A stretch of 24,000 bases of DNA from contig JBGTKO010000374.1 of assembly GCA_041744595.1 (NCBI GenBank), positions 10,904-34,903 on the forward strand, written 5' to 3'. Made by a program: the position numbers and the translations under genes. Source of the DNA: Pirellulales bacterium. GTDB lineage: Bacteria > Planctomycetota > Planctomycetia > Pirellulales > UBA1268. Of the stretch, positions 1 through 24,000 are shown piece after piece; the stretch's first letter is position 1, and the number at the start of each line of letters is the position of its first letter. The notes beneath the pieces were generated by a model. That model saw only the letters and a list, made by a program, of their open reading frames with translations. It had not been told where the DNA came from and made no database searches.

Positions 1-390
1 CCCCCGCCGGTCGCCTGGGTGACCTATCCGCTCGTCATTCTGTGCGGCGTCGCGATCCTCTACGCAATCGTGATCATGCTCGCGGCTGCCACGATCCATA
101 TGGGCCGAAATCAAAGCCTCTACGATTTCTGGTTTTACCTCACGAACTTCAATCGCTATCCCGCGGAGATCTACGCCGGGCCGTGGGGTGGGCCGCTCCG
201 CGCCGTGTTTACGTTTGTGATCCCGATTCTTTTGGTCGTCAACATACCGGCCCACGTGGTGACGAGACCGCTTGTCGATAGCGCCTGGTGGCCCGTCGCC
301 GGGATCGTAGTTGCGGCAGCCGCGTCGCTTGGTATCTCCAGGCTTGTGTTCCAGTGGTCCCTTGCCCGCTACCGGAGCGCGTCGAGCTGA
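1..390 (+). CDS. ABC-2-type transporter permease (DUF990-like), C-terminal part; the gene starts upstream of the window
   Basis: The frame is open from nt 1 to TGA 388-390. The product is almost entirely hydrophobic helices (VILCGVAILYAIVIMLAAATI, FTFVIPILLVVNIP, VAGIVVAAAASLGI) and carries an FNRYPAEIY segment that I associate with ABC-2/DUF990 membrane subunits. The stop lies 1 nt before the next start. Confidence 0.5.
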   Translation, partial: PPPVAWVTYPLVILCGVAILYAIVIMLAAATIHMGRNQSLYDFWFYLTNFNRYPAEIYAGPWGGPLRAVFTFVIPILLVVNIPAHVVTRPLVDSAWWPVAGIVVAAAASLGISRLVFQWSLARYRSASS

Positions 391-391
391 C

Positions 392-1777
392 ATGGTGGAA
401 GCAAGCACGGCCCGCCGAGGTCTGCATGAGGATATCGCAGCCGTTGTGATTGGCCTGTCGGCGGTGCTGCTGGCGCTCTTGGTCACGTGGCTGGCGCGAC
501 CGACCGACGATGCAGCTAGCAGAGAACGTTATTCGAAGGAATGGACTACGCCGCTTGCGGCGTCAGTCGGTACCCCTGGCACGTGGACCGACGATCCACT
601 GGAAGCTTTCACCGACAAGGAAGGCCACATCGACCTCACGCCGATCGTGATGGGCATGGACTGGGTCCTTCTTGCCGGGGCAGTTGGAACGATCCTGGGA
701 GGGCATCGGCTTCTCGCATTCTTGCCGGGAGGCGTTGCGTTGGTCGTGCTCGCGTGCCTCGCCTATGTCATCGCGGCTCAGAGCGTCATCAAGCACTACA
801 ACCTTGAGTACCCGCTGTGGGCACTCGCCATCGGGCTCGTCGTGGGGAACCTAACGGGCGTGCCGAGGTGGCTGAGGCCGGCGCTCCTGGGAGAGTTCTT
901 CATCAAGACGGGGCTCGTGGTCTTCGGTGCCGAAGTGCTTGTCACTCGGCTCCTCGCTCTCGGGCTTCCCGGCGTCATGACCGCCTGGGTCGTGACACCG
1001 ATCGTGCTCGTCACCACCTACCTGTTTGGCGTCCACATTCTGAAGGTGCCGTCGCGATCGCTCTGCATGACGCTTGCGGCCGATATGTCGGTGTGTGGCG
1101 TGTCGGCCGCGATCGCGACAGGCGCAGCGTGTCGAGCCAAGAAGGAAGAAATCTCGCTCACCATCAGCCTGTCGCTCTTCTTCACCGTCATCATGATGGT
1201 GGCCATGCCCCCCGTGGTCCGCTGGCTCGAGCTCAGTGAGATCGTCGGGGGAGCCTGGATCGGTGGCACCATCGACGCGACGGGGGCCGTCGTGGCTGCT
1301 GGTGAATCGATCAGCAAGCGGGCCGGCGAGGTGGCAGCGACGGTCAAGATGATCCAAAACTCGATGATCGGGTTCATTGCCTTTGCGGTGGCCGCATACT
1401 GGGCCGGCTGGGTTGAACGGTATGCCACCCCTGTACGTGGCTCACTCTTCGGCGAGACATGGCGCCGCTTTCCTCGATTCATCCTCGGGTTTCTGGCTGC
1501 CTCGCTGCTCTGTTCTGCAATCCACGCGATGGGGCCCGAAGAAGCACTCTGGGTAGAGGAAGCCACAGGGGGCTTCACCTCAAAACTCCGCGGCTGGCTG
1601 TTCTGCGTGGGCTTTGTCTGCATGGGCCTCCAGACAAACTTTCGCGAGTTGGCCCCCTACCTCGCCAGTGGCCGACCGGTCGTGCTCTATGTCGCGGGGC
1701 AGGCCTTCAATCTCGCACTCACGCTCGCGATGGCGAGCCTGTCGTTTGGCTGGCTCTTTCGAAACGTCGTGTCCTGA
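392..1777 (+). CDS. YeiH/UPF0324-family integral membrane protein (putative sulfate-exporter family transporter)
   Basis: I chose in-frame ATG 392, directly after the upstream TGA, over the ORF-track start at 311, which overlaps the previous gene. The protein is polytopic and has family-typical segments: LAIGLVVGN, FFIKTGLVVFGAEV, and MTLAADMSVCGVSAAIATGAACRAKKEE (compare the E. coli YeiH SICGASAIAA region). Confidence 0.75.
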   Translation: MVEASTARRGLHEDIAAVVIGLSAVLLALLVTWLARPTDDAASRERYSKEWTTPLAASVGTPGTWTDDPLEAFTDKEGHIDLTPIVMGMDWVLLAGAVGTILGGHRLLAFLPGGVALVVLACLAYVIAAQSVIKHYNLEYPLWALAIGLVVGNLTGVPRWLRPALLGEFFIKTGLVVFGAEVLVTRLLALGLPGVMTAWVVTPIVLVTTYLFGVHILKVPSRSLCMTLAADMSVCGVSAAIATGAACRAKKEEISLTISLSLFFTVIMMVAMPPVVRWLELSEIVGGAWIGGTIDATGAVVAAGESISKRAGEVAATVKMIQNSMIGFIAFAVAAYWAGWVERYATPVRGSLFGETWRRFPRFILGFLAASLLCSAIHAMGPEEALWVEEATGGFTSKLRGWLFCVGFVCMGLQTNFRELAPYLASGRPVVLYVAGQAFNLALTLAMASLSFGWLFRNVVS

Positions 1778-1787
1778 TTCTGGTGGT

Positions 1788-1801
1788 AAGATCGCGATCT
1801 T
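1788..1801. repeat. Perfect 14-bp palindrome AAGATCGCGATCTT in the 42-nt gap before the first TIM-barrel gene (possible operator or small hairpin)
   Basis: Read directly from the sequence; the reverse complement is identical. It lies 19 nt upstream of ATG 1820. Confidence 0.6.
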
Positions 1802-1819
1802 CCCACGGGACCTTTCTGC

Positions 1820-2686
1820 ATGCCGCTCACGCTCGCCTTCAGCTCCAATGCCTACCTTGACGTGCCGGTTGAGGAGGCCGTCGCGCGGATCGCCGCCGCG
1901 GGCTACCGTGGCATCGAGCTTCTTGCCGATGTGCCCCACGCATGGCCGGCCGGGCTGCTGGAAGTCCAAAAGGAGACGATCCGCCGGGCGATCAAAGAAC
2001 ACGGCCTTACGATCTCCAACATCAACGCGTTCATGATGAACGCCGTGGCCGATCCGCGGCAGCCCTATTGGCATCCTGGTTGGACCGATCCCGACCCGCA
2101 CTACCGTGCCATCCGCCGTGAACACACAAAGCGGGCGCTTCGACTGGCTTCGGAGTTGGGAGCCACCACGATCTCGACCGAACCTGGCGGTGAGTTGGCC
2201 CTGGGGCAGTCGCGAGAGGAAGCCGAAACGATCTTCTATGACGAGATCATGCCGGTTCTCGATGTTGCGGCATCATGCAACGTGACCTTGCTCATCGAGC
2301 CCGAGCCAGGGTTGCTCATTGAGACGTTTGATCAATACCTCACGTTTGCCGCGCGAGTCGACCACCCATCGCTCGGCCTCAACTTCGACGTTGGCCACGC
2401 CTACTGTGTGGCCGACGACCCCGCAGAATGGGTGCCACGGCTCGTCGGGCACACGCGGCACTACCACGTAGAGGACATCGCCGCCACGCGGGTGCACCAC
2501 CACCTCGTGCCAGGGGAAGGAGCGATCGATTTTACGGGCGTGCTTCGCGCGATTGCGACTTATACGCCCGATATCTGGGTGACGGTGGAGCTCTATCCCT
2601 ACCGTGACCGACCCGACGACGCTGCCCGCGCGGCCCGGGCTTACCTCCTCGCGGTGGCACGCGATGCGGAAGTGGAGCTCACCTGA
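1820..2686 (+). CDS. Sugar phosphate isomerase/epimerase (xylose isomerase-like TIM barrel)
   Basis: 288 aa. The N-terminus (FSSNAYLDVPVEEAVARIAAAGYRGIEL) and later metal-ligand-like segments (LLIEPEPG, NFDVGHAY, HYHVEDI, VTVELY) are typical of the AP_endonuc_2/xylose-isomerase-like fold. The stop overlaps the next start by 1 nt. Confidence 0.8.
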   Translation: MPLTLAFSSNAYLDVPVEEAVARIAAAGYRGIELLADVPHAWPAGLLEVQKETIRRAIKEHGLTISNINAFMMNAVADPRQPYWHPGWTDPDPHYRAIRREHTKRALRLASELGATTISTEPGGELALGQSREEAETIFYDEIMPVLDVAASCNVTLLIEPEPGLLIETFDQYLTFAARVDHPSLGLNFDVGHAYCVADDPAEWVPRLVGHTRHYHVEDIAATRVHHHLVPGEGAIDFTGVLRAIATYTPDIWVTVELYPYRDRPDDAARAARAYLLAVARDAEVELT

Positions 2687-3612
2687 TGCTTGCCTGGTTG
2701 CGCATTATTCGGATACCGAATCTGGCGACGGCGGCTGCCGATGCGCTGGCGGGCTATCTCGTGATCGCAGGGCTTCGCGAGCTTGCGTGGCCGCCGGCTG
2801 CCTGCGGCCTCGCCGTGGCGGCGGTTGTGGCGCTCTACGCGGCAGGCATCGTGTTCAATGATGTGTGCGACGCGGAGCTCGATCGCCGCGAGCGACCGGA
2901 GCGGCCGCTGCCGAGCGGTGCGATTGACTCACGAGCTGCAGCGATCGCCGCCGGTGGGCTTGGGGTTGCAGGGTTGTTCCTGGCCGGTGGAGCGAGCTAC
3001 CAGACGGCATCTCCTTGGCCGGCGGCAGTCGCCGCCATTCTCGCTGGATGTATTTGGCTCTATGACCGCCACGCGAAGGGCACCTCGCTCGGACCGATCG
3101 TCATGGGCACCTGCCGAAGTCTTGCGTGGCTCGTGGGAATGACGGCGGCCGGTGGCCCGAACGAGATTTATGAGTGGCTCATCCCGGCAGGCATGGGGCT
3201 CTACGTGGCGGGTATCACGCTCTACGCTCGGGACGAGGCAGCCGAAAGCCAGCAGCGGAACACCCTCATGGCAGGCACCGTTGTCACGCTTCTCGGTCTT
3301 GTCGTAGCCGCAGGTTTTGTGTGGCTGCCTGAACGCGAACCGATTGAGCTTGCGGCTGGTGCTCAGATGCCTGTGACCACCTGGCTTCTGCTCTGGTCGG
3401 TGATCGGCACGTCGATCTTCTACCGCATGGCGGAGGGCATCGCCGACACCGAGCCGCGCCGCATCCGTTTCGCGGTCGGTAACGCCATCATGTCGATCAT
3501 CACGCTCGATGCCGTGCTCGTCCTGGCGGCCTGTGGCGAGCAGTGGGCGATCGTCGTTCTTTGTCTCTTGGCCTGGTTTCTGTTTTTCAAGCGTCTCGTG
3601 CCGCCGACCTGA
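2686..3612 (+). CDS. UbiA-family aromatic/polyprenyl prenyltransferase (membrane)
   Basis: 308 aa, multi-TM. It has the first Asp-rich motif NDVCDAELDRRERPERPLPSG (NDxxDxxxD followed by RPLxSG). ATG 2686-2688 overlaps TGA 2684-2686 of the upstream gene, suggesting translational coupling. Confidence 0.85.
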   Translation: MLAWLRIIRIPNLATAAADALAGYLVIAGLRELAWPPAACGLAVAAVVALYAAGIVFNDVCDAELDRRERPERPLPSGAIDSRAAAIAAGGLGVAGLFLAGGASYQTASPWPAAVAAILAGCIWLYDRHAKGTSLGPIVMGTCRSLAWLVGMTAAGGPNEIYEWLIPAGMGLYVAGITLYARDEAAESQQRNTLMAGTVVTLLGLVVAAGFVWLPEREPIELAAGAQMPVTTWLLLWSVIGTSIFYRMAEGIADTEPRRIRFAVGNAIMSIITLDAVLVLAACGEQWAIVVLCLLAWFLFFKRLVPPT

Positions 3613-3640
3613 CGCACGGCGAGCAAGGTGGCCTCAGACG

Positions 3641-4534
3641 ATGCTTCTTGGCTACAGCACCAACAGTATCGGTGAGATTGATCCGCTCGATGCGGTGCCG
3701 ATCCTCGCGGATCTCGGTTACCGGTCGCTGGCAATCACGCCTGACCGACACCTCCTGAATCCATGTGCCGCGGGACTCGCGGCAGAGGTGTCTCACTGGC
3801 AACGGGTGCTCGAGGCGCATCGCGTGGCATGCGTTATCGAGACGGGCGCCCGCCACCTGCTTGATCCGCGTGTCAAGCATGAGCCGACGCTTGTCTCGGC
3901 GGACCGCGAGGCTCGCAGTCGGCGGGTTGAGTTCACGCGACGCGCGATTGACATCGCAGCCGATCTGGGGGCGAGTTGCGTGTCTTTTTGGAGCGGTGTG
4001 GCCCGCGACGCGGCTCCCGAAGACGTGATCCAGGCTCGACTCGTCGAGAGCCTCCGCCCGATCCTGGAGCACGCGGAGAGTCGCGGCATCACGCTCGGCT
4101 TCGAGCCCGAGCCGGGCATGGTGATCGACACGGTCGCAAGGTATGCCTTGCTCGTCGAGCAACTCGGCCACTCTTCGGTGCTCGGCCTCACGATCGACAC
4201 GGGGCACCTCGAGTGCCTTGGCGAGCGGCCGGCCGCTGACGTGATCGCACCATGGGCGACGCGGATCGTGAACGTTCACATCGACGACATGCTCGCCTGC
4301 CGACACGAACACCTGCCGCTCGGCACGGGTGACGTTGACTTTGCACCGATCTTCGCGGCCCTCGCCGCAGCCGGCTTCTCCGGGGGCCTGCACGTGGAAC
4401 TCCCGCGGCAGACCCACCGCTGGTTCGACACTGCCCGCGAGTCGGCCTGCTTTATTCAGCGGCTCGTCAATCCAAGCCCACCTGCGCGAGCAGGTGGGAC
4501 GGCGGGTAGCTCGCCGTCCAGTTTTCGATCGTGA
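3641..4534 (+). CDS. Sugar phosphate isomerase/epimerase (xylose isomerase-like TIM barrel), second paralog
   Basis: I chose in-frame ATG 3641 (MLLGYSTNSIG...) over the track start at 3509, which overlaps the UbiA gene. Motifs: LGFEPEPG, TIDTGHLE, NVHIDDM, LHVELP. Confidence 0.8.
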   Translation: MLLGYSTNSIGEIDPLDAVPILADLGYRSLAITPDRHLLNPCAAGLAAEVSHWQRVLEAHRVACVIETGARHLLDPRVKHEPTLVSADREARSRRVEFTRRAIDIAADLGASCVSFWSGVARDAAPEDVIQARLVESLRPILEHAESRGITLGFEPEPGMVIDTVARYALLVEQLGHSSVLGLTIDTGHLECLGERPAADVIAPWATRIVNVHIDDMLACRHEHLPLGTGDVDFAPIFAALAAAGFSGGLHVELPRQTHRWFDTARESACFIQRLVNPSPPARAGGTAGSSPSSFRS

Positions 4535-4557
4535 GCGGGCTCGCCCAACAACCCGCC

Positions 4558-4587
4558 GTCCCCACGCTCGCGCGAGGGGCTTCTATG
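4558..4587. repeat. Copy 1 of a 30-bp direct repeat GTCCCCACGCTCGCGCGAGGGGCTTCTATG (contains a hairpin)
   Basis: It matches 4629-4658 at 29 of 30 positions. The internal sequence CCCCACGCTCGCGCGAGGGG can fold as a 4+3 bp stem with one mismatch. It lies in the convergent intergenic region between the TIM-barrel gene (stop 4534) and the ferredoxin gene (stop 4671). Confidence 0.8.
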
Positions 4588-4628
4588 AGGTAGCTCGTTG
4601 TGAACTTCCTTCACCTCCTCAAAGTCGG

Positions 4629-4658
4629 GTCCCCACGCTTGCGCGAGGGGCTTCTATG
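4629..4658. repeat. Copy 2 of the 30-bp direct repeat (GTCCCCACGCTTGCGCGAGGGGCTTCTATG)
   Basis: One C-to-T difference from copy 1. The two copies are separated by a 41-bp spacer. Confidence 0.8.
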
Positions 4659-4670
4659 GCGCGCGGCGAT

Positions 4671-5030
4671 TCACGACCACTCAGGTGGTGGCTCGATCGT
4701 GTCGGCTGGCCGCTTCCCCGAATCCTTGCGGCCGGAGCCCTCAAAGCGACTGATCGCCTTCACGGTCATGTCGGCATCACAGGTGATCTGGCAGGAGAGC
4801 CGAAGCGATGGTGTGCCAGCGAGCCCCTTGGCCGTGAGCACATCCTTTTCGGCTTTCGTCATCGTCGCGGGCTCGCCCGCCACAAACTCGACGCGGCAGG
4901 TGGTGCAGCGGGCCACACCACCACAGGCGTGGAGCTGATCGATGCCACAGTCATCGACCAGGGCGTTGACCAGCCGCTTGCCAGCCGGCACCTCGAATGA
5001 TCCGACATCTTCAACGGTCAGTTTTGGCAT
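4671..5030 (-). CDS. 2Fe-2S ferredoxin-type iron-sulfur protein
   Basis: 119 aa with the Cys pattern HACGGVARCTTC ... C (LSCQITC), typical of plant/adrenodoxin-like 2Fe-2S domains. It lies 33 nt downstream of the DUF1080-ThuA gene on the same strand. Confidence 0.75.
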   Translation of the reverse strand: MPKLTVEDVGSFEVPAGKRLVNALVDDCGIDQLHACGGVARCTTCRVEFVAGEPATMTKAEKDVLTAKGLAGTPSLRLSCQITCDADMTVKAISRFEGSGRKDSGKRPADTIEPPPEWS

Positions 5031-5063
5031 GGATCTTTTCCTTGGGATGGGGGAACGAGGAGT

Positions 5064-6620
5064 TCACTTCTCGCCCTTCTTACGTTTCGGATCAAGATTC
5101 GCGGCAAGGTCTTCCTCGGAAACAGCCGTCACGATCCCGTCGCTCGGCACGTCGATGCCGGCGGTCCAGGCAAGGGCGTTGAGCATGAGCTTTCGGAAGT
5201 CGTCATTGCTCCAGTTGGCGTGGAAGTGGCCTCCCGTACAGCCGAAGCCGCGGCCTCCCTCTGGCCGCTCGTAGGCCCAGGCGAGCGCCTCGCGACCACC
5301 TCGGTTGGCCCGAACGGTCGGGTTATTGCTGTGGGGACCGTCGGGCCGCTCCCGCGTCGAATCCGGTGGCACCGCGGTGAGGATCAACGTCAGCCCCTTC
5401 GTGGGCTCGACGAACCGCATGTTGTAGTACCACTCGTCGTTGATCTCGAAGGGTTTGACACCTCGCGTGATCGGGTGGTCTTTGGCAACTTCCGTCTCGG
5501 CGAGCGTCCAGTGGGGATTCACCGACCAATGCGGCTCGAAGTAGCCTCCCATCCAGTCCAGGAACTCTGGGCCTCCCTTTTCCTTCGTCACCTCGACGGC
5601 ATAGTGGAGGCATGCGATCCCGATGCCCCGCTTCGCGAGGGCGTCGATCTGCCCGAGGCGGTTGCTCTGGAGGACCGGGTGCCCGCCGCCACCGTCGGCA
5701 AAGAAGAAGACGGCATCGGCGTTGTCAAACGCCGTCGGATCGGTCGGCCAGCCGCCCGAATAGACCTCGGTCACAAGCTGCGGGCAGGCTTCACCAAGGC
5801 ATTTCTCGAGCAGCATGCAGCCCGCGCGAAACTCATGCTGGCCTGGCCCGTGGCTCGGCTTCCCCGCGACCATCACGAGCTTCTTCTTGCCATCGGTCAG
5901 CCGCGTCCGCTTGAGCCGGATGTTCTTGAACTCCACCTTCATCGGTGGGCCAGCGTGCACCTGAAACGCCAACACGCCCTGGTCAGCCCGTTTGCCAGGC
6001 TGCTCATCGACGATCTCCGCCATGAGCTGGCCATTGATGAAGTGCTCGAGCCGCGGGCCTTTGGCCACGATGCGGTAGGTGTTCCACTCGCCCGACTTGA
6101 TCACCTCTTGAAGTTTGGCCGTGTCGCCAATCGGTTCGCCCTGAGTCTTCTTACCATCGGCACCGATCGTGATCCGCTGGCCTCGCTGGCAGAGAATGCC
6201 GCGGCCTCGCTCCTCATAGAGAATGCCGGAGTATTTGGTGCCCGATTCAAAGTCGGCCTGGTAACCGCCGACAACGAAGTCACCAAGGTCGCGACTGCGG
6301 TACTGGATGCCGCTATTGCCAGTAGCCATGCGGTACTCGAGCTCGAGCTCGAAGTCGTCAACGAGCCCTGCCCGCCAGATGAGAAACGTGTTGCCCTTGG
6401 TCGGGTTCTCGGCTGTGGTCTCGCCGATGATCGTCCCGTTCTCGACACGCCAGAACTCAGGTTTTCCTTCCCAGCCCTCGAGGCTCTCGCCGTCGAAAAT
6501 CGGCACGAGTCCTGCATCGTCAGCCCTGCCAACGGCTGCAAGCGTGAGCGAGAACACGATCCCGATGAGGCAAAGGCCGCGGAGAATTTTGTCCACGAAG
6601 GGATGAGTGATCTTCGACAC
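5064..6620 (-). CDS. Secreted DUF1080 (3-keto-disaccharide hydrolase-like) + ThuA-like domain fusion protein
   Basis: 518 aa. It has an N-terminal signal/anchor ([18 protein letters not shown]). The DUF1080 hallmark follows ([26 protein letters not shown] ... NSGIQYR ... LAFQVH ... VEFKNIRLK). The ThuA-like half comes last ([17 protein letters not shown] ... [15 protein letters not shown] ... ACLHYA). Confidence 0.8.
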
Positions 6621-6702
6621 GCGGTGGGCCTCCGGGGAACGCGAGGTCAGCGAAAGCCGCCGCCTCGGTCACGCAGTATGCCATGCCAGGGTGCAGCGGC
6701 TA

Positions 6703-8163
6703 CTACCGCCCGGGCAAACGGCCCATACCGCCGCGTTCCTTCGGCAGTTGACCGGGCCGGAACGAGCCAGCCTCGAGGCCGAGCATGTCGAGGAGCCCAT
6801 CCACGCCGGTGACGCGAATATTGTAGGTGCGAGCTGAGTCGAGATTCCGCGTCCGTCGCTTGGCTTCAGCGGGCCAGCCTGGCACGTCACGGCCATCCTG
6901 ACTGGACGGGGGCTGACCGAGATCGACGACAATCGCCGTGCTTGGACCGACGGCATCCACGATCTTTCCGCCAGCCCGCTCGACCATCGCATTCAGTGTT
7001 GCCAGATCCGAGCGGCCATCGCCGTCCAAGTCGACGAACCCGACAATGGCGACATCCGGCGACACACCGCCAGCCCATAGACTCGACGACACGCCGTCTC
7101 CGGAGAGGATCGGGTTTCGCGGATCTTCCCGACGAAGCACGGTCTTCAGGAGCGTTGGCCCCTCGATCTCTGACACCTCGATGACTCCCTTGTGAGTTCC
7201 AAACTCGGGCTGAGGGTCGTCCGGTGGAAACACTTGCAGTACGAGCCCGGGGCGAAGTCCGGCCGTTGTGCGACACGACACGAGTGCCGTGCCGGTCCGC
7301 GGATCGATACTCACGACATGCCCCTTGAAGCCATTGATTCGATCGTTGGAGGGCCGGGCATCTGCAATGATATTTTGCAGCTCGGGGTCGGCTACCCGCA
7401 GCCGGCTGAGGATGGCATTGAGGCGGTCGATCTCCTTGGCCCGTCCACGGAGTTCGAAGCGGAGGAGGTCGAGTTGCTTGATGAGCTCACCAGACTCGAT
7501 CGCCGCGCGGAACTCAGGCCGCCTCGACGGGGGCATGTAGTCGAGCCCCTTTTCGATCTCGGCTTTGAGGCTATCCATGTCGCGGGCTCGCTCTTCCGCG
7601 ACCCGCCGGGCATCCATCACCTTTGCCTGTTCCGTTTCGTGTTCCTTCCAGCGTTTCTCAAAATCGGCCTTTTCCTCGTCGCGTTGCTGAGCCGCGTTCT
7701 TTTCCGCGACGATCGCAGCCTGCTTGGCAGTCTCGGCCGAATCAACTTCGGACTTCTTCTGCGCCTCGAGCGCTGTCTTCTCTTCCGCGAGAGTCTTGAC
7801 CCGCGCGTTTTTGTCCCGGTACTCCTGTCGTACCCATTCGAGAAGCTTGAGATAGGTCTGTGTATCGCGTGGAAACCCTTCGAAGTCACCACTCACAAAC
7901 GACTCGAACTCAGTCCTGATTTCATCGACCGGAGTTTCGGCTGCAACACCAATGATCTCGCGGAGCTGGTTCATTTCCTCGGCGATGTTGCGAGCCTTCG
8001 TTTCAGCCCGAGCTGCCTCCGACGTTGCCTGGGCGCGGGCCTCTTCCGCTTTCTCAGCCTTGTCGAAATAGATGTAGGTCATGACACCCAAAGCAAAGGC
8101 GAGCATCACGAAGATGCTCAGCGCGATTGTCAGGGCCGTGTTTGTTCTCGGATTGCCAGCCAT
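6703..8163 (-). CDS. Membrane-anchored long coiled-coil protein, function unknown
   Basis: 486 aa. One N-terminal TM helix (ALTIALSIFVMLAFALGVMTYIYF) is followed by about 230 aa of charged heptad-like sequence (AEKAEEARAQATSEAARAETKARNIAEE...). The C-terminal globular region resembles a BRCT-like layout (ERAGGKIVDAVGPSTAIVVDLG ... YNIRVTGVDGLLDMLG), but that resemblance is weak. Confidence 0.6.
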   Translation of the reverse strand: MAGNPRTNTALTIALSIFVMLAFALGVMTYIYFDKAEKAEEARAQATSEAARAETKARNIAEEMNQLREIIGVAAETPVDEIRTEFESFVSGDFEGFPRDTQTYLKLLEWVRQEYRDKNARVKTLAEEKTALEAQKKSEVDSAETAKQAAIVAEKNAAQQRDEEKADFEKRWKEHETEQAKVMDARRVAEERARDMDSLKAEIEKGLDYMPPSRRPEFRAAIESGELIKQLDLLRFELRGRAKEIDRLNAILSRLRVADPELQNIIADARPSNDRINGFKGHVVSIDPRTGTALVSCRTTAGLRPGLVLQVFPPDDPQPEFGTHKGVIEVSEIEGPTLLKTVLRREDPRNPILSGDGVSSSLWAGGVSPDVAIVGFVDLDGDGRSDLATLNAMVERAGGKIVDAVGPSTAIVVDLGQPPSSQDGRDVPGWPAEAKRRTRNLDSARTYNIRVTGVDGLLDMLGLEAGSFRPGQLPKERGGMGRLPGR

Positions 8164-8289
8164 GCTCTGCCCTGCCTCTCGCCAGAAAGTCCCACCCTCG
8201 AGCCGCCGCGGATCGACGCCGAGACGCGGGCGGCCTTGAGCAGCCCCGCAGCGTCATCGACATTCCCGGCCGGACGCGTTCACGAATGA

Positions 8290-9495
8290 TCAGATTATAG
8301 CGGTCAGGCTGGCGATCGGGGCCGCGACCTCGCCCCAGGCTACCTCCCGACCTGTCTCGAGGGCGGTGCGGCCAAGCAGGGCGACGAGGGTGCTTCGGCA
8401 GAGTGGACCTCCGCCATCCCCCCCGCTTCCCGCGAGGATTGCACCGACGAACGCAGACATGCAGGTCTGCCATGGGTTACCGGTGTGGCATGGGGCAGTG
8501 GTTGCCCCTTCATGAGTGCACCGCTTCGCCGACTCGATGTGGCATCGGACCAGATCGGCGGTGCCTGCGGTGCCCACGACCCTCTCCTCGATTCGGGGGC
8601 GTGCATGCGCCGATCGCACGATCTCCGTGACCAGTTCCGCTCCGTCGGCAAACTGATAGCGAATGGCCTTCCTGGAGCCGGAGCCGACTGGGGCAGCCGA
8701 AGCTGGGCACACGTCACCAAACGCCTGGAGGCTGCGGTCGATGGCATCGATATGCCGCTCCAAGAGCGGGCCGCCAGACAGCACGCCGTCGGTGACCCAG
8801 TTCCGCTGCCTGGATTCTTCGGCCGTCCATGTTGATCGAGCAGGCCGATGCCAGGGGAGTCCGAGCCACGCTCGACAAACCGCGTTCAGTGGACGGCCGA
8901 TGTCCCCTTGGCGAATTCGCGAAAGGGTCTCGATCGTGGGCAGATGGTGTCGGCCGGCAAGGCCAGACATGACAACAAGACCGCGGGCTTTGGCCTCATC
9001 GCATGCGGCGAGGACTCTCTTCACGCCTTCGGCATCGACCGCAGCAGGCCGCTCAGCATAGACATGCAACCCTCGGGCAATGGCTGTCGCAAAATGAACA
9101 GGCCTCGACCACGGCGTTGCTGCCAGAATGACGGCATCGAGGTCTGCGGCAAGGACGTGTCGCCAGGCGTCGTGCCCGACAAAGCGTCGCTCGGGCGAGC
9201 AGTCAAACCGGTCTCGGAGGCCGTGTTCGAGGAGTCTGGCTGATTCCGACAAGTGATCTTCGAAGAGGTCACCGATCGCGACGATCCTGGCCGACGGGTC
9301 CGCTTTGGCTGCCTGCATCGCCGCGCCGGTGCCGCGACCACCGCAGCCGACCAGGCCGACGCGAATTCGGCTCTGGCCTGCGGTAAAAAAACCGCCGGCC
9401 GGGACGAGGTCGGTCGTGGCTGCACAGGCAGCACCCATCGAGCCAGCCAGAACCTCACGGCGGGTCGGGCGGCAGGCATGAAACGACTTTCGCAT
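8290..9495 (-). CDS. Gfo/Idh/MocA-family NAD(P)-dependent oxidoreductase with a Tat-type signal
   Basis: 401 aa. It has a twin-arginine-like N-terminus (RPTRREVLAGSMGAACAA) and then a Rossmann motif (IRVGLVGCGGRGTGAA). Confidence 0.8.
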   Translation of the reverse strand: MRKSFHACRPTRREVLAGSMGAACAATTDLVPAGGFFTAGQSRIRVGLVGCGGRGTGAAMQAAKADPSARIVAIGDLFEDHLSESARLLEHGLRDRFDCSPERRFVGHDAWRHVLAADLDAVILAATPWSRPVHFATAIARGLHVYAERPAAVDAEGVKRVLAACDEAKARGLVVMSGLAGRHHLPTIETLSRIRQGDIGRPLNAVCRAWLGLPWHRPARSTWTAEESRQRNWVTDGVLSGGPLLERHIDAIDRSLQAFGDVCPASAAPVGSGSRKAIRYQFADGAELVTEIVRSAHARPRIEERVVGTAGTADLVRCHIESAKRCTHEGATTAPCHTGNPWQTCMSAFVGAILAGSGGDGGGPLCRSTLVALLGRTALETGREVAWGEVAAPIASLTAII

Positions 9496-9507
9496 GGCCA
9501 GTATCTC

Positions 9508-9533
9508 CAGAAACGTCAGACAGAAACGTCAGA
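9508..9533. repeat. Perfect tandem duplication of the 13-mer CAGAAACGTCAGA directly upstream of the oxidoreductase start codon
   Basis: 9508-9520 is identical to 9521-9533. On the coding (minus) strand it reads TCTGACGTTTCTG twice, 13-38 nt upstream of the ATG (complement of 9493-9495), abutting the GGAG Shine-Dalgarno-like element. Confidence 0.85.
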
Positions 9534-9626
9534 AAGGATGGTCGTGGGCAAGCGGCCGAGGAGCGTATTTCGTTCGACCTTCGAGTTAGGGCAGTGTATG
9601 CCCCGCGACATTCCGTTGCACACCAT

Positions 9627-10829
9627 TCACCGCGACCGGGAGGCAAGTCTGGCAGCAGCCTTGTAGACAGCCTGCTCCACTTCGCGGGGATCACCGAAAG
9701 CATCGCGGAATTCCTGCAGCCTGGTTTCGGCCGGGTCTTCGGCGAACGGAAGCTTCTGGCCGAGTGATTTCTGATAGGCGATGAAGTCCCGCTTCCGGGT
9801 CTGAAGCAGGTGATGGGTGAGCGCCCAGGCCGCGGCGTAGGCATCGAGCGCCGATGCTGCCTGACGAAAAGGCTCGTCGCCGGCAATGATTGCCTCGATG
9901 ACACCGGGTCGGTAGGTCGAGAGAAAGTGGTCGAGTCGCGAGCGATTGACCGCTCCGATTGCCCGCCAGCCACGGGCGCTCTCGAGGTCGGGAGTTTCGA
10001 AGTAGGTCGCGATACCTTCGCTCACCCACAGGGGCACTGGAGCGAGCCGTCGGTGCATGCCACGGTTGAATGCAAGCTGATGCGTCGCCTCATGGACAAT
10101 CGTGGCAACCATCCCGCTGGCTGCCGGGCTCGCGAGGATGTCGAGGCCAACCTGCCCTGGTCGTCGGCCGCGAGCCGCCGCCACGACGTCGCTGCCGGTG
10201 AGGTCGTAGGTGATGACCCGATTGCTCATCATGTTGTAGTAGCCGACGACCTGATCCGCGGCGGCTCCGAGGTCCGTTGCCGCGTACGCCATGTAGGCCT
10301 GGCGGTCGGCAAAGATGACGACGACGAGGGGTTGCTCGAGGCCGGACATTTCCAGGCCCCCCTTCGACCAGTAGTTGCCAAAGGCATCGTGAAGTCGCTC
10401 GAACAGCGCGGCACACCACTTCGCGTAGTCGCGGGTCGTGTCGAAGCAGATGACATAGTGTTTCGTGCGGAGGAGATCGAATCCCGGGGGCAACGTGGCA
10501 AGGAGCTTTTGGCCCAGTTCGCCGTCCGCTGTGGAAGGTGGTGCCTCGCCCGGGGCCCTTCTGGCCACCGTAGCTGGCTCGAAAAGCTCGTACCTGCCGT
10601 CGTCATGCTCGAGCAGCAGCCCTCCATCGACAGCTTCCACGACGACCCTGCCAGTGACCGATCGCCCATCGGCCGTTTGGATTTCGATGCGGCTGACCGA
10701 TCGAGACGGAGAATCTTCGGTCGAGGCGGGTATCGGGGCGAGCGCCACCGTCACGACGATGAAAGCACAGCCTCGAAGCCGCTGTCGGATTTGCGGTTCG
10801 GAGATGTCACGGGAGCGGACGTGGAGCAT
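9627..10829 (-). CDS. DUF1570-like secreted protein with an HExxH motif (putative metallopeptidase-like)
   Basis: I preferred the in-frame ATG (complement of 10827-10829, MLHVRSRD..., followed by the hydrophobic CAFIVVTVALAPIPA) over the track start at 10937. The sequence contains VATIVHEATHQLAFNRG, which I recall as characteristic of planctomycetal DUF1570 proteins. Confidence 0.6.
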   Translation of the reverse strand: MLHVRSRDISEPQIRQRLRGCAFIVVTVALAPIPASTEDSPSRSVSRIEIQTADGRSVTGRVVVEAVDGGLLLEHDDGRYELFEPATVARRAPGEAPPSTADGELGQKLLATLPPGFDLLRTKHYVICFDTTRDYAKWCAALFERLHDAFGNYWSKGGLEMSGLEQPLVVVIFADRQAYMAYAATDLGAAADQVVGYYNMMSNRVITYDLTGSDVVAAARGRRPGQVGLDILASPAASGMVATIVHEATHQLAFNRGMHRRLAPVPLWVSEGIATYFETPDLESARGWRAIGAVNRSRLDHFLSTYRPGVIEAIIAGDEPFRQAASALDAYAAAWALTHHLLQTRKRDFIAYQKSLGQKLPFAEDPAETRLQEFRDAFGDPREVEQAVYKAAARLASRSR

Positions 10830-10995
10830 GGTGCGAGGCCAGAGGGCTGGGCGAGCGACAGCGACAAACGGGCGCAGGAAGCTTGGGTGGACTGAGGGGC
10901 CGAGGGGGCGTGGCCATCCGATGCACTGGGATCGCATTCCGACCGACAGATCGCTACCGTCGTCGCCCGTTCAGTCGCCCATGTCAGTCGGTTGA

Positions 10996-11724
10996 ATGCG
11001 TCTCCCAGGAGTATCGTCTCGGATGTCACCGTGCGCCGCAACGCGAACTTCATGGCTGGCCCTGGCCCTGGCCCAGGTTGCGGTCGCCCTTTTGACCACC
11101 GGCTGCATCAACTGGGCCAATCGTCTCGATCCCAAGAAAGTAGCCCTCGAACGAGAGCGGTATGGCGCCACGGCCGACCAACGGATCGTGGAGCTCAAAG
11201 CCGATGCTGCCCGTGCCAAGAAGGACGGGAGCCAAGCCACCGTGGCCTTTACCGACAGGCTGGCCACGGCCATGATCGAGGAGCATGATCCCCGCGTGCG
11301 GAAAGCAATCCTCGAGGTCGCGGCAGGTTTCGATACGCCGGCGGCTGTGGCGATCTGCAAGGGCGGTCTCGAGGATCCCGACGAACGGGTCCGTGGAAAA
11401 GCATGCGAAGTCCAGGGCCGCCGCGGCGGTCCGGAGGCCGTCGCTCTCCTCGCCACCCGGTTTGAAGCCGATGCTTCCGTCGATGTCCGCCTCGAGGCCT
11501 TGAAGCAGCTCGGAAAGCTTCGTGACGACACGGCGATTCCAGCTCTTGCACGTGCGCTCGAAAACGCTGACCCCGCTGTCCAATACCGGGCGGTCGCCGC
11601 GCTCAAGGAGGTGAGCGGCCGCGACCTCGGCGATGACGTGAACCTGTGGCGTGCCTGGGCTGCCGATCCGCAGGCCCCCGGCACCGAATGGTCCATCGCC
11701 GAAGGTTTCAGAAAGCTCTACTGA
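10996..11724 (+). CDS. HEAT-repeat lipoprotein
   Basis: 242 aa. The signal peptide ends in a lipobox-like LLTTGC. There are repeated HEAT/PBS-lyase-like units (DPRVRKAILEVAAG, DPDERVRGKACEV, DVRLEALKQLGKL, DPAVQYRAVAALKEV). Confidence 0.7.
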   Translation: MRLPGVSSRMSPCAATRTSWLALALAQVAVALLTTGCINWANRLDPKKVALERERYGATADQRIVELKADAARAKKDGSQATVAFTDRLATAMIEEHDPRVRKAILEVAAGFDTPAAVAICKGGLEDPDERVRGKACEVQGRRGGPEAVALLATRFEADASVDVRLEALKQLGKLRDDTAIPALARALENADPAVQYRAVAALKEVSGRDLGDDVNLWRAWAADPQAPGTEWSIAEGFRKLY

Positions 11725-11788
11725 CATCGCAGATGCCTGGGCATGTCAAACGGCGCGGCTTGTGCGGGCAAGGGAAGGTACTGCAACC

Positions 11789-13456
11789 ATGAAGCGCCCC
11801 GTGCTCCCGCCGGGGTTCGCGGGCCCCGCGAGCCGATACCCTCTTTGTCACTACGCGCCTGCCGCTCCCCCCGCTCACTCATCGATGCCATTCTCATTCG
11901 ACCACGCCCTCCGGACTCCGCCGTCGCGCGGGTCATCCTGGCGGTGGCATTTTGTCTGTTTCGCATCTTGTGCGATCGTCTGCGCCGTGCCGATTGCCCT
12001 GGCACACGCGGGGCCGCCAAGCAAGGCTCGCGGAGGATTCGGACGGTTCTTCGAAGGGATGACAAAGCCCCGACCGGAGCCGACCCCCTCATTCATCCCG
12101 GTGCCCACACCGCCTGGCGCCGATGAGGTCGAGCGGCTCGAAAAAATTGCGGCTCGCAACCGACCGCCAGTTCCGCGGCCAGAGCCCGCTCGGCTTCCAT
12201 CATGGGACGAGTCGTCCGACTTTATCGAGGCCGCCAAGACATCAGTTTCCAAAATCCTTGCTGATGCCGCTGCGCGGGATTATCAGCCAGCGCCGAGGCC
12301 ACCTGAAACCGTCACAGTGCCACCGCGACCGGCCGCGGCTGGTCGAACGGTTCCGCTGGTCGTCACACGGTTGGAATCCTCGGGCATGCCGGCCCCTGCC
12401 ACGCAGCGATTCGAGCGGCTGCGGAAATGGATCGGACACACGCTCGTCATGTATCAGCGGCGGCCTCTCAACACGGCCCAGCACACGCCCTGGGAAGTCA
12501 TGCACGGATTTATCGCCTTCGGAATTCCGACCCAGATTCGGGTTGGCGGGCCGGGAGGTGACCTTGCGAGCGCCATCGGCTGGTCGAACTCGGGCGGTGT
12601 CTGCCGTGGACAGGCGATGCTGACCGTGACGGGAGACCGGCTCCACGCCCTCAAGGGCGTCGGCCTCCAGGGGCACTCTGCCCAGTATCTCGCCATTCTG
12701 GCTCAGTGTCGCGTGGCGGCTGGGTCGCCGATCGTCGTCCAGGGCAAACGGTTCACCGTGGCCGATCTCATCGAGGAGGAAAAGCTGTCCTGCAAAGCGG
12801 GCACGGAGCTCACCTTCGCACTCATCGCGCTGGCCCACTACCTGCCGACCGACTCCACCTGGACTGCCCGTGACGGTGAGTCCTGGTCTATTCCGAGGCT
12901 TGTCGAGGAGGAGATCGTGCAGCCGATCCGCGGCGCTGCCTGCGGCGGAACGCACCGGCTATTTGGTCTGTCTTACGGATGCCAGCGAAGACTCAAGGCG
13001 ACCGGGCAGCTCGACGGGGCGTACCTCCGGGCCGACCGCTATGTCCGTGACTTCCAAAACTTCACGCTCACGAAGCTCCAGAACCGTGACGGCTCCTTCA
13101 GCACCGAGTGGTTCAAGTACCCGGCGGACCGTGAGGACGACATCGACCGCAAAATCCAGACGACGGGGCACATCCTCGAGTGGCTCGTGGCCTCTCTCGA
13201 CCAAGAGCGGCTCTACGACCAGCGGATCGTCGCTGCCACCGAGTTCCTTTGTCGGGCCCTCATGCGAGAGCCCTCCCGCGATTGGAAGATCGGTCCTCTC
13301 GGGCACGCCCTCCACGCGCTGAACATGTATCAGGAGCGGGCCTGGGGCGTCGTGCTGCCGGGCGGTATTGCCGCGTTCAATGGGCCGATGAAGGCAGGGC
13401 GGGAGCGGACTGTCACGGCCGAGCAGCCCCGTGCCGGCAACAGGAAGATGCGGTAG
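11789..13456 (+). CDS. Hypothetical exported or membrane protein with a Pro-rich linker and a large C-terminal domain
   Basis: I chose in-frame ATG 11789, preceded by AAGGGAAGG, over the track start at 11651, which overlaps the HEAT gene. It has a hydrophobic segment (WHFVCFASCAIVCAVPIALAHA) and a Pro-rich region. The C-terminal domain carries an LQNRDGSFS motif reminiscent of QxxDG(S/G)(F/W) repeats of alpha/alpha-toroid proteins, which is weak evidence. Confidence 0.55.
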   Translation: MKRPVLPPGFAGPASRYPLCHYAPAAPPAHSSMPFSFDHALRTPPSRGSSWRWHFVCFASCAIVCAVPIALAHAGPPSKARGGFGRFFEGMTKPRPEPTPSFIPVPTPPGADEVERLEKIAARNRPPVPRPEPARLPSWDESSDFIEAAKTSVSKILADAAARDYQPAPRPPETVTVPPRPAAAGRTVPLVVTRLESSGMPAPATQRFERLRKWIGHTLVMYQRRPLNTAQHTPWEVMHGFIAFGIPTQIRVGGPGGDLASAIGWSNSGGVCRGQAMLTVTGDRLHALKGVGLQGHSAQYLAILAQCRVAAGSPIVVQGKRFTVADLIEEEKLSCKAGTELTFALIALAHYLPTDSTWTARDGESWSIPRLVEEEIVQPIRGAACGGTHRLFGLSYGCQRRLKATGQLDGAYLRADRYVRDFQNFTLTKLQNRDGSFSTEWFKYPADREDDIDRKIQTTGHILEWLVASLDQERLYDQRIVAATEFLCRALMREPSRDWKIGPLGHALHALNMYQERAWGVVLPGGIAAFNGPMKAGRERTVTAEQPRAGNRKMR

Positions 13457-13610
13457 GGTTTGCGGGTCGAGCGGGGCGTGCTTGATCCCTCCGCCTAGCC
13501 GTCGTACGCTTCGGGCGCGGGTGTTCCCCGACGGTGTCTCAGGCCCACTCGGCGTCTCTTCCGCGCCCCCCCGGCCGGTGCCGGACGCCCGGCTTGAGTG
13601 GAGTGGATCG

Positions 13611-14540
13611 ATGATGGCAGCGAATGTCACCCCGCAGCTCGAACAGCTTCTCGAGCTGGCAACGCGGCTGTACGAAGCGACGGGCGCCGAGGCGGTCCTC
13701 CTGCTGGTCGACAGGCGGTTGGACTGGGCTCGCGTTCGGCACATTGCAGGGTCCGCGCCTCTCCTCGTTGCCGCCGACGAAAAGGCCGATCTTATCGGAG
13801 CAGAAGAGCATGCCCTCCGGACCGTCGTCCTCGACGTGGTGGGCCTCCCCGTCCATGAGCGGCTTGCCCAGTCGCTGCTCGAATGCGTGGCGGCTGACCT
13901 TCTTGTTCCGGAGGCCCAGGTTGTTGCCGTGTACAGCGGTTTTGAAGCCGACACGATCGACTCGGTGAGCATCCTCAGGCTTTCCGAACACTTGGGCCAG
14001 CTCACGGCCCGTGACCTGCGAAACCTCGAGACGAAAGTGCCGCTCGAGACGCTCAAGGTCGTGGTTGATCTCGCCGTCGAAATCGGCCGCGAGGGCCGCG
14101 AAGGCAAGCCTGTGGGGACGCTCTTTGTTGTCGGTGATACCCGCAAAGTCATGCAGGCAAGCCATTCAGCCGGCTTCGATCCCGTTCGCGGCTATGGGAG
14201 AGTGGAGCGTCGATTGAGCGATCCACGCGTCCGCGAAGGGATCAAGGAGATTGCCCAGCTCGATGGTGCATTTGTGGTCGGCTCCGATGGCACGGTCGAG
14301 GCAGCCGCTCGCTACATCGACGCCTCTGCCGAGAGCGTGTCGGTGGCCAAGGGGCTCGGAGCCCGTCACTGGGCTGCCGCGGCGATCACCCGTCGCACGA
14401 AGAGCGTGGCCGTGGCCGTAAGTGAGACCAGTGGCACGGTGCGAATCTTTCAGGACGGCGAGGTCGTGCTCCGCATCGAGCCCTTCCGCCGCGCGATGAA
14501 GTGGAAGGATTTCGAGTACGAGCCGCGGAGCGGCGACTGA
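13611..14540 (+). CDS. DisA_N/DAC-domain protein (putative diadenylate cyclase, atypical)
   Basis: I chose in-frame ATG 13611 (MMAANVTPQ...). The C-terminal half has the DAC hallmarks in order: GTLFVVGD, LDGAFVV (DGA motif), GLGARHWAAAAIT (RHR position reads RHW), and VAVSETSGTVRIF. The N-terminal roughly 150 aa has no TM helices and no DisA-type HhH. The stop lies 7 nt before polA. Confidence 0.6.
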   Translation: MMAANVTPQLEQLLELATRLYEATGAEAVLLLVDRRLDWARVRHIAGSAPLLVAADEKADLIGAEEHALRTVVLDVVGLPVHERLAQSLLECVAADLLVPEAQVVAVYSGFEADTIDSVSILRLSEHLGQLTARDLRNLETKVPLETLKVVVDLAVEIGREGREGKPVGTLFVVGDTRKVMQASHSAGFDPVRGYGRVERRLSDPRVREGIKEIAQLDGAFVVGSDGTVEAAARYIDASAESVSVAKGLGARHWAAAAITRRTKSVAVAVSETSGTVRIFQDGEVVLRIEPFRRAMKWKDFEYEPRSGD

Positions 14541-14547
14541 CGTTGCC

Positions 14548-17292
14548 TTGGCGGTGTCATCGGAAGCCACGACAAGCGTGCCTGACCTCACAGGCAAGAC
14601 CGTCTTCGCGATCGATCTCTTGTCGCGTGCCTACCAGCTCTTCCATGCGCTCCCGGAGATGACGGCCCCTGACGGCCGGCCGGTGTCGGTCGTCTTCGGA
14701 CTCACCCGCGACCTGCTCGACATCATCGAGAAGCGAAAGCCCGACTATCTCTTTTGCGGCATGGACGCAGCAGGGCCAACGTTTCGCCACGAGCGATTCG
14801 AAGCCTACAAGGCCAACAGGGCCGAAATGCCCGCCGACCTCGTGACGCAAGTTCCGCTGGCCCGGAAGCTGCTCGAGGTCATGGGCATTCCGTGCCTGGA
14901 GCTGCCTGGCTTCGAGGCGGATGACGTGCTGGCGACCCTTGCCACGCGGGTTGCCGCCGCGGGTGGTACCTGCACGATCGCCACGAGCGACAAAGACGCC
15001 CGCCAGTTGCTCAGTGACCGCGTTGAGCTCCTCAACCTCAGAAACAACTCTGCCCTCAGGGCCGCCGAGCTCGAGGCCGAGTGGGGCATCCGGCCCGATC
15101 AGGTCGTCGATTTTTTGGCGCTCGTGGGCGACGCGGTCGATAACGTCCCCGGCGTGCCTGGGATCGGTCCCAAGATTGCGGGAGAGCTCCTTCAAAAGTT
15201 TGACACACTCGACGGCGTGCTCGCCAATATCGACAAGGTGTCAGGGGCCAAGCGCAAGGAGAATCTCACGGCTCACGCGGCAACCGCGAGGGAAGGGCGG
15301 GAGCTCATCCGGCTCGACACAGCCGCGCCGATCGACATTCCGTGGGAGGCAGGGAAGCGACACGAGCCCGACGCCGAGACGCTCGCGGCGCTTCTTCGTG
15401 AATTTGGCTTCCGCAGCCTCTTGGGGCGGGTGCAGGTGAAGGCTGCCGCGCCAGCACCGGCTCGTCGTCGGCAGGCCGCCACGCTTTTTGACATGAGCGA
15501 CGAGCCGGAGTCTGAACCGCAGGCACGAGCCGACATCGTGCTGCCAGCTTCCGCTGCCGAGGAAGACGCGATCGTCGAGAAGCTCAGGTCGCTTCGTGAG
15601 CTTGCCATCTGTGTCTCGCTGCCAAAGGGGGCGACACCGATGACACGGCCGATCGGCATGGCACTCACCGCCGGTGACATGGTCACCTGGTTTTCGGCTG
15701 ATCAACTCGCACGCCATGAACCGCTCCGGTCGCTCTTGGCCGATCCAGCGATCGCCAAACGCGGGCATGATCTCAAGCGACACGATGTCGCCCTCCGCGC
15801 GCTCGGCATCACGCTTCATGGAGCGTCGTTTGACACGCTCCTCGCGGCCTATCTCCTCGAAGCCGGTGAGCGGAACCTCGGGCTCGTTGAAACCTGTCGC
15901 CGCCACGGCCTTGGCCACCTCGTGCCGGATGATCCAGCCGCCGCCGCTGCCATCGAGCATCCGTCCGATCCCGCTGGTGCCGCGGCCCACACGGCCGCTG
16001 TCGCGGCGCTGGGCGAAATTCTTCCGGCGGCGCTCGACAAGGCTGGTCTTTCGTCGCTTTACAACGACCTCGAAATGCCGCTCTCCAGCCTCCTTGCCGA
16101 CATGGAGTGTCGCGGCGTTCAAATCGATACGGCCGTTCTCGCGAGGCTTTCGTCCGACTACGCCACGCGACTCGCGGTCCTCGAGAAGGATATCCACGCG
16201 CTCGCCGGCAAGTCATTTTCAATTGCGTCGCCGATTCAGTTGCGGGAGGTGCTCTTCAAGGATCTCGGCCTCCCGGTGATCAAGAAAACAAAAACGGGCG
16301 CGAGTACCGACGCCGACGTTCTCGAAGAGCTTGCTCCGCAGCATCCGTTGCCCGCGAAGCTGCTCGAGCACCGGCGGTATGCCAAGCTCAAGAGCACATA
16401 TGTCGATGCGCTGCCGTTGCTTGTGGATCCCATGACGCATCGGATTCACACGACGTTCAACCAAACGGTTGCTGCAACGGGCCGGCTTAGCTCGAGCGAC
16501 CCGAACCTCCAGAACATCCCGATTCGCACGGCCGAGGGCCAGCAGATCCGGGCCGCCTTCATCCCAGGCGAACCGGGCTGGCGTTTTGTTGCTGCCGATT
16601 ACTCCCAGATCGAGCTCCGCGTGCTGGCCCATCTCTCGGGTGACACGGCGATGAAAGACGCCTTTGCCTCTGGCGTCGATATCCACATTCGCACCGCAGC
16701 GGCGGTCTACGGCGTCGCCGAAGATGAAGTCGATGGCGCGATGCGTCGCACAGCCAAGGCCGTGAACTTCGGGATTCTCTACGGCCAGAGCGGCTTTGGG
16801 CTCGCCAAGAGCCTTGGCATTCCACAGGCCGATGCGGTGGCATTCATCGCCGCCTACCTCGCGACGTTCGCGGGCGCGGCGGCCTGGATGGACGACATTC
16901 TCGCCCGCTGCCGGCGAGAGGGCCATGTGACCACGATCCTCGGTCGGCGCCGCGGGATCACAGGCGTCCGTGATCGTGAGGGACGGCGTGGCCCCGGCGG
17001 CGTCCCGACCCTCACGCTGCCTGAGCGCACAGCGATCAACACCGTCGTGCAAGGCTCGGCGGCTGACCTCATCAAGCTCGCGATGCTCGCCGTCGATCGC
17101 CGTCTTCGCGACGAGAAGCTCCGAGCCGCCATTGTGCTCCAGATCCACGACGAGCTCATCCTTGAAGCACCGGCCGATGAGGTCGCCGCGGTCGAACGCC
17201 TCGCCACCGAGGAGATGCGTGGTGCGATGCAGCTTGATGTTCCCCTTGAAGTATCCGTCAGTTCCGGCGCCACGTGGGCGGAGTGCGGGTAG
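14548..17292 (+). CDS. polA: DNA polymerase I
   Basis: 914 aa starting at a TTG codon; GTG 14554 is also possible. It has a 5'-nuclease domain (FAIDLLSRAYQLFHAL ... IATSDKDARQL ... GVPGIGPKIA). The polymerase motifs are present: DYSQIELRVLAHLSGD (motif A), RRTAKAVNFGILYGQS (motif B) and QIHDELILEAP (motif C). Confidence 0.95.
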   Translation: MAVSSEATTSVPDLTGKTVFAIDLLSRAYQLFHALPEMTAPDGRPVSVVFGLTRDLLDIIEKRKPDYLFCGMDAAGPTFRHERFEAYKANRAEMPADLVTQVPLARKLLEVMGIPCLELPGFEADDVLATLATRVAAAGGTCTIATSDKDARQLLSDRVELLNLRNNSALRAAELEAEWGIRPDQVVDFLALVGDAVDNVPGVPGIGPKIAGELLQKFDTLDGVLANIDKVSGAKRKENLTAHAATAREGRELIRLDTAAPIDIPWEAGKRHEPDAETLAALLREFGFRSLLGRVQVKAAAPAPARRRQAATLFDMSDEPESEPQARADIVLPASAAEEDAIVEKLRSLRELAICVSLPKGATPMTRPIGMALTAGDMVTWFSADQLARHEPLRSLLADPAIAKRGHDLKRHDVALRALGITLHGASFDTLLAAYLLEAGERNLGLVETCRRHGLGHLVPDDPAAAAAIEHPSDPAGAAAHTAAVAALGEILPAALDKAGLSSLYNDLEMPLSSLLADMECRGVQIDTAVLARLSSDYATRLAVLEKDIHALAGKSFSIASPIQLREVLFKDLGLPVIKKTKTGASTDADVLEELAPQHPLPAKLLEHRRYAKLKSTYVDALPLLVDPMTHRIHTTFNQTVAATGRLSSSDPNLQNIPIRTAEGQQIRAAFIPGEPGWRFVAADYSQIELRVLAHLSGDTAMKDAFASGVDIHIRTAAAVYGVAEDEVDGAMRRTAKAVNFGILYGQSGFGLAKSLGIPQADAVAFIAAYLATFAGAAAWMDDILARCRREGHVTTILGRRRGITGVRDREGRRGPGGVPTLTLPERTAINTVVQGSAADLIKLAMLAVDRRLRDEKLRAAIVLQIHDELILEAPADEVAAVERLATEEMRGAMQLDVPLEVSVSSGATWAECG

Positions 17293-17367
17293 GGTCCGCC
17301 GCCGTGACATGCACGTTGCGTGCGCATTTCGCACAGCTACCTGTTCACCACGCCTTGCCATGCCGTC

Positions 17368-17395
17368 GTGGCGCACGCCTCCAGGCGTGCGAATG
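17368..17395. repeat. Left arm of a perfect 28-bp inverted repeat; the arm is itself a hairpin (CGCACGCC-TCCA-GGCGTGCG)
   Basis: GTGGCGCACGCCTCCAGGCGTGCGAATG is the exact reverse complement of 17531-17558. It lies 76 nt downstream of the polA stop. Confidence 0.85.
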
Positions 17396-17530
17396 GGGTG
17401 TCCATACTCGAAACCCCGGATACCTTCGGGAAAGCGTGACTTCGCGCCACCCCGACGAGCGTTGCAGGATCTTGTCATGGGAAGCGAGCAAAAACTCGAA
17501 GATCCGAGCGACTGTTCCTCAGGCAGCCGG

Positions 17531-17558
17531 CATTCGCACGCCTGGAGGCGTGCGCCAC
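17531..17558. repeat. Right arm of the perfect 28-bp inverted repeat (CATTCGCACGCCTGGAGGCGTGCGCCAC)
   Basis: Exact reverse complement of 17368-17395. The two arms are 135 bp apart. Confidence 0.85.
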
Positions 17559-17671
17559 ATGCGTTGCGGCCGTGAGGCCAACCCCAAGCGGATGCGGTTC
17601 ACGACTCATCCTCAACCAATGGCGAGAAAGGCTCATAGCGCCCGTTTGGTCAAATAAAAGTAAAAGCCCCT

Positions 17672-17746
17672 CTCGAGTTCTTCACATATGTCCTCGGACT
17701 TTCCCATCGCGTCCGCACTGGCGACCTCGAATGTGGTCACTCTTGA
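17672..17746 (+). pseudogene. 3'-terminal remnant (last ~24 codons plus stop) of a paralog of the LuxR/GerE-type HTH gene at 19434-19751
   Basis: It translates to LEFFTYVLGLSHRVRTGDLECGHS*, compared with HEFFTYILGLSHRIRPDEAECSHS* at the end of the intact gene. In the first 14 codons the differences are three synonymous third-position changes plus two V/I swaps. The frame is closed by TAG 17636-17638 and no HTH-coding part lies upstream. Confidence 0.7.
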
Positions 17747-17922
17747 TGACGCAATAATGCGGACCACAAAATGACAGCTTGCAGAAAGTGATGGCACCGA
17801 TACGTTAGCCACACTCACCTGATAGGCGGTGACCGGTGGCCCACACCCTCCAGGACAGATCAAAAAGGGACACACCGGTGTCAAGTAAACGTCGCCTGAT
17901 TCCAAGATTCAGGAGTTGCCCC
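17747..17922 (+). repeat. Copy A of a conserved non-coding leader (paralogous to 19752-19927)
   Basis: My hand alignment shows strong blocks. GGACCACAAAATGACAGCTTG aligns with GGACCCAAAAATGACAGCTTG. TAGGCGGTGACCGGTGGCCCACACCCTCCAGGACA aligns with TAGGCGATGGCCAGTGGCCGACGCCCTCTGGAACA. CGCCT..CAAGA..AGGAG precedes the ATG in both copies. The length from the GA(G/A)TTCTTCAC anchor to the ATG is 248 nt in both copies. Confidence 0.7.
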
Positions 17923-18033
17923 ATGGGCCGCACTTTCGGCGGGCTCATTCACCTAAGTCACGAGCATCGCCAGCCAGCGTGTAACGCCGAGGATGCTATC
18001 TGGAAAGCTTCGATGGCTGGTGATGTCACGTAA
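17923..18033 (+). pseudogene. Probable decayed 5' fragment of a paralog of the heme-oxygenase-like gene at 19928 (36-codon ORF)
   Basis: The ATG sits at the same offset behind the conserved leader, with an AGGAG 7 nt upstream. The 3' part, GAAAGCTTCGATGGCTGGTGATGTCACG, aligns with GAAGCTTTCGCTGGCTGGTGGGATGACA in the intact gene (peptides IWKASMAGDVT vs LLKLSLAGGMT) after a 21-nt indel. It ends at TAA 18031-18033. The first ~60 nt align only weakly. Confidence 0.45.
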
Positions 18034-18076
18034 TTCGTTCGGGATGACTTGCTACCGCAGGGCTTTGCGGCGGATC

Positions 18077-18168
18077 GCATGCGAACGATGGCGCTTGGGA
18101 TCGTGCCACGGCGAGTCGGTTCGGTTACAGAGTTTCTCGCGGGTTTGTGCCGGGCCTACAGTTCACCC
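18077..18168 (+). repeat. Left copy of a ~92-bp inverted repeat bracketing the desaturase gene
   Basis: By my hand alignment it matches the reverse complement of 19168-19259 at 75 of 92 positions. The core CGGTTCGG..ACAGAGTTTCTCGCGGG.TTGTGCC is nearly identical. Weaker similarity with an indel extends outward by about 25 nt. The copy ends 61 nt before the desaturase start. Confidence 0.8.
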
Positions 18169-18229
18169 AACGTGGGTAGTCCCAGGTTGCGGAAGTGTCT
18201 TTGGCGGTTCTATCCTTGAGAGGTGATTT

Positions 18230-19132
18230 GTGAACGGTTGCTCCTCGACACTATCCGTGGCCGCTAAGGCATGCCCTTCGCGACGAACTGAACAGCCGAT
18301 CAACTGGCCCGTGTTGGTCTCGTTCACGCTGATGTATATCGGAGCCGCGCTGGCCCCCTTCCATTTCTCCTGGAGTAGTCTGGGGATAGCGGTGGTCCTC
18401 TACTGTGTAACTGGAATGGCCATCACGCTGGGCTACCACCGTCTTTTGACTCATCGCAGTTTCCAAACCTTTGACTGGCTGCGCAATGTCATCGCCTACT
18501 TCGGATGCATGGCCTTCATTGGCGGGCCCCTGACCTGGGCCGAAATTCATCGGCTTCACCACCAGCACTCTGACGAGGAGGAGTATCCTCATCGTCCGCA
18601 CGACGGGTTCCTTTGGTCGCACGTGCTATACGCCTTCCGCCTCGATCCCGATTCACACAGGGCACTGAACTACGTAAAGGATCTCAGGCTATCGGGAGTT
18701 CTGACTTGGCTGGAAAAGTGGAGCTTTGTCCCTCAGTTATCGAGCTTCGTTGCACTCTACATCCTCGGCGAGCTTGTCTCCCCGGCCCCCTGGGGTTCCG
18801 GGTTGGGGCTCTCGTGGCTGCTGTGGGGTGGATTTGTCCGAACCGTCGTGATGTTAAATGCTGCGGGACTTGTGAACTCCGTGACCCACATCGTTGGGTA
18901 CCGAAATTTTGAGACCAAGGATAACTCACGAAATCTCTGGTGGGTCGCGCTGATCACCTTCGGCGAGGGCTGGCACAACAACCACCATGCGCAACAGCGT
19001 TCTGCCGCTCATGGAATGTTGTGGTGGGAACTCGATCCCACGTTTTGGGCGATCCGCCTTCTGAGTGCGTTCGGTTCGGCCTGGAACATTGTTGAACCGA
19101 TCGTACCGGATCGCCTGCCACGGGTGACATGA
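18230..19132 (+). CDS. Membrane fatty-acid (acyl-CoA/acyl-lipid, Delta9-type) desaturase
   Basis: 300 aa with a GTG start preceded by GAGAGGTGA. The three His boxes are in canonical order: HRLLTH, HRLHHQHSD, HNNHHA. Hydrophobic hairpins flank them. Confidence 0.85.
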   Translation: MNGCSSTLSVAAKACPSRRTEQPINWPVLVSFTLMYIGAALAPFHFSWSSLGIAVVLYCVTGMAITLGYHRLLTHRSFQTFDWLRNVIAYFGCMAFIGGPLTWAEIHRLHHQHSDEEEYPHRPHDGFLWSHVLYAFRLDPDSHRALNYVKDLRLSGVLTWLEKWSFVPQLSSFVALYILGELVSPAPWGSGLGLSWLLWGGFVRTVVMLNAAGLVNSVTHIVGYRNFETKDNSRNLWWVALITFGEGWHNNHHAQQRSAAHGMLWWELDPTFWAIRLLSAFGSAWNIVEPIVPDRLPRVT

Positions 19133-19167
19133 GAGCCAATGATGGCCAGTGCGTGTTGTCAGGGATC

Positions 19168-19259
19168 GGTTCTACGGTGGGCCTGGCACAACCCCGCGAG
19201 AAACTCTGTGGCCGAACCGCCTCGCGGTGGGACGATCCCAAGTGCCGCCCTTCGCATTC
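19168..19259 (-). repeat. Right copy of the ~92-bp inverted repeat bracketing the desaturase gene
   Basis: It is the reverse complement of 18077-18168 at about 80% identity. It starts 35 nt after the desaturase stop and lies about 175 nt upstream of the HTH gene start. Confidence 0.8.
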
Positions 19260-19433
19260 AAACCTCCGCAAGGACGCAGCCCTCCAGGCCGGGGTTCACT
19301 CCCACGACCGGCGCAAAAAAGTTTTCTGGGTTCTGTGCGTTGTCTTGGCATGGCCGTTCAAAGCCGCCCACACGACCGCCGACCCCAAATCCACCCCCGG
19401 CCCACGCCACTCCCCCCGCAGCTGACTGCCGCC

Positions 19434-19751
19434 ATGGCCCGCCCCACAACCAAACCCCACGCAACCCGCAAGGCATCCCTCCCCCCCCTCCCTTTGGACC
19501 GCGGACATTGGCAGGCGATCGTGGCCGCGATCGGTCTTTCGCCGCGGGAAGCGGAAGTGGCCGAGCTCAAGATCCGCGGCGCGCAGCTCAAGGAAATGGC
19601 CGCCCTCCTGGGCATCGCAGTAACCTCGGTGCGGGGCTTCCAGGACCGCATCTGCGCGAAGGCGGGCATCCGCCGTCACGAATTCTTCACGTATATCCTC
19701 GGGCTTTCCCATCGCATCCGCCCGGACGAGGCCGAATGTAGTCACTCATGA
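19434..19751 (+). CDS. Small LuxR/GerE-type helix-turn-helix transcriptional regulator (HTH domain only)
   Basis: I chose in-frame ATG 19434 (105 aa) over the track starts at 19139/19149, which run through the inverted repeat and a Pro-rich low-complexity translation. LSPREAEVAELKIRGAQLKEMAALLGIAVTSVRGFQDRICAKAGI fits the GerE pattern (LxxRExEVxxL...G...KEIAxxLxISxxTVxxHxxxIxxKLG). No receiver or ligand-binding domain is present. No clear Shine-Dalgarno sequence is seen, so the start is uncertain. Confidence 0.7.
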   Translation: MARPTTKPHATRKASLPPLPLDRGHWQAIVAAIGLSPREAEVAELKIRGAQLKEMAALLGIAVTSVRGFQDRICAKAGIRRHEFFTYILGLSHRIRPDEAECSHS

Positions 19752-19927
19752 CGACGCAGTACTGTGGACCCAAAAATGACAGCTTGTGGATTGTAATACC
19801 ATGGTTAACGTAGCGACGACCTCTTGGTAGGCGATGGCCAGTGGCCGACGCCCTCTGGAACAAAACAAGAATAAACAGCCCGTAGTCGATTCTTTGCCGA
19901 CCGCCTACAAGAACGAGGAGGTATCTC
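19752..19927 (+). promoter_or_regulatory. Conserved leader (copy B) between the HTH gene and the heme-oxygenase-like gene; candidate promoter, operator or leader RNA
   Basis: It is conserved in blocks with 17747-17922 (see that feature). It contains the palindrome GGCCAGTGGCC and ends with GAGGAGG 7 nt before ATG 19928. The function is inferred only from this paralog conservation. Confidence 0.35.
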
Positions 19928-20620
19928 ATGGACCAAGTCATTGCCATCGTCGAACAGGCCAAGGAGTATTTCCATGCGGACCTCTTGAAGCTTTCGCTGG
20001 CTGGTGGGATGACAAGGCCGGTCTATGTGAGGTACTTGTCCTTTCAATACCATCTTACAAAGGGCGTGCAGCGACACTTCCTGGCGATCGCTGCTCATCC
20101 CTCACTCTCTGGCAGGCGGCAGTTTCGTAATTTCCTCTATGGCTTCGCCCTTGAAGAGGAACCCCATTTTGACATTGCCCGCCACGACCTGGAAAGCATG
20201 GGAGAAACACCGCTTCCCTGTCCGCTCGATGTCCGGTTGTGGTGGCATTATTTCGATACGGTTGTGGTAACACGGCCATTTGTGCGATTAGGGGCGACGT
20301 GCGTACTCGAGAATCTCGGTGCCGGAGCCGGTCCACTGGGGCATCGGCTGTTGGACGAGGCTCAATTCCTCAATGAACGAAACACACGATTCCTTCAGAT
20401 CCATTTTCACGAGGAACTTCCGCACGGCGACCAGATTCTGGCAGCCCTCAATGCAGCGAATGTGACCGCTCAGGAAGAGACCGACTTGGTGGAAGGAGCC
20501 AGAACAGGAGCGATCATGTACCTCCGGATGGTGCGGTGGGCGCTCGGCTGTGCTGACGTTACGAATGCGTTTTCCATACATACCGAGCCACTACCCCCGA
20601 CGCCGATCCTGTGTCCCTGA
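19928..20620 (+). CDS. Heme-oxygenase-like fold protein (iron-containing redox enzyme / HDO-like, putative diiron oxidase)
   Basis: 230 aa with a strong RBS. The sequence reads as all-helical. It carries carboxylate/His motifs spaced as in the Haem_oxygenas_2/PqqC/CADD-type families: FALEEEPHFDIARHDL, CVLENLGAG, LQIHFHEELPHGD. Confidence 0.55.
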   Translation: MDQVIAIVEQAKEYFHADLLKLSLAGGMTRPVYVRYLSFQYHLTKGVQRHFLAIAAHPSLSGRRQFRNFLYGFALEEEPHFDIARHDLESMGETPLPCPLDVRLWWHYFDTVVVTRPFVRLGATCVLENLGAGAGPLGHRLLDEAQFLNERNTRFLQIHFHEELPHGDQILAALNAANVTAQEETDLVEGARTGAIMYLRMVRWALGCADVTNAFSIHTEPLPPTPILCP

Positions 20621-20720
20621 GTATCGGGGTACACGGAAAAAAAGAGGAGCGGCGTTATCAGCCTGCCCGCCGGTGAGCCCCGACGCAGCAGATGTCGGCA
20701 CTTTTCAGGAGACCGTTCCA

Positions 20721-21488
20721 ATGCAAATCCAGGTGAACGGTGATCATGCCACGACGATCTCTAGCGCTGGCGAAGCAGCAATCGAGCCCTCGGGAAGTGA
20801 TGTCGGTCGGCATACGCTTTCTTTGGGTCCCACTCTCGACCGGATGACAATGAGAGCGCCACCGAGCTACACGGTGGAACAAATCGATCCGCAGTCTCGG
20901 ATGTTCGACCAGGTGCTTGCATTGAGGGGGCTCGCCTACCGCCGTGAGGAGGCCGGCAAGCGAGAAGAGATCGACGACTATTCGATCCATCTCATTGCTC
21001 GGCATGATGACGTCGTGCTGGGGGCCTTGCGGGTAACCTGTTACCAGCATGGGCCGTTCGAGTCACATGACCGCTATCCACGATGGCTGTTGGATGAGTT
21101 TGGCGACCGGATGAGTGCTGCGAGCCGGATGTGTATAAGACCAGAGTTGGCGGGGTGCTCGTCAATTCCACACGATCTGACCGTGCGTGGCTGGTCCACA
21201 GTGTTGCCAATGGGAGTGCGGATAGACGTTTCCAAGGCGAGGCTCAAGGCAATCCCATACTACATGAGAATGGGATACGTGTTCGTCCAGGACTCGATCT
21301 TTCGGTTTCATCACTGGGATGCAATGTGTGGTCTGATTGTCTATCCGGCGAATGCAGCGCATCGTGGCCAGTTTTGGAAGGTGTTTGAGAATATCGACAG
21401 CCCTTGTGACCTGCTGGCGTCAGTCAACGCGAATCGCTTCTCGGCTTCCTACCGTGACGTTCGGAGGGCATCCGAAGCAGCGATCTGA
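20721..21488 (+). CDS. GNAT-superfamily N-acyltransferase of the N-acyl amino acid synthase / OlsB / autoinducer-synthase-like type
   Basis: I chose ATG 20721 (AGGAG 9 nt upstream) over the track start at 20550, which overlaps the previous gene. MFDQVLALRGLAYRREEAG..EIDDYSIHLIARHDDVVLGALRV resembles the (L/F)R..VF..E.g...E.D.yD..a.HL......vG..R(L/V) signature of Acetyltransf_5/NAS-type enzymes. The later segments SRMCIRPE and AIPYYMRMGYVF fit the GNAT core. Confidence 0.55.
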   Translation: MQIQVNGDHATTISSAGEAAIEPSGSDVGRHTLSLGPTLDRMTMRAPPSYTVEQIDPQSRMFDQVLALRGLAYRREEAGKREEIDDYSIHLIARHDDVVLGALRVTCYQHGPFESHDRYPRWLLDEFGDRMSAASRMCIRPELAGCSSIPHDLTVRGWSTVLPMGVRIDVSKARLKAIPYYMRMGYVFVQDSIFRFHHWDAMCGLIVYPANAAHRGQFWKVFENIDSPCDLLASVNANRFSASYRDVRRASEAAI

Positions 21489-21536
21489 CCTCTTCCTCCC
21501 ACAGACGGAGGCGATGGATCAAGGCAAGGACCATAG

Positions 21537-24000
21537 ATGGACATGCAACGAGCGCTTCGGCTGTTGAGAGTGTTCTACCTCGCTCGCGAGGTAGATCGCG
21601 TTGAGGACGAGTGCGTGCGGCAGGGCAGGGCGGCCTTTCATGTCTCCGGCGCGGGGCATGAGAGCCTGGCGGCAGTTGCCGAGGAACTGCTTCCGCAAGA
21701 CTTTCTTCACCTTCATTATCGCGACAAGGCCCTCCTGCTCGGGCGAGGTCTGCCGGTACGGGAGTTCTTTCTGAGCCTTCTGGGTCGCAAGGAATCCCAC
21801 TCCGCCGGACGGCAAATGAGCGCGCATTACTGCTGGAGAAACCTCAATGTGCTCAGCATGGTTGGACCTGTGGGGAACAATGCATTGCAGGCCGTAGGCG
21901 TGGCAGCGGCCGTGAAGGACGACCCGCAGAAGCCAATCGTGTTCTGCACGATTGGCGATGGTACGACGCAGGAGGGCGAGTTTCTGGAGGCCATCACGGA
22001 AGCAGCACGCCATCCGGTGCCCGTGGTCCTTGTCGTCGAGGACAATGGGTGGTCGATTTCAACGGCGACGACCGGGAAGCTGTTTTACAGTTCGCTTGAA
22101 GATGAATCGCGGTTCTGTGGGATCGACTTTCAACGCTTCGACGCTCATGACCCACATATGGTGGCTGATCGATTTGCGGGAGTCATTGGTCGAGTGCGGG
22201 AAACCAGGCTTCCCGCGATTGTGGTTTGCAGATGTGCCCGACTGTGTGACCACACCAATTCCGACGAACAGACGAAATATCGAGACGCGGCCGAGTTGCG
22301 GGCGCTCGCCGATCGGTGTGATCCCGTAAGGGTGTTAGAGGCGTCTCTGGAGAATCGGGGAATCCAATGCCGTGAGCTTGCAAGGTTGAAAGAAGAGTGC
22401 ACGGCTGTCGTGGCCGAGGCGGCCGCCGCGGCGTTCCGCTGTCCGGAGCCGGAGCCCTTTTTTGGTTCAAAGTGTGCCTTACCGCCGACTCGCTTTGGCG
22501 ACGCGGTCACATCCGAGCTCGCGGATGGCCCGCGTCTGACGATGCGGGAGGCCATTAATGAAGTATTACGGTTCCGATTGACGCATGACGACCGGACTGT
22601 GCTGTTAGGGGAGGACATTGAGGATCCGAAAGGAGACGTGTTTGGGGTCACCCGCGGGCTGAGCACCGAATTCCCGGGAAGAGTGTCGAATTCCGCATTG
22701 TCGGAGGCGACAATTCTTGGTGTCAGCATCGGGCGGGCGTTGGCTGGGCAACGGCCTGTGGCTTTCATCCAGTTTGCCGATTTCCTGCCGCTGGCGTTCA
22801 ACCAAATTGCGACCGAGCTTGGGAGCATGTACTGGCGCACATGTGGCGCATGGCAGTGTCCTGTGATTGTCATGATCGCGTGTGGTGGGTATCGTCCTGG
22901 CCTCGGGCCGTTCCACAGCCAGACCCAGGAATCGCTGGGCGTGCATGTGCCAGGGCTCGATGTTGTGATGCCATCGACATCGGCAGACGCGGCAGGCTTG
23001 CTCAATGCGGCACTTGAAAATGGCAGACCAACGCTCTTTTTCTACCCGAAGGCGTTGCTGAATTCTTCGGATCACGCGACCGCATTGAGGCCGCAATCGC
23101 ACTACGTGCCACTCGGGCAAGCCAGTTTCTTGTGCCACGGCGACGAGCTCACACTCGTCAGTTGGGGCGCGGCTCTTCATGAGTGCGAGAAAGCGGTCGA
23201 TGTGTTGACGAAGCATGGGATCAGCGTCGATCTAATTGACTTGCGGTCGCTCTCACCGTGGGACCACGAGTCTGTCTGTGCCTCCGCGGCGCGGACGGGC
23301 CGACTTCTCGTCGTGCATGAGGACAATATCACGTGCGGCTTTGGGGCGGAGGTGGTCGCTACGGTGGGAGAGCTGGTAGATCGGCCCGTAAAAGTGAGTC
23401 GTATTGCCAGAGCGGATACCTACATTCCATTTCATTTTCCCAGTCAGATGGAGATTCTGCCGTCCTGGAAGCGTGTGCTGAACGCGGCTGCTTCGATGCT
23501 CGGATGGGAGTTGACATGGACGATGGGCTCCGAGGCCGATGCCGCTTTCTGCGAGGTTTCCGCTTTGGGATCGGGGCCGGCCGACGATGTGGTGGAGGTG
23601 GTGGCCCTTCGTGTGGGCATCGGCGACGAAGTGGTGGTGGGTCAGTTGCTAGCCGAAGTTGAAGCGGCGAAATCGGTGGTGGAGATTGTCGCTGGCGTTG
23701 CTGGCGTCGTTTCAGACATTGGGGTGCGCGAGGGGGAGCATGTTCGGGTCGGGCAGAGCTTGTTGCGAATACGCCGCTCCGGCAATCTCGCGAGTCAGGC
23801 AGCCCATGATGTCAATAGGAAGGAGCTCACCATTCCGGTTTTGCGACGGAGCCGTCGGGAATTAAGCAGCCGCACCACGACGGCCGAGGCGGGATCACGG
23901 CATCCAGAGCCTATTGTTCTGGCCAGGGAATCGAATGGAGTGAGGAACGGGGAACTGATCTATCTCTCGCGGCCGAGCGTCGTGTTTGGCGGCCGGTTGG
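21537..24000 (+). CDS. Fused 2-oxoacid dehydrogenase E1 alpha + E1 beta + lipoyl/biotinyl-like domain protein, continuing past the window end
   Basis: This ORF is not in the supplied track because it has no stop in the window. I translated it by hand from ATG 21537 (TAG immediately upstream, AAGGA 6 nt before) and found no stop through 24000. The alpha part has HVSGAGHE and the TPP motif GDGTTQEGEFLEAITEAARHPVPVVLVVEDNGWSIS. The beta part has MREAINEVLRFRLTHDDRTVLLGEDIEDPKGDVFGVTRGL...RVSNSALSEATILGVSIGRALAGQRPVAFIQFADF. A lipoyl-like domain follows, with IGDEVVVGQLLAEVEAAKSVVEIVAGVAGVVSDIGVREGEHVRVGQ (Lys codon 23670-23672). After that come a linker and the start of a further domain. The minus-strand ORFs listed in this interval are antisense shadows. 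Confidence 0.85.
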   Translation, partial: MDMQRALRLLRVFYLAREVDRVEDECVRQGRAAFHVSGAGHESLAAVAEELLPQDFLHLHYRDKALLLGRGLPVREFFLSLLGRKESHSAGRQMSAHYCWRNLNVLSMVGPVGNNALQAVGVAAAVKDDPQKPIVFCTIGDGTTQEGEFLEAITEAARHPVPVVLVVEDNGWSISTATTGKLFYSSLEDESRFCGIDFQRFDAHDPHMVADRFAGVIGRVRETRLPAIVVCRCARLCDHTNSDEQTKYRDAAELRALADRCDPVRVLEASLENRGIQCRELARLKEECTAVVAEAAAAAFRCPEPEPFFGSKCALPPTRFGDAVTSELADGPRLTMREAINEVLRFRLTHDDRTVLLGEDIEDPKGDVFGVTRGLSTEFPGRVSNSALSEATILGVSIGRALAGQRPVAFIQFADFLPLAFNQIATELGSMYWRTCGAWQCPVIVMIACGGYRPGLGPFHSQTQESLGVHVPGLDVVMPSTSADAAGLLNAALENGRPTLFFYPKALLNSSDHATALRPQSHYVPLGQASFLCHGDELTLVSWGAALHECEKAVDVLTKHGISVDLIDLRSLSPWDHESVCASAARTGRLLVVHEDNITCGFGAEVVATVGELVDRPVKVSRIARADTYIPFHFPSQMEILPSWKRVLNAAASMLGWELTWTMGSEADAAFCEVSALGSGPADDVVEVVALRVGIGDEVVVGQLLAEVEAAKSVVEIVAGVAGVVSDIGVREGEHVRVGQSLLRIRRSGNLASQAAHDVNRKELTIPVLRRSRRELSSRTTTAEAGSRHPEPIVLARESNGVRNGELIYLSRPSVVFGGRL

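Follow-up and report, generated by a model that had tools for sequence, protein, structure and literature searches.

What is encoded by the block of genes that lies immediately downstream of polA in this Pirellulales contig, and do these genes work together? A preliminary description of the 24,000-nt stretch analysed here (the window) had assigned five co-oriented genes to one pathway for an N-acyl amino acid or related lipid. Our analysis narrows this proposal to an uncharacterised core of three co-oriented, closely spaced genes, which encode a heme-oxygenase-like protein (HDO), a GNAT acyltransferase and a large E1alpha-E1beta-lipoyl-KASIII fusion (Table 1). We give about even chances to this core being a small cluster that makes a tailored lipo-amino acid (an N-acylated amine or amino acid), a product and chemistry that we infer; the desaturase and HTH genes fall outside it.

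Table 1. Features of the window from the polA stop codon onwards
Feature	Position	Strand	Basis or remark
polA stop	17292		confirmed; Pol A motifs RRTAKAVNFGILYG and QIHDELILE in the translation
Non-coding stretch, 937 nt	17293..18229		after the polA stop; GC 0.578; holds repeat elements
Two palindromic hairpin units (CGCACGCC-TSSA-GGCGTGCG)	17368..17558		repeat search
AT-rich run CAAATAAAAGTAAAAG	17651..17666	+	read from the sequence
Decayed direct copy of 19673-19871	17668..17866	+	self-comparison; 74% over 199 nt
98-nt inverted repeat, left arm	18065..18162		83% complementary; brackets the desaturase gene
Membrane acyl-CoA (SCD1/Delta9-type) fatty-acid desaturase, 300 aa	18230..19132	+	Pfam FA_desaturase 3.4e-19
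98-nt inverted repeat, right arm	19174..19271
LuxR/GerE-type HTH-only protein, 105 aa	19434..19751	+	GerE 21.3 bits, E 2e-4
HDO, heme-oxygenase-like fold	19928..20620	+	AF2 model and Foldseek; no Pfam/NCBIfam match
FeeM/Acetyltransf_5-like GNAT, 255 aa as called in P0001	20721..21488	+	Acetyltransf_5 19.8 bits
Fusion, first 821 codons of 1127 aa	21537..24000	+	profile search and extension by L001
Fusion, E1alpha	about 21546-22460	+
Fusion, E1beta	about 22537-23501	+
Fusion, lipoyl domain	about 23596-23771	+
Fusion, linker, then KASIII	KASIII from about 23980	+	continues about 920 nt past the window

Composition and rearrangement downstream of polA

Directly after the polA stop the GC content falls from about 0.64 to 0.56-0.60, as first described, and the block thereby differs from the rest of the window (1-kb windows range over 0.60-0.66 across 1-17.5 kb and over 0.567-0.609 across 17.5-24 kb). 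Upstream ORFs, picked by length, have individual GC contents of 0.60-0.655 and a pooled GC3 of 0.72, compared with a pooled GC3 of 0.66 downstream, where the desaturase (0.571), HDO (0.557), GNAT (0.564) and fusion (0.598) genes lie; the exception in the block is the HTH gene, whose GC is host-like (0.654). The further claim that the rare codons TTA, ATA and AGA are absent upstream is correct for TTA (0 of 5294 codons upstream of the polA stop vs 8 of 1715 downstream) but not for ATA and AGA, which also occur there at lower frequency, the three together accounting for 23 of 5294 codons upstream and 23 of 1715 downstream (Fisher p = 2e-4). Five TTA and six AGA codons are in the fusion gene.

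The density of repeats noted earlier was recovered as well, since three of the four significant repeat pairs in a self-BLAST of the whole window fall within 17.3-19.9 kb. The two hairpin units form a perfect inverted repeat of 28 nt whose arms lie 135 nt apart (two matches were found, against 0.01 expected by chance) and could represent a REP-like element or the polA terminator region. The AT-rich run, confirmed at the position first given, lies right at the 5' breakpoint of a duplicated segment, which holds the last 23 codons of an HTH gene (EFFTYVLGLSHRVRTGDLECGHS, followed by the stop) together with the leader that precedes the HDO gene, the 3' end of the HTH gene being the source of the copy. 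As for the 98-nt inverted repeat, its left arm gave no Rfam match and no significant fold, and its right arm is non-coding, given that a stop interrupts the equivalent frame of the other copy. The desaturase and HTH genes thus sit in a rearranged stretch, and 17.3-24 kb as a whole is probably an accessory segment that was horizontally acquired and later rearranged.

The domains originally named for the five plus-strand genes all hold at the fold or superfamily level; curated profiles recovered the FA_desaturase and E1 domains, whereas the GNAT, HTH and HDO proteins fall below the Pfam thresholds or give no match. The desaturase carries three His boxes (HRLLTH, HRLHH and HNNHH) that align with those of the human and mouse SCD1 structures 4zyo and 4ymk (E about 1e-24), while the HTH protein stays below the GerE gathering score of 23.5 bits. 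Neither an SCD-type desaturase nor a GerE HTH gene occurs in any related locus examined, a result that contradicts the idea of the five genes as a conserved unit, and both the small HTH gene and the cassette with the desaturase look like local additions outside the conserved system. The desaturase may modify the acyl chain and the HTH protein may regulate expression; since SCD-type desaturases use acyl-CoA or lipid-bound chains, not acyl-ACP, the former is not easy to place in the pathway.

A conserved GNAT-HDO pair and a four-module fusion

At 14 or more of 23 genome loci the GNAT and HDO genes lie side by side; with Planctomycetota, Verrucomicrobiota, Cyanobacteria and a Hydrogenedentales MAG represented, the neighbourhood conservation raised by the preliminary description is borne out across phyla for these two. 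In L002-L004, L008, L009, L011, L017-L023, L025, L026, L028 and L032-L034 the two genes are neighbours on one strand, and often the stop codon of the first overlaps the start of the second. The GC content of the pair lies below that of its flanks in 9 of 10 loci, as in the window, where HDO precedes GNAT instead of following it as it usually does. The GNAT and HDO are a conserved, unstudied enzyme pair.

The HDO gene, with GAGGAGG located 7 nt upstream of its ATG, encodes a protein below every curated Pfam or NCBIfam threshold; Haem_oxygenas_2 weakly matched only 8 of 33 family members, and a profile search detected no significant sequence similarity to any solved heme-oxygenase-like member. 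Its AF2 model (pLDDT 91.4) is all-helical with ten helices, and the top Foldseek matches are 3dde, CADD, TenA and UndA. An alignment of homologues (528 were found, with 54-79% identity among the matches listed) shows E77xxH80, E128, H159, H161, E162 and H166 to be invariant, in addition to Tyr and Arg residues.

The GNAT likewise falls below every curated Pfam or NCBIfam threshold, including the Acetyltransf_5 gathering score of 22.4 bits. It belongs to a small subfamily (224 representative clusters among 1.84 billion proteins), of which seven of nine members match Pfam FeeM (best 7.7e-8). Residues 1-43 are predicted to be disordered, so the true start may lie near 20844, and residues 50-255 form a GNAT fold modelled with pLDDT above 90. 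Foldseek matches include the CoA-dependent AHL synthases BjaI, RpaI and MesI (TM-scores about 0.45-0.5); the top 50 matches do not include the solved FeeM structure, and sequence profiles found no solved homologue.

The last gene was read beyond the window with L001, which is identical to it over 3916 nt and yields the full 1127-aa protein (P0010). The E1alpha-E1beta-lipoyl architecture reported at first is present (E1_dh 1.4e-41, Transket_pyr 2.5e-25, Transketolase_C 8.9e-29 and Biotin_lipoyl 8.1e-11 in the window part) but incomplete, as the protein runs on into a FabH-like KASIII (ACP_syn_III and ACP_syn_III_C, next to the four other domains, in P0010). Domain profiles detected no E2 catalytic core in either the window part or full-length P0010. 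Across 120 full-length homologues, conservation is 95% or higher for the GDG...N motif (TPP), for the Lys of the lipoyl hairpin (E-x-x-K) and, in KASIII, for the Cys (AAC+G), the His and the Asn (GNTSS). Of the solved structures, the best matches are the Thermus branched-chain 2-oxoacid dehydrogenase E1 (1um9, B chain 6e-58 and A chain 3e-29) and, for the KASIII part, FabH (2ebd, 2e-32). Full-length relatives are common in Planctomycetota, and our literature search found no paper describing the fusion.

The genomic settings of these relatives are informative. P0010 groups with the proteins of L006 (two P450 genes, fusion, ACP, methyltransferase) and L007 (PKS, methyltransferase, fusion, ACP), to which it is 57% identical, against a median of 48% to other members. 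At L037 a FeeM-like GNAT overlaps the start of a fusion (52% identical), past which lie an ACP fusion, a methyltransferase and a MacB/ABC/HlyD exporter; this GNAT is of a different FeeM subfamily from that of the window, and the locus has no HDO. L038/L039 have, in this order, a fusion, an ACP, a Glu/Leu/Phe/Val dehydrogenase and a FAAL-PKS. The earlier suggestion that the GNAT receives its acyl unit from an E1 enzyme is thus backed by two related loci, L037 and L038. At L035, the fusion stands alone in a housekeeping-looking context, so the window copy could be the organism's normal fatty-acid primer enzyme.

Proposed pathway and alternatives

The KASIII domain shifts the proposed chemistry from acyl-CoA starter supply to a CoA-independent hand-off into a condensing enzyme, and the fusion probably turns 2-oxoacids directly into fatty-acyl starters. 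Its E1alpha/beta modules would decarboxylate a 2-oxoacid with TPP and reductively acylate the protein's own lipoyl domain, whose swinging arm would deliver the acyl unit straight to the catalytic Cys of the attached KASIII for condensation with malonyl-ACP, the net result being a CoA-independent route from a 2-oxoacid to a beta-ketoacyl-ACP; a dedicated ACP gene is predicted just past the window. The FeeM-like GNAT would then move the ACP-bound chain, possibly after elongation, onto an amine or amino acid, and the HDO, using O2, might add a tailoring step (desaturation, oxidative decarboxylation, hydroxylation or N-oxygenation), either on the amino-acid substrate or once the N-acyl product has formed. 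With the GNAT-HDO pair joined to a putative starter-making fusion, the three would likely make a modified lipo-amino acid. A point against this is that, among the loci compared, only the window holds all three core genes.

It is possible, if on balance unlikely, that the genes ended up together by chance: a mobile pair of GNAT and HDO genes would have inserted, along with an HTH gene and a desaturase cassette, beside the organism's ordinary E1-lipoyl-KASIII fatty-acid primer enzyme. The pair would then draw on the general acyl pool and the fusion would serve membrane lipid synthesis only. The fusion family is large and includes the solitary L035 member among unrelated genes, none of roughly 20 GNAT-HDO loci has a fusion or desaturase nearby, and the rearrangement scars of 17.3-19.9 kb show that the block came together in pieces. 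Against this, the fusion gene shares the block's low GC and its TTA/AGA usage, its nearest relatives are those followed by an ACP in biosynthetic loci, and L037 independently shows a FeeM-type GNAT translationally coupled to such a fusion. The gap between the GNAT stop and the fusion start is, moreover, only 48 nt (100 nt separate the HDO stop from the GNAT start called in P0001).

Slightly less probable is that the pair is primarily a signal synthase, LuxI-like in logic, whose product is a diffusible lipid signal; the fusion would merely customise the acyl chain and the GerE HTH protein would be the local transcriptional output. In about 11 loci, drawn from three phyla, the pair does have an ECF sigma factor and a Ser/Thr kinase as neighbours, but both are very abundant in these phyla. 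GNAT fusions to cNMP-binding (L015, L018 and L021) or GAF (L027) domains and the AHL synthases among the structural matches point the same way, as does the LuxR-type HTH gene directly upstream in the window, which however specifies a protein without a ligand-binding domain and does not recur with the pair at related loci; Pfam Autoind_synth gives no match, and a receptor candidate is lacking. Finally, it is improbable that the HDO is a CADD-like self-sacrificing/cofactor-forming protein or a TenA-like salvage hydrolase, with no fatty N-acyl amino acid made; the GNAT could then modify a small-molecule product of the HDO. In favour of this reading, CADD (8va9, 1rcw) and TenA homologues stand beside UndA among the top structural matches, the HDO has invariant Tyr and Arg residues, and its conservation across phyla is unusually high (50-79% identity), whereas GNAT identities fall below 25%. 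Against it, the partner GNATs are of long-chain acyl FeeM/Acetyltransf_5 families, accessory genes at other loci are lipid-type (a PEMT/ICMT membrane methyltransferase, a SnoaL-like protein) and the many invariant His/Glu residues fit a dimetal site, not the Cys/Glu hydrolase site of TenA.

Comparison with known systems

The proposed lipo-amino acid pathway resembles FeeM-type NAS clusters (eDNA fee; the NasY loci for stieleriacines, thalassotalic and kyonggic acids; Mtb tyzACB) in placing a FeeM/Acetyltransf_5 GNAT beside oxidative tailoring genes, with N-acyl amino acids as expected products and a planctomycete as a plausible host, but its GNAT falls below Pfam thresholds and its partner is a heme-oxygenase-like dimetal protein. 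The analogy drawn at the outset with the N-acyl dehydrotyrosines of Stieleria holds only as a generic likeness, as the planctomycete stieleriacine loci combine NAS, ThiF and nitroreductase genes (PMC12479983) and the window has neither a ThiF-like protein nor a nitroreductase-family desaturase.

In its helical fold, its His/Glu residues in ExxH-like motifs and its small biosynthetic locus, the HDO is similar to UndA, BesC, SznF, CADD, AetD, FlcD and RohS. The lower model confidence of its ligand-bearing segment (161-170) would fit the mobile core helix described for this superfamily. To our knowledge, no characterised HDO is paired with an N-acyl amino acid synthase, and a literature search found none. 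With LuxI/LuxR systems the locus shares a GNAT-like acyltransferase fold, an adjoining LuxR-type HTH gene and a putative branched-chain acyl supply reminiscent of isovaleryl-HSL; it differs in the missing Autoind_synth match, the modest TM-scores (only about 0.45-0.5) and an HTH protein devoid of an autoinducer-binding domain.

QncN/QncL in quinocarcin and NapB/NapD in naphthyridinomycin biosynthesis are E1-like transketolase and lipoyl-E2-like proteins that load a glycolyl unit onto an ACP. As proposed for the fusion, they represent a TPP/lipoyl system of secondary metabolism that delivers an acyl group to a carrier protein instead of CoA, but they are separate proteins that retain an E2-type transferase, take their unit from a ketose instead of a 2-oxoacid and lack a fused condensing enzyme. 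In Bacillus/Staphylococcus, where the branched-chain 2-oxoacid dehydrogenase complex (BCKDH; E1/E2/E3) supplies FabH to start branched-chain fatty acids, the chemistry likewise relies on BCKDH-type TPP E1alpha/beta subunits, a lipoyl carrier and a KASIII with Cys-His-Asn. In the window, however, these modules are united in one 1127-aa chain with no E2 catalytic core, so that the acyl-CoA intermediate linking them in the paradigm is presumably bypassed, and the close relatives of the fusion are followed by their own ACP in PKS-like or lipid biosynthetic loci.

Composition and assembly of the block downstream of polA

The 17 kb upstream of the block are ordinary chromosome. They encode UbiA and polA, a DacZ-type diadenylate cyclase and two TIM barrels of the xylose-isomerase-like kind; a further protein has a DUF1570 domain, which is typical of planctomycetes and in keeping with the host assignment. 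This part also holds the sole significant repeat pair found outside the block in a self-comparison of the whole window, a 30-nt direct repeat whose copies are 97% identical and start 71 nt apart. Past polA the preliminary description had noted a change in composition, which is borne out within the window both by sliding-window GC and gene by gene: in 1-kb windows the GC content is 0.60–0.66 over 1–17.5 kb versus 0.567–0.609 from 17.5 kb to the window end, and twelve long upstream ORFs (GC 0.60–0.655, pooled GC3 0.72) stand against the desaturase (0.571), the heme-oxygenase-like putative dimetal enzyme (HDO, 0.557), the FeeM/Acetyltransf_5-like acyltransferase (GNAT, 0.564) and the E1 fusion (0.598), with a pooled GC3 of 0.66. 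The HTH gene, at 0.654, is host-like, unlike the other genes of the block. The statement that TTA, ATA and AGA codons are limited to the block holds for TTA (0 of 5294 codons upstream, 8 of 1715 downstream) but was slightly too strong, because ATA and AGA also occur upstream; the three codons taken together are enriched three-fold downstream of polA (Fisher p = 2e-4). The five plus-strand genes and their domains were confirmed, the AT-rich run lies where it had been placed, and repeats are indeed concentrated after polA, where 17.3–19.9 kb contains three of the four significant pairs in the self-comparison.

Close inspection of this region reveals what appear to be rearrangement scars. Several repeat elements lie in the 937-nt gap that follows polA, among them two palindromic hairpin units (CGCACGCC-TSSA-GGCGTGCG) that together form a perfect 28-nt inverted repeat and may represent a REP-like element or a bidirectional terminator. 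The same gap contains a direct copy (74% identical) of a segment that takes in the final 23 codons of the HTH gene, its stop codon and the leader preceding the HDO gene; the 5' breakpoint of the copy falls exactly at the AT-rich run. The desaturase gene is in turn enclosed by a 98-nt inverted repeat that matches no Rfam family (17–24 kb as a whole has no match at E <= 1) and whose arm, taken with its flank, folds no better than shuffled sequences (z = -0.66). Promoter and terminator scans returned background levels only, and the window holds neither an integrase nor a tRNA that could mark an integration site. Based on the repeat copies and scars in 17.3–19.9 kb we infer that the block was put together stepwise, a plausible order being that an HTH–HDO–GNAT–fusion unit came to lie beside polA first and that the desaturase cassette was inserted later.

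Coordinates of features in the window, in the full-length fusion protein and in related loci (L numbers)
Feature	Position	Strand	Remarks
30-nt direct repeat	4558-4587 and 4629-4658
DUF1570 protein	9627-10937	-	domain assignment
DacZ-type diadenylate cyclase	13431-14540	+	DacZ_P sensor domain and DAC domain; directly upstream of polA
Palindromic hairpin units	17368-17395 and 17531-17558		inverted orientation; 76 nt past polA stop
AT-rich run	17651-17666
Direct copy and its source	17668-17866; 19673-19871
98-nt inverted repeat	18065-18162 and 19174-19271		83% complementary; non-coding; around desaturase gene
Desaturase	18230-19132	+	SCD1-type
HTH protein	19434-19751	+	putative GerE/LuxR type
HDO	19928-20620	+
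GNAT	20721-21488	+
Fusion	from 21537	+	runs past window end
P0010 (full-length fusion), residues	4-308		E1alpha
P0010, residues	334-655		E1beta
P0010, residues	687-745		lipoyl domain, followed by a linker of ~70 residues
P0010, residues	~825-1121		KASIII/FabH
L006			two P450 genes, fusion, ACP, methyltransferase
L007			PKS (DH-ER-KR), methyltransferase, fusion, ACP
L037	385-14395		divergent ECF sigma and WD40 Ser/Thr kinase; FeeM-like GNAT, fusion, ACP fusion, methyltransferase, MacB/ABC/HlyD exporter
L038 (also L039)	1329-12697		fusion, ACP, Glu/Leu/Phe/Val-type amino-acid dehydrogenase, FAAL-ACP-KS-AT-DH megasynthase (FAAL-PKS)
F8 family, L011	10730-11500		256 aa, directly after HDO; no Pfam match
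F8 family, L013	10742-11521		as above
F8 family, L014	7639-8409		as above
F8 family, L016	4201-4983		as above
GNAT with cNMP-binding domain, L015	11506-13242		C-terminal domain; next to HDO
GNAT with cNMP-binding domain, L018	2492-3637		as above
GNAT with cNMP-binding domain, L021	8496-9638		as above
GNAT-GAF protein, L027	3-2891		Pseudobdellovibrionaceae MAG
L002 (JGI contig)	11690-19775		pair adjoining phage-like genes
L005	7133-11265		transposase, partial kinase ORF, GNAT homologue

Two of the five genes are peculiar to this genome among the loci compared. The desaturase is a standard SCD1/DesC-type membrane acyl-CoA desaturase (FA_desaturase, 70 bits) that is matched by 4zyo and 4ymk at E ~1e-24 with the HRLxxH, HRxHH and HNxHH boxes aligned. 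The 105-aa HTH protein scores 21.3 bits against a GerE cut-off of 23.5, its sequence LSPREAEVAELKIRGAQLKEMAALLGIAVTSV shows a LuxR/FixJ HTH pattern by eye, and no sensor, receiver or ligand-binding domain was found in it; an origin as a remnant of ECF sigma region 4 was rejected, since it lacks a Sigma70_r4 match and does not resemble the ECF genes at related loci. Neither gene has a counterpart in any related locus compared. They may have a part in this organism's pathway, by acting on it or by regulating it, although conservation lends this no support.

A four-domain E1–lipoyl–KASIII fusion and its neighbourhoods

The last gene of the block could be followed beyond the window with a 4.8-kb Logan contig (L001), which is identical over 3916 nt and extends the sequence by 881 nt, and with the full-length database protein P0010 of 1127 aa. 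Its E1_dh, Transket_pyr and Transketolase_C matches all lie far above the gathering score, and the E1 halves are closest to the E1 components of Thermus and human branched-chain 2-oxoacid dehydrogenase, while the C-terminus is closest to FabH, whose structures match the KASIII domain at 1e-32 to 1e-20. The window itself holds only the first few KASIII codons; ACP_syn_III and ACP_syn_III_C are present, according to precomputed annotation, in P0010 and in all listed homologues. Across 120 full-length homologues the TPP motif GDG...N, the lipoyl Lys and the KASIII Cys (AAC+G), His and Asn (GNTSS) are conserved at 95% or above. The lipoyl domain (Biotin_lipoyl, 42 bits) carries its modifiable Lys at the hairpin tip, in VEAAKSV, with a local E-A-A-K motif instead of the canonical D-K-A, and because of the E1 context it is probably lipoylated and not biotinylated. 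Neither the window nor the 1127-aa protein contains an E2 catalytic core (2-oxoacid_dh acyltransferase): the domain that comes after the lipoyl segment is the KASIII.

The simplest mechanistic reading of this layout would be a direct hand-off, in which the E1 part would reductively acylate the tethered lipoyl group and the lipoyl arm would pass the acyl group to the KASIII Cys, replacing the usual path from E2 through acyl-CoA to FabH. Full-length relatives are numerous (45–57% identity, ~1100 aa), the named ones mostly from Planctomycetota with a few from cyanobacteria and proteobacteria, and they carry no annotation beyond "2-oxoisovalerate dehydrogenase E1" or "thiamine pyrophosphate-dependent enzyme". 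Searches of the open-access literature found no description of the architecture.

The window fusion groups with P0011 and P0012, the relatives encoded in L006 and L007 (57% identity, versus a median of 48% to the remaining members). A relative in L035 stands alone among unrelated neighbours, while the neighbourhoods of four others are biosynthetic. In L038 the amino-acid dehydrogenase fits a route from amino acid to 2-oxoacid to the fusion, and the arrangement there and in L039 suggests polyketide starter units derived from amino acids. L037 has the appearance of a complete export-coupled lipid cluster, in which the stop codon of the FeeM-like GNAT gene overlaps the start of the fusion gene and the ACP-fusion protein (468 aa) ends in a C-terminal domain without assignment.

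The GNAT–HDO pair across genomes

The AlphaFold2 model of the window GNAT (pLDDT mostly above 90 for residues 50–255) adopts the GNAT alpha/beta fold, and Foldseek returned 460 PDB matches at E <= 1e-3, the top 50 listed being all GNAT-type acyltransferases. By profile it reaches 19.8 bits against PF13444 (cut-off 22.4) and does not match PF21926 (FeeM); seven of its nine closest homologues match FeeM (best 7.7e-8), seven of the nine match PF13444, and more distant GNAT partners of HDO score 25–38 bits against FeeM. The family is small, with nine word-based matches and 224 representative clusters in 1.84 billion proteins. The LuxI-type Autoind_synth profile gave no match in the Pfam search at E <= 0.1, and the sole link to LuxI-type AHL synthases is a generic structural likeness of the predicted model to the CoA-dependent BjaI, RpaI and MesI. 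NCBIfam has a model for neither GNAT nor HDO, and profile searches of both families against the PDB returned nothing significant.

The HDO model (pLDDT 91.4, pTM 0.86) is a heme-oxygenase-like helical bundle, for which Foldseek recovered 3dde, a protein of unknown function (E 1.3e-5, TM 0.73), CADD (8va9, TM 0.73–0.78), UndA (6p5q and 4wx0), TenA homologues and AetD. Homologues number 528, those listed being 54–79% identical, and the protein belongs to no curated family: PF14518 (Haem_oxygenas_2) does not match the window HDO even at E <= 1 and matches eight of 33 family members weakly (best 2.5e-4). Residues E77xxH80, E128, H159, H161, E162 and H166 are invariant in these 33 sequences, and as candidate ligands they are compatible in number and spacing with an HDO-type set, including a His pair seven residues apart, as judged from sequence and not by superposition on a solved site. 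The corresponding pair of UndA, H194/H201, is likewise seven residues apart.

To survey the pair, we sought a neighbouring GNAT by iterative profile search at 23 GTDB genome loci carrying HDO. A homologous GNAT lies directly beside it in at least 14 of the 23 (L008, L009, L011, L015, L017–L023, L025, L026 and L028), and the same adjacency recurs in the metagenome loci L002–L004 and L032–L034. The hosts of HDO span Planctomycetota, Verrucomicrobiota, Cyanobacteria (Fischerella, Phormidium, Egbenema and Chamaesiphon), a Hydrogenedentales MAG and a Pseudobdellovibrionaceae MAG. Usually GNAT comes first and HDO follows, stop and start overlapping; in the window the order is reversed. Accessory genes include a SnoaL-like protein and a PEMT/ICMT-type membrane methyltransferase in L032 and a SAM methyltransferase in L011. 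In three verrucomicrobial MAGs and in L016 (a record labelled Enterobacteriaceae) HDO is followed by a protein of the F8 family, which shares a D-E..H-L...LG.IR motif with the GNATs; with an hhalign probability of only 14%, the sequence is suggestive at most of a cryptic GNAT.

The pair has a lower GC content than its flanks in nine of ten loci, by up to 16 points, and the window agrees, which suggests that it is a horizontally mobile module. In L002 it adjoins phage-like genes (Phage_capsid_4, two ParB-N6/N4 methyltransferases and DUF5131), surroundings that are consistent with mobility. L005 carries a DDE transposase, then a partial Ser/Thr kinase ORF whose kinase domain is N-terminally incomplete, then a GNAT homologue and a 180-aa ORF not recognisable as HDO, and possibly represents a copy of the module that is decaying.

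Regulatory genes are a recurrent neighbour: in about 11 loci an ECF sigma factor and a Ser/Thr kinase adjoin the pair (a bare observation and not a statistic), and in cyanobacteria and a verrucomicrobium the GNAT itself carries a C-terminal cNMP-binding domain. Just upstream of HDO in L027, a weak FeeM-like match forms the N-terminus of a large protein that continues into a GAF domain and a region that is cyclase-like by eye, Pfam recording only the GAF domain and the weak FeeM match. Such links to kinases, ECF sigma factors and cNMP-binding domains point to a lipid signal under regulation.

A pathway model and its relation to known systems

The preliminary description had proposed a candidate five-gene acyl-lipid or N-acyl amino acid pathway with its own HTH regulator, and this reading proved partly right: the block, its domains and the link between a FeeM-type GNAT and the fusion stand, and the desaturase and the HTH gene fall outside for want of conserved counterparts. 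The key result for the hypothesis is L037, since the two enzymes are joined there: independently of the window, it shows that a FeeM-type acyltransferase and the fusion can form one operon-like unit. Its GNAT belongs to another subfamily than that of the window, and the locus has no HDO. We give about even chances to a pathway of three genes, namely the fusion, GNAT and HDO. The main rival, that a mobile pair came to lie by chance beside a lipid-priming enzyme, we consider unlikely. The claims that stand most firmly concern architecture (the tetra-domain fusion, the conserved GNAT–HDO pair and the mosaic low-GC block), and the weakest concern chemistry: what the substrate and product are and in which order the steps run. 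The parts of the block are recognisable; the pair and the fusion both seem to be uncharacterised so far.

A broader proposal, which we hold to be doubtful, joins a CoA-independent priming mechanism in the fusion to a pair acting as synthase of oxidised lipo-amino-acid signals. On the fusion side, the lipoyl swinging arm could bring a 2-oxoacid-derived acyl group straight into the ketosynthase, and planctomycetes and some other bacteria could use this for lipid and polyketide starter units. On the side of the pair, the product could be a new signal family common to Planctomycetota, Verrucomicrobiota and Cyanobacteria, under the control of ECF sigma/Ser-Thr kinase pairs and cyclic nucleotides; if true, the pair would be a quorum-sensing-like system in phyla without an established one.

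Little is known of the signalling and natural-product chemistry of Planctomycetota and Verrucomicrobiota, whose biosynthetic genes standard tools recognise with difficulty. Through the conserved acyltransferase–metalloenzyme pair, the chemistry of heme-oxygenase-like oxidases would reach lipidated amino acids. The fusion, a widespread single polypeptide, would lead from 2-oxoacids to beta-ketoacyl starters bound to ACP, presumably bypassing the acyl-CoA step, as it has no E2 core. If confirmed, this would bring a new logic to the priming of fatty acids and polyketides and give pathway engineering a compact part.

Known N-acyl amino acid systems are built differently. At the stieleriacine, thalassotalic acid, kyonggic acid and tyrazolone loci the N-acyl amino acid synthase (NAS) has ThiF-like and nitroreductase-family partners (PMC12479983), whereas the partner of the window GNAT is an HDO. 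A ThiF-like adenylyltransferase and a nitroreductase-family desaturase are both absent from the five block genes and the other window ORFs scanned, and a stieleriacine-type N-acyl dehydrotyrosine cluster was therefore rejected. Searches of the open-access literature gave no description of a NAS–HDO pair, and no paper returned by the search on this combination had the term "N-acyl amino acid" alongside heme-oxygenase-like enzymes or diiron. With respect to the fusion, the BCKDH–FabH paradigm of branched-chain priming uses the same modules, which the fusion combines minus the E2 core. The nearest known conceptual precedent is quinocarcin biosynthesis, in which an E1/lipoyl system loads a glycolyl unit on an ACP.

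Follow-up and report, generated by a model that had tools for sequence, protein, structure and literature searches.

The window (the whole 24-kb stretch of DNA that was analysed) has a GC content of 62%. It encodes a DUF1570 protein, and the closest relatives of its oxidase belong to Pirellulaceae MAGs, so that it has the look of planctomycete chromosome. After polA (14548-17292) the GC content drops to 55-58% across 17400-21500, as compared with 62-69% upstream. In the reading direction, this low-GC stretch holds two palindromic hairpins, the relic at 17668-18022, a 98-nt inverted-repeat arm, a desaturase gene, the second inverted-repeat arm, the gene of a 105-aa regulator, a 176-nt leader, the gene of a 230-aa oxidase and the gene of a GNAT-like protein. 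The relic is referred to as copy A and the corresponding part of the intact regulator-oxidase junction as copy B. The features are as follows, with the respective evidence in brackets.

17668-17746, + strand: relic of the 3' end of a LuxR-type regulator gene, last 23 codons and stop (BLASTN, tblastn, offset identity)
17732-17782, + strand: operator-like motif, copy A (profile match, PWM, alignment)
17747-17922, + strand: leader, copy A, 176 nt (offset identity, BLASTN)
17923-18033, + strand: decayed 36-codon remnant of the 5' end of a heme-oxygenase-like gene (24-mer with 19/24 identities, local score)
18065-18162, no strand: left arm of the inverted repeat, 98 nt (brackets the desaturase)
18230-19132, + strand: fatty acid desaturase of the acyl-CoA type, located downstream of copy A (PF00487, E 3.4e-19)
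19174-19271, no strand: right arm of the inverted repeat, 98 nt
19434-19751, + strand: intact 105-aa LuxR/GerE-type HTH regulator, source lineage of the relic (PF00196 below gathering score, homologue alignment)
19737-19787, + strand: operator-like motif, copy B, overlapping the regulator stop codon (profile match, PWM)
19752-19927, + strand: leader, copy B, 176 nt
19928-20620, + strand: putative dimetal oxidase of heme-oxygenase-like (CADD/UndA) fold, 230 aa (AlphaFold2 model, Foldseek)
20721-21488, + strand: GNAT-like protein, perhaps an N-acyl synthase (weak PF13444 match; conserved oxidase partner)

The fold of the oxidase was assigned by using an AlphaFold2 model (pLDDT 90.4), for which Foldseek gave a TM-score of 0.73 to 3dde and to CADD (1rcw/8va9), with UndA and SznF also listed. 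An earlier reading of the window made from its letters alone (hereafter the sequence-only reading) had called this gene heme-oxygenase-like, and the superposition of the model on that fold shows the label to be right. The residues E76, E77, E78, H80, H159, H161, E162 and H166 are invariant across 24 homologues. The modelled protein thus resembles CADD, UndA and the central domain of SznF in fold and in its invariant Glu/His residues; unlike them, it gave neither a Pfam match nor a sequence-level match to any PDB chain. By its predicted fold and conserved Glu/His residues, it is a putative heme-oxygenase-like dimetal oxidase.

The closest oxidase relative (79% identity) is encoded at locus L136, where a GNAT-like gene (split by a Transposase_mut insertion), the oxidase, a fatty acid desaturase 56-57% identical to that of the window, SnoaL and PEMT lie in one co-directional row. 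The GNAT-like gene adjoins the oxidase in all planctomycete-type loci and is placed directly upstream of it in the planctomycete-type relatives (L001, L002, L040-45 and L136). Of about five distinct planctomycete-type loci, only one has the desaturase together with the oxidase. In the window, the three core genes are reordered (desaturase, regulator, oxidase, GNAT-like) and form two units, each preceded by one copy of the motif and leader. A link to the N-acyl-tyrosine (stieleriacine) clusters was considered and dropped, the words 'desaturase', 'oxygenase' and 'regulator' all being absent from PMC12479983.

A copy of the regulator-oxidase junction

When 17300-18300 was compared with 19100-20700 by BLASTN, a single direct match was obtained, in which 17668-17866 was aligned with 19673-19871 over 199 nt without gaps (74% identity, E 2e-32). 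The whole colinear extent is 17668-18022 (355 nt) against 19673-20006. The sequence-only reading had described the upstream stretch as colinear with the regulator-leader-enzyme module, and this was borne out by the match, which is significant through to the ATG at 17923/19928. The coordinates that it gave were also right, namely the stop codons at 17744-17746 and 19749-19751, the leaders of 176 nt each, the ATGs at 17923 and 19928, the TAA at 18031-18033 and the in-frame TAG at 17636.

For the separate parts of the match, identity at the fixed offset of 2005 nt was compared with that at about 23,600 other offsets within the window. The regulator tail (59/72 identical) and the leader at 17747-17866 (83/120) were each unequalled by any other offset. 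The ATG-proximal leader (17867-17922) gave 30/56, the next-best offset giving 28, and the first 38 nt past the ATG gave 15/38, which is not significant. When the coding tail is left out, the leader is still matched (E 2.8e-10), so the similarity is not confined to the regulator tail of about 75 nt, the outcome that the sequence-only reading had itself named as contradicting its claim.

Beyond the ATG, the homology is resumed with a register shift of 21 nt. The 24-mer at 17999-18022 shares 19 of its 24 positions with 19983-20006, which was unequalled at 23,854 other offsets, and the local alignment of this region scored 26 against a null of 15.7 +/- 2.1 from random window segments (z about 4.9). 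The 24-mer corresponds to the conserved K-x-S-x-A-G stretch at the N-terminus of the oxidase, and the resemblance to the 5' end of the heme-oxygenase-like gene after a 21-nt indel, which had been proposed before, is therefore upheld. The remnant retains its ATG at the offset of copy B, and its frame is closed by the TAA at 18031. As a side observation, the homology of copy A may reach about 18048 through the 8-mer GGGATGAC after a 19-nt insertion, which would bring it to within about 15 nt of the repeat arm.

At 17668-18022, a dispersed segmental duplication of the regulator-oxidase junction has left a non-coding relic. The copied unit of about 355 bp consists of the last 23 regulator codons, the control region with the leader and roughly the first 25 oxidase codons.

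At the protein level, the regulator-tail relic shares 16 of 23 residues with the intact regulator (tblastn, E 2e-10). Against the family consensus, both have T86, Y87, G90, L91, R94 and the terminal EC-HS in common, and by these lineage-specific residues the relic derives from the own lineage of the window regulator. The homology is cut off sharply at about 17668, with an identity of 25-40% upstream, and no remnants of the regulator 5' part were found upstream of this point by BLASTN, ungapped identity or sensitive tblastn. The in-frame TAG at 17636, held in the sequence-only reading to remove the HTH-coding part, is present; however, since the similarity ends at about 17668 with nothing regulator-like upstream, the HTH part is absent altogether and not merely closed off by that codon. 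The relic is non-coding, there being no in-frame start after the TAG.

Over the 23 codons of the tail, 13 nucleotide differences were counted, of which 5, 2 and 6 fall on codon positions 1, 2 and 3, respectively. With 5 synonymous and 8 non-synonymous differences, dN/dS over the 23 codons was 0.42 (Fisher p = 0.16); for the first 14 codons, which encode the conserved last helix, a value of 0.18 was obtained (p = 0.078). The earlier statement that copy A had diverged under coding constraint before its truncation is not sustained by these values. An earlier period of coding constraint on copy A would be possible, and a loss of coding in copy A at once, with constraint on copy B alone, would fit the tail data equally well. 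The two copies are 81% identical over the tail and 83% over the motif, falling to 60% for the remaining leader.

The leader of copy A holds a second conserved block (about 17820-17859) and an AGGAG Shine-Dalgarno sequence ahead of the ATG, and neither the Shine-Dalgarno sequence nor the ATG has moved from the exact offset. A riboswitch or other structured leader RNA was rejected: no Rfam match was obtained at gathering thresholds or at E <= 1, the folding z-scores against shuffled sequence were -0.74 for copy A and +0.23 for copy B, and the two-sequence consensus fold was weak (-17.7 kcal/mol over 206 nt). A conserved small protein encoded in the leader was rejected for either strand, each frame being interrupted by a stop codon in at least one copy. 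Two 90-aa ORFs are present on the minus strand, and they sit in different frames relative to the ungapped alignment. A consensus scan for sigma-70 promoters, from which planctomycete promoters may deviate, found none in either copy. Among the loci fetched for relatives of the oxidase and of the regulator, and in plasmid records, no nucleotide homologues of the leader or of the inverted repeat were found, the matches there being confined to coding parts.

The inverted repeat and the desaturase

The desaturase gene between the two copies was matched by PF00487 (E 3.4e-19) and by the DesA-family model NF049918 (E 8e-28); the score for the latter, 97.6 bits, is far under its curated cut-off of 400, so no equivalog assignment was made. 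The inverted repeat that had been noticed around this gene is real, with arms at 18065-18162 and 19174-19271 that are 98 nt long and 83% complementary (E about 1e-24).

The history proposed along with it, a tandem duplication of the cassette with the desaturase inserted at the break, is not supported. The two copies start 2005 nt apart, and no more than about 355 nt of this distance is repeated. No remnants of the oxidase or of the regulator were found in 18034-18229 or 19133-19433, and because an oxidase remnant beyond the inverted repeats is missing, a simple tandem duplication followed by insertion does not fit. The truncated copy is, moreover, the upstream one, whereas a tandem duplication with its breakpoint inside the regulator gene would put the truncation downstream.

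The 1.2-kb segment, with its single gene bracketed by inverted repeats, is similar in outline to MITE-like or composite elements and to invertible segments. It differs from them in that no target-site duplication or direct repeat was found at the outer ends of the inverted repeats, no transposase, recombinase or invertase was detected by Pfam scans of the long ORFs of the window, and no further copy of the arms was found in the window or in 136 fetched loci. A transposable element carrying the desaturase was rejected on these grounds, the inverted repeats being the only one of its marks that is present; of the marks of an invertible switch, the inverted repeats are likewise present and no recombinase is encoded among the long ORFs scanned. 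Unlike the passenger of such an element, the enclosed desaturase has a regular place in the related gene cluster: at L136, the closest related locus, it stands in one co-directional row with the GNAT-like gene and the oxidase. From this gene order the desaturase is judged not to be foreign cargo. With identities of 83% for the inverted repeat and 74-85% for the direct repeat, the two have diverged to a similar degree and may have arisen in one complex rearrangement.

Two further candidates for the nature of the arms were rejected. The arms were compared with decayed regulator tails on account of a tblastn match (E 0.033), and the nucleotide alignments were no better than those of shuffled or genomic controls (p 0.13-0.87). 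For structured RNAs, three of the four strand/arm combinations gave z-scores from -0.15 to -0.86 and one gave -1.98, with no convincing covariation. Between the ATG of copy A and the start of the desaturase lie about 300 nt, made up of the decayed ORF and one inverted-repeat arm, and the prediction of intrinsic terminators on the + strand gave none from copy A to the desaturase.

The regulator family and its operator-like motif

The window regulator was matched by PF00196 with E 3.4e-4 and 20.6 bits, below the gathering score of 23.5; a precomputed PF00196 match exists for 10 of 12 regulator homologues, and the alignment is colinear. These 12 are all the homologues found beyond the window protein among 5.8 billion proteins, so the family is small. 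They are 55-74% identical, the genes downstream of them are unrelated between loci, and the nucleotide similarity of their loci to the window is limited to the regulator coding sequence. No matches to the family were found in viral contigs or plasmids. Tyrosine recombinases and related genes adjoin several of the homologues: a trio of tyrosine recombinases at L047/L049, an integrase and a resolvase at L050, a divergent integrase at L131, and, on the P0131 contig, an integrase with an HTH_17 gene upstream and an rve transposase gene downstream of the homologue. No integrase lies within 2.7 kb of the homologue at L046.

Regulators of the LuxR/GerE family (NarL/FixJ type) are known to bind palindromic operators, such as sites of the lux-box type and NarL heptamer pairs. 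Like these systems, the window regulator is small, with a GerE-type four-helix DNA-binding domain. Unlike LuxR and NarL, it has no receiver or autoinducer-binding domain; it is about 100 aa long and carries a short conserved N-terminal segment, LPPLPL-x-P-D-H-W.

A motif of about 50 nt was found once in every fetched family locus, at or just past the regulator stop codon. Its consensus is a 7-4-7 palindrome, GTCGTCA-N4-TGACGAC, and the stop codon is usually part of it; its right arm recurs as a direct half-site 14 nt on (WTGNCGAC), and a weaker third half-site follows after another 14 nt. In copy A the palindrome reads GTGGTCA-CTCT-TGATGAC (17733-17750) and is followed in the same 14-nt phase by the half-sites ATGCGGAC (17757-17764) and ATGACAGC (17771-17778). 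In copy B it reads GTAGTCA-CTCA-TGACGAC, with the half-sites CTGTGGAC and ATGACAGC. While the repeat described by the sequence-only reading is real, this family-wide operator-like motif inside it had been missed.

A profile of the motif was built from 8 loci other than the window. In the 24-kb window it has two matches only, at 19738-19785 (E 2.8e-5) and 17733-17780 (E 3.7e-4), the next one having an E-value of 1.1. Over 137 fetched loci (784 kb), each family locus gave one match, located at the regulator stop or past it, including L137 and L133, which had been held out of the profile; in the other fetched loci (about 120) nothing with E < 0.4 was found. The window is the sole fetched locus with a second copy. 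By PWM, copy A scored 29.2 and copy B 30.4, the best other position on the + strand of the window scoring -9. The departures from the family consensus were placed on copy A in four cases and on copy B in two, and three were left unassigned. When neutral decay was simulated from the inferred ancestor, the score of copy A was reached in 12-28% of trials, so the retention of the motif in copy A lies within chance.

The two palindrome arms vary together in a compensatory manner, as GTCGTCA/TGACGAC, GTCCTCA/TGAGGAC (L137) and GCCCTCG/TGAGGGC (L055), and at L054 and L055 the change of GAC to G/CGC recurs in the direct half-sites. Compensatory arms together with the same change in the direct half-sites favour protein half-sites over an RNA hairpin. 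The arm variants are correlated with a residue of the recognition helix (RAF with GACGAC, RCF with GAGGGC, and RGF with GAGGAC or GACGAC). The motif tracks the 3' end of the regulator gene and not the start of the next gene, which lies at distances from about 45 to 530 nt.

Conserved, symmetric and linked to the regulator gene, the motif is probably, judging from sequence, the operator of the adjacent regulator. An 18-bp palindrome beside the regulator gene, with additional half-sites, is what lux-box and NarL sites would lead one to expect for a predicted binding by dimers or oligomers. In contrast to those sites, which are upstream, the candidate site overlaps or follows the stop codon of the regulator itself, and its half-sites are 14 nt apart.

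Possible role of the copied region

We consider it about an even chance that copy A is an active second control region under the regulator, now placed ahead of the desaturase. The motif would be an operator, or an operator together with the promoter, to which the regulator binds as a dimer; if it is the operator of the regulator, a second regulator-responsive control region stands before the desaturase. The duplication would have given two control regions answering one regulator, with the desaturase under copy A and the oxidase-GNAT pair under copy B, and a reshuffled set of lipid-modifying genes would thereby be co-regulated. The coding fragments of copy A, i.e. the regulator tail and the oxidase start, would be passengers without a function of their own. 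In favour of this reading are the nearly equal PWM scores of the two motif copies (29.2 and 30.4), the spread of the departures from consensus over both copies, the place of the desaturase beside the oxidase and GNAT-like genes at L136, the lack of a predicted terminator before the desaturase, and the Shine-Dalgarno sequence and ATG in register. Weighing against it are the lack of a sigma-70 consensus promoter and the simulations, in 12-28% of which neutral decay suffices. So do the roughly 300 nt that separate the ATG of copy A from the desaturase, the occurrence of the desaturase with the oxidase at a single one of the planctomycete-type loci, and the linkage of the motif to the regulator 3' end and not to the start of the following gene.

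The main competitor, to which we assign a substantial probability short of even, is that copy A is inert, a decaying piece of rearrangement debris (from duplication and deletions, or a copied fragment), and that transcription of the desaturase relies on a different promoter or on read-through. Keeping the motif by chance is compatible with the neutral-decay simulation, and the identity pattern (81/83/60%) is fitted by constraint on copy B alone as well as by constraint on both copies. For the tail, dN/dS shows no significant departure from 1. Copy A, moreover, carries a 21-nt shift and a stop codon that ends the frame of the oxidase start, and among all fetched loci a second motif copy occurs in the window only. 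It sits less well with an inert fragment that the copy A motif scores as well as the one linked to the regulator and that the departures from consensus are spread over both copies. Copy A also lies directly upstream of, and co-directional with, the desaturase, which is the companion of the oxidase-GNAT pair in the closest relative, and the Shine-Dalgarno sequence and ATG are at the exact offset. If the palindrome acted instead as an RNA hairpin (for instance a signal in the regulator mRNA for processing, stability or the 3' end), copy A would be a second copy of an RNA element. The arms do remain complementary across the family through compensatory changes, and the G-T combinations in L054, L055 and copy A would form wobble pairs in RNA; but the 7-bp stem has two plain mismatches in L050 and one in L132, no U-tract follows it, the base change in L054/L055 is found also in direct half-sites outside the stem, and the Rfam search (empty even at E = 1), the folding z-scores (-0.74/+0.23) and the weak consensus fold agree in opposing it. 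We regard this explanation as very unlikely.

Recombinases or integrases adjoin the regulator homologues at L047/L049, L050, L131 and on the P0131 contig, the genes downstream of the motif vary between loci, and 17400-21500 has a lower GC content (55-58%) than the DNA upstream of it (62-69%). These facts are consistent with a motif serving as an arm-type or attachment site of neighbouring tyrosine recombinases, the duplicate and the inverted repeats being scars of recombination or cassette capture. This would be highly improbable for the window, since the Pfam scans of its long ORFs gave no recombinase, transposase or invertase, the boundaries of the duplication (about 17668 and about 18022-18048) lie off the motif at 17732-17782, target-site duplications were not found, and L046 has no integrase within 2.7 kb. 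The window also resembles part of a metagenome-derived contig (36,244 bp is the longest contig listed for its own proteins), in which a repeat or inverted repeat could come from mis-joined reads of related strains; here, however, the copies differ throughout (74-83% identity) and the surrounding ORFs are intact, and as the divergence is too great for a collapsed or chimeric repeat, an assembly artefact is given next to no credence. A wider version of the preferred reading, in which copy A is an active control region, is possible and on balance unlikely. The regulator and the operator-like array at its stop codon would be a portable control cassette, travelling with integrase-bearing elements and coupled to changing downstream genes, and the window would have caught its control part copied before a second transcription unit, wiring the desaturase, the oxidase and the GNAT-like synthase to one switch.

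In kind, the feature belongs to ordinary genome evolution, as an old duplication relic with a plausible re-use of a control region. It resembles duplicated-promoter relics, in which the 3' end of a gene, a control region and the 5' end of the next gene are copied and the coding parts decay. It differs from the typical ones in that the copy is dispersed (about 2 kb away) and not tandem, adjoins a pair of 98-nt inverted repeats, and has a putative control role. If copy A is inert, it is an ordinary rearrangement scar. If it is active, it would be a clean natural example of control-region copying that brings another gene under the same switch, and the genes concerned (desaturase, oxidase and GNAT-like enzyme) seem to make up a small lipid-modifying pathway of a planctomycete-like genome. 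As a by-product, the analysis provides a candidate operator, open to testing, for a hitherto uncharacterised family of LuxR-type regulators of about 100 aa, which are often encoded beside integrases.

Base composition and inverted repeats 3' of polA

The GC content at 17400-21500, directly 3' of polA, was 54-58%, as compared with 62-69% in the polA region, and the regulator gene (~65% GC), which codes for a LuxR/GerE-type HTH protein, was the exception in this low-GC stretch. The GC drop is consistent with a gene island at 17400-21500 that was acquired or is evolving differently. An unusually AT-rich run (CAAATAAAAGTAAAAG) was located at 17640-17667 in the otherwise 62% GC window, adjoining the abrupt left edge of the duplicate, the partial copy of the regulator 3' end, leader and oxidase start. 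The gene immediately 5' of polA (13431-14540) codes for a diadenylate cyclase of the DacZ type, with a DacZ_P sensor domain and a DAC domain.

The desaturase ORF was found to be exactly enclosed by a 98-nt inverted repeat (18065-18162 and 19174-19271, 83% complementary), which may extend outward by ~14 nt with a 6-nt indel. Neither a target-site duplication nor further copies of the repeat arms were found, no clear RNA structure was obtained for the arms, and no recombinase was present among the window's long ORFs scanned. The 98-nt repeat may serve to pair the ends of the mRNA or act as an inversion switch, or it may be the scar of a rearrangement.

Just 3' of the polA stop codon lies a perfect inverted repeat of 28 nt (17368-17395 and 17531-17558), each arm of which forms a palindromic hairpin in its own right, CGCACGCC-TCCA/TGGA-GGCGTGCG, and a terminator-like hairpin is located between the arms on the minus strand (17509-17494). 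The arm occurs in only 2 copies in the window (chance expectation, 0.01), and no match was found in the 137 fetched loci carrying oxidase or regulator homologues.

Motif at the regulator stop codon

The regulator belongs to a LuxR-type family of ~100-aa proteins, and a family-wide motif of ~50 nt was detected at the stop codon of the regulator gene or 3' of it, once per locus, in the fetched loci L046, L047-L055, L131-L135 and L137. It is composed of a 7-4-7 palindrome, with compensatory variants, together with direct half-sites 14 nt apart. The motif arm tracks a recognition-helix residue, with RAF accompanied by GACGAC, RCF by GAGGGC and RGF by GAGGAC or GACGAC, a correlation confounded by phylogeny.

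Mobile-element genes near the GNAT-oxidase pair and regulator homologues

The gene pair encoding the GNAT-like protein and the heme-oxygenase-like (HO-like) oxidase adjoins phage-like genes (Phage_capsid_4, ParB_N with N6_N4 methylase, and DUF5131) in L043 (7032-11603), and a DDE_3 transposase and an HTH_23 gene in L040 (5107-6196). Mobile contexts are often found for the GNAT-oxidase pair. The closest related cluster (L136, 2309-4365) contains, all co-directional and in this order, genes for the GNAT-like protein, HO-like oxidase, FA desaturase, SnoaL and a PEMT/ICMT methyltransferase, and a Transposase_mut insertion interrupts the first of these.

The following genes were located beside regulator homologues:

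L047/L049, 397-3661: three tyrosine recombinases
L050, 3599-5918: an integrase fragment and a resolvase
L131, 146-1384: a divergent 412-aa integrase
P0131 contig (a further regulator-homologue locus): an integrase, plus an HTH_17 gene (upstream) and an rve transposase gene (downstream)

In L047, genes for a type III CRISPR-associated set (Cmr5, RAMP proteins, CARF-Card1 nuclease and Csx3) occupy 6710-10153, with the regulator homologue ~2.5 kb upstream of them. Among the long ORFs scanned in the window, no tyrosine recombinase, integrase, resolvase or transposase was found. The recombinase and integrase neighbours of the regulator homologues suggest that the regulator family rides on integrative elements as its carriers.

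Follow-up and report, generated by a model that had tools for sequence, protein, structure and literature searches.

An imperfect inverted repeat around a fatty-acid desaturase gene at the head of a putatively acquired lipid island in a planctomycete

The window analysed here, that is, the whole 24-kb stretch of DNA, comes from an uncultured planctomycete and changes in character at the end of the polA gene. Relatives whose PolA is 80-85% identical share the gene order of the window as far as the polA stop codon (17292). In three relatives, collinearity was traced over window positions 4304-17292 and is followed by the genes coaE-rho-ribH-nusB, in place of which the window carries a different cluster. 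From 17293 to the end of the window, the DNA is non-syntenic and lower in GC: the syntenic part has a GC content of 64%, and the genes for the desaturase, the haem-oxygenase-like protein X and the N-acyl amino acid synthase (NAS)-like protein described below have 56-57%. The left edge of this island (17293-17667), recognized by the end of homology to the relatives at the polA stop codon and by a drop in GC from ~65% to ~55-58%, contains a perfect 28-nt inverted repeat pair (17368-17395 and 17531-17558). No tRNA was found in the window searched.

All the island genes discussed here are encoded on the + strand. A membrane fatty-acid desaturase of the acyl-CoA/acyl-lipid delta-9 type (18230-19132, 300 aa; Pfam PF00487, E=3.4e-19) is intact and shows three histidine boxes in its translation (HRLLTH, HRLHHQH and HNNHH); its start codon is a GTG (18230) preceded by GAGAGGTGA, with the Shine-Dalgarno (SD) sequence at about 18217-18226. 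Downstream lie the genes for a small LuxR/GerE-type HTH regulator (19434-19751, 105 aa; Pfam GerE, E=2e-4, with 21.3 bits slightly below the 23.5-bit cut-off) and for X, a haem-oxygenase-like protein of the "iron-containing redox enzyme" family (19928-20620, 230 aa). X has many homologues at 60-79% identity, one of which carries PF14518, and is 49% identical to a 230-aa protein encoded next to the desaturase in one of the related clusters (locus L001). The next gene (20550-21488, with the true start probably near 20850) encodes a FeeM-like NAS (GNAT; weak match to Pfam Acetyltransf_5) that is 54-59% identical to proteins encoded beside X in loci L034, L035 and L038. The gene at 21537-24000 runs off the window and encodes a fused 2-oxoacid dehydrogenase, E1 alpha/beta plus a lipoyl domain (Pfam E1_dh, 1.4e-41; Transket_pyr; Transketolase_C; Biotin_lipoyl), summarized under the label E1/E2. 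Judged from its sequence, the foreign-looking island was most likely acquired horizontally and would serve lipid biosynthesis of the N-acyl-amino-acid type, and, by analogy, desaturation of the acyl chain would be a plausible tailoring step beside a FeeM-like NAS.

The best homologue of the desaturase outside the source genome is the 75% identical protein of L001, and no nearer desaturase-bearing relative was found in the databases searched. In L001, the gene occupies a different position in the cluster; in L034, a desaturase with 57% amino acid identity is encoded between X and SnoaL, and L035 is otherwise collinear with L034 but lacks the desaturase. Going by this gene order, the desaturase is an optional single-gene module that is gained or lost as one gene in this cluster family.

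The desaturase gene is bracketed by an imperfect inverted repeat. A repeat search of the window placed the left arm (IR-L) at 18065-18162 and the right arm (IR-R) at 19174-19271; the arms, 98 nt each, are complementary at 81 of the 98 positions and align without gaps, and self-BLAST of the window gave the same picture (82.65% over 98 nt, no gaps, E=3.3e-22). IR-L ends 67 nt upstream of the desaturase GTG, whereas IR-R starts 41 nt past the desaturase stop codon and ends 163 nt before the regulator ATG. The spacing between the arms is 1011 nt (18163-19173), and the whole arm-to-arm unit spans 1,207 bp. In the first-pass annotation of this DNA, the arms had been counted by hand as matching at 75 of 92 positions (18077-18168 against 19168-19259), and a recount in the same register yielded exactly that number; the gaps of 61 and 35 nt given there between the repeats and the ORF are consistent with those coordinates and become 67 and 41 nt with the computed ends. 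Also correct was the observation that only the desaturase is enclosed, with a single intact FA_desaturase ORF between the arms.

Two finer details of the hand alignment need revision. The nearly perfect 40-nt core described there is 36/40 identical and is not a distinct core: the longest perfect run in the arms is 17 nt, which is the chance expectation for 17 mismatches scattered over 98 positions (P=0.46), and the idea of a specially conserved core was rejected on this ground. The weaker similarity, taken to extend about 25 nt outward, actually extends 12 nt; identity over 18052-18076 is 11/25, and farther outward it is at the background level, 6/25. Both arms share an ATG, and the right arm on the minus strand even shows GGAGG-N5-ATG.

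The similarity had further been ascribed to the nucleotide rather than the protein level, and this is what the mismatches indicate, being spread 8/5/4 over the codon phases, with ~9 non-synonymous and 4 synonymous changes (hand count) in the only frame with the shared ATG. Given this ~9:4 ratio and the different ends of the encoded peptides, a coding role for the arms was rejected. By hand count, the mismatches comprise 8 transitions and 9 transversions; with this mix, the codon phases, the ~9:4 changes and the chance-length run, the decay of the arms looks neutral. An assembly artefact of the perfect-palindrome type is ruled out, since the repeat lies within the contig and its arms do not match perfectly.

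A second, decayed repeat, in direct orientation (17668-18022 and 19673-20006, about 74%), flanks the segment that comprises the desaturase and the regulator. Self-BLAST aligns 17668-17866 with 19673-19871 (73.9%, E=8e-30), in agreement with the earlier proposal that the desaturase lies between two copies of the regulator module, and a further block pairs 17999-18022 with 19983-20006. The first copy, detected by self-BLAST and the repeat search, is degenerate: a regulator pseudocopy contributes its final ~27 codons, followed by ~180 nt of non-coding sequence, an SD with an ATG, and ~33 codons of the next gene, which is truncated. The second is the functional copy and runs from the C-terminus of the regulator through the intergenic region into the first part of the haem-oxygenase-like gene. 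The non-syntenic, lower-GC island around the inverted repeat is larger than the repeat unit and also bears an older direct duplication; given this second repeat, the locus was rearranged more than once. The inverted arms differ at 17% of the positions and the direct repeat at 26%, a difference that is not significant (Fisher P=0.11); the lower divergence of the arms could hint at constraint or gene conversion.

IR-R precedes the regulator ATG by 163 nt and IR-L the desaturase by 67 nt, a layout in which one of the arms might be a copy of the regulator control region, set before the desaturase for joint control of both genes. The GC content of the arms (62-65%) resembles that of the regulator block (65-67%) and not that of the desaturase (57%), but GC values over 98 nt are too noisy to be given weight; furthermore, the arms are oppositely oriented relative to their downstream genes, contain no promoter-like hexamers, and have no motif in common with the non-coding part of the direct repeat. 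We consider such a regulatory origin very unlikely. A shared operator was rejected because no k-mer is common to the arms and the duplicated intergenic region above the shuffle level.

The repeat had also been read as the ends of a MITE-like element that delivered the desaturase as cargo, with no recombinase in view. The latter part is accurate: no recombinase, integrase or transposase Pfam domain was detected in the large ORFs of the 24 kb. Further copies of the arms were sought with a 17-mer and degenerate blocks of 20-22 bases. The window contains the two arms and no third, and the 185,579 GTDB species genomes yielded no additional copy, the 32 single hits to the 17-mer core being at the chance level, with none extending past ~21-23 nt. 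In the JGI metagenomes, two blocks gave 0 and 6 hits, the 6 being unrelated and belonging to three unrelated gene groups; viral contigs and plasmids gave no arm match. No flanking inverted repeat is present in the L001, L034 and L035 loci examined, and neither the arms nor the direct repeat have DNA similarity to L001 or L034-L040. The repeat is real and is unique within the window, GTDB, JGI, viral and plasmid collections searched. A target-site duplication is absent as well: perfect direct repeats within ±8 nt of the ends reach 5 nt at most, a match that about 35% of random position pairs equal or beat. Thus, of the features that define MITEs, the locus displays terminal inverted repeats (TIRs) but neither a target-site duplication nor, in the collections searched, multiple copies; moreover, the foreign DNA extends beyond the repeat, from 17293 to the window end. 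A MITE-like cargo element finds no support in these results.

The arms could nevertheless be what is left of an old transposition event, either as the decayed TIRs of a non-autonomous cargo transposon or as two inverted ~100-bp MITE copies, such as intramolecular replicative transposition might leave behind; in either case, the element would once have moved the desaturase. The geometry fits, with the inverted arms set tightly around a single cargo gene in a unit of 1,207 bp; transposase genes adjoin related clusters (Transposase_mut in L034 and DDE_3 in L035), and the desaturase comes and goes singly in this cluster family. Besides the absence of other arm copies in any collection searched, of a target-site duplication and of a transposase within 24 kb, this origin is at odds with the size of the compositional island, which is far larger than the segment bounded by the inverted repeat, and with the structure of the arms: by eye, neither arm begins and ends with inverted copies of one sequence, and the arms thus lack terminal repeats of their own, and 98 bp is unusually long for bacterial TIRs. 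Taken jointly, the two variants appear unlikely to us.

An invertible on/off switch, another of the functions suggested at first, fits the arms poorly. A recombinase encoded elsewhere would flip 18163-19173 and thereby uncouple the desaturase from an upstream promoter; there are indeed inverted repeats around a complete gene with its own ribosome-binding site (RBS), and invertases can work at a distance from their sites. Active inversion sites, however, tend to be short and almost identical, and homologous recombination depends on longer stretches of perfect identity, whereas the arms are only 83% identical, with a longest perfect block of 17 nt, and nothing accounts for the repetition of 98 nt instead of a short site. 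Of the hallmarks of invertons, the flanking inverted repeats were found and a nearby invertase or recombinase was not, among the large ORFs of the 24-kb window. Programmed inversion of the gene seems extremely improbable. An integron cassette with attC sites was rejected, given z values of -0.05 to 0.65 for the arms alone and the failure to find an integrase.

The remaining candidate function involves RNA. The arms are situated in the 5' leader and the 3' trailer of a same-strand ORF, with no intrinsic terminator predicted on the + strand between them outside that ORF, so that a stem is expected in any transcript that spans both. According to the folding models, the arms must pair if transcribed together: 84 of the 98 arm bases pair arm-to-arm in the minimum free energy (MFE) structures of both 18040-19300 and 17760-19760. 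The predicted duplex has -162.5 kcal/mol and 81 Watson-Crick plus 6 G·U pairs in the sense orientation, compared to -147.8 kcal/mol and 81 plus 2 in the antisense one, and includes uninterrupted helices of 27, 16 and 15 bp. Of the 8 transition differences, 6 give G·U pairs in the sense RNA and 2 in the antisense, which is the direction expected under selection for a sense RNA stem but is not significant (one-sided P about 0.14, n=8). Folded alone, the arms are not unusually structured (z=0.23 for IR-L; 0.09 and -0.05 for IR-R) and each adopts a different fold; Rfam gave no match at the gathering threshold for the window, nor any at E<=1 for 17200-20100. On these grounds, a structured RNA within each arm was rejected.

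The idea of a duplex between the untranslated regions (UTRs) that would act as a temperature-dependent element, also put forward in the first-pass annotation, holds for the pairing, which is recovered in the predicted fold of the whole mRNA, but not for the temperature sensor. The net energy of the duplex rises from -112.6 kcal/mol at 4 °C to -86.6 at 37 °C and -37.8 at 90 °C, and a duplex still strongly favoured at 90 °C cannot be an RNA thermometer.

A possible, albeit rather unlikely, explanation is that the arms, as the 5' and 3' UTRs of the desaturase mRNA, were selected for a long stem, cleaved by RNase III or protective against exonucleases, which excises, or tunes, a monocistronic desaturase mRNA from read-through transcripts running from the duplicated upstream promoter region into the regulator gene. 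Consistent with such a role are the same-strand location of the arms, with 67 nt to the start codon and 41 nt from the stop codon, the lack of a predicted terminator between them outside the ORF, the advantage of the sense duplex in energy and G·U pairs, helices long enough for RNase III, and documented precedents: in icaR of Staphylococcus aureus, 5'/3' UTR pairing makes an RNase III substrate (PMC3868564), and in Bacillus subtilis, the stability of the hbs mRNA is under the control of a 5'/3' UTR interaction (PMC5737220). Against it, the sense RNA leaves 11 of the 98 positions unpaired, with no compensatory change among them, the G·U bias falls short of significance, and 98 bp is beyond any regulatory need. 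Complementarity is present, but the stem covers neither the RBS nor a nuclease site: IR-L ends at 18162, and the SD (about 18217-18226) and the GTG (18230) are left free. Nor is the repeat conserved: the closest orthologous desaturase loci, L001 (75% amino acid identity) and L034 (57%), lack it.

The explanation we favour, with confidence that goes about half way, is that the arms are a private, slowly decaying ~100-bp inverted duplication, a rearrangement scar from the placement of the desaturase at the head of the acquired island, and that the repeat is neither an active mobile element nor a programmed switch. A rearrangement would have put this optional tailoring gene at the head of the lipid island downstream of polA; the inverted duplication presumably arose in the same series of rearrangements, and the arms would then have drifted neutrally to 83% identity. 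A transcript starting upstream of 18065 and reading past 19271 would close into a ~98-bp imperfect stem, with helices of up to 27 bp that could be RNase III substrates, so that any present effect would most likely be on the processing or stability of the desaturase mRNA, as a by-product and not the cause of the existence of the repeat. What counts against a mere scar is that a 98-nt repeat placed neatly around one intact gene, with arms in UTR-like positions, is no common accident; the lower divergence of the arms (17% versus 26%) and the sense G·U bias (6/8 versus 2) point the same way, neither being significant. We deem it doubtful that the repeat is instead a functional, gene-sized ~98-bp 5'/3' closure, of recent origin by inverted duplication and still evolving, by which RNase III would excise a monocistronic desaturase message, as an mRNA counterpart of rRNA maturation stems.

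As no more than a scar, the repeat would be of modest value: it would be a clean record of an optional tailoring gene spliced into an acquired lipid island in an uncultured planctomycete, and would illustrate that a tidy gene-bracketing inverted repeat does not have to be a transposon or a switch. Should the stem prove to be used, it would represent an unusually long 5'/3' pairing around a whole bacterial mRNA and a natural test case for the RNase III-dependent excision of the message of one gene from an operon transcript.

Several known systems resemble parts of this locus. The stieleriacine-type N-acyl tyrosine clusters of Planctomycetota likewise combine a FeeM-like NAS gene with tailoring genes, but a desaturase or oxygenase is absent from the text of the paper describing them (PMC12479983). 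MITEs and non-autonomous TIR transposons also consist of inverted arms around a short segment without a transposase; the repeat described here differs in having no extra copies in the collections searched, no target-site duplication, far longer arms and a cargo gene. Invertons of the PhaseFinder type are similarly DNA segments between inverted repeats (PMC11602134, PMC11892184), but typically a promoter or gene fragment is flanked and an invertase gene is nearby, whereas here the arms, 98 nt at 83% identity, enclose a whole 0.9-kb gene, with no invertase in 24 kb.

At the RNA level, icaR, hbs and hok share with this locus complementary sequences before and after one same-strand ORF. The fbi/tac fold-back of hok mRNA is such a 5'-3' pairing. 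In these three cases, about 7-20 nt pair and act on the SD region or a nuclease entry site; here, 98 nt in a predicted co-transcript would pair 67 nt from the start codon, leaving the SD untouched, and the repeat is absent from the orthologues. The icaR duplex is a demonstrated RNase III substrate (PMC3868564), and the stem around the desaturase message would be a predicted one. In its dimensions, this stem is closer to those of rRNA precursors, likewise long imperfect helices formed by segments at least about 1 kb apart that enclose a whole functional RNA. The sequences on either side of 16S and 23S rRNA form long-range duplexes that RNase III cleaves; such stems are conserved throughout the bacteria and belong to rRNA operons, whereas the one predicted here is private to a single locus and would surround an mRNA.

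The desaturase gene is enclosed by a 98-nt inverted repeat, the arms of which (IR-L, 18065-18162; IR-R, 19174-19271) were recovered by a repeat search as 83% complementary and separated by 1011 nt. In a BLASTN comparison of the window with itself, the arms align at 82.65% over 98 ungapped positions (E=3.3e-22), and only three other repeats with E<1e-3 occur in the 24 kb. The match of 75 of 92 positions reported by the first-pass annotation was reproduced exactly at its own coordinates and in identical register, and the only ORF between the arms, as it stated, is that of the desaturase (18230-19132). Its nearly perfect 40-nt core reduces to a best 40-nt window of 36/40 matches, and its 25-nt outward extension to 12 nt, beyond which similarity is at background. 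The longest perfect run is 17 nt, as expected by chance for 17 mismatches over 98 positions (P=0.46); by hand count, these differences comprise 8 transitions and 9 transversions. An assembly palindrome is ruled out as the origin of the repeat because it is imperfect and lies inside the contig.

The enclosed gene encodes a membrane fatty-acid desaturase (PF00487, E=3.4e-19) with all three histidine boxes intact. It belongs to a larger island that begins directly downstream of polA. PolA (14548-17292) has relatives at 80-85% identity, and the contigs of three of these (L047, L048 and L050) are collinear with the window over 4304-17292; nucleotide similarity ends no more than 3 bases from the polA stop codon. 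Downstream of polA, the relatives carry coaE, rho, ribH, nusB and ftsY. In the window, GC content drops past polA from about 64-65% to 55-58%, and the order is a degenerate direct-repeat copy (17668-18022), the desaturase with its flanking arms, a small LuxR/GerE-like regulator (19434-19751), a haem-oxygenase-like 'iron-containing redox enzyme' (19928-20620), a FeeM-like N-acyl amino acid synthase (to 21488), and a 2-oxoacid dehydrogenase with fused E1 alpha/beta plus lipoyl, which extends past the window end. Given the synteny break, the GC drop and this cluster, the foreign segment is everything from 17293 on, not merely the 1.2 kb between the arms. The genes of 17293-24000 make up a candidate cluster for biosynthesis of a modified N-acyl amino acid lipid. 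No tRNA gene was found in the window, and transposase, integrase and invertase domains are absent from all of its large ORFs, in line with the earlier remark that no recombinase was in view.

The left edge of the non-syntenic island, just past the polA stop, contains a perfect 28-nt inverted repeat, GTGGCGCACGCCTCCAGGCGTGCGAATG (17368-17395 and 17531-17558, 135 nt apart), each arm of which is a 9-bp palindrome, CGCACGCCT-NN-AGGCGTGCG. In length and freedom from mismatches, it is closer to an inverton or a small MITE than is the 98-nt repeat; alternatively, it could be a pair of hairpin terminators. Outside the island, a 30-nt direct repeat (4558-4587 and 4629-4658, 97% identical, 71 nt start to start) sits inside the overlapping ORFs 4329-5000 and 4600-4938. 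Between IR-R and the regulator ATG, the 162-nt spacer 19272-19433 is C-rich (67% GC) and includes runs such as CCCCCCCC; the regulator frame is open upstream to 19149, across IR-R, and this Pro/Arg-rich, low-complexity extension is unlikely to be coding.

The haem-oxygenase-like and FeeM-like genes also co-occur in other planctomycete-type contigs (L034, L035 and L038), in gene orders unlike that of the window, and transposase genes adjoin the clusters in L034 and L035. The desaturase lies between the haem-oxygenase-like and SnoaL genes in L034, is missing from the otherwise collinear L035, and is placed differently again in L001, the locus of its closest homolog (75% amino acid identity). L034 4018-6485 and L035 2675-4184 share collinear FeeM-like, haem-oxygenase-like, SnoaL and PEMT/ICMT methyltransferase genes, with a single desaturase gene present or absent. 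On this variable presence and position, the desaturase is a functional but optional partner in the cluster, and its gains and losses are those of a single gene. Neither related desaturase locus (L001, L034) carries an inverted repeat around the gene, and no DNA similarity of the related loci to the arms or the direct repeat was found. The 98-nt repeat is peculiar to this single lineage.

The locus also contains a direct repeat: 17668-17866 and 19673-19871 align at 73.9% over 199 ungapped nt (self-BLASTN, E=8e-30), and weaker similarity carries on to 18022 and 20006. The downstream copy, DR2, runs from the genuine regulator C-terminus across the intergenic region into the first part of the haem-oxygenase-like gene. 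Of the regulator, the upstream copy, DR1, retains no more than the final ~27 codons, with stop codons ahead of them, and of the next gene a 36-codon stump; DR1 is a pseudocopy in a decayed direct duplication (about 74%). The proposed pair of regulator modules flanking the desaturase therefore stands as a repeat, with its first copy degenerate. The order is DR1, IR-L, desaturase, IR-R, regulator, DR2, and with both repeats present, at least two duplications or rearrangements have affected the locus. Divergence is 17% for the arms vs 26% for the direct repeat, a difference that is not significant (Fisher P=0.11). Conserved non-coding blocks of DR1 (e.g. AAAATGACAGCTTG) may be a second copy of the cluster promoter/leader, serving the desaturase.

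Folded singly, on either strand, the arms do not exceed shuffled sequence in stability (z from -0.05 to 0.65), and IR-L and IR-R adopt different folds; Rfam yielded no family match in the window at the gathering threshold, nor in 17200-20100 at E<=1. The DNA is GC-rich and open in every frame. By codon phase, the mismatches number 8/5/4, and in the only frame where the arms share an ATG there are about 9 non-synonymous vs 4 synonymous changes, on which a conserved peptide is rejected; the similarity is not at the protein level, as previously noted. From the shared ATG, IR-L opens a 46-aa ORF (18079-18219, plus strand), whose stop (18217-18219) overlaps the desaturase Shine-Dalgarno sequence 10 nt ahead of the GTG, an arrangement typical of translational coupling, and IR-R a 32-aa ORF (19257-19159, minus strand) with a perfect GGAGG-N5-ATG. 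Because non-synonymous changes dominate, these ORFs are probably not real genes. No motif common to the arms and the non-coding part of the direct repeat was found, and a duplicated control region is a quite improbable origin of the arms.

The MITE-like element proposed by the first-pass annotation found no backing in the searches, which covered the 24-kb window of the source assembly and the collections named here. The window holds no arm copies beyond the pair. The 17-base core has 32 single matches in 185,579 species genomes, a number consistent with chance, and none extends past about 21-23 nt; no locus has two matches, so this collection evidently lacks the source genome. An arm block with 22 specified bases has no match in JGI metagenomes, a second block has six there, in three unrelated gene groups without flanking similarity, and viral contigs and plasmids contain no arm match. 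The longest perfect direct repeat at the arm ends, where a target-site duplication was sought, is 5 nt, which about a third of random position pairs match or beat. Decayed transposon ends remain a minor, unlikely rival. A whole-gene inverton is less probable still, because identity between the arms is 83% and no perfect stretch exceeds 17 bases, no recombinase occurs within 24 kb, and the 98-nt length is unexplained where a short site would do. The most economical reading, which we consider about evenly poised between right and wrong, is that a private inverted duplication was left behind when an acquired N-acyl-amino-acid-type lipid cluster gained the desaturase at its head, and that this duplication has since been decaying neutrally.

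The sole predictable consequence of such a duplication is that any read-through transcript would form a long 5'/3' stem. The arm duplex has a predicted energy of -162.5 kcal/mol in the sense RNA vs -147.8 in the antisense, with 81 Watson-Crick and 6 G·U pairs in the sense form and a longest uninterrupted helix of 27 bp, and no terminator-like site is predicted between the arms on the plus strand outside the ORF. Together with the predicted folds, this indicates that a transcript from upstream of 18065 past 19271 would form the stem. The suggested UTR duplex holds insofar as 84 of the 98 IR-L bases pair with IR-R in minimum-energy folds of 18040-19300 and 17760-19760; as a temperature element it fails, and a melting thermometer is ruled out, the duplex still being favored by 38 kcal/mol at 90 °C. 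Actual use of the stem is possible but unlikely, and conservation lends no support. Three points speak against a selected function: G·U-compatible transitions in the sense RNA (6/8) are not significant (one-sided P about 0.14), 11 arm positions are broken without compensatory change, and the stem ends 67 nt ahead of the start codon and so cannot mask the ribosome-binding site. The stem is plausibly an RNase III substrate, by analogy with the icaR 5'/3' pairing, which is cleaved by this enzyme (PMC3868564) but is much shorter than the stem predicted here. The 98-nt repeat is a fresh example of a familiar kind of feature.
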